Assembly (NCBI GenBank): GCA_049516875.1
Contig: JBEKSS010000007.1
Location: forward strand, 160,001-224,000
From: Candidatus Bathyarchaeia archaeon
GTDB taxonomy: Archaea; Thermoproteota; Bathyarchaeia; Bathyarchaeales; Bathycorpusculaceae
Direction: 5' to 3'
DNA length: 64,000 nucleotides
Of this stretch, positions 1 through 64,000 are shown in pieces (position 1 is the stretch's first letter; each line of letters begins with the position of its first letter). The notes beneath the pieces were generated by a model. The model worked only from the letters and a program-made list of their open reading frames with translations, did no database searches and was not told the origin of the DNA. The translations under genes were made by a program, and so were the position numbers.

Positions 1-58
1 CCATTTTGCTTTTAAATGTTTCCAGAGGATTCTATATTCCTGAGAAGAAGGGCACGCT

Positions 59-955
59 TTGAGTAAACGCTTGAGAAACGCTCTTTCAGAAACTCTTCCT
101 CCACAAAGCTTGGCTCATGTTTACAACTCGTATGACATTGTGGGTGACATAGCAATCATTCGTTTGACAGAAGCCTCTGAAGAATGCTGTCTAGAAATTG
201 CAGATGCGGTTATGAAAGTTCATAAGAACGTCAAAACAGTGCTGGCTCAAACCAGTCCTGTTCATGGTGACTTCAGGCTGAGGAGATTCAAATTTGTTGC
301 GGGTGAAAATGGAACGGTTACTACTCACAGAGAGCGGGGATGCCTATTCCTAGTTGACGTTGAGAAGGTCTATTTTTCACCCAGGCTTTCCCACGAGAGA
401 ATGCGAATTGCGAAACAGGTCGGAAACGGTGAAGTTGTACTGAACATGTTCGCTGGAGCTGGCTGCTTTTCCATACTTATTGCCAAGTACTCGAAGGCTG
501 AAAAAGTGTATTCTATCGATGTTAATCCCTCGGCAGTTAGGTACATGCAGGAGAACATCAGACTGAACGGAGTGTACGGAAGAGTGTCCTCTATGCTTGG
601 CGATGCTCAAGAAATTGTTGAAAGAAATCTGCGTCGCATTGCGGACAGGGTTCTCATGCCTCTGCCTGAGAAAGCCTTTGAATACTTGCCTCATGCTTTG
701 TCGGCGCTCAAAAAGGCTGGAGGATGGGTTCATTATTACGATTTTGAATATGGCAAGAAAAAAGAGGATGCCATTGAGAGAGTCAGGTTGAGAGTTTCCG
801 AGAGGTTTCAAAGCTTAGGTGCAGCCTTTCAGATTCGATTCGGCCGCGTTGTCAGAGCGACAGGTCCAAACTGGTACCAAGTAGTCTTGGACATCGAAGT
901 TTCTGAACCACGCACGGCAAACAATAAGTGTGGTTTTAATGAAAGAGTTTTATAG
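59..955 (+). CDS. Trm5/Taw2 (Met-10+) family SAM-dependent tRNA methyltransferase
   Basis: YDIVGDIAII, YFSPRLSHER, NMFAGAG motif I, DVNP and MPLP motifs. Confidence 0.85.
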   Translation: MSKRLRNALSETLPPQSLAHVYNSYDIVGDIAIIRLTEASEECCLEIADAVMKVHKNVKTVLAQTSPVHGDFRLRRFKFVAGENGTVTTHRERGCLFLVDVEKVYFSPRLSHERMRIAKQVGNGEVVLNMFAGAGCFSILIAKYSKAEKVYSIDVNPSAVRYMQENIRLNGVYGRVSSMLGDAQEIVERNLRRIADRVLMPLPEKAFEYLPHALSALKKAGGWVHYYDFEYGKKKEDAIERVRLRVSERFQSLGAAFQIRFGRVVRATGPNWYQVVLDIEVSEPRTANNKCGFNERVL

Positions 956-1000
956 TTTCGAAACAAAAGGAAATTGGAGGAATGACTTATCAAAAAGAAA

Positions 1001-1264
1001 TTGATGGAAATATTAGCGTGTCCTATTGACAAGGAACACCCGTTGGAACTGTTTGTGTTTGAAGAGAAAGAGGAAATTGTGGAAGGGCTGATTGTCTGTC
1101 CGAAATGTTCAAGGTGGTACCCGATACGTGACGAGATTCCTGAAATGCTACCGGACGAGATGCGAAGCGAAAAGGAGGATTTGCCATTTCTGAAGAAGTG
1201 GAAGGCTAAAACTCCGGAGAAGATTCTGCGAGAGGGCAAGCCGTTCAATCTTGGGAAGCGTTGA
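1001..1264 (+). CDS. Trm112-family methyltransferase activator
   Basis: EILACPIDK...CPKC..WYPI.D.IP.ML signature; next to a methyltransferase. Confidence 0.85.
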   Translation: MMEILACPIDKEHPLELFVFEEKEEIVEGLIVCPKCSRWYPIRDEIPEMLPDEMRSEKEDLPFLKKWKAKTPEKILREGKPFNLGKR

Positions 1265-1277
1265 AAGTTTGAAGTGT

Positions 1278-2225
1278 CTACTTCAGCCTGACTATCTTGT
1301 CGGTTGATGAAGATTTTATCGCTGACTCAGCTATTCTAAGGGCTTTCAAGCCATCGAGGCCCGTTATCAGCGGTTTCTCTTTTTTCAGAATGCAATTCGC
1401 AAAGTGTTGAAGCTCGAGTTTCAAGGGTTCTTGAATTTGATACCTCGGTTGCACAGTTTCCTTTGCATCTTCAACCGTTAACTCTTGGGTTATGTAGTCA
1501 AGCTTCATTATTGCTTCGCTACCCGTGGCTATTAGAATTCGAGTCTTGTAGGGTGTCAGCCAGTTGGATTCAATGAACGCACTTTTTCCTCCTTCAAAGG
1601 TGAGCATTATTTGAGCGTAGTCTTCAAATTTCTTATATCTCATGCTTCCAGTCTTTGCGTAAACAGCAATCGGGTCTTCGTCGAAGAGGTATAGCATTAC
1701 ATCTATGTCATGAATCGCCGTGTCCTTGACCACGCCCACATCGCCTATTCTCTCAGGCCATTGAGAAACTCTCTTGGCCGTGGCGCATACTAGTTCTCCG
1801 ATTGTCTCATTCTCAACAGCCTTTTTCATCTGCTGTAATCCTGGAATGAACCGCATCAAGAAACCGACGGTTAGGTGTACGCCCATTTTTTTAGCTGTGT
1901 CAAGGAGTTTTTCTGCCTGTTTCGTGTTTGCAGCCATTGGTTTCTCAACGAGGACGTGTTTCCCATTCTCTGCAGCTTTGGTAGCTTCTTTTGCGAGGCT
2001 AGTTGACCATGTGCAAACGCTTACTGCTTCGATGTCCTCGCTCCTGAACATTTTTCCTACGCTAGTGTAAGGTGTCACACCGAACTGCTTAGCCACGTTG
2101 CCGGCTCTTTCAGCATCTATATCGCATATAGCTACAAGTTCGGTTTCCGCCAGTTCTTTGTATACCCTCGCGTGGTTCTTCCCCCAGAAACCTGTTCCTA
2201 TGACCGCAGTCCTCACTTTCCTCAT
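1278..2225 (-). CDS. Gfo/Idh/MocA oxidoreductase (probable UDP-sugar 3-dehydrogenase)
   Basis: GTGFWG Rossmann motif, HVLVEKP, DTAIHDID. Confidence 0.85.
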   Translation of the reverse strand: MRKVRTAVIGTGFWGKNHARVYKELAETELVAICDIDAERAGNVAKQFGVTPYTSVGKMFRSEDIEAVSVCTWSTSLAKEATKAAENGKHVLVEKPMAANTKQAEKLLDTAKKMGVHLTVGFLMRFIPGLQQMKKAVENETIGELVCATAKRVSQWPERIGDVGVVKDTAIHDIDVMLYLFDEDPIAVYAKTGSMRYKKFEDYAQIMLTFEGGKSAFIESNWLTPYKTRILIATGSEAIMKLDYITQELTVEDAKETVQPRYQIQEPLKLELQHFANCILKKEKPLITGLDGLKALRIAESAIKSSSTDKIVRLK

Positions 2226-3601
2226 TTAGTCCAAACTCCTCTTCCTAACCCTCGATATACAAAACCTTCCTTTTCAATTTTGCTTGGCTCCGCTACGCCT
2301 TCAAGGTCAACGATGGCGGCTGGCATTTTCATCGTGAGTCTCATTTTCCTGAGATTCATGCGTTTGAACTGGTCGTGTGCTGTGAGGATTATCATGCAGT
2401 CTGCGCGCTCCATGGCTCCGGTTATGTTTTTTTTGAAGTGGTATGGAGTGTCAGCAATTTCGTTCTCCGAAATGTATGGGTCGTAGAGGCTTATTTTGGC
2501 GCCTCTTGCTTCCAGAGCTTCGACAACCTTTTTCGCTGTTTTCTTGAGGGGACTCTGAGCATTTGGTGTTTGTGAAGCTCCAAGCAGCACAATTCTTGCT
2601 CTTTTCAGTGTTTTTCCGCAGCTCCTAAGTGCATCCTTGACCAGATTGACCACATGTTTAACAGTCTCTTCATTCGCTTCTCTTGCTGCCGTTGCAACTC
2701 GAGGCTTCAGGTTGAAGTTCTCCGCATCCTCCAACAGAAGATATGGTTCATCACTGACGCTGTCGTCTGCAAGTGTGGGTATCGGAGGCAGACTGTCAGT
2801 GCCGGTCCCAATGACTCTTTGGGCTTCAATGTAGTCCACGCCAACTTTTTCGCAAAGAAGAGCAGCTTCGTTTGCGAGGGCGAGGTTAACATCTCGTTGT
2901 AAGACTTCGAGGAGCGCGGCCACTTCTGCCGCTTTCATGTTGGCTGTTTCTCTAACGCCTTTTTTGGCGACTGTTTCTAAAATGATTGATGCAGCCCTCA
3001 GGCTGTCCTTGTCGGTTGCTGCAATGATTCGCTGATGGTTAGCTACTTCCTCTAACGTCTGGGTGTGCAGGGTTTGAATTGGACCGTAGGCCAGCCCGAA
3101 GTCCGTGCCAGCCTTGAGCCCCGATGTGTTTTCTAAGGTTTCTTTTATCAGGCCTTCTGTGATGCCAATTCCGGTCAGGCTCGTGACTATTACGAGGGAT
3201 CCTCGTTGAAGACTTGAGCCTATTTTCTTGCATGCGTTTTCTAGGTCTGAGTACTCGGCCTTTTTCTTCGAGCTGATTTTGACTGGGGTTGTGATTGCGA
3301 TGATGTCGCTGTGGGAAATTGCTTCCTTGATCTCGTTTGTTGCGCTCAAACGTCCTGTTTTTGTATGGCTTTTCAATTTAGCCCCTGCTTCGACTTTCAG
3401 AAAAGGAACTTTTCCCTTTGCAATGTGGCTGACCGTTGTCTGGTCGGCATCCACGCATGTGACTTTGAATCCCGCGTCTGCAAATAGAATGGCTTGCAGA
3501 ATGCCGGTTTGTCCACATCCGACGATGCTTACGGCGTGTTTCTCCCGCTTTTCCAAGGTATCCATTTCTTCTGGTTTTGCTTGCATTATCGGCGAGGACA
3601 T
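2222..3601 (-). CDS. UDP-glucose/GDP-mannose dehydrogenase-family protein with degenerate active site
   Basis: Full three-domain layout (GCGQTG, RDVNLALANE, YDP, TAHDQF, YRGLGRG), but catalytic Lys/Asn and GGHC Cys are absent. Confidence 0.75.
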   Translation of the reverse strand: MSSPIMQAKPEEMDTLEKREKHAVSIVGCGQTGILQAILFADAGFKVTCVDADQTTVSHIAKGKVPFLKVEAGAKLKSHTKTGRLSATNEIKEAISHSDIIAITTPVKISSKKKAEYSDLENACKKIGSSLQRGSLVIVTSLTGIGITEGLIKETLENTSGLKAGTDFGLAYGPIQTLHTQTLEEVANHQRIIAATDKDSLRAASIILETVAKKGVRETANMKAAEVAALLEVLQRDVNLALANEAALLCEKVGVDYIEAQRVIGTGTDSLPPIPTLADDSVSDEPYLLLEDAENFNLKPRVATAAREANEETVKHVVNLVKDALRSCGKTLKRARIVLLGASQTPNAQSPLKKTAKKVVEALEARGAKISLYDPYISENEIADTPYHFKKNITGAMERADCMIILTAHDQFKRMNLRKMRLTMKMPAAIVDLEGVAEPSKIEKEGFVYRGLGRGVWTK

Positions 3602-3634
3602 AGGGCAGTTCTCCGTGGCTTCTAAGGCTGTTGT

Positions 3635-5008
3635 TTAGCTTACGTTTTTGATGATCGCTTTGAGTTTCGAACTGTATTCTCTTATTAGCTGTCTGGTTTT
3701 TTGGCTGGTTTTGGCTTCTGCGTATAGCCTGTAGATTGGTTCGGTGCCGCTTGGTCTTATTAGGATGCTGCTCTTGTCTTTGAACCAGATTTTCACGCCG
3801 TCAAGGGTGTTGGTTTTTAGCCCTTTGGTTTGCTCGATTAGCTTTTGAAGGACTTTTTGTTTAAGTTCTTCTCTGCATTCGATTTTTGCTTTTTCAATGA
3901 AGTATTCGGGCAGTTCGTCTATTAGTGTTGAGAGTTTTTTGCCTGTTCTGGCCATGATGTTTAGGATTAGGGCGGTTGTCATTGCGCCATCTCTGACTGA
4001 TTGGTGAGGTCCGTAGAAGATTCCACCATTTTCTTCGCCGCCAAGCTTGGCTTTCAGTTCTTTCATGGTTTGAGCAACTGTTACGCTTCCAATTTTGGTC
4101 CACACAATTTCTCCTTTGTACTCGTCGGCTACGTCTTTAATTATGGTTGAGGAGCTCAGGGGCGTGACAATCTTTTCGTCTGGATTGTCCGTCAGAAAAT
4201 ATTTCGCGACTAGGGCGAATGTCTGGTCTCCCATGATGATCTTACCTTTCTCGTCGACGAAAATAGAGCGGTCAGCGTCGCCGTCATAGGCCACGCCCAA
4301 GTCTGCACCCACGGTCTTCACTGTGGTTGCCAAGTCCCCCAAGTTTTCCGGCCGTGGTTCAGGGGGTCTGCCTGAGAATGTTCCATCTATGTTTGCGTTT
4401 ATCGTGGTGACTTTGCATCCTAATTCTCTTGCGAGGCGCGGTCCGGCTAAACTGCCTACGCTGTTTGCTCCGTCGATTAATATGTGGTAGTGTTTCCGGG
4501 TTATTGCCGTCACGTTCACGTGTTTTTTTATAGCGTCGATGTATTCGTCGATTATTCCTGACAGTTCGCGTGTCGTTCCTATCGCGTTCCACCCGGCGAA
4601 GCTCACTTTTTCGGAGAAGTAGATGTTTTCAATTTCGATTTCATGTTCATGAGATATTTCTATTCCATCGTTCCATATCACTTTTATTCCATTGTATTCT
4701 GGCGGGTTGTGTGACGCTGTAACTATGACTCCGCCGTCGAGCTTGTGGCGTTTCACTGCGTATTGCAGTGCCGGTGTTGGCGCCATCCCTGCGAGGAGCA
4801 CGCTGCATCCTGTCGAGTTCAAGCCGGCTATGACGGCTTTCGCGAGCATTGGCCCGCTTGTTCTTGCGTCGTAGCCGACTACGAGTTCTCCTCGTCTAAA
4901 AAAAGTGCCTATTGCATTGCCAACTTTGATAGCCATTTCAGGGGTTAGTTCCTTGTTGGCAAGACCGCGGATGCCGTTGGTACCGAATAAATGTTTTGAG
5001 CTTAACAT
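3635..5008 (-). CDS. glmM: Phosphoglucosamine mutase / phosphohexomutase
   Basis: FGTNGIRG, TASHNP, DGDADR, GGEENGG, RPSGTEP. Confidence 0.85.
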   Translation of the reverse strand: MLSSKHLFGTNGIRGLANKELTPEMAIKVGNAIGTFFRRGELVVGYDARTSGPMLAKAVIAGLNSTGCSVLLAGMAPTPALQYAVKRHKLDGGVIVTASHNPPEYNGIKVIWNDGIEISHEHEIEIENIYFSEKVSFAGWNAIGTTRELSGIIDEYIDAIKKHVNVTAITRKHYHILIDGANSVGSLAGPRLARELGCKVTTINANIDGTFSGRPPEPRPENLGDLATTVKTVGADLGVAYDGDADRSIFVDEKGKIIMGDQTFALVAKYFLTDNPDEKIVTPLSSSTIIKDVADEYKGEIVWTKIGSVTVAQTMKELKAKLGGEENGGIFYGPHQSVRDGAMTTALILNIMARTGKKLSTLIDELPEYFIEKAKIECREELKQKVLQKLIEQTKGLKTNTLDGVKIWFKDKSSILIRPSGTEPIYRLYAEAKTSQKTRQLIREYSSKLKAIIKNVS

Positions 5009-5029
5009 GCCGGGACAGGCCTCTTTCTA

Positions 5030-6124
5030 TCAAATGTGGTTAGGCGTTAATACACTTTTGGAGACTTCGTTTGCTGGGCAGACTGATATTCCCTCGGCGA
5101 GCGACACGTTGTCTTTTATTTTCGCGTGGTCACCGATTATGCAACCTTTTCCGATTTTGACTCTTTCTCCGATCGTCACGCCTTCGCCGATTATTGCGCC
5201 GCGTATTGAGGAAAAATCCGATACGACCGTTCCGGCGAAGATGATCGAATCCTGTATGTGCACGCTTTTGCCTATGATAACATCTTTGCCTACAACTGCG
5301 TAGGGTCCTAACACAGATTTTTCTCCTACACGGACATTTCTGTCGATGGCCACGGGCTTCCTGACTTCCACGTTCTTGCCAAGTTTGCTTTTCTGTTGGT
5401 CTGGGACGGAGGTGAGCATTTTTCGATTGATTTCTAAGTAATCTTCAGGTTTGCCGATGTCCATCCATAATCCGTTGAAGACATTTCCGTAGAGCGTGCC
5501 TTCTTCTGCAAGTTTTGGAAAGACTTCGTGTTCAATGGAGACTGCACGTCCTCCTGGAATGTGGTTGAAGATTTCTGGACTGAAAACGTACACTCCCGCG
5601 TTTATGAGGTTCGTTGTGGCGGTTCCAAGCTGAGGCTTTTCAACAAACCTTATTATGCGGTTGTCTTCGGCTAATTCAGCAACCCCGTATCTGCTCGGAT
5701 TCTCCACACTGCGAACAGCGATTGTTGCCACCGCCTTTTTTTCTTGGTGGGCCTGCAAGAGTCTAGCGTAGTCGACATCCGCAAATATGTCTCCGTTCAA
5801 AACTATGAACGGTCCATCGTGTCCGATTCGCTTTTCAGCCTTTTTTATTGAGCCACCAGTTCCCAAAGGCTTTCTCAAAGGGTCGTGTGAATAGGTAACG
5901 TGCACTCCGGATCTTGGGACTCGGTGATGTTTTATGTAGACCTCGGTCTGGTAAAAGACGGCCATTGTGACGTCGTGTATGTTGTTGCGTGCAAGTCTTT
6001 CAAAGGTCCACTGCAACAGAGGTTTGTTGGCTATCGGAAAGAGTATTTTGGGTCTCGAGCAGCTTAGTGGTCTCAGCCTTGTGCCGAAGCCTCCGGCTAG
6101 AATCACTGCTTTCAGAGTTTTCAC
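5030..6124 (-). CDS. Sugar-1-phosphate nucleotidyltransferase with hexapeptide-repeat C-terminus
   Basis: ILAGGFGTRLRPL, NGD, FVEKP, WMDIG; GTG start chosen at 6124. Confidence 0.85.
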   Translation of the reverse strand: MKTLKAVILAGGFGTRLRPLSCSRPKILFPIANKPLLQWTFERLARNNIHDVTMAVFYQTEVYIKHHRVPRSGVHVTYSHDPLRKPLGTGGSIKKAEKRIGHDGPFIVLNGDIFADVDYARLLQAHQEKKAVATIAVRSVENPSRYGVAELAEDNRIIRFVEKPQLGTATTNLINAGVYVFSPEIFNHIPGGRAVSIEHEVFPKLAEEGTLYGNVFNGLWMDIGKPEDYLEINRKMLTSVPDQQKSKLGKNVEVRKPVAIDRNVRVGEKSVLGPYAVVGKDVIIGKSVHIQDSIIFAGTVVSDFSSIRGAIIGEGVTIGERVKIGKGCIIGDHAKIKDNVSLAEGISVCPANEVSKSVLTPNHI

Positions 6125-6190
6125 CGCCTTGGACTGTAGCTTTATATTCAATCTGCTTGCAATAAAACAGTTTGGTGAAGGTGGCAAATC

Positions 6191-6949
6191 TTGAAGGTTT
6201 TGCTTCATGAAATGAGCTGGTCTGAAGCTAAAGAGTACTTCACAAACAATGACACCGTGATTCTTCCGGTCGGTTCAAACGAGCAGCACGGGCCAGCGAA
6301 CCCGTTGGGAACAGACCATCTGATTGCCAAGAGTTTAGCTGAAGAAGTTGCCAAGCGAACAGGAGTGCTGTGTCTGCAGGTCATCCCGTTTGGCGTGAGT
6401 TCGCATCACAAACAGTTTTGGGGGACCATCTTCATTTCTCCGAAGACTTTCAAAAAGTACGTGGAAGAAACCTGTTTGTCGCTTAACTATTACGGTGTGC
6501 GAAAGATCTTGGTGGTTAACGGTCATGGAGGTAACTTGGCTGCACTTTCAGAGTTGGCCAGAGAGTTGAGGGAAGAAGGAATTTTCGTGTCCATTTTCCA
6601 ATGGTGGACTGCCACACCGAAGCTTCTTCCTGAGCTTTTCACCGCTGAAGAGAGGAGGCATGCTGGTGCTGAAGAGACATCGGTTAACTTGGCTTTGCAT
6701 CCGAACCTTGTGAACATGGATAAAGTCGTGGATGAGGGGCCTCGCAGACACGCATTGCAGATGGAGGGCATGACTCTGCCATTGAGTACGATGGACGAAA
6801 CGAGTTCAGGGGTGTATGGAAAGCAGTCAACCGCCTCTGCTGAAAAGGGAAGGAAAGTTGTCGAGGCAGTTGTGAATGAGCTTGTAAAACATGTTAATCT
6901 GCTCAAGAAGGCAAAGATGGCGGATTTGATGCAGAAGCCGAAGGTCTAG
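6191..6949 (+). CDS. Creatininase/creatinine amidohydrolase family protein
   Basis: PVGS.EQHG, GTD, NGHGGN, HAG..ETS. Confidence 0.85.
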   Translation: MKVLLHEMSWSEAKEYFTNNDTVILPVGSNEQHGPANPLGTDHLIAKSLAEEVAKRTGVLCLQVIPFGVSSHHKQFWGTIFISPKTFKKYVEETCLSLNYYGVRKILVVNGHGGNLAALSELARELREEGIFVSIFQWWTATPKLLPELFTAEERRHAGAEETSVNLALHPNLVNMDKVVDEGPRRHALQMEGMTLPLSTMDETSSGVYGKQSTASAEKGRKVVEAVVNELVKHVNLLKKAKMADLMQKPKV

Positions 6950-7137
6950 CTGCTGGTCTTCGGTTTTCTGTTCAAGCCGTCGGTTACGCGCACAGGTGTT
7001 TCTGTGTTTCCCACGGAGTTACTTCGGTCTAGTCGGTTGGCCTGTTCGGCTGGTATTTCTCTGTCTTTCAGGTAGCCGAGCATGTCTGCAAAGCGCAGAA
7101 GGATGAAGTTGGCGTTCTTCGTCAGTCTAAGCAGGTG
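6946..7137 (-). pseudogene. Remnant of a glutamine synthetase-like N-terminus
   Basis: Open frame after an in-frame TGA translates ANFILLRFADMLGYLKDREIPAEQA, resembling the GS beta-grasp start (FIRLQFTDILG.LK.VEIP); similarity then stops. Confidence 0.5.
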
Positions 7138-7312
7138 TCATAGTTTAGGATTGTTTCAAGCTTACCGTGTGCCACGTTGTTGCCTGCAGTGTGCAAATTG
7201 ATAACATAATGAAGTTTTCGTGTATATATATGAACTCCATTGCCGCGTTGAAAGGCAAATGCTAAATAAAAGATGTGAATGTTGGATGGATGTGCAATGA
7301 GGGTGTTAGGGC

Positions 7313-7756
7313 ATGCGTCTGGACGAGACAGATACCAAAATCTTGAAAGCGCTAACTGCGGACGCTAGGCTTTCTTCAAGGCAAATTGCCAAGCAGTGCG
7401 ACATTTCAATCGGCACGGTGCTGTCAAGGATAAAGAAGATGGAGAGTGAAGGCATAATAAATGGCTACACGGCGTTGCTGGATCAGGAGAAGCTCGGTTA
7501 TGAATTGACAGTTGTGACCGAAATAACAGTTTCAAAAGGAAGGCTCCTAGAAATGGAGAGTGAGATTGCTCGGATCCCCAACGTCTGCTGTGTATACGAT
7601 CTAACAGGTTTGGCGGACGCTGCGATAATCGCGAAATTCAAAAACCGAGAGGATCTGAGCAAATTCACAAAACATCTTCTATCACTAGCCTATGTGGAAC
7701 GCACAAACACACATGTGGTGTTGACAACCATAAAAGAGGATTTTCGAATAATCTAG
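7313..7756 (+). CDS. Lrp/AsnC transcriptional regulator
   Basis: LDETD.KIL..L..DAR HTH plus RAM domain (YDLTG..D, RTNT.VVL). Confidence 0.9.
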   Translation: MRLDETDTKILKALTADARLSSRQIAKQCDISIGTVLSRIKKMESEGIINGYTALLDQEKLGYELTVVTEITVSKGRLLEMESEIARIPNVCCVYDLTGLADAAIIAKFKNREDLSKFTKHLLSLAYVERTNTHVVLTTIKEDFRII

Positions 7757-7857
7757 ACGGCATCGTCAACTACCCCGTTTTTCTCCTCGGCTTGACGAGG
7801 AATAGATAAGATTTAATTTAGGCCATAAATTAGAAGATAGAACGATTGGCTTTCAGA

Positions 7858-7945
7858 GCGGGGGTTGCCAAGCTTGGCCAAAGGCGTAGGCCTGAGGCGC
7901 CTATCCCGTAGGGGTTCGTGGGTTCAAATCCCACCCCCCGCACCA
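7858..7945 (+). tRNA. tRNA-Leu(GAG), encoded CCA, no intron
   Basis: Acceptor GCGGGGG/CCCCCGC-A-CCA, anticodon arm TAGGC-CTGAGGC-GCCTA, long variable arm, GGTTCAAATCC T-arm. Confidence 0.95.
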
Positions 7946-8340
7946 CAATTTCAGGCATGATTCGAGCTTATTTCGGCAAAAAGAACCCAATTTAGGATGT
8001 TAGGAGAGGGGGTTGAAAATTGAACACACGTTTACCGGTAAAAGTGCTTGGCATCCGTAGCCGAGGATAGCTTCAAAACTCGTTCAAACTTTTTTTTGTT
8101 GAACACTATCGTTTTGCACCAAATTGCTAGTTAAATTACTCATAAATTTGCATGTTTTACTAGCATTCTGCCTAGTCACCCGAGAGCTCAGCATTTTTTT
8201 GCAGTCATGTCATGTAGCGCGCTATGTGTCACTTCAAACCGCATAAGGTGGACGGTTCACCAGTTTGTTTTCTTCCAACCGTACTTCTTCTAGGTGCGTG
8301 ACTCTTTCAGTTTACTCCTCTGAGTACTCTACTGCGGCGT

Positions 8341-8748
8341 TCAGATATCTCTTTCTTGCGTGCTTCTGTTTTTTATTCTATGCGCGGGGATTTTGCTGTA
8401 GGTTGATGAACACTTCTTTCTCTTTGAGCATTGCCTTGTTGCAGCCCATTTCAGGATCGGGATCACAGCTTCTCTGAGCCCTTCTCCATCTTTCGTCAAC
8501 GAGTACTCAACTCGAGGTGGGATTTCGGCAAATGATTCTCTCTTGAGTAGCCCTTCGTCTTGAAGTTGCTTTAGCGTGTCTGCAAGTGTCTTGGGACTTA
8601 TGCCCTTTAATTCTTCCATGAGTCTGTTGAACCTGAGGTTACCATAATTCCCGATTGCATTGATGATTAAAAGCGCCCATTTCTTGCTTATCACGTCTAT
8701 GATTCCTTCAAGCGGACAAAAACAAACTACGTCATTCTTGTTCTGCAT
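8341..8748 (-). CDS. HxlR/DUF24 winged-helix regulator
   Basis: CPLE...VISKKW, LRFN.L...GISPKTL, EIPPRVEYSLT. Confidence 0.88.
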   Translation of the reverse strand: MQNKNDVVCFCPLEGIIDVISKKWALLIINAIGNYGNLRFNRLMEELKGISPKTLADTLKQLQDEGLLKRESFAEIPPRVEYSLTKDGEGLREAVIPILKWAATRQCSKRKKCSSTYSKIPAHRIKNRSTQERDI

Positions 8749-8849
8749 GCCCGTCACTTTCCTTCCACATAGCAACTATCTCGCTATAAACTTGATAGCA
8801 TAAATACTTTACTTCTGATAGTGTAAGAAAAAGAGAGGTGAGATAACAC

Positions 8850-9050
8850 ATGGACGATGAATGTGGTTGCGGCATGAATCATCGGAGGTATGAGGGTTAC
8901 TGTGGATGTGGTATGCATGGAGAGGGACACGGTTACAGAAGACGGTTTCTAACGAAGGCCGAGAAGATGGAGAAGCTGAAGAGCTATGCAGACGAGCTGA
9001 AGAATGAGCTCAAGGCCGTGGAAGAGAAGATCAAAGAAATGCAGAGTTGA
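8850..9050 (+). CDS. Small Cys/His/Gly-rich protein with coiled-coil tail (DUF5320-like)
   Basis: CGCG twice, RRFLTKAEK..L..Y..EL..EL; GAGGTG RBS. Confidence 0.7.
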   Translation: MDDECGCGMNHRRYEGYCGCGMHGEGHGYRRRFLTKAEKMEKLKSYADELKNELKAVEEKIKEMQS

Positions 9051-9261
9051 AAAACATCCAAGCCTGAAGCTTAGGGTGGCGTTTGATAAACGATTGGGAA
9101 AGTTGGCACAGAATCGGTGGTCTCAAACAATGGGTGAGCAAACATCTTCATTTACCCCCCATTTTTAGGTTGGAAAGTTGGTGGAGTGATCGATCGATCA
9201 TAAGAAGCTTGGAACGCCTGACCATACTAGGTATACAAGAACCACATTAGGACGGAAATCA

Positions 9262-10242
9262 ATGAGTCTTGCCTTAGACGTTCATAATCTGACAAAACAG
9301 TTTGGTCACACCCTTGCAGTGGACAACATCTCATTCACAGTCAATCAAGGCGAAATCTTCGGGTTCCTAGGACCCAACGGCGCAGGCAAGACTACAACGA
9401 TACGAATGCTCACGGGACAGACTAGACCTACCTCGGGCTCGCTCAGAGTCGCTGGCATGGATATGGTTCGAGAGCCAAATAGGGCAAAGGGGTGCATGGG
9501 GGTTGTGCCCGAAGTCTCCAACATCTATGATGAAATGAGCGCTTGGGACAACCTCATTTTTGCAGCTCAGCTCTACGGAGTGCCTAAGAATGAGCGGAAA
9601 AAGAGGGCGAAAGAACTTCTGGAGCTCTTTGGACTTCACGAACGTCTTGCAGATCGTGCAGGCAACTTTTCCAAGGGCATGAAAAGAAGATTGACGATAG
9701 CCGCTGCCCTCATTCATAAACCTAGCATCCTTTTCCTAGACGAACCCACTTCTGGCTTAGACGTCCAAAGCTCGCGGATGATCCGGAACCTGACGAAGGA
9801 CCTCAACAAGGATGGCGCGACCATTTTTCTCACCACACACTACATTGAAGAAGCTGATCAACTGTGCCAACGCGTCGCTATGGTCAATCGAGGAAGAATA
9901 GTTGCTGTTGACAATCCCGAGAAACTGAAGGCGTCTGTGGAGAAACATCAAATCATTGAAGTGTCTTTTGACAAGACGCAGAATCTGGAACGTAAACTAG
10001 CGAGCTTGAAATATTCAAGCAAGGTTACACAGGTTGGCGACAAATTCAGGCTCCATGTGAGGAATACTTCTGAGGTCGTTCCGCTTCTGGTTGATTTTGC
10101 CAGAGAAAACGGCTTGAAGATCGTATCGATCAACACTTTGAATCCAAGTTTGGAGGATGCTTTTGTCGAAATGACAGGGCTCAGCCCCGAGGTCATGGCA
10201 ACTGAAAAAGAACAAGGCAAGAAGGCTGCAAATCTTGGCTAG
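9262..10242 (+). CDS. ABC-2 (DrrA-like) exporter ATP-binding subunit
   Basis: GPNGAGKTT, FSKGM, LDEPT, TTH. Confidence 0.9.
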   Translation: MSLALDVHNLTKQFGHTLAVDNISFTVNQGEIFGFLGPNGAGKTTTIRMLTGQTRPTSGSLRVAGMDMVREPNRAKGCMGVVPEVSNIYDEMSAWDNLIFAAQLYGVPKNERKKRAKELLELFGLHERLADRAGNFSKGMKRRLTIAAALIHKPSILFLDEPTSGLDVQSSRMIRNLTKDLNKDGATIFLTTHYIEEADQLCQRVAMVNRGRIVAVDNPEKLKASVEKHQIIEVSFDKTQNLERKLASLKYSSKVTQVGDKFRLHVRNTSEVVPLLVDFARENGLKIVSINTLNPSLEDAFVEMTGLSPEVMATEKEQGKKAANLG

Positions 10243-10978
10243 AGCATGGGCTGATAGTCTAATCAAAGCATTTTATATCGCAAAGAAAGACGCAAAGGTC
10301 TACTACTTCAAAGCGCCAAACTTCACTTACGGTCTTCTAATCCCTGTTTCATTATACTTGGCCTTCAGTATGGCTGGTGAAATCAGTTCAAAGCTGATTG
10401 TGGCGGGACTGACTTCTCTCGTCATGCTTTTCGGAACAACGTCGATTGAAGCGGTAGCAGTGGTCCTTGAGAAGCAAACTGGAACTTTTGAGAGATTGCT
10501 TGCTGCGCCCATTTCCTTATTCACTATTGTTCTTGGAAAAGCATTAGCCGGCTTTTTCTTCGGCCTCATACTCGCAGGTGCGGTTCTTTTTCCTCTGGCG
10601 ACTCTCTCCGGTATAGTTGTGATGAACCCTATGCTAGCTGTTATTGCGATCGCGTTTACCTCGCTGGCATTCTCAGCCTTGGGTATTATCGCTTCTGCCT
10701 ATGCAAAATGGGTTCCGGAAGCGCAGATGCTTTCAAACTTTCTGAGGTTCCCAATGGTTTTTCTTTCAGGAACCTTCACAGCCCTGGAGACCTTGCCTCC
10801 TCAATTGCAGGTCGTTGCTCGTTTCCTGCCTCTCACCTACTCTGTTGAAGCGTTGAGGAGTTCCGTTGGTGAATCAGCAGTCACTTACACTTACATCCTA
10901 GACATTGTTGTGTTGGCTTTGTTTAGCATCGTATTGCTAGTCTTATCTGCTAAGGTACTTGAAAAAAGAATCGCCTGA
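10235..10978 (+). CDS. ABC-2 exporter permease
   Basis: About six hydrophobic segments, EKQTGTFERLL..P, FLSG.F, LPLTY. Confidence 0.88.
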   Translation: MARAWADSLIKAFYIAKKDAKVYYFKAPNFTYGLLIPVSLYLAFSMAGEISSKLIVAGLTSLVMLFGTTSIEAVAVVLEKQTGTFERLLAAPISLFTIVLGKALAGFFFGLILAGAVLFPLATLSGIVVMNPMLAVIAIAFTSLAFSALGIIASAYAKWVPEAQMLSNFLRFPMVFLSGTFTALETLPPQLQVVARFLPLTYSVEALRSSVGESAVTYTYILDIVVLALFSIVLLVLSAKVLEKRIA

Positions 10979-10989
10979 TATCGCGAAAA

Positions 10990-11706
10990 TCACTTGTGTT
11001 CATGGATCCAGCCATAGTCGGCGTAGACCTTTCTTATCGGTCCTGAAGTTAGGAAATCGATGAACCTCTCAGACAACTCTGCATCCTTACTATAGGAGAT
11101 TATGCCTGCCACAGTGCTTCTGAAGATCTGAAGATTCGGGGGGAGCTCGATTATTTCGCAAGTGTCTGGCCAGACGCCTTGGAATGCGTTCCAGCCGAAT
11201 ATGGCGTCAACCTTGTCTGAGTGGATTAGACTCATGAGAGAGCCGCATGCGTCTGCATGATGGGTGATGTTTCGACGTATCTGGTCTGTCAATCCTGCTT
11301 TGGTCGCTACGTCGTCCCACACGCCCTTCAGGCATCCATCAACGGCTATTCCGATTCGAACGTCTTTCCTGCAAAGGTCTTTGAGAGAAGCGATCTTTGC
11401 TGGGTTTCCAACGGGAACAATTATCACAGATCTTCGATAGCCCAGACTCTTTCTTGAGCCTTTAAGTATCAACCCTTGATCTTCTGCATCATCTAGAATG
11501 TACTCGGCTCCCGAAGAGAAGACGTCGCCTTTTTTTAACTTCGCAATTTCGTTCAGGAGGTCTCCTGGTTTGCCTATTCTTAAGTCGCATTTTACCTTGG
11601 AGTCTTTCTCAAAAATAGCAATCGCATCACGGAGAGGTGGAGCAACCGCCCCAGCAGAATACACCTTAAACTGCCCTTTTTCAGATTCCATAGACCTTCT
11701 TACCAA
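10990..11706 (-). CDS. ModA/WtpA-like oxyanion-binding protein lacking a signal peptide
   Basis: VYSAGA, G..G.LL..I, GDVF, VPVGNPAKI.SL.DL, F.DFL.S; no hydrophobic N-terminus. Confidence 0.7.
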   Translation of the reverse strand: MVRRSMESEKGQFKVYSAGAVAPPLRDAIAIFEKDSKVKCDLRIGKPGDLLNEIAKLKKGDVFSSGAEYILDDAEDQGLILKGSRKSLGYRRSVIIVPVGNPAKIASLKDLCRKDVRIGIAVDGCLKGVWDDVATKAGLTDQIRRNITHHADACGSLMSLIHSDKVDAIFGWNAFQGVWPDTCEIIELPPNLQIFRSTVAGIISYSKDAELSERFIDFLTSGPIRKVYADYGWIHEHK

Positions 11707-11821
11707 GCCTGCCTCCCCTTCTGATGAATAATAATCATCAAGACCTGCACAAATTGCTTTCGAATTCTGCGAAAAATTACACGTGGTTCATATACGAAAA
11801 GCAATTGAAACGCGATGATTT

Positions 11822-11850
11822 TGGTAGCCTGGGAGAGTTTCGAACTCTCG
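11822..11850 (-). other. Orphan tRNA 3' fragment (T-arm, acceptor strand, ACCA), Gln-like
   Basis: Minus strand CGAGAG-TTCGAAA-CTCTC-CCAGGCT-ACCA; no 5' half upstream. Confidence 0.7.
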
Positions 11851-11896
11851 GCGAGCATAATCTGAGCATATTTTTGCCGGTAAAATAAGGTGGGGG

Positions 11897-11943
11897 TCCC
11901 ACCCCCCGCACTTTAATTTCGGGCTTGGTTTGAGCTTATTTCG
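11897..11943 (+). repeat. attR-like copy of the tRNA-Leu 3' end and trailer
   Basis: tcccaccccccgcac-ttt-aatttcgggcttggtttgagcttatttcg aligns to 7929-7975. Confidence 0.85.
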
Positions 11944-12141
11944 TCTAGCGGATAATCGGACCTGGATGCAGGTCATCCTTTTTCTAGGCCTCAGTCTATC
12001 TAAATTGGTTTCTAAGAACCCTTATATCAATTGATACTCTGAAACTCTATCCGTTGAGGAATTACACTTTGACTGAAGTCAAAAGTGAGAACGTCAAACA
12101 TAAAATTGGGTTCTGCAGAGTCTGGTGCCGGAGCGCGCGCG

Positions 12142-12753
12142 ATGACTAGGAAACGCAGGCGAACACACAGAAAGGGCCTCATCATTTCTGCTGTACTTCT
12201 TCTCGTAGGATTGTCTTCAATTCTTGGTTTTTGGTTCCTTGGACAGAACCTGAACCCTGACTTTCAGCGGTTTAGAGATCACTACTTGGGAATAATGGAG
12301 AACTTGAACTCCAGCGAAACCAAGCTTGCTATGATGTCACAACTTGACCGGAAATACAATTTCACCGATCTCTTCACGTGGGAACACAGCAAGCTCAACT
12401 TCACTTCCGATCTGCAAGGCAATTGGCTTGAAGAACCAATGGCGATCCTGAATAGCGGAAGAGGCATATGCGTGCAGTTCAGCGTTGTCTACGTCTCAGC
12501 ATGTCTGGCGCTCGACATCCAAAGCAGACTCGTAGTGGCAGTCAACGCAACAACTTGGACAACCATCCACGTTTGGGCCGAAGTAAACCTCAACAACAGC
12601 TGGGTTCACGTGGACCCGTCTGACCAAGTTTGGAACCAAGCCTCAAGATACCAAAGGTGGGATTGGGGCGAAGGCATAGGACGAGACGTGAAAATCTACG
12701 CTTTTGAGCCGGGAAAATGCGAAGACGTGACACAACATTACGGAACCAGCTGA
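12142..12753 (+). CDS. Membrane-anchored transglutaminase-like protein
   Basis: Basic N-terminus plus TM helix; GICVQF, HVWAEV, VDPS (Cys-His-Asp triad). Confidence 0.8.
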   Translation: MTRKRRRTHRKGLIISAVLLLVGLSSILGFWFLGQNLNPDFQRFRDHYLGIMENLNSSETKLAMMSQLDRKYNFTDLFTWEHSKLNFTSDLQGNWLEEPMAILNSGRGICVQFSVVYVSACLALDIQSRLVVAVNATTWTTIHVWAEVNLNNSWVHVDPSDQVWNQASRYQRWDWGEGIGRDVKIYAFEPGKCEDVTQHYGTS

Positions 12754-12996
12754 GTCAAACCATGTTTTCACATGTTCGCCCGCGCAAACAGTGCACGCGC
12801 CAGAATGTTACGCTGCACCTCAGCTATCTCCCCTTCAGAGTAGCGCGCAAAGTCGTATGTAACAATTGATGAACTTCTCAACATTGCCATAAGGGCTCTC
12901 GAATTTCAAATTGTAGCAAAAAGGGTCGTGGAAAAAGACTTTTTCAGAGCCCATCGAGCTTACTTTGCACTACATCGACGCGTGCACGTCAGCACG

Positions 12997-13548
12997 TTAC
13001 TTCAGAAACTCTGAAACCTCGTCAACTGTTCTTCTCGGCCTCGGAGCCGAAGTAGATGCTGGCCAACCAAGCGTAACCGCGGCCACGAGCGTCCACGACT
13101 TGCTGACATGCTTGGTTAGCGCGTTTGAAGCAAAATAGATATCGCAGATCCAGAGCGAGCCTAGTCCGAGACTGTGGGCTTTGAGAAGCATGTTTTGGAT
13201 CGCCGCCGCTACGCTCTGCAATGAAGGTTTGGAGATCCGAGGATGGTCCGCATCCCAGACCATGATCAGCACGGGCGCCTGCTCCATGATCGCGCAACTC
13301 ATGAAAGAAGACCCCATCCGCCCTCTGCCAACCCTCTTTAACCGCGTCTCAAGCTTCGACCTGAACAAATCTGTGAGCCTCTTCTTAGCGTCACCCGTCA
13401 AGACGGTGAACCGCCACATTTGCCTATTCCTAGCCGAAGGCGCCCAAGTCCCAGCGCCCAAAACCTGACGAACGAGTTCGGTAGGCACTGCTTTGTCCAT
13501 GTATTCGCGGATGCTTCGTCTTCCCGTTATCGCTTCATCAAGCTCCAT
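12997..13548 (-). CDS. Nitroreductase family protein
   Basis: RRSIR, APSARN.Q.W.F, AAIQNMLL.A..LGLGS.W. Confidence 0.9.
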   Translation of the reverse strand: MELDEAITGRRSIREYMDKAVPTELVRQVLGAGTWAPSARNRQMWRFTVLTGDAKKRLTDLFRSKLETRLKRVGRGRMGSSFMSCAIMEQAPVLIMVWDADHPRISKPSLQSVAAAIQNMLLKAHSLGLGSLWICDIYFASNALTKHVSKSWTLVAAVTLGWPASTSAPRPRRTVDEVSEFLK

Positions 13549-13689
13549 GACGACCGCCTTGATCGATTTCAACCTGTCACCGTGCTCTTAAGATTTGCCA
13601 ATTGTCGACTTGAGCGGACACTGGCTGCGCAGATTGGGGCGCAAAAACCCTTTTATCTTTCTCTCCAAGACCAGATTCAGGGTGTGGAC

Positions 13690-14409
13690 ATGCGGGTCGA
13701 GGCTGTGCTTTTTGATCTTTTCGACACTCTGCTGCTGCTTGAGCCTGCAGAAGTTTACTATGAGCCTTGCTTGAGGAGGCTTCATGAATCTTTGGTCGAA
13801 AATGGGATCGAGGTCGCTTTTGAGGATTTCAGCCGCGTCTACTTCGAGGTTCGGGATAAATATTATTCCGAGTCTCGCCAGAGCCTGGAGGAACCCCACT
13901 TCAACGTTCGGGTTGCCCAGACACTGCAGAAGCTCGGTTTCAATCTTGATGTCTCCAACCCAATTGTGTCAGGGGCAACGGGGGCGTTTGCAGACGAATT
14001 CATGCGTTACGTAAGCATAGACGACGATGCGATCAATGTGCTGCAGAAACTATGCGGAAAATACAAGCTTGGCTTAATATCAAATTTCGGTATCCCCGAA
14101 TGTGGTAGACAGCTCCTAAGCCGTTTTGGTTTGAGCAGGTTTTTCGATTTGATAGTGATTAGCGGGGAAGTTAACCAGAGAAAGCCTAGCCCCAAAATCT
14201 TTGAGAGGGCATTGGATGCTTTGAACGTGCACCCTTTAAAAGCCGTGTTCATTGGAGACATGCTGGATTTAGACATCATAGGCCCAAAAAAAGTTGGCAT
14301 GAAAACCATCCTGATAGAAAGAAGACCCATGCAAGATCACGCTGAGGTTAAACCAGACAAGGTTGTCAAAAGTCTAACTGAGCTCTTGAACATTCTCGAT
14401 GATTGCTAA
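13690..14409 (+). CDS. HAD-superfamily hydrolase
   Basis: FDLFDTL, ISN, KP.P.IF, IGD.L..DI; ATG at 13690. Confidence 0.88.
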   Translation: MRVEAVLFDLFDTLLLLEPAEVYYEPCLRRLHESLVENGIEVAFEDFSRVYFEVRDKYYSESRQSLEEPHFNVRVAQTLQKLGFNLDVSNPIVSGATGAFADEFMRYVSIDDDAINVLQKLCGKYKLGLISNFGIPECGRQLLSRFGLSRFFDLIVISGEVNQRKPSPKIFERALDALNVHPLKAVFIGDMLDLDIIGPKKVGMKTILIERRPMQDHAEVKPDKVVKSLTELLNILDDC

Positions 14410-14569
14410 CCGAAGAAAAAGACACCAAGCGCGTGCCATATCGTGACGAATAGAAATGCGCGCTTATATTAGCATTATTTCCGCTCGCATTTCTCAAATC
14501 TGGACGCTCTGTCCGCTTCTGCCATATCATTCCATACACGCATGTTTGTGAACATAGACAAGATTGGTG

Positions 14570-15871
14570 TTATATCAGTAGTTTCTTTTTTGCGAGATAT
14601 CTTCTTGTTTCCCGGTACGCTTCTATTCTTTGTTTGGCGGTGAAATCTGCGGTTTCGAAAACGGGGTAGGTGTCTTCAACGTCGTCTACGGGCCAGTTCA
14701 AAAGCTCCTCCCGATCGTAGCCAAGCCAGTGCCCGCTCTTGTCTACCCAACACCAGAACTCGGTCCCAGGAATGGGCGTAGCCAAGCTCAGATGAACTCC
14801 GTCAACCTTGATTCGCTCAACAAACCTCCTTATCTTGTCAACAACTTTCACAGTGTCGCCTGGATTCCCAATCATGAGAAAAACATTAGCCTTGATTCCA
14901 GCTTCATGCGTCAGCATGGTTGCCTTGTCCACTTGATCTAGAGCTATGCCTTTCTTAATTCTATTCAGAACCTCAGGGTCTACTGATTCAACACCGTAGT
15001 TGATGGCTGTGCAGCCTGCCTTCTTCATTTTTATCAGTAGCCCTTCGGTTACAGAGTCAACCCTTATGCCGTTCCATAAGTAAAAGCCAAGCTTCCATTT
15101 CTTGGCAATTATTCCGTCAAGAATCTTCTCAGCCCTGTCCAAATCAAACGTGAAATTATCGTCCAGAAAACTCAGGCCATTAACTCCATAGTGCTTTCTC
15201 AAGTGCTCGATTTCTGTCAACACGTATTCGGGGCTGTGACCACGCCAGCGCCTACCATAAACCGAACGCGAACAGAAAGCACACTGATAAGGGCAACCCC
15301 TAGAAGTAAAAAGAACCCCGCCATTATCACCGTAAGACTTCATAGGCAGCTTTTCTCTGGCAGGAAAAGGCAAACCATCTAAAGCCTCAACGGGATCCCT
15401 TGAAGGATTACTCCTAGTCTTGCTTCCATGGTGGAAAATCAAGCCGTTAACATCACTTAGATCCTGCTTGTTCTGCAATCTTTCCAAGAGTTCAACAAAA
15501 GTAACCTCGCCTTCGCCAACAACAACCGCGTCGATTTCCCGGTGCCTAACTAGCATCGCCTCACCCATTATACTGGCATATGGACCACCGACAACTACAA
15601 AACACTCAGGAAAATGAGTCTTCACTTTGCTAACGACAGCAAGAGCCTGACGGGCATTTCCAATTGCAGAGGAAACCCCAACAACTTCAGGCCTCTCACG
15701 AGACAAAGACTCTTCGAGAGCGACTGAAGACTCAACGTTCAAGTCGATGATTTTCGCTTCAAATCCTTTATTCTTCAACATGGCCGCCAGATAGCCTAAT
15801 CCAAGAGGGGGAACCCGAAACAAACTCTTTCCAACGGGCTGAACCAAGACAGCTTTCATGATATCCAACAA
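14570..15871 (-). CDS. B12-binding radical SAM protein
   Basis: PPLGLGYLAA, VVGGPYAS, GEGE, TSRGCPYQCAFC. Confidence 0.9.
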   Translation of the reverse strand: MLDIMKAVLVQPVGKSLFRVPPLGLGYLAAMLKNKGFEAKIIDLNVESSVALEESLSRERPEVVGVSSAIGNARQALAVVSKVKTHFPECFVVVGGPYASIMGEAMLVRHREIDAVVVGEGEVTFVELLERLQNKQDLSDVNGLIFHHGSKTRSNPSRDPVEALDGLPFPAREKLPMKSYGDNGGVLFTSRGCPYQCAFCSRSVYGRRWRGHSPEYVLTEIEHLRKHYGVNGLSFLDDNFTFDLDRAEKILDGIIAKKWKLGFYLWNGIRVDSVTEGLLIKMKKAGCTAINYGVESVDPEVLNRIKKGIALDQVDKATMLTHEAGIKANVFLMIGNPGDTVKVVDKIRRFVERIKVDGVHLSLATPIPGTEFWCWVDKSGHWLGYDREELLNWPVDDVEDTYPVFETADFTAKQRIEAYRETRRYLAKKKLLI

Positions 15872-16061
15872 CTAGCAGGAAATACCAAATAAGCCTGCCG
15901 TTAACAGTCCAAGCCCGCTTTAGTGTTGATGATACAGGAAATGATAGATACATCAAAGAAGGAACGAAGAAACCTAAAATTGTCCTCAATTCCAGAAGTA
16001 ACAAGACGCGTGTTTGATGATTATCTGTTTAAGAGTCCAAGGCGTTCGCGGGATTGGCCAG

Positions 16062-16442
16062 TCATGTTCTTGTTATTACGATAGTAGCGGTCGCGCCCAT
16101 GTCGGCGCTGACAGTGAAAACGTATGGCCCGTTTTGGGGGACTGTCCATCCGAAATTGTAGAAGGTTTGAGATTCTTGGTCTAGTAGTTTTACAGTTGGG
16201 GAGTTCTGCTGTGCGGCTGCTAAATTCACGAGTTGGCCGTTGCCTGAAACTTGGATTTGCAGTTGGTCGCCTTTGTTGAGTGCGAGATTGTATTGTGTTT
16301 CGTAGTCATTTTGAGTAAGAACGACAGTTTCGTTCAGAAGGACAGTTGGCTGCGTGGGATGAGCTACCCGTGGGGCCAAAAACATGAGGCTTAACACTAT
16401 GATAGCCAATGCAACGAGGAGAGATTGGACTTGGGTCATCAA
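16062..16442 (-). CDS. Exported/anchored small beta-sandwich protein
   Basis: N-terminal hydrophobic helix followed by a beta-rich domain. Confidence 0.55.
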   Translation of the reverse strand: MMTQVQSLLVALAIIVLSLMFLAPRVAHPTQPTVLLNETVVLTQNDYETQYNLALNKGDQLQIQVSGNGQLVNLAAAQQNSPTVKLLDQESQTFYNFGWTVPQNGPYVFTVSADMGATATIVITRT

Positions 16443-16611
16443 GGTGTTTCTTGTAACCTCTTTCTGATCTTGGAGGAATTTTACTAGTTGTTTAGGAGCG
16501 ATTATGAGGTTTATGAAGAATCGATATAGATGCTGTATTCAGATTCTGGATATTCCTTCTGAAACATGATTTGGCGATAAGCGCTTTGTGTGTGCACGAA
16601 TAGGTGTGTGT

Positions 16612-17775
16612 CTATTCAGTGAGCGAATGATGCCAGTTGATTATGTATTCGGGGAGCCTGAGACCTCTTTCGCCCAGTCTCTCAACCAGTCTCACGGGCA
16701 ACGGGCTCAAAACATACGCAGCCCTCATGTAAAACCTCCTAGGTTGCCCCGGCTTGACTTCCTCCTCCATGCCTATGTGGAGGTCTGACTTTTCTTTTAG
16801 AGTGGACTTTCTAGTTCCAGTGATTGACAAAACTGTTCCGTTCATTTTCTTCAATATTTCACACCACGCTATGACAGGTTTGGTCTCGCCAGAGTAAGAA
16901 ACCAAGATTTCCAGGTCACCTGGCCTTGGCGGAGGAGTGTTTACACCCCTAGTGATGTAAACGTTGTCTCCGAGTGTGCTCTTGATGTGAAAGAGTCTTA
17001 CGGCAGCCATCTTGACTATCTCGTTTGCCGTACCTTTTCCACCAAGAAAGACGTCTGTCCGTTTTTCAAGGATGTCTATAAGTCGTGAGTAGGTTTCAGA
17101 TTCCGTTGTCGAGTCGATTATTGGTCCGAGCTTGGCGAACTCTTCTTCGCAGAGCTGAAGTATCTCATGTGCCTCAAGGTTTCGAAACATTGCCTCGGTC
17201 ATCATGCATAGAAGGAGGAGGCTTCCCAGCTCGAAGATGTCTCCCATGATGCCTGTCTCGCTGTAGTCGAGGGAGGGTTTGGCTCTACCTCGCCCTATCA
17301 ATTCGACAACGTGTCCGCATTTGTCGACAATCTCTGCGAGTGGTGAGTTCAAGTTGGAGGTTATGAGCCCCATGGAGAACTTGGAAGACTTCTTCTCGCC
17401 GATGTATTTTGAGAGGTCTTGGGCCATCACCAACGGATCGCCCGACACACCGCTTCCAGAGTTTATCAAGAGCAGGGTCTTGTTGTACCGCCTTTCGAAC
17501 TCGGCTGCAGCGTCATACATGTTCTTCCCCGGAAACCCTGGGTCGTCGGGAGTCAACACAACCTTATTTCTCCAGCCTATGTGGCTGATTGCTATTTGAC
17601 TCATTGCCGCGTTGAGCGAATACAACGATCTGCCCGATCCCCCGCAAACCACGCAGTCGGCTGACTTCAAGTCTTCGTACAGTAATGCCAACTCTCTTTT
17701 TTTGATATTGAGCAAGTTGTCTCTGATTCTGTTGATGTATCCGATGCGACTGACCTTGTTCCTTATCTCTATCAC
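16612..17775 (-). CDS. Tandem SIS-domain sugar-phosphate isomerase-like protein
   Basis: GSGRS, INSGSG, MG..FE, then a second SIS with VSYSGET and ITG...S.L. Confidence 0.65.
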   Translation of the reverse strand: MIEIRNKVSRIGYINRIRDNLLNIKKRELALLYEDLKSADCVVCGGSGRSLYSLNAAMSQIAISHIGWRNKVVLTPDDPGFPGKNMYDAAAEFERRYNKTLLLINSGSGVSGDPLVMAQDLSKYIGEKKSSKFSMGLITSNLNSPLAEIVDKCGHVVELIGRGRAKPSLDYSETGIMGDIFELGSLLLLCMMTEAMFRNLEAHEILQLCEEEFAKLGPIIDSTTESETYSRLIDILEKRTDVFLGGKGTANEIVKMAAVRLFHIKSTLGDNVYITRGVNTPPPRPGDLEILVSYSGETKPVIAWCEILKKMNGTVLSITGTRKSTLKEKSDLHIGMEEEVKPGQPRRFYMRAAYVLSPLPVRLVERLGERGLRLPEYIINWHHSLTE

Positions 17776-17924
17776 GCTCGACTTGATCCAAGACTCGGCG
17801 ATTCTATATTTATCTTATGCGCACTAATTCAGGTCCTACCTCGCCAGAATCATGTATGTCCGACATAAACTTTTTTTGTTGGCTTTGCCTTTTGCTTTGA
17901 CCAGATGTGTTGTGGAAAGCGTAA

Positions 17925-18923
17925 GTGAAGCTTTTGGAAAAGGCTATTGAAACGAGTGAGCTTACAAGGCGTTTTGGCGGACTTGTGGCAGTTGACAAGC
18001 TCAACATTTCCGTTGAGCGGGGGGAAGTCTTCGGTCTGTTAGGGCCTAACGGTGCGGGGAAGACGACGACGATTTCGATGCTTTGCACTATTTTGAAGCC
18101 CACTTCGGGTTCGGCGAGGGTTAACGGTTTTGACGTTGTGAAGCAGGATACGCAGGTACGGAAGTCGATTGGCATTGTTTTTCAGGATCCAAGCATTGAT
18201 GACAGGCTTACGGGCAGGGAGAACCTTTACATGCACGCTAATCTGTATGGTGTGCCGCCGGGCGAGCAGAAGTCGCGCATTGACAGGGTTTTGAAGTTGG
18301 TTGAGCTTGAGGACAGGGCTGACGATCTCATGCGAACCTACAGTGGCGGGATGAGGCGTCGGTTAGAGATTGCAAGGGGGTTGATTCATTATCCGAAGGT
18401 TTTGTTTCTAGATGAGCCGACGATTGGGCTTGATCCTCAGACGCGGGAGCACATTTGGTCGTACATTGAGGATTTGAGGAAGGCTCATGATATTACTGTG
18501 GTTTTGACGACGCATTACATGGAGGAAGCGGACAGGCTTTCTGACCGTATAGCGATTATGGATTACGGTAAGATCGTGGCTTTGGACACGCCTGCTAAGC
18601 TTAAGGATACGCTTGAAGGCGACGTCATAACCGTCAAGACTAAGGAGGCTGCGAAGCTTTCTTCTGTTGTTGCTGTTACTGCAGGTGTTCTGAGGGCCAA
18701 TATAGTTGGCGATGGGCTTGAACTCACGGTTCGTGGTGGAAGGGCTCTTTTGCCCAGGATAGTGGAAGCCGCGGCGAAAAACGGAGTTTTTGTTGAGTCG
18801 GTTTCTCTGCGCGAGCCGAACCTTGCAGACGTTTTCTTGCATTACACTGGTCGTGCGATTCGGGCTGAAGGCGGTGATGAGCTTCACGGTTTGTCAGCGA
18901 TAAGGAGGAGGCGAATCAAATGA
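17925..18923 (+). CDS. ABC-2 (DrrA-like) ATP-binding subunit
   Basis: GPNGAGKTT, YSGGM, LDEPT.GLD. Confidence 0.9.
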   Translation: MKLLEKAIETSELTRRFGGLVAVDKLNISVERGEVFGLLGPNGAGKTTTISMLCTILKPTSGSARVNGFDVVKQDTQVRKSIGIVFQDPSIDDRLTGRENLYMHANLYGVPPGEQKSRIDRVLKLVELEDRADDLMRTYSGGMRRRLEIARGLIHYPKVLFLDEPTIGLDPQTREHIWSYIEDLRKAHDITVVLTTHYMEEADRLSDRIAIMDYGKIVALDTPAKLKDTLEGDVITVKTKEAAKLSSVVAVTAGVLRANIVGDGLELTVRGGRALLPRIVEAAAKNGVFVESVSLREPNLADVFLHYTGRAIRAEGGDELHGLSAIRRRRIK

Positions 18924-19681
18924 CGGAGATCAGGGGCATTTACACGCTTTGGCTGCGTGAAATCAAACGTTACCTTAGGGACAGGGCGAGAATCGTGAGC
19001 AGCTTCGTCCAGCCGTTGCTTTGGCTGGTCATATTCGGCAGTGGCATCCGCTTCTCAGCAACTCAAATAGGCAACTTGACAACTCAGCAGTACATCTTCC
19101 CCGGAATTATCGGGCAGACGCTTCTGTTCACTTCAATGTTTATGGGCATATCTGTCATATGGGACAGAGAATTCGGTTTTTTGAAGGAGATACTTGTGGC
19201 ACCGATTTCACGTTTCTCAGTTTTCTTGGGCAAGATGTTGGGCGACAGTACGGATGCTGTGATCCAGGGAGTTATCGTTTTCGTGCTGGGTCTGCTGTTG
19301 GGTATAAGGTTGAATCTTCTGATGTTTTTAGAGGTTTTGCCAATCATGATTCTTGTAACGTTCGGACTGGTGAGCATAGGGCTCACAGTGGCCAGTTTCA
19401 TAGACAGCCTTGAGAGCTTCGGAGTAATACAGAGCTTCATAAACCTCCCCCTCTTCTTTCTCAGCGGCGCCCTTTTTCCACTACGCGGAGACATTCCAAT
19501 CTGGTTGCAAATCGCCTCAAGTTTCAACCCGCTAACCTACGGCGTGGACGCTTTGAGAACCATCATCTTGGGCAACGCATGGCCACCCTTGCACCCTCTA
19601 TACTACAACATCCTAATGATATGCGTCTTTGACGTTGCCATGATGACCATCGGAACTCTCGCCTTCAGCAGAAGAAAATAG
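18920..19681 (+). CDS. ABC-2 permease
   Basis: WDREFGFLKEILVAP, FLSGALFP, NPLTYGVD; ATGA overlap. Confidence 0.9.
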   Translation: MTEIRGIYTLWLREIKRYLRDRARIVSSFVQPLLWLVIFGSGIRFSATQIGNLTTQQYIFPGIIGQTLLFTSMFMGISVIWDREFGFLKEILVAPISRFSVFLGKMLGDSTDAVIQGVIVFVLGLLLGIRLNLLMFLEVLPIMILVTFGLVSIGLTVASFIDSLESFGVIQSFINLPLFFLSGALFPLRGDIPIWLQIASSFNPLTYGVDALRTIILGNAWPPLHPLYYNILMICVFDVAMMTIGTLAFSRRK

Positions 19682-19855
19682 CTGTTCCCCAAACATGCTC
19701 ATCACTTCGAGTGGCCATTCTTGCCAGCGTGGCCAATGGCAAAGTCCTAATAAACTACCACGTTAGCGGTTATGAGTTCAAATCTCACCTGCCCTATATT
19801 CTTGGCGAACCAAAAGCTTGGACTTCACACGCGCCTTCGAATTACTCTGATACGT

Positions 19856-21223
19856 TCATTTGCCTTTTCCAACGCCTCTGTACGTGAGTCCGGCTTTGAT
19901 TGCTGCGTCCTCAGCAAAGGCGTTTCTGCCGTCGATCAGAACAGGCGTTGCCATTTTCTTCTGCAGTTTGCCGAGATCCAGTTTCAGATACTCTTTGTGC
20001 TTCGTTGATAGAATCACTGCGTCCGCATCTGTTAATGCCTTGTCGAGGTCGTTTGTAAAGGGAAGGTCAAAGTTTCGCACGACGGGATCATGAAGCACAG
20101 GTTTTGCTCCTCGTTTCTTCAACTCTGCGAACAGAGTGGCTGAGGGAGTGTTTCTTGTGTCGTCGGAGTTTTCGATAAACGCCACACCGAGTATTGCTAC
20201 CTTTGCCCCTTTCAACTTCCTACCGTGCTCTGCCAGTGCATCCTCAACTAGGTCGACAACGTGTTTCGGCATCGAATCATTGAGTTCACGGCTGGAAACG
20301 ATGACTTTCGGCAAGAACTTGAATCTTCCATACTTGTCCAAACCGTACTTCAGCAGCCACGGATCTTTCGGCAGACAGTGCCCTCCCACACCCCCACCCG
20401 GATAATGCATATTTCTAATGGGATTTGACGCTGGATTTGCAGGGTCGTTGGGCAACATGTTTACGAGTTCGCGCACCTTGTAGGCGTCAACTCCGAGGCT
20501 TTCGCATATGAGCCCCACTTCGTTTGCGAAGGCGATGTTCACGTCTCTGTACGTGTTTTCCACCACCTTGGCCACTTCTGCCGTAAGAATATCCGTGGGG
20601 CAGAGCTTTGCCTTCACAATGTGCCCGTATAATTCCGTGGCGCGTTCAGTGCTCTCCTGGTTAATTCCTCCCACTACTCTCGGAAGATCCACGATGTTCC
20701 TGATCAGACGTCCTACCATTACTCTCTCGTAACAAAACGCCATGAAGAAGTCTTTCCCCGCCTTCATGCCTGAAGCCTTTTCCAGAAGAGGCTTCACAAC
20801 GTTATCGGTCGTGCCAGGAGCCACGGTCGACTCAATTACTACGAGCGCCCCTCGACGAATGTAGTTACCCACACTCGTGCTGACCTCTTCAACAGACTCA
20901 TTATTGGGAACCTTTTTCTCATCAACAGGTGTTTGAACATCTATCAGAACTGCGTCCGCATCCTCGCATGTTGACACGTTCTCCACAACTTTAAACGTGC
21001 CTTTCTTCACAACGCGGGCGATGAGTTCAGACAGTCCCGGCTCGTCTCCGCCGATAGGATTCTTGCCCTCGTTCAGCCAGTCAATCTTCCAGCCTGACCG
21101 TTTAGACCTACGCTGCACGCCCATGACACTGAAGCCTTCCACGTCAGCGAAGAGCGTTGCCACGGGGATTCCCACATAACCCATGCCTATAACTACGATC
21201 TTTCTTACCATGCACCATGCCAA
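19856..21223 (-). CDS. UDP-N-acetylhexosamine/UDP-glucose 6-dehydrogenase (intact)
   Basis: GMGYVG, ESTV.PG, AEVAKVVENTYRDVNIAFANE, GVGGHCLPKD. Confidence 0.9.
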   Translation of the reverse strand: MAWCMVRKIVVIGMGYVGIPVATLFADVEGFSVMGVQRRSKRSGWKIDWLNEGKNPIGGDEPGLSELIARVVKKGTFKVVENVSTCEDADAVLIDVQTPVDEKKVPNNESVEEVSTSVGNYIRRGALVVIESTVAPGTTDNVVKPLLEKASGMKAGKDFFMAFCYERVMVGRLIRNIVDLPRVVGGINQESTERATELYGHIVKAKLCPTDILTAEVAKVVENTYRDVNIAFANEVGLICESLGVDAYKVRELVNMLPNDPANPASNPIRNMHYPGGGVGGHCLPKDPWLLKYGLDKYGRFKFLPKVIVSSRELNDSMPKHVVDLVEDALAEHGRKLKGAKVAILGVAFIENSDDTRNTPSATLFAELKKRGAKPVLHDPVVRNFDLPFTNDLDKALTDADAVILSTKHKEYLKLDLGKLQKKMATPVLIDGRNAFAEDAAIKAGLTYRGVGKGK

Positions 21224-21276
21224 ATGAAAGTTGCCTATATCTTGCTTTCGCTTCTACACTACAAACCTAACCGCGC

Positions 21277-21780
21277 CTATTTCTTGCGTGTCTTTGGCGT
21301 CTGTGTAAGTTTGACGCCCACGGTTTTTGCCAATCGTTGCAGATCGTCGTCGTTCATCCATTCAGTCTTCAGGTATTCGCAGATTCTTTCATCGGTCATT
21401 CCTAGTCGTCTAGCTTCTTTAACCGCATGGCGGTAGGCTTCAACTTCTGTGGGCCTTTCAATGTATGCGTAGTCACTGTCAAACAGTTCTTTTCCTTCCA
21501 TAAACTGTTTGACGTGAACCAGCTCGTGGATCACGTCGAGGTAAATGTCAACCATGTTACCCTCATTCAAATACCGCGCGCCGATTATGAGATGCCCATC
21601 GGTCTCGCTCACTCCCATGTAACCTCTTATCCCAGCAAACTCAACCTTAAGGTTACCGAGCACCTTCTCAGTTTCTCCGCCAAAAACCTCTCTAACCGCT
21701 CCAATGTTTTCAAAACCCTTGAAATACTCCATGAAGGAATACGTCGCAATCTTGACGTTGCGCGGTATCTTGACGTTCAA
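21277..21780 (-). CDS. Hypothetical protein with HExxH motif (zincin-like)
   Basis: IHELVH followed by EVEAY. Confidence 0.55.
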   Translation of the reverse strand: MNVKIPRNVKIATYSFMEYFKGFENIGAVREVFGGETEKVLGNLKVEFAGIRGYMGVSETDGHLIIGARYLNEGNMVDIYLDVIHELVHVKQFMEGKELFDSDYAYIERPTEVEAYRHAVKEARRLGMTDERICEYLKTEWMNDDDLQRLAKTVGVKLTQTPKTRKK

Positions 21781-22141
21781 CTGTGATTCTATTGCTGCCA
21801 GTCCTCCTGTTAGAGCCTATTTTGAAAGAACGCGAATTAGTAAAATATCTTTCTGAACCCCTGTAAATTTTTATTCATCCATCTTGCATCAAACTTACCG
21901 AGCTTTGATGCTGTGAGAACTAATCTAGAGGATAGCGCACGAACCCTAGAAATGCCTATTTTGCCGAAAGCTAAACGAGTCCCCCACCTATTTGGCAATT
22001 AGCCAAATCGCTTATCAGTACGTCCGTCTATGGTTGAAGTAATTGCACCATGGGAATCTTAGCGGTTTAGCTTAACGATTTGTGTTATGGTTTTTCCTCA
22101 GCATAGTCAAATCTAGGATACTGTCCACTTATTCGGGATGA

Positions 22142-22855
22142 TTAGCTCTGCGTAGAAACTTGTTGTGGTAGTGACCGTCCAGTTAAGAGAAAATAGAGTG
22201 AGATTAGAATAACCACTGTACTTCCACCGATTGCCGCCGTTAAGTAGCTCATAGTATCCGCATATTCAACTCCTAAAGCATAATGAAACAACATTGCTAT
22301 CCCAACAGCGAGAAAAGCACATAACACGACAACGGTCATAAATAGGGCAATCAACCCTAACACCTTATTGGAACGAATTTTATTCCAAAAACGTCTTAGC
22401 AAGCCACCTTTAGGTTTTGGCTTTTCTTCTAGGTTCTGAGGTGTTGGAATCGCTACTTCCTTTTCCTCTTGCCATGTTTCATAGATGCCGAAGAACACGG
22501 CTTTCCCAGTCAGAATTGAGTATCGATTATCTAGTACAGCATAATATCTGCCCACTGTTTGAGGCATGAATACTACTGTTCCAAAATTGAATCTTGGTGC
22601 TATCAGAAAAGCCGAACTAGGTTGTTTCAGCAACCATCTCTGAAAATTATCCTCATTCATTACTGAAAAGCCAATGTCGAGGTCAGTCCTACCAGTTGGT
22701 TGTATAACTCGTATTACGAAATTGATAACATCTTGTGGTTTTATTTCTGCAACATCAAACGGAATGCTATAAAATCCGTTTTGTCCAGCAGATAAAGAAA
22801 ATGAAGTTACAGGCAGAATTTCTTTTCTTCTTGCCTGTGTTATTTTGACAGACAA
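22142..22855 (-). CDS. Hypothetical membrane protein
   Basis: Soluble beta-rich domain (G.YY.VLDN) plus two C-terminal TM helices. Confidence 0.6.
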   Translation of the reverse strand: MSVKITQARRKEILPVTSFSLSAGQNGFYSIPFDVAEIKPQDVINFVIRVIQPTGRTDLDIGFSVMNEDNFQRWLLKQPSSAFLIAPRFNFGTVVFMPQTVGRYYAVLDNRYSILTGKAVFFGIYETWQEEKEVAIPTPQNLEEKPKPKGGLLRRFWNKIRSNKVLGLIALFMTVVVLCAFLAVGIAMLFHYALGVEYADTMSYLTAAIGGSTVVILISLYFLLTGRSLPQQVSTQS

Positions 22856-22992
22856 CTTATTTCCTCTCTGTTTTTCTCATATTCCTCTTTCAACTTCATA
22901 CATTGTATTTGCTCATAGAACATCTTTTCATAAACCCTAAATCGGATATGGACTATAACCAATGGTGTGTTCTAGAGGAGAAAGGGGGTGAT

Positions 22993-23658
22993 ATGATGAA
23001 AATTGGAAAGAACATGATTGTTGCTATAATGATTACCTTCTGCTTCACTGCCACAATGTTTATGGCAATACCCATAAGAAGCCAATCTACAAGTCAACCT
23101 GACCCATGGGCAGACGTGAGCGGTCCTACTGCTGGAGTTCCAGACGGAATAGTCAACATGAGAGATATAGCTTACGAAGTTGTTCATTTCAACGATAACG
23201 TAAGCAATATGACTAGAGACGTGAACGTGATAAACTGGCCAACCACACAGCCAGAACCAGCCTATCAAAGCTATGGAGTCTTCCTCTACATTCATCTCGA
23301 TGATGGGTATGGTGGAAGCAGCCAGTACATTCCTGTCTATGGGTATAGTCGAATGTTTCTAAGTATTGAATTAGTGAACGCGAGTTATCAAGGAGTGCCC
23401 TTTAATACAACGGTTTCTCTGTGGTCAGTAGGTTGGAGCGGTGATGAGAATTACACTTACGGAGGCTGGGAAAATGTTCTTCAGGGCGTCCTTAATGCCA
23501 CATACCTCGGCTATCAACTACCAGCGTACAGTCAACAAGCTCCTGCAGAATTCAGCACCAAGAACTCCTATTGCAATCTCATTTTCACGGCCGTGTCTAC
23601 GTTCGCAGGTTCTGTACAAATAGGATTCTACGTCCATGTGTACTTAAGAAACGAGTAA
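22993..23658 (+). CDS. Secreted protein with dockerin/EF-hand-like segment
   Basis: GGGGTG RBS, signal peptide, WADVSGP...PDGIVNMRDI. Confidence 0.65.
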   Translation: MMKIGKNMIVAIMITFCFTATMFMAIPIRSQSTSQPDPWADVSGPTAGVPDGIVNMRDIAYEVVHFNDNVSNMTRDVNVINWPTTQPEPAYQSYGVFLYIHLDDGYGGSSQYIPVYGYSRMFLSIELVNASYQGVPFNTTVSLWSVGWSGDENYTYGGWENVLQGVLNATYLGYQLPAYSQQAPAEFSTKNSYCNLIFTAVSTFAGSVQIGFYVHVYLRNE

Positions 23659-23776
23659 CCAAACCCCTTTTTTACTTTCTTTGTCAACAAAGCAGAAGTC
23701 AATCTACCAAAGACATGAAAGCTGTGCAGATTTGATTTCTCTCATATTCCTCTCTGAGTCTAGGTAGAGCCTTTTG

Positions 23777-24271
23777 TCATGCTGGAAAATTCATTATAGG
23801 CACAATAACTAAACGCAATAACCTCTTGTACAAGGGCTTCTTATTCTTCTTACGCCTTTGCCATATTGCCATTTGTAGAATGGCTGTATAGGGGGCTGGG
23901 TCTTCTTCCAAATAGGGAACCTTCGACTTAGAGTTAGCCTCATTAAAGAGTGGAATTGCGTCTTCTAGCGACATATGGATGGCGCCAGTAGCATAAGATG
24001 TCCAGTAAAATGTTCTCCAAACCATGTACACAAATACACAACCGATTGGAACGATCAGTAATAATGAGAAAATGACTTCGCTTGAGATATTCATAAAGAA
24101 ATTATTCCAACTAGAAATGAGAACTACTGAACCAATCATGATGGCAATTAGATAGCCAGCATGGTTTTGAACGTATGAATGGTATGAGATCAATAAGCAC
24201 CTTCTTGTTTCTTCAAACTCCTTATTGCATATTTCGTCCTTCTTTGCTACCCAAGGTTTCTTTCCACTCAT
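23777..24271 (-). CDS. Hypothetical membrane protein
   Basis: Two TM helices; GAGG RBS. Confidence 0.55.
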   Translation of the reverse strand: MSGKKPWVAKKDEICNKEFEETRRCLLISYHSYVQNHAGYLIAIMIGSVVLISSWNNFFMNISSEVIFSLLLIVPIGCVFVYMVWRTFYWTSYATGAIHMSLEDAIPLFNEANSKSKVPYLEEDPAPYTAILQMAIWQRRKKNKKPLYKRLLRLVIVPIMNFPA

Positions 24272-24408
24272 TTTTGAACCTCAGTTTGTCTTCTGTTGCT
24301 GTGCCGATTTAAGATTTCTGTCTTTGAGGTTTTACCTATGAGGGTTCTGATAACTCTTCGGGTTTTGCAAGTCAAAACTCTTCAGCGATAACTCTGGATA
24401 AGCTGTAA

Positions 24409-25500
24409 ATGTTTAAACAGTATTACTTAGAGAGTATGGCGGAAATTTACAAAAAACTAGAGTCAGAAGCGAGTACCGTTCGTTATATAGTTCTGGTTCT
24501 TCTAGGGGCTGGGATCAACTTCACCGTGGGATTCGGATTTATGCTATCAAGCCTAACTGCCCTAGTTCAGTCACCATCTCAGGCTCTCACATCTACTGGG
24601 CTCCCAACATCAGTAGTTATTCTAGTTGTCTTTTACTTTATAATAGGAGTAGTCTATTCGACCTCCATATCGCTAGCCTTTCAACCGAAGCGTATTATTT
24701 CTCCGCTGTACATCCAAATTACTACTTCAGCTTTTGTTCCTATCCTTATTCTGTCTATAGAACTGATGTCGCCAGTTCCCGATTGGGTTTCGTTTTCTGC
24801 GATTGCGCTCTTTTCTTTCCTGATTTCTTTCATACTGTTCTTTGTTGCAGGTCTTGGACAAACACCGATAGTGAGGTATTTAGTGGGTTTGAATGGAACT
24901 AAAGAAAACACTAATTCGTTCGGGCTAGTGATAGATGGTACGCTAGAGAATGTTCTGAAAATTATGAGAAATGATAGTTTTCAAGAAGCTCTCTCTATTG
25001 GAGAGGAACATAAAAATGGAGAGCATTCCTTCGTCTTCCGCACACTGTCAGCTAGAAAACAGCAACTTTTCATAGCTGTTATGACCGATCAAGACAATGA
25101 GAAAAAAACCCATCTAGCCACGGTGTCTTACGTACAGACATATTATGGAATATCCAAGACAGGAGATCTCATAGAAGAAGGGCGGAAATACACTGTCAGG
25201 AGGGCTTTGAGAAAAGCAAAACTCACATACGATGACGAAACTGACTCTCAAGCTCAGTTCGTTCCATATAATTATGCTCTTTCCATTACCGAATCGAAAC
25301 TCTTGACTCTCAGAAGTCTGCCACCTCACTCCAAAGCCATTCTTATAGGCTTGGGATTAATGTTTTTAATAATGACTGTCTTATGGAAATTCAACTTCAT
25401 TAGCCCCGAAATGGCCGAAACCTTCTGGATATTCGCTGGATTTGCAGCGTTGTTTGATCTATTGCCACTTCTGAAGACAAAACCAGAGAAGCAAAATTAG
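24409..25500 (+). CDS. Hypothetical multi-pass membrane protein
   Basis: 363-aa ORF with four N-terminal and two C-terminal hydrophobic helices. Confidence 0.6.
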   Translation: MFKQYYLESMAEIYKKLESEASTVRYIVLVLLGAGINFTVGFGFMLSSLTALVQSPSQALTSTGLPTSVVILVVFYFIIGVVYSTSISLAFQPKRIISPLYIQITTSAFVPILILSIELMSPVPDWVSFSAIALFSFLISFILFFVAGLGQTPIVRYLVGLNGTKENTNSFGLVIDGTLENVLKIMRNDSFQEALSIGEEHKNGEHSFVFRTLSARKQQLFIAVMTDQDNEKKTHLATVSYVQTYYGISKTGDLIEEGRKYTVRRALRKAKLTYDDETDSQAQFVPYNYALSITESKLLTLRSLPPHSKAILIGLGLMFLIMTVLWKFNFISPEMAETFWIFAGFAALFDLLPLLKTKPEKQN

Positions 25501-25896
25501 ATCAAGGTCAGTTCCTCTTTTTCTGTCTATCACTATACGTGACAAGGCCTGATCCATGGGAAAGCCATGGAGACATACACTTAATCTATTGCACACAAAC
25601 GGTACTCACAATACTTGAATCCGTGATTTAAGTTTGGGTTTGGGTTTTATCCAGTGTTCACTATTCTCCCTAAGATAGTTGGTTAGTCTCCTTCTAGGCA
25701 CTCAAACCAGATTTTTACCCACCTATCTGATTTGTCGAATAGAACTGCTAATCAGTTAACTCACTTGATAGGAACTTGTGGGGGTTTGATTGTTTTTACT
25801 TAACCCAAAATCTTTTCTTTTCAATTAGTAAAGTTTATGCTCCTGTGCAAGTCTTGACAATGGGCGAAAACCAATCTGACTGGCGGTTCTGTTCAC

Positions 25897-26736
25897 ATGT
25901 TTCACGTTAAAACCATGTCTCCAGAAGATTTCGAGTTTGCAGTTCAAATCACGGACCAGATGAACTGGAACCTGACAGCCGCGGACTTCGAATTCATGAT
26001 TGAACTTGAGCCTAACGGATGCTTCGTCCTGCTCGAAGATTCGGAAAGAATAGGTCTCGCCACAACCGTCAACTTCGGCACGGTAGCCTGGTTTGGAAAC
26101 CTAATCGTCAACGAAAGCCACCGAAAAAAAGGAGCAGGATCACTACTCGTCAAACACTCAGTCAAATATCTCACAAACCAACGCGCAAAAACCATCGGCC
26201 TGTACGCTTACATCGATAGAATCCCCTTCTACAAAAGACTCGGCTTCGAATGCGACTCGGAATTCACAGTCCTAGAGGGAAAAGGCTCTTCCTTGCCACT
26301 CAAACCCGCGGTCAGGAAAGCCAAGAAACAAGACCTACACGAGATCATCGAATTCGACCGTTCCTGTTTCGGCGCTTCTCGAAAAAAGCTGCTTGAACCC
26401 ATCATTCTCGACCCAGACAACCTTTGTTACACTTCAAACGAAGAGGGACGGATCATCGGCTATGCGGTAGCCAAGGTCTACAGGCACGTGGGTGAGATAG
26501 GGCCCCTAACATGCCAAAAGGAACGTGAAGACGTTGCCCTCAACCTTCTAATGACGGTTCTCGACAGGCTGGAAGGACGCGAGGTTTCCATGTACGTTCC
26601 CAACAAAGAGAGCACAATTCTGAACACGCTGAGAAAGTCAGGATTCACTGAGAGTTTTCGTGTGGCACGCATGTTTTTCGGGTCGCCCATCGTCAACGAC
26701 TGCATCTTTATGGCCGAATCATTGGAAAGAGGTTGA
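25897..26736 (+). CDS. Tandem GNAT acetyltransferase (YitH-like)
   Basis: V.ESHRKKGAG, FYKRLGF, FGASR..LL, IGPL. Confidence 0.85.
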   Translation: MFHVKTMSPEDFEFAVQITDQMNWNLTAADFEFMIELEPNGCFVLLEDSERIGLATTVNFGTVAWFGNLIVNESHRKKGAGSLLVKHSVKYLTNQRAKTIGLYAYIDRIPFYKRLGFECDSEFTVLEGKGSSLPLKPAVRKAKKQDLHEIIEFDRSCFGASRKKLLEPIILDPDNLCYTSNEEGRIIGYAVAKVYRHVGEIGPLTCQKEREDVALNLLMTVLDRLEGREVSMYVPNKESTILNTLRKSGFTESFRVARMFFGSPIVNDCIFMAESLERG

Positions 26737-28112
26737 ATGTAATGTCAGAGTTGGCTAGAATAATCGTTGAAGATTTTCTCAAGAGTTCTTGGTCCTGCAT
26801 CGAAGCCTTGGTGGGAGAATTGGCCACGTTCAAACCAGATGCGGGAAAAAAGATACGCTTCTTCCACTTCAAAAACGGACGTAAGACTGAGGCGACGTTT
26901 GACAGTGGCCACTTCTTTTTGAGGGCTTCAGTTGAATATTCAAATCCACAGCTGACTGTGGAAGAAGTTCAGGGGATCATAGCCGCTCGTCTGCTTGAGG
27001 TCTGCGGAAACCACTTCTACTACTATGGCTTGCGAACTGTCGACGCCAAAGACGTTGACGAAATATGTGAGATGCTCAGCGATCCTTCCCAAGGCGTGAT
27101 CGTTCCGTTTCTGCTCAACACGGACGAGATTGAACCGGACAGGTACTCGATGAACCCGCTGAAAGAGTCTATAGTAAATAGCGGACAGAGCGCCTTTCCA
27201 TGCGCCACAGTCAAAGCAGAAAAGCTAGAAATAGACAAGAACTTCGTGCAAAAATACCGAGGTTCATTGATTTGCAAGGACGAAATCGAACTCATAAGTC
27301 GTCACCTCAAAACCTGCAACGGCAGCTACGTCGACATGGTTGACGCCGTCAAATACGAACAACTAGAAAACCTTTCAAAAGCCTTCGGAATCAACCTCAG
27401 CGTCTACTCAATCCGCATGCCCTTGGCAGCTCTTAGCGAAGAAAAGTCTGACGGCTTGCTGCACTACATAATAAAGCAAACACACGCCGGCTACGAGTCA
27501 ATTGAGTGCGTCTACAAGTGCATGGGCAGAAGCATGAAAAACCTAACCACTCTCCTAACCGTGCCACACTCTGGCAAAGGCTACGCTTCTAAACGCGCCG
27601 TCAGAGGAAGAATATACTTCGACGGAGACAAAATCAAAAACCTCAAAGTAGACTACAAAACCGTCCTGCTCTACCCGAATGCGATTGACCCGGGCGACGT
27701 AAGCGTTGCAAAAGCTGACGACACCTTCACCGTAGACGGAAGCAAACTTGCCAATTATGACTTCAGAGAAACCCCCTCTTCACCCCAATTCTTCCTATAC
27801 TCTCTGGCCTCGCCCGAAAATGCGGTCCTGTGGCACGGTATCGGTGCCTTCGGCGCCTCCGAACTCTTGAAAAGCTACACAACCACGCGCGTAGCCTGCG
27901 CCAAAGAACTCCTAATCAAAGGCCTGAGCGAGAAATACGGAGTCACGACAAAAATCCCCCTGCAATTCAACCTCATCCCCAAATACATGTGGTTCCACCC
28001 CGTACACCGCAACATAGACGCAAGCATAGGCTGCGTCCAAAACATGAAAGACCTGGCCGACCTGGGCATGAAAATGGAACACCTCCAGACCGACCAATAC
28101 ATCCGCAGCTAA
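26733..28112 (+). CDS. Hypothetical protein, 459 aa
   Basis: Long ORF abutting the GNAT stop; no family recognised. Confidence 0.65.
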   Translation: MNVMSELARIIVEDFLKSSWSCIEALVGELATFKPDAGKKIRFFHFKNGRKTEATFDSGHFFLRASVEYSNPQLTVEEVQGIIAARLLEVCGNHFYYYGLRTVDAKDVDEICEMLSDPSQGVIVPFLLNTDEIEPDRYSMNPLKESIVNSGQSAFPCATVKAEKLEIDKNFVQKYRGSLICKDEIELISRHLKTCNGSYVDMVDAVKYEQLENLSKAFGINLSVYSIRMPLAALSEEKSDGLLHYIIKQTHAGYESIECVYKCMGRSMKNLTTLLTVPHSGKGYASKRAVRGRIYFDGDKIKNLKVDYKTVLLYPNAIDPGDVSVAKADDTFTVDGSKLANYDFRETPSSPQFFLYSLASPENAVLWHGIGAFGASELLKSYTTTRVACAKELLIKGLSEKYGVTTKIPLQFNLIPKYMWFHPVHRNIDASIGCVQNMKDLADLGMKMEHLQTDQYIRS

Positions 28113-28177
28113 CAACACAAGAAGGTTCAGCTTGGTCTCATGGCACGCCCTGCTCGTATTGAACGTTTTTATAACAG

Positions 28178-28849
28178 TTGACCACAAGTCGCTTGAGTGA
28201 CATGAGCGGTTCAACGCTTAAGGGAAAAATCCGACACCTATTCGAGACAGCGTTTACAGGCATATTGTTCAGCACACAGACCATACTTAATGCTGGTTGG
28301 GCCATCAGTGTCATGACCATTCCACTATTACCCTATCTAGCCTACCTTACTGGTGGAGACACAAACGTCGAGCGGGAAATCGCTGTAATGTTCTTTTCTA
28401 AGTATTTCATCGTCGGTCGCATAATCGCTCTTATTGGAATCGTTGTGCTTGCAACTGGAGCTGGGCAACTGCTCTTGAATCGCAGGAGAGGGATAGGACT
28501 CATCGAGACTGGAGCATATTCCATCGTCAGACATCCTCAGTTTGCAGGAATAATCATTCTCACTATGGGGTTAACGGTAATGGTTCAGACGTTAGGGGGA
28601 AACAGCGTAGAGCTCACAGGTTTGAGGCTCTTACCGATTCTGGGCTATATTGGCATAGCAAGATATGAAGAAGTACATCTGCTAAAGCGGTTCAGAGAAA
28701 GCTTCCAGCAATACAGACAAAAGGTTCCCTTCATCTTTCCAATAAAATGCCCTTCCAGAATCCCAGAAACGGTATTTACGGTTGCCATAGCCCTTCTCAT
28801 CGGGCTTATCCTTCTCCTCTTCCCCTATAACCTAATCCAAATCATTTAG
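28178..28849 (+). CDS. ICMT/PEMT-family membrane methyltransferase
   Basis: LIETGAYSIVRHPQF, EE..L...F...F..Y...VP. Confidence 0.8.
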   Translation: MTTSRLSDMSGSTLKGKIRHLFETAFTGILFSTQTILNAGWAISVMTIPLLPYLAYLTGGDTNVEREIAVMFFSKYFIVGRIIALIGIVVLATGAGQLLLNRRRGIGLIETGAYSIVRHPQFAGIIILTMGLTVMVQTLGGNSVELTGLRLLPILGYIGIARYEEVHLLKRFRESFQQYRQKVPFIFPIKCPSRIPETVFTVAIALLIGLILLLFPYNLIQII

Positions 28850-28883
28850 CAATGCACCTCCCGCGCTATCTATCGGTGGAAAA

Positions 28884-29459
28884 ATGAGCGAATTCCGCGA
28901 TTTTTTGAGCGACATACTGTTTATCATCGGATTAGTCCTAATCCCATTGTCCACCATTCAACCTTTCTTTACAGTGCTATACATGCTACCGCCAGATCCC
29001 TATTTCAGTGCGAGATTCTTTGAATTCTTGCGTGCGGACTACTTTTCTTTCAAAGTGGACTACAGTGCCCGCGTTTATGGTAGGTCAGAATCTTGGGGTG
29101 CATACTGGTTCAACCAATATGATTGGCTGCATATTCATTCCTCCACTGCCGTTTCCTATCTTCTAATTGCGGTCTTCAGTTTCCAAATTCTCGCTTTGGT
29201 TCTGGGACTTATCACTATTCCTTTGAAGCCCAGAACGAGAATCATACCCTTGATCTTGGGCGTCGTGACAACGTTCCTTATGACTTTGATCTATTTTTCC
29301 CTACGCGCATCTTATTTTGTGATAGGTATTTTGGTGCGTACGCGCTATGAATGGGTTCTCGCAGACGGTTATTGGCTGATTTTTGCTTCAGTCGTTTGCA
29401 TGTCGATTTCCCTCATTCTGGCTAGAAAAAGACAAAGCAGATTGCTGTTTTCAAGATGA
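28884..29459 (+). CDS. Hypothetical four-TM membrane protein
   Basis: Hydrophobicity pattern. Confidence 0.55.
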   Translation: MSEFRDFLSDILFIIGLVLIPLSTIQPFFTVLYMLPPDPYFSARFFEFLRADYFSFKVDYSARVYGRSESWGAYWFNQYDWLHIHSSTAVSYLLIAVFSFQILALVLGLITIPLKPRTRIIPLILGVVTTFLMTLIYFSLRASYFVIGILVRTRYEWVLADGYWLIFASVVCMSISLILARKRQSRLLFSR

Positions 29460-29616
29460 GCACGCGAGCGCGCAAACCGAGTTGTTACACTTTGCCATTC
29501 TTTCAACAAGGCAGAAGAGAGACCCAAACAACTTCCACCTGAAATGACCCCGAGCGCGCTTCTCTATTTGCCCAGTCGGCAATTCTAGCAGTCGCTGCGT
29601 GTGTGCGCGTGCGTTG

Positions 29617-29820
29617 TCAACAGCAGCAGCAATCATCTTCATCGTCTTTTGAACCTTCATCAGCGAACTTCTTCGGGTTCTTTTCAAATACTTCCTTGCA
29701 CGACTGACTGCAGAAGTAGTACGTCTTGCCAGCATATTCAGATTTCAATGTCGCTGTTTTCTCATCCACGTTCATTCCGCAAACTGGATCCTTGACCATG
29801 TTCAGCTTCACCTCCATCAT
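29617..29820 (-). CDS. YHS/TRASH metal-binding protein with acidic-CCCC tail
   Basis: KDPVCGM.V...YYFCS..C; ends DDEDDCCCC. Confidence 0.85.
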
Positions 29821-31931
29821 TTTTTGGGCTGATCGTTCAACTTTTCAAACTTGAATGTGGATAATCTCAGCAACGCAGAGTTCGTGACAACTGTTAGTGA
29901 GCTGATGGCCATCGCTCCCGCAGCAAATATCGGGTTCATCACACCAACTGCAGCCACTGGAATCATGATCGTGTTGTATATGAACGCCCAGAACAGGTTG
30001 GTGTTGATTTTCGTCATAGTCTTCTTGCTCAATTCCACGGCTAGCGCCACGTCTCGCAAGTCATCCTTAATCAGCACTATGCCGCCGGTTTCTTTCGCGA
30101 TGTCGGTTCCGCTTCCTATAGCTATTCCAATATCTGCTTGAGCCAAAGCTGGAGCATCATTCACACCATCGCCAACCATCGCGACCGTTTTCCCTTCGCT
30201 CTGAAGTTTCTTGATTGCGTTCACTTTCTCCCAAGGGAGCACATTGGCTATCACGTGGTCAATGTTGAGTTGCTCCGCAATCGCCTTGGCAGTTCTTTCA
30301 TTGTCACCGGTCAGAATGGTCACTTCCAGTCCCATGCTTTTCAGCTTACTTACCGCCTCAACAGCATGGTCTTTGGGTGTATCCATAGCAGCAACAACAC
30401 CTGCGGGCTCACCATCCACAGCAAGAATCATCACTGTCTTGCCCTGTGCCTCGAGTCTCTCGAGGTCCTGCTCCACCTGCTTAATCGGAATTTTCTCATC
30501 CTGCATCAGTCTTTGATTTCCCAACAGTATCTTCTTGTTCTCGTAAGTGCATTTGACCCCCTGTCCTGGAACGGCCTCAAACGAGTCTGCGTCGGGAATA
30601 TCAGACTCGCCTTGACGTGCCGCTTTCATTATTGCTTCTGACAATGGATGTTCTGAGCCTTTCTCAGCAATCGCCGCAAGTTTCAAAGCTTCCTCTTCAG
30701 TGTAGCCGCTGTATACCGCGATGTCTGTGACTGACGGCTCGCCTTTTGTCAGTGTACCCGTTTTGTCAAACACAACGGTTTTCAGTTTTCGTGCTCTCTC
30801 GACATATTCGCCGCTGCGCAGGAGAATTCCGTATTCTGCACCTTTTCCCACTCCCGCCAATATGGCCGTAGGAGTGGCAATTCCCAAGGCGCATGGGCAC
30901 GCGATCAGCAGCACTGCAAGCAGTGCGAAGAATGCAGCTGAGAAGCCACTAACAACATACCAGTAACCGAAAGAGATTGCAGCAACAGAGAAAACTATCG
31001 GAACGAATTTTCCAACAACCCTATCTGCAAACTTCTGAACGGGGGCACTTGAGGCCTGTGCTTCTTCGACGAGATGCACGATCTGCGCTAAAGCTGTTTC
31101 TTCTCCAACCTTTGTTACTTTGATTCTTAGAAGCCCAGTCTTGTTCACAGTAGCGCCTATGGCTTCGCTTCCCACATTTTTCTCGACAGGTATGCTTTCC
31201 CCAGTGATTATCTTCTCATCCACCGAGGAGTAACCTGCAATCACAACCCCATCTGTTGGAATCTTTTCGCCAGGCTTAACTATGATGACATCATTCACTT
31301 GAACCTCGTCTATGGGAACATCGACTTCTTTTTCATCCTTGACCACTCTGGCAATGGTCGGTTGAAGTTCCAGCAGCTTCCGAATCGAGGCAGCTGATCT
31401 TCTCCGAATGCTCTCCTCAATGTATTTTCCGAGCAGAACAAAAGCCAATATGCCGACAGCTATCTCCAGATAGCCTTCTCCTCCCAATCCAGGGAGAAAC
31501 GCATTGAGTGCGCCATAGGTCCAGCCTGCCACGACTCCGGCTGAAACTAGCACGTCCATATTGATTGCACGATTTCTGAGAGAATTGTAGGCTCCGTGAA
31601 TGATGCTCCAGCCAGCAATCCAGACAACAGGAGTTGACACAATAAACAACGCCAGACTATAGACTGAGAGCCCGCCGATGAGTGAGAAACTCATTAACGC
31701 GGCTACTATACCGAACAAAGTCACCACTCTGAGTCCGGCCACGGCTATTACGCCCGCGAGTGTTATTGCAACCCGACGTCTCATGGCTTTCAATTCCTGT
31801 TCGGGCTGCTCGTATACGTCAGCACAGGATTGACTGCAGAAGTAGTACGTGCGGTCTCCAATCTTCCTCTTGATAGCTTTATCCTTGTCCACGTCCATAC
31901 CGCACACGGGATCTCTCGGCACTACATTCAT
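29817..31931 (-). CDS. copA: Cu(I)-translocating P1B-type ATPase with N-terminal YHS domain
   Basis: TGES, CPC, DKTGT, SEHP, GDGVND, YN, MAISS. Confidence 0.92.
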
Positions 31932-31978
31932 CCTCCGTCATGACATTTGTAATTGCCTGTGGTTTGCGAAGTATTTAA

Positions 31979-31999
31979 ATATATCTTTTAAAGATATAT
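31979..31999. promoter_or_regulatory. Perfect palindromic operator in the copA/padR divergent promoter
   Basis: ATATATCTTT-T-AAAGATATAT. Confidence 0.65.
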
Positions 32000-32025
32000 A
32001 TTCTGAAGATAAATCTGGTGAAGAC

Positions 32026-32496
32026 ATGTCTACATACGATTTAGGCGAAATAGTCTCCGACTTCTCCGACTTCTCACGCTTCTACATTCTCACCATCCTC
32101 TACGAAGGACCACAACACGGGTACAGCATTATCAGCAAATTCAGAAAAAGAATAGGCAAAGAAATCAGTCCCAGCCTAGTTTACCCATTCCTCAGCCAAC
32201 TCGAAAAAAAAGGACTTGTAAAACATTCGTTGAAGCCGGTCGGAGAGAAGAAAAAGAAAGTCTTCGAACTGACAGAGAAGGGCAGACAACTCTGCAAGCA
32301 ATTATTCAAGCGCTTCTCAACCCTTGTCTCCGTCGCCATCGAACCAAGCCTAGAAGTGTGCGCGAGCTGCGGCTGCAAAGTCTACGAAGGCGGGCATAGA
32401 GAGACAATCAAAGGAAAAGAAATGACCTTCTGCTGCGTACACTGCGCTCAGTCGTACAAGAGAGAAACGGGGAGAAAATCCTCCCATGACCATTGA
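32026..32496 (+). CDS. PadR regulator with C-terminal TRASH metal-sensing domain
   Basis: HGY.I, SPSLVYPFL..LE..G, ELTEKG; CASCGC...FCCVHC. Confidence 0.85.
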   Translation: MSTYDLGEIVSDFSDFSRFYILTILYEGPQHGYSIISKFRKRIGKEISPSLVYPFLSQLEKKGLVKHSLKPVGEKKKKVFELTEKGRQLCKQLFKRFSTLVSVAIEPSLEVCASCGCKVYEGGHRETIKGKEMTFCCVHCAQSYKRETGRKSSHDH

Positions 32497-32508
32497 TGTT
32501 AACAGGAG

Positions 32509-32787
32509 ATGTATGAAAACATGACAGTCGAAATTATAGACATTGTTTTGCGTGTAGGATTGACCCTGGCAACGGGCTTCTTGCTTGGGATAATGTTCCT
32601 CAGCTATTGGCGCACAAGAACCCGCAAAATGCTATTCATCACCGCTGGATTCGCAGTCTTCTTCATCCATGCTCTAGTCACGATTCCAGAGCTGTTTAGT
32701 AGTGGCTATCAGATCAACGAGAATTTGCACCTTCTCATCCATCTGATAGGACTAGCCTTGATAACGATTGGCGTGCTGAAGGACTAA
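32509..32787 (+). CDS. Small three-TM membrane protein
   Basis: SYWRTR..KMLF...GF pattern; AGGAG RBS. Confidence 0.6.
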   Translation: MYENMTVEIIDIVLRVGLTLATGFLLGIMFLSYWRTRTRKMLFITAGFAVFFIHALVTIPELFSSGYQINENLHLLIHLIGLALITIGVLKD

Positions 32788-32793
32788 TGCCCC

Positions 32794-33345
32794 ATGTTCA
32801 AAGATGAAATCCTGGAGAACGAAAAAAGGAGAAGAATCTACGCCCTCATAGAGGCGAGTCCAGGCATGCATCTTCGAGAACTTCAAAGAATATTGGATAT
32901 GCCGCTGACCACGCTAGAATATCACCTCAGCTACATGAATAGGAAAAGGATCCTGTTCGCAGAAACAGAAGACCATCACAAAAGGTACTACACGAAGCCC
33001 CTTGACCCTGAAGACAAAAAAGTGCTGGCGGCATTGCGACAGAAGAGAATGAGGGAAATAGTCCTTGTCGTTCTTGAAAATGGAAAGGCCAAGTATCAAT
33101 TGCTGGCAGAACGTCTCAAACTATCGCACTCAACGCTGTCTTCTTACCTCAAGTATCTGGTCAACAAAAACATTCTTACTAAAGAGAAGATCGGCTACGA
33201 AAACCTCTACACCGTTCGGGAGGAAGACAGAGTGGCAAAAGTCTTGATAGCATACAGGCCCAGCTTCCTAGACAAACTTGTGGACAAAGCTCTAGATACA
33301 TGGATGGAAACACATTTTCTTGAAACAGAGCAAAAGCCAACATAA
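32794..33345 (+). CDS. Double winged-helix (ArsR/HTH_24-like) regulator
   Basis: R..IY..I...PG.H.REL.R.L, YHL, second HTH STLS.YL. Confidence 0.8.
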   Translation: MFKDEILENEKRRRIYALIEASPGMHLRELQRILDMPLTTLEYHLSYMNRKRILFAETEDHHKRYYTKPLDPEDKKVLAALRQKRMREIVLVVLENGKAKYQLLAERLKLSHSTLSSYLKYLVNKNILTKEKIGYENLYTVREEDRVAKVLIAYRPSFLDKLVDKALDTWMETHFLETEQKPT

Positions 33346-33593
33346 TGCACTTCGGGTATTGTACTAATCTTTTTCATGGTTCTGTCCGTCGCTTCTTATA
33401 AGCAAAGAATGAGACGTTTGGAATTGGAGGTCGAAAACAAGTCGGCGAGAACTATTCTTCAAAAGGGCTCGTCAAGGTCTGAGGCAACTTGAAGTTTTTC
33501 TTCTTCTCTCCTTTCTCCTCTTCGGCTGTTCCAGACCTTTCCGAGAACCCAAGAAGAAAAGTGCCGTGCCGACACAAACTAGGGTGAAGAAAT

Positions 33594-33773
33594 ATGGACA
33601 CACAATTGCTGATCGAAGAAAGACACGTTCTACTGAAGAGTGAACTTGACGAAAAATTGCGTGAGAAACATGCCTTAGAACTGGAGATCAGCAGACAGTT
33701 CGAGGAACTAAAGAAGTTGGAGATTTCTCTTGAAAAAAGCGCTCGCATCGCAGTAACTGATGAACAGCAATGA
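33594..33773 (+). CDS. Small coiled-coil protein, 59 aa (not in the ORF track)
   Basis: AGGGTGA RBS; MDTQLLIEERHVLLKSELDEKLREKHALELEISRQFEELKKLEISLEK heptad pattern. Confidence 0.5.
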   Translation: MDTQLLIEERHVLLKSELDEKLREKHALELEISRQFEELKKLEISLEKSARIAVTDEQQ

Positions 33774-33838
33774 TTTGTTTTTGTTCTGCCTGAAACCACC
33801 ATGTAATACAGATAATCAAGAGGGAAGTTTAGATTAGT

Positions 33839-34096
33839 ATGCATCAACATGAAGATGAAACCGATCACGGGTATGAAAGCCAATCGACAAGCAAAAGCCA
33901 CGTGCTAATGATGGCACTCTGTTGCATCCTTCCCTTGGTTGCAATAGCATCACTTTTGGCAATCTTTCCTGGAAGCCCCTACTTGCTTTTCCCTGCTGTT
34001 CTTCTATGCCCCTTATCCATGTCTCTGATGATGTTGCCAGACTGGTTGCACAGGAAAAAAGAAGCGGTGGAAAAGCATGGGCACGCAAGCCAGTAG
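33839..34096 (+). CDS. Small membrane protein of copper clusters (DUF2933-like)
   Basis: His-rich ends, H.LMM.LCC..P, LLCPL.M..MM. Confidence 0.65.
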   Translation: MHQHEDETDHGYESQSTSKSHVLMMALCCILPLVAIASLLAIFPGSPYLLFPAVLLCPLSMSLMMLPDWLHRKKEAVEKHGHASQ

Positions 34097-34201
34097 GGAA
34101 AGCATCGAGGAATAACTAATATACAGCTTTTGCAGATTCCAGTTCTTGACGTGTGTTTCTTCGACCATGATGAGAACAAATAAAATGGGCAGGGTGAGAA
34201 G

Positions 34202-34618
34202 ATGAGTTATGGAGAACGACCTACTGTTGCAGTGATTTTGTCGATCATAGGCGGAGTATTAATACTCGTTGGCGGAAGCATGGCTTTCATGATGCTTTCG
34301 TACAACAACGGCGGTTTTGGAATGATGAGCGGGTTCGGCGGTATGATGGGCGGTTACAGGGGCATGATGGATGACGTAGGCTTCCCCTACGCTATGTTGG
34401 ACGGATTGATGCTCGTGAGTTTAGTGTCGGGAATTCTAGTGATTGTCGGAGCTGTGATGATTGACATATATCCATCCCAAAGTAGAACATGGGGGATAAT
34501 AGTGTTAATCTTTTCCATAGTCAGCTTCGTCGGAATGGGAGGCTTCTTGATAGGAGCAGTCTTAGGAGTAGCTGGCGGAGCACTAGCACTAAGCTGGAAA
34601 GCAAAACCCAAAGCGTAG
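34202..34618 (+). CDS. Membrane protein with Met/Gly-rich loop
   Basis: LSIIGGVLIL, GMMSGFGGMMGG, GGFLIGAVLG..GG.LAL. Confidence 0.65.
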   Translation: MSYGERPTVAVILSIIGGVLILVGGSMAFMMLSYNNGGFGMMSGFGGMMGGYRGMMDDVGFPYAMLDGLMLVSLVSGILVIVGAVMIDIYPSQSRTWGIIVLIFSIVSFVGMGGFLIGAVLGVAGGALALSWKAKPKA

Positions 34619-35034
34619 AAGGCATAACACACCCATATTCGCTAACAAGCTCTTCTGTAAAAGACAGGCTCTATTAAATGCTCTTCCTGAAGGCATTCTC
34701 AATCTTAGACACGGGATTTTCCTTTTACCATTTACACTGCTTCCTTGCCCCAATTTCCATGCCCTTCACATGTCGTGTACCCGATATGATTGGGAATTCC
34801 AGAAAAACTGGAGTTGTTACGCATTGTTACACATAAATTGTTACAAAAGTCCATCAAAAATCGTTAAGTCTCCTATTGCGCGCGCTATGACAAAGCGGCG
34901 CGCACTGAGCAGTAACGTTCGTTTGTTACCACAACTTTGCCGCTTTGCAGCGTAGCAACACACGTTCAACCGTTTAGCGTGCTATCATGCTCCACAGATA
35001 AGACTAATAAAAAGACTGAGATACAGATGCATTC

Positions 35035-35673
35035 ATGAACAAGGAGATTGGCGAGATCGCTGATTTTGTGCATGGCTATCTTGTTGAGACTGGCAAGAAG
35101 GATTTGCAGAGCGTTGCTGGGCCCGAGTATCGTTGGGAACACACTTTACGTGTGGCTCAGTGGGCGGTCAAGTTGGCGATTGAGGAGAAGGCTGATGTCA
35201 AGACGTGCGTTGTGGCTGCTCTTTTCCATGATGTTTCTCATTTTGTTTCAGAAGACTATCGCAAGCATGGAATAAAGAGTGGAGAGATCGCCCGAGAGTT
35301 TCTGTCGAAGAAAGGTTACTTGAAGAGTTTCGTTGACAACGTCGTTTATGCTGTTGAATGTCACGTTTCAGAGCCCAACCCCAAAACAGCTGAGGCAAAG
35401 ATTCTTCAAGATTCTGACACGCTGGACAGGTTTGGATACGTCCGAATTCTTCAGTTCGGAAAAACGGCTGAACTCTCGAACCTCAAGAATCTTGAGCAGA
35501 AGATCTGCCAATCTCTTGCCTACTTGGACAGGCTTGAGAAGGGAGAATACGGCCCGATGTGGACGAAAACCGGTGAAGCGAAACTGAAAACGCTTCTGGA
35601 CTTGAACAGAACCCTTCAGAAAGGCGTTCTCGAAGAACTAAGGAGCACCCAAATCCCAGACGTGGAAACCTAG
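35035..35673 (+). CDS. HD-domain phosphohydrolase
   Basis: HTLRV, ALFHD, H, QDSDTLD. Confidence 0.85.
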   Translation: MNKEIGEIADFVHGYLVETGKKDLQSVAGPEYRWEHTLRVAQWAVKLAIEEKADVKTCVVAALFHDVSHFVSEDYRKHGIKSGEIAREFLSKKGYLKSFVDNVVYAVECHVSEPNPKTAEAKILQDSDTLDRFGYVRILQFGKTAELSNLKNLEQKICQSLAYLDRLEKGEYGPMWTKTGEAKLKTLLDLNRTLQKGVLEELRSTQIPDVET

Positions 35674-35933
35674 CACGTTGCTTTCCCGCACGGGCTATTT
35701 ACTCGCATGTTTGCGCTTTGATCCAGCTCACGCCAACAACCTCAATGACAGCTTGAAGGGCTTCGCAGGGACTTTTCTTGACTAAGCCTTTTGTCACAAT
35801 CTAAATTTTGAGACCTCCTAGAGCAATGTTGAAAGCAACATCAATTGTTACAGACGACTTAGGCCGCTTTTCATGAAGAATCAACGGAGCCTCTCAGAGC
35901 AACGCTTTTAAGAAATGAAAGGGACTTTTACGG

Positions 35934-36554
35934 TTGATTTTCATGTTCTTTAAACAGATCAAGTATCGCGGCGACAACTTCACCTACATCATAGCTGATG
36001 AGGCTTCCGGAGAAGTAGCAGTCATTGATCCCAGCTTCAACGTCGACGCAGTGATTCTTATCCTTAAAGACCAGAGTTTCAATTTGAAATACATCATCAA
36101 CACTCACGGTCACACTGACCACACGGCGGGAAATGAGGAACTCAAATCAGTCTTCCACTCAAAAATAATTGCTCACAAGCTCTCGCACGTCAACCAGGAC
36201 ATCAGCGTCGTCGACGGCGACACCATCCGCCTGGGCACCGTAACAATCAAGGTCATCCATACGCCTGGCCACACACCTGACAGCATCTGCCTCCTAACCG
36301 ACGGCAAACTGCTCACAGGCGACACCCTCTTCGTGGGCGAATGCGGCCGGACCGACCTCCCCGGCGGCAGCGCCAAAGACCTGTACACCAGCCTCCTCCA
36401 AAAAATAGCAAAATTAGACGACAACCTCGAAGTCTACCCCGGCCACGACTACGGTCCCTTTCCAAACTCAACAATCGCCAAAGAAAAACAAACAAACTAC
36501 ACCCTCCAAAACCGGACCCTCCAACAATTCATCCAATTCATGCAACAACCCTAA
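35934..36554 (+). CDS. Metallo-beta-lactamase-fold hydrolase (glyoxalase II-like)
   Basis: THGHTDH, TPGHT, TGDTLF, GRTDL, PGHDY. Confidence 0.9.
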   Translation: MIFMFFKQIKYRGDNFTYIIADEASGEVAVIDPSFNVDAVILILKDQSFNLKYIINTHGHTDHTAGNEELKSVFHSKIIAHKLSHVNQDISVVDGDTIRLGTVTIKVIHTPGHTPDSICLLTDGKLLTGDTLFVGECGRTDLPGGSAKDLYTSLLQKIAKLDDNLEVYPGHDYGPFPNSTIAKEKQTNYTLQNRTLQQFIQFMQQP

Positions 36555-36569
36555 AACACAAAACCGAAC

Positions 36570-36696
36570 TTTTGACACTCAAAAACCTCGTAGAATTGAG
36601 TAAAAAAACCTTCAAACCGACATGCTTCAACAATGTTTTGACACTCAAAGAAATCACGAATTGAGTACTCAAAAGCAAGGGCTCGAACCCCAACAT
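36570..36696 (+). repeat. Dispersed ~127-bp element, copy 1
   Basis: Collinear with the reverse complement of 41976-42104; 39-bp identical core at 36635-36673. Confidence 0.85.
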
Positions 36697-36770
36697 TCAC
36701 ACTGTAAGCTTTAAAGACAAGCAAATCATATCACGAAACAGCGCAAGATGGAAAGAACCGCGGGTAAAAC

Positions 36771-38222
36771 ATGGGCGACAAAACCGCTTCTTACGTTCTC
36801 GAAACCGAGGTTCCCAACAACTACATAGGAAACATGCTCGACTTCATCTACCAAAAATACCTACTCGCCCAAAAACAGCGTTTCATCAACATCTCCAGAT
36901 CCACCGAAAACAGCGAATCAACCATCAACTACGACGTGGCCGACAAACAGGGAAAACGCAGCCTCAACGTCACAATCAACGGCAGCAACCCGTTAAAAAT
37001 CAAAATAACCCCCCTAAGCGAAACCGTCACTCCGCAGGCGATAGAAGAAGCCCGACAGGACGTTGCCATCGGAGTCGACTACTTCGAGGAACAAGTCAGA
37101 CAGAGCACCCTCTTCTTCGCGTGGCGAGAAGGAGAAGAAATAGTCCCAGAAATAGTTTCCAAAAAACAGAAAAAACCCCTCAACCGACTGTTCCTGGAAA
37201 CCCAAATCCTCCTATTCGTCATCTTCACCACCGTAGGCCTGTTCCTCTTCCTACTCCTCTACAGCCTGAGCTACGGCTGGATAGCCCCCCTCGCGATTCT
37301 GGCAATCCAACTTCCCATCGTCTTCTACTCCAACAAGATCATCGAGAGGACAGCAGACTGGCGCATAACTAAGAACAACCCCAGCATCCACCTGCTCGAA
37401 TACCGCATACCACTCGGAGAACAAGAAAACTTCAAGAAAAACTATCCCCGTGACAAACTGATGAATATAAAGAAAGAAGTGTACGAGCAAAGCATCCTCA
37501 AGAAAGGAGAAATAGACTGCGAAACCACCGGCCAAATCTTCAACAAGTACGGCCTCGAGTGCAGCCCGGAAAACCTGTCAGCAAAAAAAGTCAACGTCTA
37601 CCAGCTCGTGGAGAACACCCGCCAGAAATTCGGTTTTCCCATGCCAAGAATCGTCGTGTCAAACACCATGCTCCCCAACGCGGCAGCCTCAGGACCCAGC
37701 CCAAGCCGCGGAACCGTCCTCATCACCACAGGCCTCCTCGCCCAACTGAACGAAGACGAAATAATAAGCGTCCTGGGACACGAGTTCGGCCACCTGAAAG
37801 GACGCGACCCCCTCCTCCTCTTCGGCCTGATGTCAACCGAGTTTCTCTTCCGATTCTACGTGCTCCTACCCCTAATCCCCCTGCTCTTCAACACACTACT
37901 CTTCTTCGTATACTTCTGGGCCGTCATGATTCTCATATTCTTCATAGCCAAATTCTTCGAAGCAAGAGCAGACCTCACATCCGCCATAGTCATCCGGCAA
38001 CCTAAAGTCCTAGCCGAAGCCCTCGAAAAAATAGGATTCAAACGCCTGCTGTTCGAACGCATACCCTCCTATCGCATTCAAGAGTGGATAAGCCTGGACC
38101 CACACCCGCCCATCTACTTCCGAGTCAACCGGCTCAGAAAACTCCAAGACACAACCAACATAAAATATCCGCTCTTTCAATCGGCCAAGGAAGTGACCAG
38201 AGGCTTCCTCGACACGCTGTAG
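36771..38222 (+). CDS. htpX: HtpX/M48 zinc metalloprotease with long N-terminal extension
   Basis: PNAAA.G, TTGLL..L...E...VLGHEFGH, FEARAD, HPP...R. Confidence 0.8.
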   Translation: MGDKTASYVLETEVPNNYIGNMLDFIYQKYLLAQKQRFINISRSTENSESTINYDVADKQGKRSLNVTINGSNPLKIKITPLSETVTPQAIEEARQDVAIGVDYFEEQVRQSTLFFAWREGEEIVPEIVSKKQKKPLNRLFLETQILLFVIFTTVGLFLFLLLYSLSYGWIAPLAILAIQLPIVFYSNKIIERTADWRITKNNPSIHLLEYRIPLGEQENFKKNYPRDKLMNIKKEVYEQSILKKGEIDCETTGQIFNKYGLECSPENLSAKKVNVYQLVENTRQKFGFPMPRIVVSNTMLPNAAASGPSPSRGTVLITTGLLAQLNEDEIISVLGHEFGHLKGRDPLLLFGLMSTEFLFRFYVLLPLIPLLFNTLLFFVYFWAVMILIFFIAKFFEARADLTSAIVIRQPKVLAEALEKIGFKRLLFERIPSYRIQEWISLDPHPPIYFRVNRLRKLQDTTNIKYPLFQSAKEVTRGFLDTL

Positions 38223-38298
38223 TCTTGCGCGACAGAGGAAGGCATCCATCGGCGAAGACAAAATGGAGTTGCAGCAAAGTTCATGTCTCACAGGCCTT

Positions 38299-38604
38299 TC
38301 AGACGTTAACCAGAATCTGTTCTCCTTCTATTTTCGTTTGATAAGCAGGTTCAGGTTTCTTTGCGGGTCCCTTCACCACGCTTCCAGTCTTAGCGTCAAA
38401 AATCGAACCGTGACACGCACACGTTACGTTTCCTCCTTCAAGCGTGCCGTCGGAAAGCACACAGCTCATGTGAGTGCAGCGGTTTCCAATAGCGTAGTAG
38501 TTGCCCTCCAAGTTGATGACAGCAACTTCCTTGCCACCGGCCTCCACGCCAATCATATGACCTGGCTCCAAATCCTTCGCAGAGGCGACTTTCACAAACG
38601 CCAT
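38299..38604 (-). CDS. Rieske-type [2Fe-2S] ferredoxin
   Basis: CTH...CACHGS.FD..TG.V..GP. Confidence 0.88.
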   Translation of the reverse strand: MAFVKVASAKDLEPGHMIGVEAGGKEVAVINLEGNYYAIGNRCTHMSCVLSDGTLEGGNVTCACHGSIFDAKTGSVVKGPAKKPEPAYQTKIEGEQILVNV

Positions 38605-38858
38605 CCCAGCTCACCTCCTGAACATTCTCCAAACGCGTTAAGCAACAACCCGAAACAACCATATAAAAGCTTGCCATTTTCCGTCGTGAATCAAAAAACA
38701 GCCTTTATTCCTGCTTTTCCACATAGAATAAGGACGATGTCAGCAGTAAACCTTTTTATACAAGGCCCCTCTCTAATTGCCTGTCACATTAATTCATGCT
38801 TACATCAAAGCTTTTGAAAGCTTTCAGGAATTGCATGCAAAATTTTGTGGCAGGAGAA

Positions 38859-39977
38859 ATGAAACATATGCAAATACAGTACTTTAAAGACTTGCCACTG
38901 AGTCCAGAAGTGATGAAGGGCATCGAGGAGCTTGGGTTCACCGATCTTTTTCCGATTCAGGCTCAGGCCATAACTCCATTACTTGAGGGCAAGGATGTTA
39001 TTGGACAAGCGCAAACCGGAACTGGCAAAACTGCCGCTTTCGGGATTCCAATGATTGAACGCTTAGACCCAAGAGACAACAGGGTCCAAGGGTTAGTCTT
39101 GGAGCCAACACGCGAACTTGCTGAACAAGTTGCAGAACACATACGCCGATTCGGCAAGTACGCAGGGTTCAGGGTTTTGCCAGTCTACGGCGGCGAATCG
39201 ATTCAGAAACAAATAGGGACTCTTGAAAGGGGTGTTCAAATCGTGGTGGGCACGCCAGGACGCATAATAGACCTGATTGAGAGGCGCATGCTAAACCTGG
39301 CACACGTGAAAATCGTCGTGTTAGACGAGGCTGACAGGATGCTTGACATGGGTTTCATGGAAGACGTAGAATACATACTTTCGCAAGTGCCAACCAACAG
39401 GCAGACCAGCCTCTTTTCAGCGACAATAGACCAGACGGTCATGAACGTGTGCCACAGGTACATGAAGAACCCTGAGAAAATACTTGTGAGCAAGGACGAA
39501 ATAGCTCTGACACAGATTCACCAGTACTACACGGTTGTGAACCCCCGCAGCAAGTTTGAAAGCCTCTGCAACATACTCGACGCAAACCACATAGGGCGAG
39601 CCATAATCTTCTGCAAGACCAGAACGGAAACAAGCTTCTTAGCCGACAAGTTGAGAGCGCAGGGATACGATGCAAAGCCTTTGCACGCTGGTTTCACTCA
39701 GCCGCAGAGGACCTATGTTATAGACTGTTTCAGGAGAGGAAAACTGAAACTGCTCGTTGCAACCGATGTTGCAGCACGAGGCTTAGACATTCAGGGAATC
39801 ACGCACATAATCAACTATGATGTGCCGTTAGACGCCTTGGTCTATTTCCATAGAATTGGAAGAACGGCAAGGATGGGACTGGAAGGCACGGCCATAACGC
39901 TGGTGGGCTACGGAGAACTGCCGGAGTTGGAGCAGATAAAGGCTTTGACCAAGACCAACATAGAGGAAATCGAGTAG
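38859..39977 (+). CDS. DEAD-box RNA helicase (core only)
   Basis: Q motif, AQTGTGKT, PTRELA, DEAD, SAT, HRIGRTAR. Confidence 0.92.
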   Translation: MKHMQIQYFKDLPLSPEVMKGIEELGFTDLFPIQAQAITPLLEGKDVIGQAQTGTGKTAAFGIPMIERLDPRDNRVQGLVLEPTRELAEQVAEHIRRFGKYAGFRVLPVYGGESIQKQIGTLERGVQIVVGTPGRIIDLIERRMLNLAHVKIVVLDEADRMLDMGFMEDVEYILSQVPTNRQTSLFSATIDQTVMNVCHRYMKNPEKILVSKDEIALTQIHQYYTVVNPRSKFESLCNILDANHIGRAIIFCKTRTETSFLADKLRAQGYDAKPLHAGFTQPQRTYVIDCFRRGKLKLLVATDVAARGLDIQGITHIINYDVPLDALVYFHRIGRTARMGLEGTAITLVGYGELPELEQIKALTKTNIEEIE

Positions 39978-40109
39978 AACCTTACGACGGCACGGCATTT
40001 ATAAGGAACGGCTACACATTATAACATCGCGGTAGCGTTCTGTTCTTGAACGGAAAACAGAGACACAACGCTACACAGAACAACCAAAAAACAAAAGGGA
40101 GTGAGAAAA

Positions 40110-40397
40110 ATGGCGGAAAATCAGAAGACTGTTTTCATTGGCAGGAAACCAGCGATGAGCTACGTATTGGCGATCATCACAAGCCTCTCAGCAAGCAACT
40201 CGAAGGAAATAACCTTGAAAGCACGCGGGCAAGCGATAACGACGGCTGTTGATGTTGCGGAAATCACGAGAAGCCGCTTCCTAAAAGACTTGAAAGTCAG
40301 CAAGATCGCCATAGGAACGGAGCAGATGCCACCTCGAGAAGGAGAAAACAGTGCAAGAATGGTTTCTACAATGGAAATAACGCTGGCGAAAGAGTAG
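40110..40397 (+). CDS. albA: DNA/RNA-binding protein Alba
   Basis: VFIGRKP.M.YVLA, KARG.AI..AVDVAE, VSTMEI.L. Confidence 0.9.
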   Translation: MAENQKTVFIGRKPAMSYVLAIITSLSASNSKEITLKARGQAITTAVDVAEITRSRFLKDLKVSKIAIGTEQMPPREGENSARMVSTMEITLAKE

Positions 40398-40404
40398 AAA
40401 AACA

Positions 40405-41037
40405 TTGAGAAACAAAGTATCCGTAGGCGAGTATCTCGCCTTTCTTTCTTTGAAGTATGAAGTCGACCCCGATCAGCTTTTTTACGCGTTATGTTTGGCG
40501 TGGAAAAACCTGAAGGCCACGTGTGGAGAGCTTCTTATTCAATGCCGCAACAAGACACCGGATAAGGCGGTGTTCCTGATGACCAAAGACTCAAAGGTTG
40601 TTTCTCAGTTTCCGATACCGAAAGAGTTTCTTCTGGAGAAAGACAACCCGATCAGGCGTCAGCAAAGAGCTGAAATGTTCGGGAGACGCGCAATCAAGAA
40701 GCCCGAGCTGGCTTATTCTTTCCAAGTAAAGGATCTGAGGGTTGGAATGAAAAAAATCAACTTGACAGCCAAAGTATTGGAAATACCGAAGCCTACCTTC
40801 GTGTTTACGAGGTTTGGCAACTACGCTAGCGTAGCCAACGCCTCTGTGGCTGACGAAACAGGCACGGTGAAATTATGCCTGTGGAATGAGCAGATAGACG
40901 CCGTTTCAACCGGGGACATGATTCATATAGAGAATGCTCACATGTCCCTTTTTAGGGGCGAACGGCAGCTGAGGATAGGGAAGAACGGGAAACTCAACAT
41001 CGTGGAGAAAATCGGCCCTGCAAAACTGCAGAATTAA
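40405..41037 (+). CDS. SSB/RPA OB-fold protein with N-terminal extension
   Basis: VKDL..G, ADETGTVKL.LW, GD.I.IENA, FRGE.QL.IGK.G. Confidence 0.8.
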   Translation: MRNKVSVGEYLAFLSLKYEVDPDQLFYALCLAWKNLKATCGELLIQCRNKTPDKAVFLMTKDSKVVSQFPIPKEFLLEKDNPIRRQQRAEMFGRRAIKKPELAYSFQVKDLRVGMKKINLTAKVLEIPKPTFVFTRFGNYASVANASVADETGTVKLCLWNEQIDAVSTGDMIHIENAHMSLFRGERQLRIGKNGKLNIVEKIGPAKLQN

Positions 41038-41194
41038 AGGGCTTACCGCCGATGTATGTTTGATTCGTTGTTTCGAGGAAATTCTTGTGATTTGATTTGT
41101 ATTCCTGTGGTTGAGAACGACGGGGAAGTGTTCTTGTGGTAAACGTGTGCTTCTTTGAATCGGAGCAGGCTTTGATGAGGCAAGCCTGGGCGGC

Positions 41195-41863
41195 TTAGTC
41201 TCTGCTTGCCAGTATCACGATGTAGTCAGCTGTGTCTGCGCACATGTCGGCGGCTTGTTCGAGGAATTCAATCAGGTCGTCGAATATCACCATGGCGCCG
41301 ATGTTCATTTGTTGTCCATACTTGATGAATGATGCCTTGGTTTTGAGGTAGTCTTCGTCGATTTTGTGTTCGATTTCTTCAACCTTTTCGGCACCTGCTA
41401 TGGCTTCAGCCGGGGCTACTGTGATTTTTTCTATGCAGCCACGGAGGGCTTGGGCGCAGTCTACTAGTAGAGAGGTCATGTGCACGGTCTTCTCGTAGAG
41501 TTCCTGTGGGAGCCGAGTGTCTGCAAGCATTTCCATGCATCGTGCCGCGTCTTTCACGTGGTCGGCGAGGGTGTCGAGCCTTTTTACGAGGTGGAGCAGG
41601 TCTTCTCGGTAATCAGCGAATAGTGCTGCGCCCTTGGATAGTTCCTTGAAGACCTCTGTTCGAAGGTTATCAACTTCTTCTTCCTCTTTGAAAAGGTTCT
41701 CGATGCGTTGTATTCCTTCTTTTTCGTGTCCTTCTGAAATGCTTCGCATCGCTTGATTAAGAAGGGTTACGGTGTCGAGGGCCTTCGTTATCTGATCCTG
41801 AGCCAAGTCTAAGGCTTTGGTTCTGCGGCGCCTTTCAAACCAAGCATAACTTCGTTTTTCCAT
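41195..41863 (-). CDS. DUF47 / PhoU-like phosphate transport regulator
   Basis: Two EE..D repeats, REDLL.L...LD..AD, E..AD...D.AD. Confidence 0.85.
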   Translation of the reverse strand: MEKRSYAWFERRRRTKALDLAQDQITKALDTVTLLNQAMRSISEGHEKEGIQRIENLFKEEEEVDNLRTEVFKELSKGAALFADYREDLLHLVKRLDTLADHVKDAARCMEMLADTRLPQELYEKTVHMTSLLVDCAQALRGCIEKITVAPAEAIAGAEKVEEIEHKIDEDYLKTKASFIKYGQQMNIGAMVIFDDLIEFLEQAADMCADTADYIVILASRD

Positions 41864-41975
41864 GCTTGTATCTCCATTTACAATATTTTTGGCGCGTTCG
41901 CTTATAACCTTTCCCAGAACCTGCAGAGCGATGTCGCCCTGGGATTACGTGCATGCGACTTCAGTTTCGGCGTTT

Positions 41976-42104
41976 ATGTTGGGGTTTGAGGCCTTGTGTT
42001 TGAGTACTCAATTCGTGATTTCTTTGAGTGTCAAAACGATGTTGAAGTATGTTGGTTTCATGCTTCTGTTTGCTCAATTCGTGATTTTTTTGAGGCTCAG
42101 AAAA
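41976..42104 (-). repeat. Dispersed ~127-bp element, copy 2 (inverted)
   Basis: 41999-42037 is the exact reverse complement of 36635-36673. Confidence 0.85.
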
Positions 42105-42334
42105 TGTGTGCTGTGGTGACGGTGGGTTGATGTTTTTTGTGGGCAGGCTAGGCAGAACGATTCTGAGCTGGACTTTTTTGGAACTGGAATGGGATCCTGG
42201 ATTGGTTGTGGTTGATGCTTTGTTTGCGTTACATCTTTTGTTTCCGTGTTTTTCGCTTGTAGAGAAAATGGTGGATGAGAAGGGAGATCGCTCCTCTGGA
42301 TAACGCGGTGTAGCGCGCGCACGTGCTGAGGCTT

Positions 42335-42796
42335 TCATGAGTTGTCGTTCTTTTCTTCCAGCCAGTAGGCCTTTTTTTCTCCTTGTTTGGTCAGCACGTG
42401 TTCCTTCTTGAAAATGGGGGCTTGGTTCTTGTATCTTTCGACGGCTTCTTCTAGGACAGGGAAGATGTTTTGGCGATGGGAGCCTGCGACCAAGACGTAC
42501 ACTAGGTCTTCGCCGACGTTGAACTCTCCCAGTAAATGGTGGATTTGAACGTCTGTTATTCCCGGTTTTTTTCGCAGGTCGTCGCAGATATTCGTCAGTG
42601 TTTGATTTGCTTTTTCTTCATAGGCTTCCAGTTCCAGTTTCTGAACTTTTTCGCCTTTCTTCGCTTCTCCCCGGACGATTCCGATGAACAGTGTGATTGC
42701 TCCGGCCTTTTTGAAGCTGGGTTCGTTCTTGACGTTGTTTATCATGTCAAGAAGAGAGAATGTTCCTTTTTGATGTACTCCCGCTCGGTTCATCAT
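42335..42796 (-). CDS. moaE: Molybdopterin synthase catalytic subunit
   Basis: GAI..F.GIVR, LE.EAYE, H..G...VGE, HR, PIFKKE. Confidence 0.9.
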   Translation of the reverse strand: MMNRAGVHQKGTFSLLDMINNVKNEPSFKKAGAITLFIGIVRGEAKKGEKVQKLELEAYEEKANQTLTNICDDLRKKPGITDVQIHHLLGEFNVGEDLVYVLVAGSHRQNIFPVLEEAVERYKNQAPIFKKEHVLTKQGEKKAYWLEEKNDNS

Positions 42797-42848
42797 GATG
42801 GCACCAGACTGTTTTTTGTTGGCTTCGTGAGATATATGTTCTGTTTGG

Positions 42849-43883
42849 TCAGGTTGTCTTTATGTATTTGCGCATGTCCTCTGGCGTGGCGGAAGGTACC
42901 GGTAGGTCCTTCATCGTGAATAACCCGGCTGGTGCGTTGATTACTTTGGGAATTGCGTTGACGATGACGGCTACTGTTCCTGTGTCACCGTGGACGCATG
43001 GCTGGATTTTCTGGTTTATGTTTGGAACGCCTTTGATTGTTATGGCGTCGTATTCTTCTTCGGCGCCTATGTACGCTTGGAAATCCAGAGCTATCACTTC
43101 TCTGTTTTTCATTATGCCCTTTGCTTTCTGTTTCAGACCGGCCACTTTTCCCACATTGACTTTTATGTCCTTGCTTTCAACAGCCTTCTTAGCTATTACT
43201 GGCTCAACGGACTGAACGAGTATCCTGTCAAGCTTCCACGCTAGGGCGTTGGCGATCATGGCGATGGACTGTTCGAGGCCTACGTGTCCAGTGATCTGCT
43301 TCTTCTCGATTTTCTGTTGAAATTCTTCGACGGTCAATCCTGCTCCTATCTTTTTCTGAAACGGCAGACGCCTTGTTCCAGCGTTCATAACTCTTGTGAC
43401 CTCGATTTTTTCTATCTTTTCGCAAGCAGAAGTGAGTGTCAAGACTAACGTGTCCATCAGAAATCCAGGGTTTATCCCTGCACCTAAGACCGTTGCGTCA
43501 TGCTTCTTAGCTAGGGCGTCGAGTTTTTCTGCGAGTTTGGGTTCAGAAACATATGGGTAAGACAGCTCTTCGCATGTGGAAACGACGTTTACGCCGTGTT
43601 TCAGGATGGAGGCTATTTGTGGATATGTGTCTTTAAGGAAGGATGAGGTTGCGTGGATGGCGATGTCCACCCTTGTCTTCTGGAGCACGGATTCAAGGTT
43701 TTCTGAAATCTTGATTCCGACTTTATGTTTCAGGCCCAAGACTTCGCCTAGGTCTTTTCCGACCTTATCCTTGGCTACGTCCACTGCGCCGACTATTTCT
43801 ACTCCTTCTTTTTCCAGCAAGAACTTGGTGATGAACCCGCCGACGGCACCGATTCCGTATGATATTGCCTTTATCTTTTCCAT
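42849..43883 (-). CDS. 2,4-diaminopentanoate dehydrogenase-like (DapB-N) oxidoreductase
   Basis: YGIGAVG, NVVSTCEEL.YP, G.GINPGFLMD, GHVGL..S, GD.GT. Confidence 0.75.
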   Translation of the reverse strand: MEKIKAISYGIGAVGGFITKFLLEKEGVEIVGAVDVAKDKVGKDLGEVLGLKHKVGIKISENLESVLQKTRVDIAIHATSSFLKDTYPQIASILKHGVNVVSTCEELSYPYVSEPKLAEKLDALAKKHDATVLGAGINPGFLMDTLVLTLTSACEKIEKIEVTRVMNAGTRRLPFQKKIGAGLTVEEFQQKIEKKQITGHVGLEQSIAMIANALAWKLDRILVQSVEPVIAKKAVESKDIKVNVGKVAGLKQKAKGIMKNREVIALDFQAYIGAEEEYDAITIKGVPNINQKIQPCVHGDTGTVAVIVNAIPKVINAPAGLFTMKDLPVPSATPEDMRKYIKTT

Positions 43884-44039
43884 GAATGTCTCGTCCCCTT
43901 CGGAGGTTATGTCATATTCGGGTTTGACCCTATAAAAGTGTGTTTGAGGCAGCGCTTGATTTGGATGTTCATTTAAAACCTTTACGTTTGTAAACTTTTA
44001 TATGTATGGCATCGCCCAATACTGCAGAGGGCACAAGGC

Positions 44040-45482
44040 TTGGAAACCTCAGGAACTGCTGTCTCAAAACAAGTTCTTCAAAGGATTCTGGATGCCGACA
44101 AACTCAAGTACTGCTTCGAATGCGGCATATGCACGGCCAGCTGTTCCATGGCTGAGATGCTTGGAAACGACTACAACCCCCGGGGGCTTCTTGAACAGAT
44201 TTATCTGAGCCCTGAGACCGTGCTGAGCTCAGACGAGCTTTGGCTGTGCGCTTGGTGTTATCGCTGCCAGAAGCGTTGTCCCCAGGCTCTGAAACTGCCT
44301 GAAATATTCCTAACCATTCGGTCAATCGCTAAGGAACAGGGCAACACTAAGCCTTTTGAAAAGGCCCTCCAAAAAATCGTTAAGAACATTCCTCTCCCGC
44401 TAGTCACAACATTGGTTTGCTTCCACCCAGAACGTGCTGGGCTGGAAAACGAGAAGGTGCTGGAAAAGATTGGGCAGATTCGCGGAGAATGGCTTAAGAC
44501 CAAGAAAGCCGACAGATCAACGAGGGCGGCAGAAAAGGTCGCAGTCATAGGCTCCGGACCTGCGGGACTTACAGTTGCGTATGAATTGAGCAAGAAGGGA
44601 TATGCAGTCACCCTTTTTGAAGCCCTTCCAGAACTCGGCGGAATGCTGAGAAAGTGCATACCTGAGTATCGTTTGCCCAAGAAGGTTTTGAACGAGGAGA
44701 TCCAGTTCATAAAGGACTTGGGCGTCGAAGTCAAAACGGGTACGGAAGTTGGCAAGGATGTTTGTTTTGAGGACTTTCAGAAGGAGGGTTATAAGGCCGT
44801 TTTTGTTGGTGCTGGTGCCCATAAGAGTCAAAGACTGAGGGTTGAAGGCGGAGATTTGAACGGGGTAACTCACGCTCTTGACTTTTTGTGGAGTTCAAAT
44901 TCTGGCAAGAAGATGGAAATCGGCAAGAACGTTGTCGTTGTCGGTGGCGGAAACGTTGCTATTGATGCTGCAAGAACTGCTCTGTGCCAGAGTGCAAAAG
45001 ACGTGACGATACTTTATCGTCGGTCAAGAGAGGAGATGCCGGCAAACATGTGGGAGGTCAAGGAGGCAGAGGCTGAAGGCGTCAAAATCGAGTTTTTGGT
45101 TTCGCCTAAGAGGATTTTGGGCGAGAAGGGAAGGGTTTCTGCCATAGAGTGTGTTCGCATGCAACTGGGCGAGCCGGACGAGACTGGCAGGAGAAAAGCG
45201 GTTCCTTTGGAGGGTTCGGAGTTTAAGCGGGAGACCGATATGGTGATTCTTGCGATAGGCGAGGTTCCTGACTTAAGGTTTTTGCCGAAGGAGATTGAGC
45301 TGAACGATGATGGCACGGTTTGGGTTAACCCGATAACGATGGAAACCAGTCTGTTAGGTGTTTTTGCGGGTGGAGACGCGGTGACGGGGCCTGCGTCGGT
45401 GATTGAAGCGATTAGAGATGGAAAGCGTGCCGCAGAATCAATTGAGTGTTACTTGAAGTCTGAGGGGAGGGCTAAGCAATGA
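44040..45482 (+). CDS. HdrC-like 2[4Fe-4S] domain fused to a GltD/NfnB-like FAD/NAD(P) oxidoreductase
   Basis: CFECGICTASC, LWLCAWCYRCQKRCP, then GSGPAG, IPEYRLP, GGGNVA.D.AR, YRRS, FAGGD. Confidence 0.8.
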   Translation: METSGTAVSKQVLQRILDADKLKYCFECGICTASCSMAEMLGNDYNPRGLLEQIYLSPETVLSSDELWLCAWCYRCQKRCPQALKLPEIFLTIRSIAKEQGNTKPFEKALQKIVKNIPLPLVTTLVCFHPERAGLENEKVLEKIGQIRGEWLKTKKADRSTRAAEKVAVIGSGPAGLTVAYELSKKGYAVTLFEALPELGGMLRKCIPEYRLPKKVLNEEIQFIKDLGVEVKTGTEVGKDVCFEDFQKEGYKAVFVGAGAHKSQRLRVEGGDLNGVTHALDFLWSSNSGKKMEIGKNVVVVGGGNVAIDAARTALCQSAKDVTILYRRSREEMPANMWEVKEAEAEGVKIEFLVSPKRILGEKGRVSAIECVRMQLGEPDETGRRKAVPLEGSEFKRETDMVILAIGEVPDLRFLPKEIELNDDGTVWVNPITMETSLLGVFAGGDAVTGPASVIEAIRDGKRAAESIECYLKSEGRAKQ

Positions 45483-47914
45483 CGGAGAAGAAGGAATCAC
45501 AGCCAAAGCAGGATGGACAGGTTCGCATCGGAGTCTACGTTTGTCACTGCGGCTTGAACATCGCGGGTTCGGTGGACTGTGAGGAGGTTGCCAAGTATGC
45601 TGCGACCTTGCCGAATGTTGTTTTGGCTCAGGACAATCGGTACACGTGTTCAGATCAGGGGCAGGCTGGGATAAAAAAGGATATTCAAGAGCAAAAGCTG
45701 AATCGCGTTGTGGTGGCATCATGTTCTCCCCGTCTTCACGAACCGACGTTTAGGAAGGCGTGTGAAGATGCCGGTTTGAACAAATATCTTTTTGAAATGG
45801 CTAACATCCGTGAACATTGCAGCTGGGTTCACCTGTACGATAAAGAAGCGGCCACGGAGAAGGCCAAGGACCTTGTGAAAATGGCTGTGGCCAAGGCTGC
45901 CCTGCTTGAGCCGGCGGTTGAGGCTGAGGTGCCGATCATTCGGAAAGCCTTGGTTATCGGCGGCGGCGTGGCCGGCATTCAAGCGGCTTTGGATCTTGCT
46001 GACACTGGTTACAAGGTGTACTTGGTTGAGAAGGAACCCAGCATTGGCGGGATGATGGCGAGGATCGACAAGACTTTCCCGACGATGGACTGTTCTATAT
46101 GCATTCTTGCGCCCAAGATGTCCGATGCGGGCCATCATCCAAACATTGAGCTCTTGACGAACAGTGAAGTTGCTGAAGTGAAGGGTTACATCGGCAACTT
46201 CCATGTAAAAGTGTCGAGGAAACCACGGTACGTGACAAAGGATTGTTCGGCTTGCGGAGACTGTGTGAAGGTCTGTCCTATCGTGACTCCGAACGAGTTC
46301 GACGTGGGTTTGGCAGTGAGGCATGGTATTTACACGCCTTTCGCTCAGGCTGTTCCGTCAACGTACATTATCGACATGAACTTGTGCCTCAACAAGGAAG
46401 GCGTCATCGTTTGTGACAAGTGCTTGAAGGCTTGTGAGAGGCAGGCGATAAGCTTCGAGATGAAGCCTGTGACCGAAGAGCTTGAGGTGGGTACGATAAT
46501 CGTGGCGACTGGAGCAGACGTGTTTGACCCCTCGGTCCTGCCTAACTACGGGTACGGCAAGATTCCGAACGTGATCACGTCTCTTGAGTTTGAAAGGTTA
46601 ATCAACGCTGGCGGGCCATCGGGCGGCCATTTGATAAGGCCTAGTGACAAGCAAATTCCCAAACGTGTGACTTTCGTTCAGTGCGTCGGTTCACGGTCGG
46701 ACAAGAGTGGAAGATTGTACTGTAGCAATGTCTGTTGCATGAACACGATTAAGGACAGCTTGTTGATTAAGGAACATTGGCCCGACACCGAGATCTACGT
46801 CTTTTACGTTGACATAAGAGCTTACGGCAAAGGTTTCGAGGACTTGTACAAGCGGGCTAGAAATGCAGGCGTGGTGTTCATCCGCGGACTACCAGCCGAG
46901 ATTATCGAGGACAGGAAAACGCATAACGTGTGGCTCATAGGCGAGAACACTCTGAGGAAGGAAGTGTACAGGATAAACGCGGACATGGTCATTCTCTCGA
47001 TAGGCTTAGAGGCAAGAAAAGACAGCGAGATGATTCAGCGTCTGCTGACGCTTTCAAGGAACCAAGATGGTTTCTTCTTGGAAGCACATCCGAAGCTTAG
47101 GCCTGTTGACGCGGCTACGGGCGGGGTTTTCTTTGCTGGTTGTGCTGAATCTCCCAAGGACATAAAAGACAGTGTGACTCAGGCCAGTGCAGCAGCAGGT
47201 CGTGCGGGCATCTTGATGGCAAAGGGACACGTGACTGTTGAAGCCATCACGCCCATAACTTATCCTGATAAGTGCAAGGCTTGTGGACTCTGCGTGAAGG
47301 TCTGCCCGTACAACGCGATAAGTTTGAACAAGGATTTGAAAAGAATAGAAGTCATTGAAGCAGCGTGCGGCGGCTGTGGCACATGCGCTGCAGAGTGCAA
47401 CTTCGGCGCCTTGACCCAAAAGCATTTCACAGACGAGCAGATAACGGCCCAGATAGACGCTATCACGGAGAATGAACCGGAGAAGAAGATCGTTGCTTTC
47501 TGTTGCAACTGGTGTTCATACGCTGGCGCGGACTTTGCGGGGGTCAGTAGAATGCAGTACCCGCCGAACGCACGGATCATAAGGACGATGTGTTCTGGAC
47601 GCGTTGCTCAGAAGTTTGTTGAGAGGGCTTTTGCAAGAGGAGCGGCGAGCGTGCTGGTGTCCGGTTGCCACCTAGGCGACTGCCACTACATTAACGCTAA
47701 TTATCAGACGCAGAAGCGTGTGGAGCGGTTATGGAAGAAGATGGAGCAGAACGGGTTGGACAAGCAGAGGCTGCAGCTTCTGTGGGCTTCAGCGGCAGAA
47801 GGCGAAAGGTTTGCTTCGAAAATGCGTGAGATGAAGACGATAGTAGAGAATGTTAAGCCTGAGGAGATTGAGAAGGCCAAGAAGGTTTTCTCCAAGGCTT
47901 TGGAGGGTGACTAA
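45479..47914 (+). CDS. hdrA: Heterodisulfide reductase A fused to MvhD
   Basis: VCHCG.NI, ANIREHCSWVH, GGGVAG, KTFPT.DC, QCVGSR, two ferredoxin inserts; C-terminal FCCNWCSY, MCSGR, GCH.GDCHY. Confidence 0.92.
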   Translation: MTEKKESQPKQDGQVRIGVYVCHCGLNIAGSVDCEEVAKYAATLPNVVLAQDNRYTCSDQGQAGIKKDIQEQKLNRVVVASCSPRLHEPTFRKACEDAGLNKYLFEMANIREHCSWVHLYDKEAATEKAKDLVKMAVAKAALLEPAVEAEVPIIRKALVIGGGVAGIQAALDLADTGYKVYLVEKEPSIGGMMARIDKTFPTMDCSICILAPKMSDAGHHPNIELLTNSEVAEVKGYIGNFHVKVSRKPRYVTKDCSACGDCVKVCPIVTPNEFDVGLAVRHGIYTPFAQAVPSTYIIDMNLCLNKEGVIVCDKCLKACERQAISFEMKPVTEELEVGTIIVATGADVFDPSVLPNYGYGKIPNVITSLEFERLINAGGPSGGHLIRPSDKQIPKRVTFVQCVGSRSDKSGRLYCSNVCCMNTIKDSLLIKEHWPDTEIYVFYVDIRAYGKGFEDLYKRARNAGVVFIRGLPAEIIEDRKTHNVWLIGENTLRKEVYRINADMVILSIGLEARKDSEMIQRLLTLSRNQDGFFLEAHPKLRPVDAATGGVFFAGCAESPKDIKDSVTQASAAAGRAGILMAKGHVTVEAITPITYPDKCKACGLCVKVCPYNAISLNKDLKRIEVIEAACGGCGTCAAECNFGALTQKHFTDEQITAQIDAITENEPEKKIVAFCCNWCSYAGADFAGVSRMQYPPNARIIRTMCSGRVAQKFVERAFARGAASVLVSGCHLGDCHYINANYQTQKRVERLWKKMEQNGLDKQRLQLLWASAAEGERFASKMREMKTIVENVKPEEIEKAKKVFSKALEGD

Positions 47915-47917
47915 GCT

Positions 47918-48196
47918 ATGCCTGAAAGGATTCGGCATGCTCCACTTGACTTGGAAAAGGTCAAGCCCGCAAAAGCGGAAATTCATCTGATCAAAGATGA
48001 GTGCAAGGGATGCGGTTACTGCATTGAATTCTGTCCGAAGAAGGTTCTAGAAGAATCAGATGAAATAAACGCTAGAGGTGTTCACCCGCCACGAATCGTG
48101 GATGAAAGCAAATGCATAATCTGCAGCTTCTGCAGTGCAGTCTGCCCAGATTTTGCAATTTTCGTGGTTGACAAAGAGAACAAGGAAGGGAAATGA
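47918..48196 (+). CDS. korD: 2-oxoacid:ferredoxin oxidoreductase delta subunit
   Basis: CKGCGYCIEFCP, CIICSFCSAVCPDFAI. Confidence 0.85.
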   Translation: MPERIRHAPLDLEKVKPAKAEIHLIKDECKGCGYCIEFCPKKVLEESDEINARGVHPPRIVDESKCIICSFCSAVCPDFAIFVVDKENKEGK

Positions 48197-48197
48197 T

Positions 48198-49349
48198 ATG
48201 CCCAAAGTGAAGAGTGGTTTAACAGGCGCGCATTTCATGAACGGCGACGTGGCCTGCGCTGAAGGCGCAATAGCGGCTGGTTGCAGATTTTTTGCCGGTT
48301 ACCCGATTACGCCTGCAACAGAAATTGCTGAACACCTGTCTCAGAGGATGCCCGAGTTTGGTGGAATCTACGTACAAATGGAAGACGAAATTGCATCATT
48401 GGCCGCTGTGATCGGCGCTTCCTATTCTGGTTTGAAAGCTATGACCGCCACTTCGGGACCTGGTTTCAGTCTTATGCAAGAAAACATTGGGCTTGCCGTG
48501 ATGACTGAGGCTCCATGCGTGATCGTGGACGTTATGCGTGGAGGGCCGAGCACTGGGCAACCTACATTGCCCGGGCAGCAGGATGTGATGCAGGCCAAGT
48601 GGGGTTCACATGGTGATTATGGAATTATAGCTCTGACGCCCAGTTCGGTTCAGGAGATGTTCGATTTGACCGTTGAAGCCTTCAATCTTTCTGAAGCTTA
48701 CCGTGTTCCGACTTTGCTGATGGGAGACGAGATCGTCGGCCATATGTGGGAGAAAGTGGTGATTCCTTCGGCAGACAAGATAAAGACTGTCAACCGTAAG
48801 AAGCCGAATGTGCCGCCTGAGAAGTACATGCCTTTCAAGCCTGACGACGATTTGGTGCCCCCCATGGCATGCTTCGGAGAAGGATATCATTTCCACGCGA
48901 CGGGCTTGACGCACAATGAGCATGGTTATCCGCGGACGTCAAGTTCCGAAGTCCAATCTAAGCTGGTCAACCGGTTGTGTGACAAGATTCAGAAGAACGC
49001 GGACAAGATAGTCCGGGTTGAAGAGGTCATGCTGGAAGATGCGGACGTTGTAGTCGTAGCTTACGGCATAGTTGCTCGCGCAGCTTTGAGTGCGATTAAA
49101 AAAGCGCGAGAGAAAGGGATCAAAGCGGGGCTTCTGCGATTGATAACCTTATGGCCTTTCCCAGAGGAACAGGTCGCAAAAGCTGCAAAAAGCGCAAAGG
49201 CGATTGTCGTTGCCGAAATGAACTGCGGACAAATGGTGCGAGAAGTTGAAAGAGCCGCAAAAGAGACTCCTGTTGTGTTTCTCTCGAAGTTGGGCGAGGA
49301 ACCTCACACTCCTCTAGAGATCCTTGAGGCGATAAGGAGGAAAAGATAA
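48198..49349 (+). CDS. korA: 2-oxoacid:ferredoxin oxidoreductase alpha subunit
   Basis: FAGYPITP, QMEDE, TATSGPG.SLMQE, RGGPSTG. Confidence 0.9.
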   Translation: MPKVKSGLTGAHFMNGDVACAEGAIAAGCRFFAGYPITPATEIAEHLSQRMPEFGGIYVQMEDEIASLAAVIGASYSGLKAMTATSGPGFSLMQENIGLAVMTEAPCVIVDVMRGGPSTGQPTLPGQQDVMQAKWGSHGDYGIIALTPSSVQEMFDLTVEAFNLSEAYRVPTLLMGDEIVGHMWEKVVIPSADKIKTVNRKKPNVPPEKYMPFKPDDDLVPPMACFGEGYHFHATGLTHNEHGYPRTSSSEVQSKLVNRLCDKIQKNADKIVRVEEVMLEDADVVVVAYGIVARAALSAIKKAREKGIKAGLLRLITLWPFPEEQVAKAAKSAKAIVVAEMNCGQMVREVERAAKETPVVFLSKLGEEPHTPLEILEAIRRKR

Positions 49350-50206
49350 TGGTCCAAGAAACTGTCCCTGTGGTCGTGCATCCGTTTTCAAAGTATTTGA
49401 GAGCCGACATGATGCCGCACATATGGTGCCAGGGCTGCGGCAACGGTGTGCTGTTGAACTGTTTCGTACACGCGTTGGATGAGCTTCAGACGGATTTGAA
49501 CAAGCTAGTCGTTGTCTCAGGCATCGGCTGTATTGGACGAACGGCTGGGTACATGAATGCCGATTCGTTCCACACGACACACGGTCGTGCGTTGGCTTTT
49601 TCGACCGGAGTGAAGCTGGCTAACCCCGAGCTGGAGGTCGTGGTCATAAGTGGTGATGGTGACCTCTTCGCGATAGGCGGGAACCATTTCATACACGCAG
49701 CCAGGAGAAACATTGGAATTAAGGTTCTATGCGCCAACAATCTGAACTATGGTATGACTGGAGGGCAACAGGGTCCTACGACGCCGCTTGAATCGGTAAC
49801 GACTACGAGCCCGTACGGGAACATTGAGCATCCGTTCAACCTTGTGCATTTGGCGGCGGCATCCGGAGCCACATACGTTGCCAGATGGACGTCCTTGCAC
49901 GTGCGCCAGTTGACACAGTCCATTAAGAAGATGTTGCAGAAGGAGGGTTTCTGTTTTGTTGAAATGCTTTCACCTTGCCCTGAAATTTATGGTCGATACA
50001 ACAAGATGCGGTCAGGGCTTGAGATGATGAGCTGGTTCAAGAAGGCTTCAGTTGTTGAAAACTTCTCAGATCCATCCAAAGCAGAGATTACACAGGAGAA
50101 AATAGCGGTGGGCGAATTCGTGGACATTGAAAAACTGAGCTATGAGAAGATGGTGCATGAGAAGATTTCCAAGATTAACGAGAAGGCGATTGAAGGAGTG
50201 AGTTAA
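49349..50206 (+). CDS. korB: 2-oxoacid:ferredoxin oxidoreductase beta subunit
   Basis: WC.GCG, SGIGC, HTTHGR, GDGD..AIGGNH, YGMTGGQ. Confidence 0.9.
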   Translation: MVQETVPVVVHPFSKYLRADMMPHIWCQGCGNGVLLNCFVHALDELQTDLNKLVVVSGIGCIGRTAGYMNADSFHTTHGRALAFSTGVKLANPELEVVVISGDGDLFAIGGNHFIHAARRNIGIKVLCANNLNYGMTGGQQGPTTPLESVTTTSPYGNIEHPFNLVHLAAASGATYVARWTSLHVRQLTQSIKKMLQKEGFCFVEMLSPCPEIYGRYNKMRSGLEMMSWFKKASVVENFSDPSKAEITQEKIAVGEFVDIEKLSYEKMVHEKISKINEKAIEGVS

Positions 50207-50207
50207 C

Positions 50208-50750
50208 ATGCGAGTCGAGATCAGGTTTGCAGGTTTCGGCGGTCAAGGAATAATCAAGTCTGGAATAATCGTGGCGGCGGCAGCCTGCATCCACGCTGGA
50301 AAAAACGCGGTTCAGACGCAGTCCTACGGTCCTGAATCACGCGGTGGAGCATGTAAGTCGGAGGTTGTGATATCAGAAGAAGAGATTGATTTTCCGAAGG
50401 TGGTTGAACCTGACGTGCTTGTGCTAATGTCTCAGCACGCCTACAATGATTATGCTGAGGACGTGAAGTCTGGTGGTACCGTGATATTGGATCCTGGTAT
50501 GATTCCCCGCGAGAAGGATTTGAAGAACATGCGAGTATACCGTGTTCCAGCGACGAAAATCGCTGAAGAATTGGGTCGAAGAATAGTTGCCAACATCGTC
50601 ATGATTGGCGCATTTACTGCAATCACCGGGTTGTTGGATGAAAAAGCTGTGAAAGAGTCTATTAAAGAGAATATTCCGAGGGGTACGGAAGAGTTGAATT
50701 TAGCGGCTTTTGAGAAAGGATTTGAATACGGAAAAACTGCTAAAAGATAG
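50208..50750 (+). CDS. korC: 2-oxoacid:ferredoxin oxidoreductase gamma subunit
   Basis: AGFGGQG, SYGPESRGG, ANIVMIG. Confidence 0.9.
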   Translation: MRVEIRFAGFGGQGIIKSGIIVAAAACIHAGKNAVQTQSYGPESRGGACKSEVVISEEEIDFPKVVEPDVLVLMSQHAYNDYAEDVKSGGTVILDPGMIPREKDLKNMRVYRVPATKIAEELGRRIVANIVMIGAFTAITGLLDEKAVKESIKENIPRGTEELNLAAFEKGFEYGKTAKR

Positions 50751-50754
50751 CGGT

Positions 50755-51363
50755 CTACGCGGTTTGCTGAACTTGCGGTTGGGCCGGTGAGGCTATTACT
50801 TTTGAGCCTCTGATGCCGACGTGGCGCAGCGGAGCAATTCTTTTTGCTTCGTTGTATATGTCTGAAGCTATTTTTCCGAGGACTATTTCCTGTGCCAGTT
50901 GATCCATTGTGAGCACTTGAGCCTTCTGTTTTACGATTTTGTCCATTATGGTGCGCAGGATTTTTTCTTGCGATGTCTTGATTCTTGAAAGGGTGAAAGC
51001 GCTGACAGCTACCCTCAGTACGTATCCGTCCTTTGTTGTGACTTTGAACAGGCCATCAACTTTTGTTGTCCTTCTCCTAACGAGGCTTCGCAAATAGTCC
51101 CGGGAGTATTCGTGTCCCTTGAACATTGTTTTGGCCGTTTTTCCGTCAATTTCGGTTATCTGGAACCGCATTTTCAGGTATTGGTGAGCAAAATCGTTTG
51201 TTATGTCGTAGAGCGTCGAGTCAACCACTCTTCCAATGAGTTTCTGCGGTTCATCAGCGGGAATTCCTCCCAGTTCCACGCTTCCGAAGTAGGGTGGAGC
51301 CATCACCAAGTACCATAACTTGCTTCGCCATTTGTCACGCACTTTTTTTGTTTTTGAAGACAC
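50755..51363 (-). CDS. rps3ae: 30S ribosomal protein S3Ae (eS1)
   Basis: DKW..K.WY...AP, GR...TL.D.T.D, DY.RSLVRR, I.PLR. Confidence 0.92.
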   Translation of the reverse strand: MSSKTKKVRDKWRSKLWYLVMAPPYFGSVELGGIPADEPQKLIGRVVDSTLYDITNDFAHQYLKMRFQITEIDGKTAKTMFKGHEYSRDYLRSLVRRRTTKVDGLFKVTTKDGYVLRVAVSAFTLSRIKTSQEKILRTIMDKIVKQKAQVLTMDQLAQEIVLGKIASDIYNEAKRIAPLRHVGIRGSKVIASPAQPQVQQTA

Positions 51364-51413
51364 TTTTATCCTCCAGGTGCAGCTTGAATGTTCACATCAA
51401 AGTATTAAAAGTT

Positions 51414-52703
51414 TTACCGCTTGGAGGCTATTTTTTCGATTCCGCCCATGTATTTCCTTAACGCTTCAGGTATCATTACTGATCCGTCTTCCTGTTGGTA
51501 ATTCTCAAGGATGGCGACGATTGTTCTCCCTGTTGCCAGAGCTGTCGAGTTCAGGGTGTGCACGAAGCCTTTGGGTGCTTCGCCCTCCTTTTCTCGGTAC
51601 TTTACATTCAGTCTTCTAGCTTGATAGTCGGTGCAGTTGCTGCATGAAACTATCTCTCGGTAGGCGTTCTGGGCGGGCATCCATGCTTCAATATCGTATT
51701 TCTTCGCAGCTACGGTTCCAATATCGCCTGTGCACACGTTCACAACGCGGTAGGGGAGCTCGAGTTTCTGAACGATTTCTTCGGCGTTGTGTATCAATTC
51801 TTCGTGGATTCTCCATGAGTCTTCAGGTTTACAGAACACGAACTGTTCAACCTTGTTGAACTGGTGGGTTCGGAAGATTCCCCGCGTGTCCTTGCCGTGT
51901 GCTCCCGCTTCTTTCCTGAAGTTTGTGCTGAACCCGGCAAGCTTGAGAGGCAGGTCCTCTGCCTTCAGGACTTCGTCCATGTACATCGATGCCAAAGGGT
52001 GTTCGGCAGTGGCGATTAGGTACAGGTCTTCATTTTCAATCTTGTAAAGCACATCTTCAAAGTCGCTGAGAGCCACTACGCCTTCGTAGGGTTTCCGTCT
52101 GATTAGGTAGGGTGGTTCGATGGGAGTGTAGCCCTTCTTGCTCATTTCTTCTAGGGCGAAGTTGATTATGGCGTTGTCGAGGAAGACAGCGTCGTTCTTG
52201 AGGTAGAAGAATCGTGCCCCAGCGATTTTTCCCGCTCTTTCGATGTCTATGATGTCAAGGTCCAGGCCCAGGTCGATGTGGCCTTTTACTGGAAAACTGA
52301 ATTTGGGTATTCTGCCCCATTTTCTGATTTCAACGTTGTCGTTTTCGTCTTTGCCCGTGGGCACGGTTTCGTGAAGCAAGTTTGGCAGGCGCATCAGTAA
52401 GTCATGCACCTTTTCTTCCCATTCGCTGACGCGCTTCTCGAGAGTAGTGATTTCATTGTCAGTTGTTTTTGCCTTGGAGATTTTATCTGCAGCATCTTCC
52501 CCCTTTTTCTTCGCAGTGGCTATCTCGGCCGTTATCTGCCTTCTCTCGTGGCGGAGCTCGTTCAGTCTGGTTAAGCCTTGCCGCCACTGTTTGTCATAAC
52601 CGATCAGACTGTCGAGCATTCTCTGGTCTTCAGGGTCTCCTCTCTTCTCTAGGTTGTTTCTCACCAAGTCTGGGTTCTCGCGAATGAGCTTGATATCAAG
52701 CAT
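51414..52703 (-). CDS. serS: Seryl-tRNA synthetase
   Basis: MLDIKLIR, LIATAEHP, FRKEAG, EIVSCSNCTDYQARR, HTLNST. Confidence 0.95.
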   Translation of the reverse strand: MLDIKLIRENPDLVRNNLEKRGDPEDQRMLDSLIGYDKQWRQGLTRLNELRHERRQITAEIATAKKKGEDAADKISKAKTTDNEITTLEKRVSEWEEKVHDLLMRLPNLLHETVPTGKDENDNVEIRKWGRIPKFSFPVKGHIDLGLDLDIIDIERAGKIAGARFFYLKNDAVFLDNAIINFALEEMSKKGYTPIEPPYLIRRKPYEGVVALSDFEDVLYKIENEDLYLIATAEHPLASMYMDEVLKAEDLPLKLAGFSTNFRKEAGAHGKDTRGIFRTHQFNKVEQFVFCKPEDSWRIHEELIHNAEEIVQKLELPYRVVNVCTGDIGTVAAKKYDIEAWMPAQNAYREIVSCSNCTDYQARRLNVKYREKEGEAPKGFVHTLNSTALATGRTIVAILENYQQEDGSVMIPEALRKYMGGIEKIASKR

Positions 52704-52913
52704 TTTCTGTCACTTATAACCTCTAACGTAGCCTCGAATTGTTTATTTAACGTTGTGATAGAAGCCGTGGTCAGGCGACTATCTTTCGATTATTGAATCA
52801 CAGTTGGACTTGCGCGCGCTTGTTTTGTGTGTGTGCGTGTTTTTTTAGAGAGTAGGGGGGAGAGGGGTAGCGTATGCGTGTGCGTTAAGAAAAATGAGAG
52901 AGAGAAAGATAAG

Positions 52914-52931
52914 ACTTTACCCCCAAACCCA
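52914..52931 (-). repeat. TGGGTTTGGGGGTAAA motif copy
   Basis: Plus strand actttacccccaaaccca. Confidence 0.7.
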
Positions 52932-52986
52932 CCCCCGTTATTTTTATATCTTGTGCTGCCATGCTTACCTGTAGGAGGAAACTACT

Positions 52987-53310
52987 TTGGTCTTCGGTCT
53001 AGCTCGGAAGTCCAAATACGAAGAGTTGCAGAAACAGAACGATGAGTTGAAGGCGTACATGAATGTCGTGACTGGCCAGGTGGAGACGCTTCGAAGAGAG
53101 GTTGCAGAGTTAAGAAAGGAGACGAAGGCGTCTAAACAAAGAATCTGGCAGCTTCGAAAAGAAACTAACAACCTGCGTGTTCAAAAGGAGGGACTCGCAG
53201 ATTCTGTCGAAATCCTTACCAAGGAGAGGGAGATATTTCAAAAAACCATTCAAAACCTTTGGCAGGCGACAAGGAAACAAAAGCAGACTAATTTGGCTAG
53301 ATTTGCCTAG
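52987..53310 (+). CDS. Coiled-coil hypothetical protein
   Basis: AGGAGG RBS, continuous heptads. Confidence 0.6.
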   Translation: MVFGLARKSKYEELQKQNDELKAYMNVVTGQVETLRREVAELRKETKASKQRIWQLRKETNNLRVQKEGLADSVEILTKEREIFQKTIQNLWQATRKQKQTNLARFA

Positions 53311-53536
53311 GACGAGCGCGGAAGTCCGATTGATCTGAGGGCTCCCATTGTTGAGCTGGGCCCAAACCTATTAGCCAGCAAGCGACGGACCGCGTACAAT
53401 CGGTTTTTCTGTTTTGCCGAGATTCTGCCATACTTCTTGGATAAGAAACGAATCAGCAGGCACCTCTATTATAACAATGACGACGGTAGGCCACCTTTCG
53501 AGTTTGGATGGTATACTTGTCGAGTGGGTTAAGCTG

Positions 53537-53570
53537 TGGGTTTTGGGGGTAAAGTTCTATCCCAAACCCA
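53537..53570 (+). repeat. TGGGTTTGGGGGTAAA motif copy forming an imperfect hairpin
   Basis: tgggttttggg-ggtaaagttctat-cccaaaccca. Confidence 0.7.
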
Positions 53571-53600
53571 AACTGAGAAAAGAAAAAACTGGGTGGCACT

Positions 53601-54599
53601 TCAGATCGTTGCGGTTTCCTTCTTGACTATGTTCAGTTTTTCTGCTATGGTTGCGAAGTTCTGCGTGGATTTGGGTCTCAGGATTATTCTGTCTGCACGG
53701 AATCTCTTTCCAAGGGATAGAACCCAGAACCATGTTGGCAGACGGTCAATAATGAAAATGGTCACATGCTCTTCTTTTTTAGCTCGAAATGATGGTAGAG
53801 GCCTGAGAAAGAACCATCGTTGTTTCTCTTCCTTCGTGACAGTATATCCATATATCTTGTTGATTTCGTATAGTCTGAAAAAGTTGAGGAAAGGAGCCTC
53901 GATGAGCAAGCCCCCAGTCGATAGGTAAATCTTTACGTATGCAAGTGCAATCGATGAAAAGACGCCAAATACGGTTATGAAAACCAAAACAAGGTATAGC
54001 CATGGATAGCTAGGAATAAGCACGGGCGCTTGAGAAATGAATGCCAGAATGAAAGCCCATTGCAAGAAGACCCATCTTCCGCCAATGTTTTGCTGAAACA
54101 GAACGCTTTCAAAATACTTTGCCTGTCTCCTCTTACTCACCGAGTAAACAACGCTAAGAGAACCTAATAACAAGGGAATCATAGCATACATCAGCGCCGG
54201 ATGTGCGTATGCTGGGGCGGTTGTAAGCACTTCACCATAGACGAAATATCCCGAGGACTGTGAGATGTAGACTTGCCATGAGCCACATTCTGGCACGGGA
54301 TAATCCTCATTTACAGTTTCGTTTTGCCATTGCGCCAAGGTGGTACCGTTCGGCGCATCAATTCTTACGATAACTGGTTCTATTGACCTTACACGGATAT
54401 GAATTGTATCTGGCAATGTAAGAATAAGAATTTCGCAACGATCGGGCGCTAATCCTCCCACGACCCTTCCAGTCTTAGATATTCCTGCTCCTCCACCTGC
54501 ATAGTAGACAGGAAGTCCAGTTCCATAAACCAAGAAAAACATTCCAAATACCAGAAGCATAATGCCGATTATCGCCAGAGACTTCCACCGCAACATCAA
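53601..54599 (-). CDS. Hypothetical membrane protein
   Basis: N-terminal TM, extracellular beta domain, three further TM helices. Confidence 0.6.
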   Translation of the reverse strand: MMLRWKSLAIIGIMLLVFGMFFLVYGTGLPVYYAGGGAGISKTGRVVGGLAPDRCEILILTLPDTIHIRVRSIEPVIVRIDAPNGTTLAQWQNETVNEDYPVPECGSWQVYISQSSGYFVYGEVLTTAPAYAHPALMYAMIPLLLGSLSVVYSVSKRRQAKYFESVLFQQNIGGRWVFLQWAFILAFISQAPVLIPSYPWLYLVLVFITVFGVFSSIALAYVKIYLSTGGLLIEAPFLNFFRLYEINKIYGYTVTKEEKQRWFFLRPLPSFRAKKEEHVTIFIIDRLPTWFWVLSLGKRFRADRIILRPKSTQNFATIAEKLNIVKKETATI

Positions 54600-54859
54600 T
54601 CAGAGAATCGTGAGTTGCCTCAACCTAAATAACTTTCCTTCCACACTGTATTTGCCATCCTAATCAAAAAGGCACGGGGCTTCCTGCAACAAACTTGAGC
54701 AAAGGAGTGGACAGAAAATAAATACTCGTTTCTATGACCATAGTAGTGATTGATGATGGGTGCCCGTCATCTGATTCCTTATCAGGGTAGCAAACGAGGG
54801 ATAGCAAATAAAATACGCGATTGTTTTCGCGCGCGCTGGAAGATTTGGCCACGTTTGCC

Positions 54860-55390
54860 CTATTCTCTTTTTGCACTCATTTCCAATAGATGTTTTGCAA
54901 CGGTTGAGAAGGTCAAGTATCGATAGTGGACTTTGTCATTAAGGTCTATTATGAAACTGTGGAGTTCAAATCTGCTTGAGGAAGCAAACTGTTTCAGCCA
55001 TCGTTGGAACTCAACGTATTTGGAATAGGTCTCATGGAGAGAAATCACCACGCCATTAGCATCTTCGCCTACGCCTCTCTCGATCATCACGGCCTGAGGT
55101 ATTTCCGCCAACCGTTTTCCATATTCTTCAATGAGCTCCCTCATGGCTTGCAGGTCAGCTGGCGTTTCGAAATTTGCAAAAGTCAAGGCGCATATCTGAT
55201 ATCCGAGTTTGTTGAAATCTGGGATAACAGTGTATTCTTTGAGAACGCCATTCTTCTCTAACTTCGCTATTGTTCTACTCACAGTAGGCTGAGAGACTCC
55301 AATTGCTTTCGCAAGTTCTCTGTCGCTTCTCCGACTGTTCTTCATAAGCTCTGAAATCAGTCTCAGCTCAGCAGTTTTCATACGCAACAA
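54860..55390 (-). CDS. Lrp/AsnC-like HTH regulator
   Basis: ELMKNSRRSDRELAKAIGVSQPTVSR, EYTVIPDF.KLGY. Confidence 0.82.
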   Translation of the reverse strand: MLRMKTAELRLISELMKNSRRSDRELAKAIGVSQPTVSRTIAKLEKNGVLKEYTVIPDFNKLGYQICALTFANFETPADLQAMRELIEEYGKRLAEIPQAVMIERGVGEDANGVVISLHETYSKYVEFQRWLKQFASSSRFELHSFIIDLNDKVHYRYLTFSTVAKHLLEMSAKRE

Positions 55391-55508
55391 CTACTTATAT
55401 TGCAGTTTGTCTTCAGTTAAGCTTTTTGTTTCATTCTATTCAAGTATGCGTACAGACGCACATGTGAATAAATGCATCATCGTCGTTGTCATCGTCACAA
55501 AACAATCG

Positions 55509-55547
55509 TTTTGGGTTTGGGGGTAAAATTTTATCCATCCAACCAAA
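55509..55547 (+). repeat. TGGGTTTGGGGGTAAA motif copy with palindromic centre
   Basis: ttttgggtttgg-gggtaaaa|ttttatcc-atccaaccaaa. Confidence 0.7.
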
Positions 55548-55813
55548 TCGATAGGTAATGATAGAATATCTCAGTCGGGTTGGAATTTGTCTGGAACGTG
55601 ATTTCTGAGAGAAACAGGTGGTAGGGAAGGAGCACTGCTCGTTTGAGCAGCGTATGCTTGATTCAGGTGGCGTTGATGAAGAGAATCACAGGCGCGCTCT
55701 CTCTGTGTCTAGTCTTTGAGACCGTACTAGCTTCTGGAACATGATGTACTAAGGCTTAGGATAAAATCCTGCAAGTGCGCTCTATAGGGTGACTGTGACA
55801 GGTTCATGTTTGG

Positions 55814-57118
55814 TTGGTGAACAAGATGAAGAAGCTCCTCACGTTGGTCACGCTCGGGGTGTTGTTCGTTGCCTTGTGTTTTACCGCGTTTCCACGGTTT
55901 CCCATGTTTAACGTTGCGAGTGCGTCGTCCATTTTGCCTGTTAATGATGCGGAATATGCAAATGGTACCATTGCTATCCCAGATTCGCCCTGCCTCATTT
56001 GGTATGATTGGATTAACGTTTCCAGCACTCAGGTTATCAACTACGTGCTATACACTAACTCCGACTACCCCTACCCTACGCCAATCGCCAATCTTGTAGG
56101 GCAGAACTTACAATTGTTTGATGGTACGGAGGTTTTTGTGGTAAGCGCATTGGACAAGATGGAGGTCTACAGAGACCAAAACGGCGATGGCATTCCGCAG
56201 GCCAACTTCACTTCTGGAGACAGCGAAATCCTATATTGGATGTTCATGAACATGAGCGACAGCTATAACATAATCCCTATTCAAAAGACGATGGAAGGCG
56301 ATGTTCCGCACTACCAGTGGGGTTTCACCTACGTAAACGTCTATGCATATCTCGAGAACGCCACAGGTCCCATCGGCGTTGTGGCCAAGTTGATATTAGA
56401 CCACTTGACCGTAAGCTACGATTTCAGCCTAAACGGCAACGTCTCAAACCTGAAAACGAACTTCGATATCGGAAAAGTCGCTAGCATGAGTGTATTAGAT
56501 TCTTCACAGCTTTCACTGGATGGTTTGAGCTTGGCTTTGCTCTACCCAACTTCAACGTACGCGTCGGAGCCGTACTCAACCTACGTAGACGGCCAACCGT
56601 ACAACTCGACAAGCGCGAACGATTCAGCCGTAAACGCGGAAGTTGCGCGGGTTGCGGTGGGCAACACGAAAGCGTATGATTTTGTTTTTGGCGGCAACTA
56701 TACCCTTATCCGAGGCGAAAACAATGAAACTCACGCGACTAAAGCTGAGGTCGCCGCGCTTTCCAGCATTCCAATCGAGATTTATGGGCCGGTTGTGTGG
56801 CAGACGAGCTTTTTCACAGATGAACTAAAATTCCATGGCCTATTCGGGGGTTCATGGCCGGATGTCGCGATAGATTACAGCGCGTCTTCACTGATATACA
56901 GGATTTGTTTTCCAGTCTGGGACGGATTGCAAATTCAAAACGATCCGGTTTATGTTGGCTACTTGTTCAGTAGCACAGAGATCCCCGAAATTCCGACAAC
57001 AGTAATCTTGCCACTCATATTCATTGCTGCAACGTCGCTAGTTCTTCTGTTCGCAAAGAAGCGCAAATTCAACTTCACCCAAGCAAAAAAGACGCTGTCC
57101 CTTCTGGCGTGCACTTGA
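55814..57118 (+). CDS. Secreted surface (glyco)protein with PEF-CTERM-like anchor
   Basis: Signal peptide, many N-x-S/T sequons, DQNGDG loop, C-terminal IPEIP-TM-KKRK. Confidence 0.7.
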   Translation: MVNKMKKLLTLVTLGVLFVALCFTAFPRFPMFNVASASSILPVNDAEYANGTIAIPDSPCLIWYDWINVSSTQVINYVLYTNSDYPYPTPIANLVGQNLQLFDGTEVFVVSALDKMEVYRDQNGDGIPQANFTSGDSEILYWMFMNMSDSYNIIPIQKTMEGDVPHYQWGFTYVNVYAYLENATGPIGVVAKLILDHLTVSYDFSLNGNVSNLKTNFDIGKVASMSVLDSSQLSLDGLSLALLYPTSTYASEPYSTYVDGQPYNSTSANDSAVNAEVARVAVGNTKAYDFVFGGNYTLIRGENNETHATKAEVAALSSIPIEIYGPVVWQTSFFTDELKFHGLFGGSWPDVAIDYSASSLIYRICFPVWDGLQIQNDPVYVGYLFSSTEIPEIPTTVILPLIFIAATSLVLLFAKKRKFNFTQAKKTLSLLACT

Positions 57119-57265
57119 GTCCTTTCATTAGTTCATTCGCCTCGGAACGGTCTAGGCGTTGCCTTCATCTTTAGTCTGGTGAATGTTGCAGAAAGTTATT
57201 CGATGTGTGCGCTAGCTATAAAAGGCGAAGGTTTGTTATTATGAATCGTTGAAGCTTGGGAAATC

Positions 57266-57604
57266 ATGAGTGAAGGATCTGAGGGTGGCAAACCGGTTTC
57301 GCCTGAAAAACTTTTGATTGATGACCCCTCCAACTTTCTGTTTCACGCCGCCTATCTTGCTTATTCTGAGGCGTTTGACAAGACGGCTGACCCTGAGGGT
57401 AAGAAACAGCTCAACGAGAACATCGTGGCTCTTCAACAGAACCAGATAGACTGCCCGACTTTCTACAGAAATATCGGTCGCTACCGTGAAGACAGTGGTC
57501 CAGCTCCCCGCCAGTATGGGCGAATGATGATTAAAACGCAGAGGAAGCGAGAGTGGCGCAAGCAAACGCAAAAACACGAGAGGATCCAGCGGCACAAGAA
57601 ATAA
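57266..57604 (+). CDS. Hypothetical protein with basic C-terminus
   Basis: 112-aa ORF co-oriented with neighbours. Confidence 0.55.
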   Translation: MSEGSEGGKPVSPEKLLIDDPSNFLFHAAYLAYSEAFDKTADPEGKKQLNENIVALQQNQIDCPTFYRNIGRYREDSGPAPRQYGRMMIKTQRKREWRKQTQKHERIQRHKK

Positions 57605-57668
57605 GCGGCCTCCACAATTCTCAATTCATGAAGTCGATTCTGTAGAGCTGCTGCAGTGAGACCAAGAC

Positions 57669-58691
57669 TTGGTGAAGGATTTGCGCGGTTGGAAATCTCT
57701 CTTGAAAGCAGATCCAACAGAGTGGTTGCTGGGTGAGGACAATCCCTCCGTCCGCTGCTTCACGTTGACTGACATTTTGGAGAAGGGCGAGAACGATCCC
57801 GACGTGAAAAAGTCGAGGAAAGCAATCATGCAGACTGGTGCGGTGCCCAGGATCTTGGCCAAACAGAAGAGCGGTGGCTACTGGGGAGTCCCTGAGAATT
57901 TTTACGTAAAAGGCAAGTACAAGGGGACTGTTTGGCAGCTCATGATTCTGGCGGAGCTTGGGGCAAACCTAGAAGAAAAGCGCGTGAGAAAGGCTTGTGA
58001 ATTCATACTTGAGAATTCACAGGATCGAGAAAGTGGCGGTTTTTCCTACATGAGCGCCTCAAGCGGCGGAGGAGCGCATGGCAAAGTGTTGCCGTGTCTG
58101 ACGGGTAACATGGTTTGGAGCCTGATCAGACTTGGCTATCTGAAGGATGCTCGCGTTCAGAAGGGGATACAGTGGATCGTCAAGTATCAGAGGTTCGATG
58201 ACGGAGTGAAAGATGCGGCAAAAGGGTGGCCTTACGATAAGCACGAGGATTGCTGGGGTAGACACAGCTGTCATATGGGTGTGGTTAAAGCCTTGAAAGC
58301 GTTGGCGGAAATCCCTGAAGATGAAAGATCCGAGGATGTGAAGTGCACTGTTGAGAAAGGAGCTGAATACATCCTTAAGCATCATATTCACAAGAGAAGT
58401 CACGATTTGACGCATGTGTCTAAGCCTGAGTGGCTACGGTTTGGTTTTCCCCTAATGTGGAACACTGACGCCTTGGAGATATTGAGCATCTTGACGAAGC
58501 TGGGCTACCATGACAGACGCATGCAGGAGGCTGTCGATTTGGTCGTTTCAAAACAGGACGAAACGGGCAGGTGGAGGCTAGAACGCAGTTTCAACGGACG
58601 TTTTCAGGTGAACATCGAGCAAGAGGGCAAGCCGAGCAAGTGGATTACCTTGAACGCGCTCAGGGTCCTAAAACGTTTTTACACTCCGTGA
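57669..58691 (+). CDS. Prenyltransferase/squalene-cyclase-repeat protein
   Basis: QW-like repeats Q..GGYW, QD..SGGF, QRFDDG, QDETGRW; SKWITL.AL. Confidence 0.72.
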   Translation: MVKDLRGWKSLLKADPTEWLLGEDNPSVRCFTLTDILEKGENDPDVKKSRKAIMQTGAVPRILAKQKSGGYWGVPENFYVKGKYKGTVWQLMILAELGANLEEKRVRKACEFILENSQDRESGGFSYMSASSGGGAHGKVLPCLTGNMVWSLIRLGYLKDARVQKGIQWIVKYQRFDDGVKDAAKGWPYDKHEDCWGRHSCHMGVVKALKALAEIPEDERSEDVKCTVEKGAEYILKHHIHKRSHDLTHVSKPEWLRFGFPLMWNTDALEILSILTKLGYHDRRMQEAVDLVVSKQDETGRWRLERSFNGRFQVNIEQEGKPSKWITLNALRVLKRFYTP

Positions 58692-58860
58692 ATGCGCACT
58701 AAGATGGGCCATTGCGCGCGCGGAAAGCTTCATTTACTCCAAACCTGAACTGTCTGCATACTTCGCGCGTTGTTTCCTTTTTTCCAGTGTGATTTGAGTA
58801 TATCTGTGATCATGGCATAATGTTTCTGCTCACCAAAAAATCCCAAACGTCAGATATATC

Positions 58861-59499
58861 ATGTCTCTACAAGCTTATATTTCCTCTCGAGTTATAGAGT
58901 CAGCCGTGAAAACCGACCTTCTCAAGTATTGGAGCCTGACTGCTGATGAACTAAGCGAAATCATAAGTGCGAGCCCGAGCCTGAGGGGAATGATGGCAGG
59001 GTATGTGGCTGAGCACAAGTTGAAGGATTTTTTGATGGAGAGCGGTAAGGTAGTTGGCAATATAGGAAAGTATGATGATCATGACAGGGAAAAGAGAGGA
59101 GACTTGTTCATAGTCTACAAAGGCAAGAAAGTCGGTATTGAAGTGAAAAGCTTGCAGACTAACTCAATCAAAGAGACGGATGGGAAATTCAAGGCAAGAT
59201 TCCAATGTGATGCGAGTGATAGGAGAGAAGTTGAGCTTCCGAACGGGAACAAGATTGAAACCACGTGCCTGGTTGCTGGAGAATTCGACTTGCTGGCGGT
59301 CAATTTGTTTGCATTTCACGAGAAATGGGAATTTGCGTTTGCGAAGAATCTAGACTTACCGAGAACTGCGCATAGTAAATACACGCCTGAACAGAGAAAG
59401 TATCTATTAGCCACGCTGATGGAAATCACTTGGCCTCTGCAACCTCCTTTCCAGAGCGACCCTTTTCCACTTCCGAATGAGATTGCCCAGACTTCTTGA
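58861..59499 (+). CDS. Putative PD-(D/E)xK restriction endonuclease
   Basis: GYVAE...GDL.....IEVKS; convergent with a DNA methyltransferase. Confidence 0.65.
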   Translation: MSLQAYISSRVIESAVKTDLLKYWSLTADELSEIISASPSLRGMMAGYVAEHKLKDFLMESGKVVGNIGKYDDHDREKRGDLFIVYKGKKVGIEVKSLQTNSIKETDGKFKARFQCDASDRREVELPNGNKIETTCLVAGEFDLLAVNLFAFHEKWEFAFAKNLDLPRTAHSKYTPEQRKYLLATLMEITWPLQPPFQSDPFPLPNEIAQTS

Positions 59500-60193
59500 C
59501 AAAAACCAAAAAGTAAGAGTGATTCTTTCGAGCATGTACCTGAGTCACGAGTCTACTCACACATGGTTTATTAGACCTTACAACGACGAACAGATCCTTT
59601 GTATAAAATCCGAGTGGTTCATAGTAATTTATGAGGTCCACATGCAAAAGGCGTTGTTTATTGGCACTAACTTGGTCTTGACACTTAACTATAAACACTC
59701 CGCCCTTACGAAGAACTCGCTTGGCTTCTTGACCAGCTTTGAAGTAAAGGTCTAAAACCACATCATAATACTTTGGTCCTTCTGAAACAACTGGTCGTTT
59801 ATGGTTTCCGTATCTTTTCCAGAAGGCATCATGCGAGCCCGTAAGAGCACCACTTTGTGTTTTAGAGCGCCTAAAGAAGCCTTCTGCATATGGGGGGTCA
59901 AGAACCTCGCAATCTATGCTCTCATCAGTATAAGGTAAGCTTCGACAATCAACGCCGGTCATAATATCTGTAGCTAAGAGTTTGTATGCTTCTTTAGGGA
60001 CATTCTTCCAAAAGATACCTTTACCATATGTCACGTCGGCTACAACTGCATCGAGAGGAACATGAAGTTGGAGGATTTTTGGAAAGACAAATTCATTTCC
60101 TTCCATGTATGTAGATAGTACCAGCTCGGTTGTGGTCTTTCCACCTTGGACTCGTTTCTTGTTATTGCCCTCTGATTCTACTTGTTCCATCAT
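59426..60193 (-). CDS. DNA amino-methyltransferase (m6A/m4C)
   Basis: DVTYGKG (motif I variant), DPPY (motif IV), RVLRKGG. Confidence 0.78.
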   Translation of the reverse strand: MMEQVESEGNNKKRVQGGKTTTELVLSTYMEGNEFVFPKILQLHVPLDAVVADVTYGKGIFWKNVPKEAYKLLATDIMTGVDCRSLPYTDESIDCEVLDPPYAEGFFRRSKTQSGALTGSHDAFWKRYGNHKRPVVSEGPKYYDVVLDLYFKAGQEAKRVLRKGGVFIVKCQDQVSANKQRLLHVDLINYYEPLGFYTKDLFVVVRSNKPCVSRLVTQVHARKNHSYFLVFVKKSGQSHSEVEKGRSGKEVAEAK

Positions 60194-60739
60194 TTTGCTC
60201 CTATGTTCACCCTGAATTTGGTGAGTGTGCGTGTCCGTGTGGTCTTCATATTCACGTATTCCACAAAAAGTAAAGCCTTTTAATTAATTAAGGTTTCAAT
60301 TTCTTGCTTAACTCGTATTCTTGTTTGGGGCATCTTCATTTTTTCCTTTTTGAGGTTTAATCGTGTTTTGAGCACGTCATTAGCGCTATTCGCCCGTAAA
60401 GTTTATAAAACTTTGCCTATTCAACTGTAAATTGCGGTGATTTTGCCAAAAGAGGCGCAAATTGAGTTCGCAGGTGGTGAATGCATGATACTTTCCTTGC
60501 TTGAATTGTATGAAACCTTGCCTTGTATAGCCATGCAGATCGGTTTTCCTTAGCGCGCGCCAGAGACTCAGATGTTCAGCAGAACACGTATACAGCGTGT
60601 CCTGAAATCCGTCATTATGCCTCAAAACTTGTTAACGATGCTGTTAATGGATTACGCTTGCAGGGTCACAACCCGTATTGCTACAAGCAGTGCAGCAACG
60701 CCCAGGACGCTTTGTACAAATCTGCCGGGCTTTTGCAGG

Positions 60740-62987
<2,248 letters not shown>

Positions 62988-63112
62988 AGCCCAAAGAACC
63001 TCTGATAGTTCATGTATGAAGAAGAATTCTAGACGCATACATGCAGATATAAAAGTTTAGGAGCAAGATCCCGAAACATTCCTTTCCCAGAGAACTACTG
63101 TGTTGGACAACC

Positions 63113-64000
63113 TCATCCTTTGTGATAATACGGTCTTCTAATGAAACAGTAGGCCTCCACTGCCGCCGTTATGCCTTGTCCCACAGCTGTTCCTATTTGT
63201 TTGACCGGATGATTTGTAACGTCGCCAGCCGCATAGACTCCCTCAAGATTCGTTCGTTGTAGACCGTCAACGATGATGTAACCATCCTCATCTACCGCGA
63301 CACCTGCCTCCTTAGCTATTTGACTGTTAGGATCTTCGCCCACCTGAACGAAAACCCCGTTGACTTCCAATTCTTTTGCTTCTCCAGTGCCCTTGTCGAG
63401 AAGCACGACTTTTTGGACAACTTTGTCGCCACGTACCTCTTTTATTTCCATGTTCAACAGAACCTCTACATTTTTTGTCTCCTTCAGAGCTTGAACGAGA
63501 GCGTCTTCAGCTCGGAAGGCTTCTCTTCTGTGGACTATCTTTGCTTCAGCTGCGATGCCCGCAAGATAAAGAGTTGTTGTTAAAGCTGAATTTCCGCCGC
63601 CTACAACAAGTACGCTTTTGCCCTTGAAAAATGGTCCATCACAAAGTCCGCAGTAGCTGACTCCTCTTCCGCGGAACTCTTTCTCACCCGGGACTCCCAG
63701 TTGACGGTAATGGCTTCCCGAAGCAATTATGACTGCCTTAGCTTCGTAGACAGCTTTTTGAGTTTGGACATGTTTCTTTTCATATTTAAGGTCCATGCTG
63801 ACAACGTTTTCAAACTCGTTGAGTGTCACTCCAGCGGCTTTGGCGTGAGCTACCATCTTTTGTGAAAGTTCAATTCCGTTAATGTTCTGAAAGCCTAGAT
63901 AATTTTCAACGATAGGCGCGTCTGCCGTTGTGCCCCCAGCCAGTTTTTCTTCCAAAACAACCGTCTTAAGGCCACCCCTCATTCCGTAGATTCCAGCGGC
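63113..64000 (-). CDS. trxB: Thioredoxin reductase (5' end outside the window)
   Basis: VENYLG, GRGVSYCGLCDG, GGGNSA, HRR, YAAGD. Confidence 0.88.
   Translation of the reverse strand, partial: AAGIYGMRGGLKTVVLEEKLAGGTTADAPIVENYLGFQNINGIELSQKMVAHAKAAGVTLNEFENVVSMDLKYEKKHVQTQKAVYEAKAVIIASGSHYRQLGVPGEKEFRGRGVSYCGLCDGPFFKGKSVLVVGGGNSALTTTLYLAGIAAEAKIVHRREAFRAEDALVQALKETKNVEVLLNMEIKEVRGDKVVQKVVLLDKGTGEAKELEVNGVFVQVGEDPNSQIAKEAGVAVDEDGYIIVDGLQRTNLEGVYAAGDVTNHPVKQIGTAVGQGITAAVEAYCFIRRPYYHKG

Follow-up and report, generated by a model that had tools for sequence, protein, structure and literature searches.

We identified a six-gene operon on the forward strand of the window (the analysed stretch of 64,000 nt from a sediment archaeon of the Bathyarchaeia), containing in order an HdrC-like/NfnB-GltD fusion, HdrA-MvhD, KorD, KorA, KorB and KorC. 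The strong conservation of this gene linkage indicates that the operon is likely to be a functional unit, and points to a putative redox machine, not a one-off oddity. On balance we favour the reading, drawn from the predicted protein sequences, that it encodes one redox unit of three modules: a KGOR-like four-subunit 2-oxoacid:ferredoxin oxidoreductase (KorDABC), a presumably bifurcating HdrA2-type flavoprotein to which an MvhD domain is fused, and a 480-aa subunit that would combine two HdrC-like [4Fe-4S] clusters with an FAD/NADP(H) domain of the NfnB type.

The original prediction of six tightly coupled genes agrees with the open reading frames (Table 1), whose gaps or overlaps are all 4 nt or less, which fits translational coupling. 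P0001 runs 4 nt into P0002; KorD, the sole ferredoxin gene of the operon, lies 3 nt from hdrA (stop 47914, start 47918) and 1 nt from korA (stop 48196, start 48198); base 49349 is common to KorA and KorB; and KorC starts at 50208, after the KorB stop at 50206. For KorA, the ATG was preferred over the GTG of the longest open reading frame (48135), which would overlap KorD.

Table 1. Features of the operon, in window coordinates.
Feature	Position	Strand	Evidence
Possible archaeal promoter and ribosome-binding region	43996..44031	+	Putative, read by eye
P0001, HdrC-like/NfnB-GltD-like fusion, 480 aa, TTG start	44040..45482	+	Pfam, NCBIfam, PDB matches
HdrC-like domain of P0001, residues 20-114	44097..44381	+	Two CxxCxxCxxxC motifs
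Remnant of second GltD Fe-S motif, residues 119-133	44394..44438	+	Alignments
NfnB/GltD-type FAD and NADP(H) module, residues 163-475	44526..45464	+	Pfam, PDB, alignments
P0002, HdrA2-type HdrA with C-terminal MvhD fusion, 811 aa	45479..47914	+	NF040770, PDB matches
MvhD ([2Fe-2S]) domain of P0002, residues 666-797	47474..47869	+	PF02662, 160 bits
KorD-type 2x[4Fe-4S] ferredoxin (P0003), 92 aa	47918..48196	+	OGOR_delta, PDB matches
KorA, alpha subunit (P0004)	48198..49349	+	PRK08659, 591 bits (cut-off 411)
KorB, beta subunit, TPP-binding (P0005)	49349..50206	+	TPP_enzyme_C
KorC, gamma subunit (P0006)	50208..50750	+	PRK08537, 249.5 bits (cut-off 235)

Pfam and NCBIfam searches bore out the anatomy that had been proposed, in which an HdrC-type domain and an NAD(P)/FAD module share one protein, followed by HdrA-MvhD and KorDABC. 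P0001 contains Fer4_8/Fer4_17 (residues 22-84) and Pyr_redox_2 (residues 166-461) domains, and matches GltD/NfnB-type NCBIfam models from residue 75. Residues 19-114 match the HdrC model TIGR03290 with 70.6 bits (E 1.3e-19), below its cut-off of 160, and the domain matches the HdrC chain 5odc_C (E 4.7e-18); when residues 1-160 were folded separately, the top six PDB matches were all HdrC chains. Its eight cysteines (C25/28/31/35 and C70/73/76/80) were invariant in 50 of the 50 sequences aligned. The AF2 model of the whole protein (pLDDT 88.4) found its best PDB fold match in NfnI-L (5jca_L, E 6.5e-41, 441 columns, TM 0.70), and the NADP(H) module matched 9n5u_A (E 2e-96). We noted an FAD motif, GSGPAG, and a second motif, GGGNVA, followed by YRRS; the GXGXXA rule used here follows PMC12054007, and the predicted specificity for NADP over NAD is read from such motifs only. 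The Fe-S motif of the GltD module, previously suggested to be eroded, is indeed so: aligned with the canonical NfnB-like paralogue in the window (60740-62161, minus strand), P0001 reads CAWCYRCQKRCP ... NIPLPLVTTLVCFHPERA at the motif positions, and no Fer4_20 (PF14691) match was found in P0001 at E <= 0.01, against 4.9e-43 in the paralogue. The remnant motif retains only C127, within a conserved VCFHPER, of which C127, H129, P130 and R132 are invariant across 23 aligned sequences.

P0002 passes the NCBIfam HdrA2 model NF040770 (1262 bits; cut-off 1100), with residues 15-662 matching HdrA (5odc_A, E 3e-244), residues 666-797 matching MvhD (5odc_D, E 1e-44), and a FlpD/MvhD Pfam match at residues 671-791. 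Mean column identity in HdrA was 83% across 24 orthologues with all cluster cysteines invariant, which argues against a passive relic; the FAD site and the MvhD [2Fe-2S] cysteines were likewise invariant in the orthologue alignment. By Pfam and NCBIfam, P0003 to P0006 were assigned in turn as delta, alpha, beta and gamma, the four subunits of a 2-oxoacid:ferredoxin oxidoreductase. KorA matches 1yd7_A of P. furiosus (E 5.6e-134), and KorB matches NF007207 with 265.9 bits, below the cut-off of 364, and contains a GDGD...N motif and four cysteines (C27, C30, C61 and C210) predicted to hold a [4Fe-4S] cluster. KorD scores 68.6 bits against OGOR_delta, below the NCBIfam cut-off of 125, and its best PDB sequence matches were polyferredoxin modules of Hdr supercomplexes (9sfi_T, 7e-22; FwdF 5t5i_F, 7.5e-18), with the OGOR delta subunit 8ys5_D ranking behind these (7.5e-9).

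The operon had been described as lacking hdrB and mvhAG, and no CCG (HdrB) or NiFe-hydrogenase domain was found by Pfam in any of the six proteins. Elsewhere in the genome, hdrB, hdrC, mvhA, mvhG and mvhD are present on contig 10, in which a hydrogenase cluster carries its own MvhD, HdrA, HdrB and HdrC. Thus, the label "HdrB-less" fits the operon and not the organism. The nearest CCG gene lies just beyond the window end, approximately 13.7 kb downstream of korC.

The fusion recurs: 18 of the 41 related genomes, and 27 of the 301 genomes of the class, have a full-length orthologue of P0001. An HdrA-family gene adjoins the P0001 orthologue in all 39 loci retrieved: HdrA-MvhD is the next gene in 17/17 loci among the 41 related genomes, and an HdrA-family gene is adjacent in each of 22 further class-wide loci. 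In closer relatives, KorD and then the Kor genes follow in the same order in all loci whose contig extends beyond HdrA (15/15); among the class-wide loci, Kor genes were found in 9/22, and 8/22 have the module without KorABC. All Kor-linked loci carry KorD. In a separate metagenomic clade (L152-L155) the same six genes occur in the order KorDABC-HdrC/GltD-HdrA/MvhD, the linkage persisting despite the changed gene order. Kor-less distant relatives have a polyferredoxin of 316-327 aa next to hdrA, at the position of Kor, as M. acetivorans does beside hdrA2. Another locus (L150) has a KorD homologue of 96 aa, and its module lies between cdhB and cdhC of CODH/ACS. These variants indicate that low-potential ferredoxin-level proteins are encoded beside the module in every case; the predicted link to Kor, in turn, is conserved in closer relatives, but distant orthologues stand beside polyferredoxin or within the CODH/ACS operon. 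One locus (L140) contains a second korD with korABC on the opposite strand, and its closer KorD homologue stays beside hdrA, suggesting that the ferredoxin may be a partner of HdrA and not of Kor, or vice versa.

Building on the observed domain identities, conservation and gene linkage, we infer protein contacts, a third partner and a direction of electron flow for the one-unit reading. The HdrC-like domain would dock on HdrA at the position of HdrC in HdrABC, as homology and gene adjacency suggest, and the HdrC branch of HdrA would then end at NADP(H), not at an HdrB disulfide site. The KorD-type ferredoxin would serve the low-potential ferredoxin branch of HdrA, and in this clade may also be the delta subunit of the oxidoreductase. 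Electrons would be exchanged among 2-oxoacid/acyl-CoA + CO2 (about -500 mV), NADP(H) (-320 mV) and a third partner, which would meet the HdrA flavin or the MvhD domain; no such partner is encoded by the six genes (Pfam/NCBIfam). Our preferred candidate is H2/H+, via the contig 10 MvhAG hydrogenase, because this would keep the canonical HdrA geometry and balance the energetics, H2/H+ (-414 mV) lying between -320 and -500 mV; F420, as in Methanosarcina HdrA2, would be the second choice. With this partner, a peptide fermenter would use the unit to channel electrons from both NADPH and 2-oxoacids into H2, or reverse flow at high H2 would drive reductive carboxylation. MvhA was found in 18/18 operon-bearing genomes and also in 18/23 operon-less genomes among the 41 searched, and so does not tell the two groups apart. 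Against the one-unit reading, the contig 10 hydrogenase cluster has MvhD and Hdr subunits of its own, and NADP+ as high-potential acceptor leaves a small energy span; the acceptor of HdrABC is usually near -140 mV.

It is rather unlikely that the operon encodes a plain, non-bifurcating 2-oxoacid:NADP+ oxidoreductase, in which electrons would pass from Kor through KorD, the HdrA clusters and FAD and the HdrC-like clusters to the NfnB-type FAD and NADP+, with HdrA-MvhD merely a wire. Analogues would be phenylglyoxylate:NAD+ oxidoreductase, with its additional NAD(P)-binding subunit, and the NADP+-reducing 2-oxoglutarate oxidoreductase of Azoarcus; the operon encodes no third substrate site, GltD-like genes stand beside OFOR genes without HdrA in other bacteria (L067, L100), and NCBIfam models of the Pad enzyme match P0003 to P0006 weakly. 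However, an 811-aa HdrA-MvhD of such conservation would be an expensive wire that would waste about 200 mV per electron, and the same module occurs without Kor, beside polyferredoxin or CODH/ACS. We similarly doubt that two enzymes are merely co-transcribed and share only diffusible ferredoxin, KorDABC being an ordinary ferredoxin-dependent oxidoreductase and HdrC-GltD/HdrA-MvhD a soluble ferredoxin re-oxidiser (Nfn-like Fd:NADP+, or Fd/NADPH:F420). Consistent with such a division, the module lacks KorABC in some class-wide loci, the genome contains CofE (F420 ligase) genes and seven OFOR alpha-like genes, for which a ferredoxin pool would be expected, and M. acetivorans HdrA2 uses free ferredoxin and F420 according to sections of PMC5296606. 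Nevertheless, the operon has no free ferredoxin gene but only KorD, placed tightly between hdrA and korA, the six-gene linkage survives altered gene order, and a canonical NfnAB-like pair is already present 10 kb away.

Less probable still, NADPH could be a mid-potential donor via the NfnB-type FAD and HdrC-like clusters, with HdrA bifurcating low-potential electrons through KorD into reductive carboxylation (2-oxoglutarate or pyruvate synthesis) and high-potential electrons from MvhD to a separately encoded acceptor, for instance a fumarate-reductase-like enzyme linked to HdrBC. In favour of this, the variants with a polyferredoxin or embedded in CODH/ACS look like CO2-reducing supercomplexes, PMC6315080 proposes the same logic for flx-hdr/kor/tfr clusters, and one genome (G241) has, immediately upstream of the operon and in otherwise identical synteny, an insertion that encodes an FrdA-like flavoprotein, an Fe-S protein, proteins like HdrB and HdrC, and another HdrA-MvhD. 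On the other side, the HdrC and MvhD ports would here trade their canonical roles, the insertion was seen at the single locus examined, and tblastn found no close orthologue of the set in the genome of the window (best identities 28-35%).

The one-unit reading shares elements with several known systems. HdrA, MvhD and the HdrC-type dicluster domain are common to methanogen MvhADG-HdrABC and Fdh/Mvh-Hdr-Fmd(Fwd) supercomplexes (5ODC, 7BKB, 8RVU, 9SW6), and KorD resembles the FwdF/FmdF/MvhB polyferredoxin modules that carry low-potential electrons from HdrA to CO2-reducing enzymes in the solved structures. In contrast, HdrC is here fused to an NADP(H) flavoprotein and MvhD to HdrA, a 2-oxoacid oxidoreductase is attached instead of formylmethanofuran dehydrogenase, the operon has no HdrB and hence no disulfide site, and its neighbours include no gene for a hydrogenase or formate dehydrogenase. 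With HdrA2B2C2 of Methanosarcina acetivorans (Yan, Wang and Ferry 2017, PMC5296606, in part) it shares the HdrA2 type and HdrA-MvhD fusion, but the partner is the HdrC-NfnB fusion in place of HdrB2C2. That paper describes HdrA2 alone as linking ferredoxin and F420, and NAD did not replace F420, but here a dedicated predicted NADP(H) domain is supplied in trans.

In bacterial HdrL-like HdrA/GltD fusions, HdrA and MvhD likewise occur together with a GltD/NfnB module that binds NAD(P)H, and HdrL was proposed as an NADH-linked HdrA in 2009 (PMC2702500). P0001 is 38-44% identical to their N-terminal HdrC-like and GltD module, which is directly followed by HdrA segments in 10/13 bacterial loci, and in our tree the bacterial modules fall outside the archaeal sequences. 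This homology means that wiring HdrA to NAD(P)H is a known idea; what differs here is that the module is split off, as a separate 480-aa protein ahead of an otherwise canonical, unpermuted HdrA2, and linked to Kor, which was found in 0/13 bacterial loci. The alternative that P0001 is a fragment of a known HdrL/Hyl architecture therefore holds in part, as homology. A literature search gave no account of an archaeal operon linking this module to a 2-oxoacid oxidoreductase, in keeping with the suggestion that the complex is possibly undescribed. P0001 also differs from type III HdrA, in which GltD is inserted into the HdrA ferredoxin domain; a gene of this type lies separately on contig 10. P0001 shares whole-protein fold and FAD and NADP(H) motifs with NfnAB/NfnABC/StnABC modules (5JCA, 9BOV, 9N5U, 8OH5), but its Fe-S domain is HdrC-like, with eight cysteines in two ferredoxin-type motifs in place of Fer4_20, and the operon has no NfnA partner. 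Finally, parts of Rubin-Blum et al. (2019, PMC6315080) describe rTCA clusters of sulfur-oxidising Gammaproteobacteria in which korABCD and tfrAB are interspersed with flxABCD-hdrABC, and propose direct feeding of OGOR. These comparably place an HdrA-based module and a 2-oxoglutarate:ferredoxin oxidoreductase in one cluster, but are bacterial, with HdrBC and an Flx NADH dehydrogenase; here there is neither Flx nor HdrB, and NADP(H) is predicted to enter or leave via the HdrC-NfnB fusion.

Upstream of the operon, we noted by eye a candidate promoter element, TTTTATAT, at 43996-44003; sigma-70 promoter scanning does not apply to archaea. A candidate ribosome-binding GAGGG (44027-44031, by eye) precedes the TTG start of P0001, the position of which is the same in orthologues.

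The six ORFs of the operon are joined by junctions of 4 nt or less, with the first two, encoding an HdrC-GltD (NfnB-type) fusion protein (P0001) and an HdrA-MvhD fusion protein (P0002), being separate genes that overlap by 4 nt. The upstream neighbour, encoding a 2,4-diaminopentanoate-dehydrogenase-like protein, is divergently transcribed, and the downstream neighbours, encoding ribosomal protein S3Ae and seryl-tRNA synthetase, lie on the opposite strand, indicating that the six genes are a self-contained block. ORF and domain searches confirmed the original prediction of six tightly coupled genes for HdrC-GltD, HdrA-MvhD and KorDABC. The TATA-like and GAGGG elements (see table) possibly constitute an archaeal promoter and ribosome-binding region. 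Scanning for sigma-70 promoters and terminators gave signals at or below shuffle expectation, the sigma-70 model being irrelevant to an archaeon. The PhoU_div, MoaE and diaminopentanoate-dehydrogenase-like trio also flanks the operon, in identical order, in another genome (G241, locus L151).

Positions of the operon, its surroundings and other loci discussed in the text
Feature	Position	Strand	Remarks
PhoU_div, MoaE, 2,4-diaminopentanoate-dehydrogenase-like genes	window 41195-43883	minus	upstream, divergent from operon
TATA-like TTTTATAT	window 43996-44003	plus	putative promoter element, read by eye
GAGGG	window 44027-44031	plus	read by eye, ahead of the TTG start of P0001
Operon, six ORFs	window 44040-50750	plus	
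NfnB-like paralogue	window 60740-62161	minus	
Canonical NfnB-like/NfnA-like pair	window 60740-63038	minus	10 kb downstream of korC
Second HdrA-MvhD gene (813 aa)	3.5 kb past window end (L017: contig 7, 222001-236000)		beside HdrD-like gene; 38% identical to P0002
Full Mvh/Hdr cluster	same genome, L016 (contig 10, 56001-75000), about 7952-18995 of L016	minus	domain calls
Thiol:fumarate-reductase-like pair	same genome, contig 10, 748-6555 of L016	plus	
CofE-family gene	window's contig, 85586-86236		
P0001 orthologue in G011	contig 19 (L030), 20409-21839		
Module within CODH/ACS operon of G116	L150, 1290-9160		
Insert in G241	contig 1 (L151), 5846-15385	both	

P0001 (480 aa) unites two modules. 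Residues 20-114 resemble HdrC (PDB 5odc_C, E 4.7e-18; TIGR03290, E 1.3e-19), with scores under the curated cut-offs of the HdrC models (70.6 bits against 160 for TIGR03290, 53.8 against 350 for NF041779), and residues 163-475 form a FAD/NAD(P)H module of the NfnB/GltD type (9n5u_A, E 2e-96; Pyr_redox_2, 8.8e-33). The N-terminus shows the features by which HdrC is recognised, an alpha-helical ferredoxin fold with a pair of CxxCxxCxxxC motifs (C25/28/31/35 and C70/73/76/80), and these eight cysteines are invariant across 50 homologues. The full-length AlphaFold model (pLDDT 88.4, pTM 0.90) has the NfnI large subunit 5jca_L as its best fold match (E 6.5e-41, 441 columns, TM 0.70). For residues 1-160 folded alone (pLDDT 84), PDB ranks 1-6 were HdrC chains (E 5e-4 to 3e-3, TM 0.51-0.52, with large rmsd), followed by SdhB/FrdB-type helical ferredoxins at E near 1, and NfnB chains were absent among the PDB fold matches listed for this region.

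The NfnB/GltD small subunit carries an N-terminal Fer4_20 domain with its own cysteine pattern, whereas in P0001, which shares its FAD and NAD(P)H Rossmann domains, Fer4_20 (PF14691) was not found at E <= 0.01; the NfnB-like paralogue in the window has this domain (4.9e-43). Alignment with this canonical paralogue bore out the predicted erosion of the GltD Fe-S motif: the second motif is down to a single cysteine, C127, within an invariant VCFHPER, and the former first motif now serves as the latter of the two ferredoxin-type motifs in the HdrC-like domain. P0001 and the paralogue have in common a second dinucleotide motif, GGGNVA (of the form GXGXXA) followed by YRRS, which is typical of NfnB/GltD proteins and suggests NADP(H) as the probable substrate. 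The GXGXXA rule quoted in PMC12054007 likewise points to NADP(H).

P0002 (811 aa) is an HdrA core with a C-terminal MvhD fusion. It passes the NCBIfam HdrA2 model NF040770 (1262.2 bits against a cut-off of 1100, residues 16-798), and it matches the solved HdrA 5odc_A (E 3e-244, residues 15-662) and MvhD 5odc_D (E 1e-44, residues 666-797) very closely. Conservation is very strong, with a mean column identity of 83% and every cluster cysteine invariant among 24 orthologues.

The remaining genes (P0003 to P0006) encode a four-subunit 2-oxoacid:ferredoxin oxidoreductase (OFOR) in the order delta, alpha, beta, gamma, with all the expected Pfam domains (POR_N and PFOR_II in alpha, TPP in beta, POR in gamma, and two [4Fe-4S] sites in delta); alpha and gamma score above the NCBIfam cut-offs, and beta and delta below. 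KorA is closest to the alpha subunit of Pyrococcus furiosus 2-keto acid:ferredoxin oxidoreductase (1yd7_A, 5.6e-134), then to 2-oxoglutarate synthase (8ys5_A, 3.9e-84), 2-oxoglutarate being a candidate substrate. KorD may be a plain OFOR delta subunit or a polyferredoxin-type module: NCBIfam ranks OGOR_delta first, under its cut-off, whereas the top PDB sequence matches are FwdF, FmdF and MvhB, polyferredoxin modules of Hdr supercomplexes (9sfi_T 7e-22, 5t5i_F 7.5e-18, 7bkb_K 1e-13), with the OFOR delta subunit 8ys5_D behind them at only 7.5e-9. Seven OFOR alpha-type (POR_N) genes occur in the 2.4-Mb genome, that of the operon being the sole one adjoining hdrA.

We identified relatives of P0001 well beyond this genome. 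A word-indexed search scored at least 7996 relatives; among the best 120, all except one align over 93-100% of the query, with identities of 71-96%, and those few with an NCBI name belong to Bathyarchaeia. Among 50%-identity representatives, 3941 proteins were found at E <= 1e-30, and the best 150 of these include nine clusters with the ~480-aa architecture of P0001 and many larger proteins, of up to about 1500 aa, that embed the HdrC-GltD module. Full-length orthologues are present in 18 of 41 genomes of the window's order and, in a patchy spread, in 27 of 301 genomes sampled class-wide (23 of 108 genera). The possibility, raised with the original prediction, that the fusion is a one-off is ruled out by these counts and the database relatives: the fusion is common. 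One orthologue, in a 64%-complete genome (G011), contains an in-frame TAG.

The linkage of the fusion to hdrA is conserved. At all 17 orthologous loci fetched from the search of 41 genomes of the order, the next gene encodes HdrA-MvhD (78-95% identity); two contigs stop inside hdrA, and the other 15 all go on to korD and then the Kor genes, in an unchanged order, 13 of them complete and two cut by contig ends. Among 22 further loci from 20 genomes across the class, seven have the complete six-gene order, one is cut within korA and two within hdrA, eight are without KorABC, and in three a paralogue precedes a permuted, HdrL-like HdrA. At the remaining locus, L140, the nearer KorD homologue (71% identity) stays beside hdrA, and a second korD (47%) lies with korABC on the other strand.

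At the KorABC-less loci, the replacement is always a low-potential, ferredoxin-level partner, either a polyferredoxin or CODH/ACS. In seven of the eight, a polyferredoxin of 316-327 aa adjoins the module (confirmed by Pfam in six, and judged from ORF length and tblastn alone in the seventh). The eighth (L150, genome G116) has a 96-aa KorD homologue (41% identity, alike in length and motifs), and here the HdrC-GltD/HdrA-MvhD/ferredoxin module interrupts a CODH/ACS operon between cdhB and cdhC. Ahead of the module lie two Prismane/CdhA-like ORFs and CdhB, and CdhC comes after it; the CdhA-like gene seems to be divided into two ORFs, of 218 and 364 aa.

The linkage also survives a change of gene order. 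Scanning with a 49%-identical representative (P0130), we identified the order KorD-A-B-C-HdrC/GltD-HdrA/MvhD on four metagenome contigs (L152-L155); one member of this protein cluster is named Bacteroidales by NCBI. On L155, the korB match is interrupted by about 1.9 kb of other sequence. A maximum-likelihood tree, built quickly from 55 rows with the window's NfnB-like paralogue as root and with L140 left out by a length filter, places the bacterial HdrL-like modules outside the archaeal group (support 99), within which one clade (96) unites the Kor-linked genes and a sister clade of polyferredoxin/CODH loci (95). The clade with Kor first is nested within the Kor-linked archaeal sequences; its branch is long and the support only 86-87. 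It may have acquired the operon by transfer from archaea.

A known precedent is HdrL, described in PMC2702500 as a 'heterodisulfide reductase/glutamate synthase fusion' of Desulfobacterium autotrophicum, followed by MvhD and proposed to oxidise NADH. The suggestion that the fusion is a fragment of this architecture was partly upheld: the GltD-type module of HdrL-like proteins is homologous to P0001 (38-44% identity over residues 15/25-475), but HdrL holds HdrA and GltD in one polypeptide whereas P0001 and P0002 are two genes, and here MvhD is fused to HdrA. A profile scan of genome contigs gave at least 80 loci; 13 of these 80 have an HdrC-like N-terminus, and most are generic GltD relatives. 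These 13, from Desulfobacteraceae, Smithellaceae, Dehalococcoidia and Bacillota, are 38-44% identical to P0001; HdrA segments directly follow the module in 10 and Kor genes in none. The logic of joining NAD(P)H to HdrA is thus already known from HdrL, and other such unions are HdrA-NfnB insertions in ANME-1 (PMC9012536) and type III HdrA (PMC12054007). What appears to be new is the conserved operon union of an HdrA module with a 2-oxoacid oxidoreductase, swapped for a polyferredoxin or CODH/ACS in relatives.

Other Hdr systems differ in their components. The HdrABC heterodisulfide reductase has an HdrB with two CCG domains alongside HdrA and HdrC, and the Flx-Hdr NADH dehydrogenase/heterodisulfide reductase has flxABCD with hdrABC, whereas none of the six operon proteins contains an HdrB-type CCG domain (Pfam) or Flx-type domains (Pfam, NCBIfam). 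Rubin-Blum et al. report korABCD and tfrAB interspersed with flxABCD-hdrABC and propose that electrons pass straight to the 2-oxoglutarate enzyme (PMC6315080), and HdrA2 of M. acetivorans alone is stated to link ferredoxin and F420, with NAD no substitute (PMC5296606). Our literature searches, which included passages of PMC11237513, PMC9723716 and PMC5736913, returned no description of an HdrC-NfnB/HdrA-MvhD/KorDABC operon.

The term HdrB-less, applied in the original prediction, holds for the operon but not for the organism, which has hdrB and mvhAG on contig 10. CCG-domain genes occur at four places in the genome (2.43 Mb, 97% complete), which include contigs 1 and 10 and a site immediately beyond the window, and there are five places with MvhD domains. 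The contig 10 cluster encodes GcvH-like, GltD (572 aa, with an intact Fer4_20 and two ferredoxin motifs) and MvhD-like (253 aa) proteins, a 1021-aa HdrA with a second flavoprotein domain, MvhD, HdrC, HdrB, MvhG, MvhA and HycI. This HdrA is apparently of the 'type III' with an inserted GltD, which Lyu et al. report from Bathyarchaeota beside mvhADG (PMC12054007). The same stretch of contig 10 carries a thiol:fumarate-reductase-like pair, comprising an SdhA-type flavoprotein (566 aa) and a 521-aa protein that joins an SdhB-like Fe-S part to an HdrD-like one containing two CCG domains, followed by aldehyde:ferredoxin oxidoreductase and a Fer4_11 protein. Past the window end, we additionally identified thioredoxin-reductase-like, HdrD-like (443 aa, two CCG domains) and HdrA-MvhD genes, then EtfB, EtfA and acyl-CoA dehydrogenase; with the NfnAB-like pair, these give a 30-kb stretch unusually rich in bifurcation-type flavoproteins.

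The original interpretation, of an HdrC branch rewired to NAD(P)(H) and linked through KorD/ferredoxin to 2-oxoacid oxidation or carboxylation, is reasonable but only partly supported: the fusion is common and its union with Kor conserved, and the HdrL precedent and the organism's own HdrB qualify it. Given the geometry of solved HdrABC, the HdrC-like domain would bind HdrA at the HdrC site and relay electrons to or from the NfnB-type FAD and NADP(H), and the KorD-type ferredoxin would serve the low-potential arm. Electrons could flow either way, towards oxidation of 2-oxoacids in a peptide fermenter or towards reductive carboxylation.

The bifurcating flavin would also require a third partner, and none is encoded in the operon. 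The textbook potentials are -414 mV for H2, -320 mV for NADP(H) and about -500 mV for the 2-oxoacid couple, and H2 via MvhAG would keep the canonical port usage and be energetically balanced, -414 mV lying between the other two. MvhA is present in 18 of 18 operon-bearing and 18 of 23 operon-free genomes among the 41 searched, so its presence does not discriminate. F420 is a possible partner because CofE genes are present; no FrhB/FdhB-type domain was found in this genome. Three to four F420 ligase (CofE-family) genes occur on contigs 9, 7, 1 and 3. A fumarate-reductase-like/HdrBC set lies beside the operon in G241, in an insert between the diaminopentanoate-dehydrogenase-like gene and hdrC-gltD that encodes, on the minus strand, an FrdA-like flavoprotein (551 aa), an Fe-S protein, and HdrB-like (one CCG hit) and HdrC-like proteins and, on the plus strand, a second HdrA-MvhD (788 aa); the set lacks a close orthologue in the window's genome and was therefore rejected as the general third partner.

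To our knowledge, HdrA is one of only four flavin-bifurcation scaffolds known, and every characterisation of it so far has involved a thiol/disulfide site (HdrB). If its high-potential arm ends at NADP(H) and its low-potential arm at a 2-oxoacid oxidoreductase (in relatives, at a polyferredoxin or CODH/ACS), an HdrA without HdrB would widen the chemistry of HdrA-type bifurcation, and the operon would give a compact, expressible six-gene test case for channelling low-potential electrons to CO2-fixing enzymes. We consider it rather unlikely that KorD is shared as both delta subunit and ferredoxin arm of HdrA, so that the six proteins form one supercomplex with bifurcation hard-wired, free of soluble ferredoxin, to an enzyme that makes or breaks C-C bonds. 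Such a complex would correspond, for 2-oxoacids, to the Hdr-Fmd megacomplex of methanogens, NADP(H) replacing the heterodisulfide; it could let an energy-starved sediment archaeon fix CO2 into 2-oxoacids with H2 and NADPH-level reductant or, alternatively, recover the roughly 200 mV that pyridine-nucleotide reduction by 2-oxoacids usually wastes. If the module is a mere wire, or a co-transcribed enzyme pair, the operon would still be a useful marker of NADPH versus ferredoxin balancing in Bathyarchaeia. These are among the most abundant archaea of anoxic sediments and peat, and we know of no biochemical study of any of their energy-coupling enzymes. The datasets listed as containing the stretch include none of RNA; those of DNA are peat, wetland and freshwater-sediment metagenomes.
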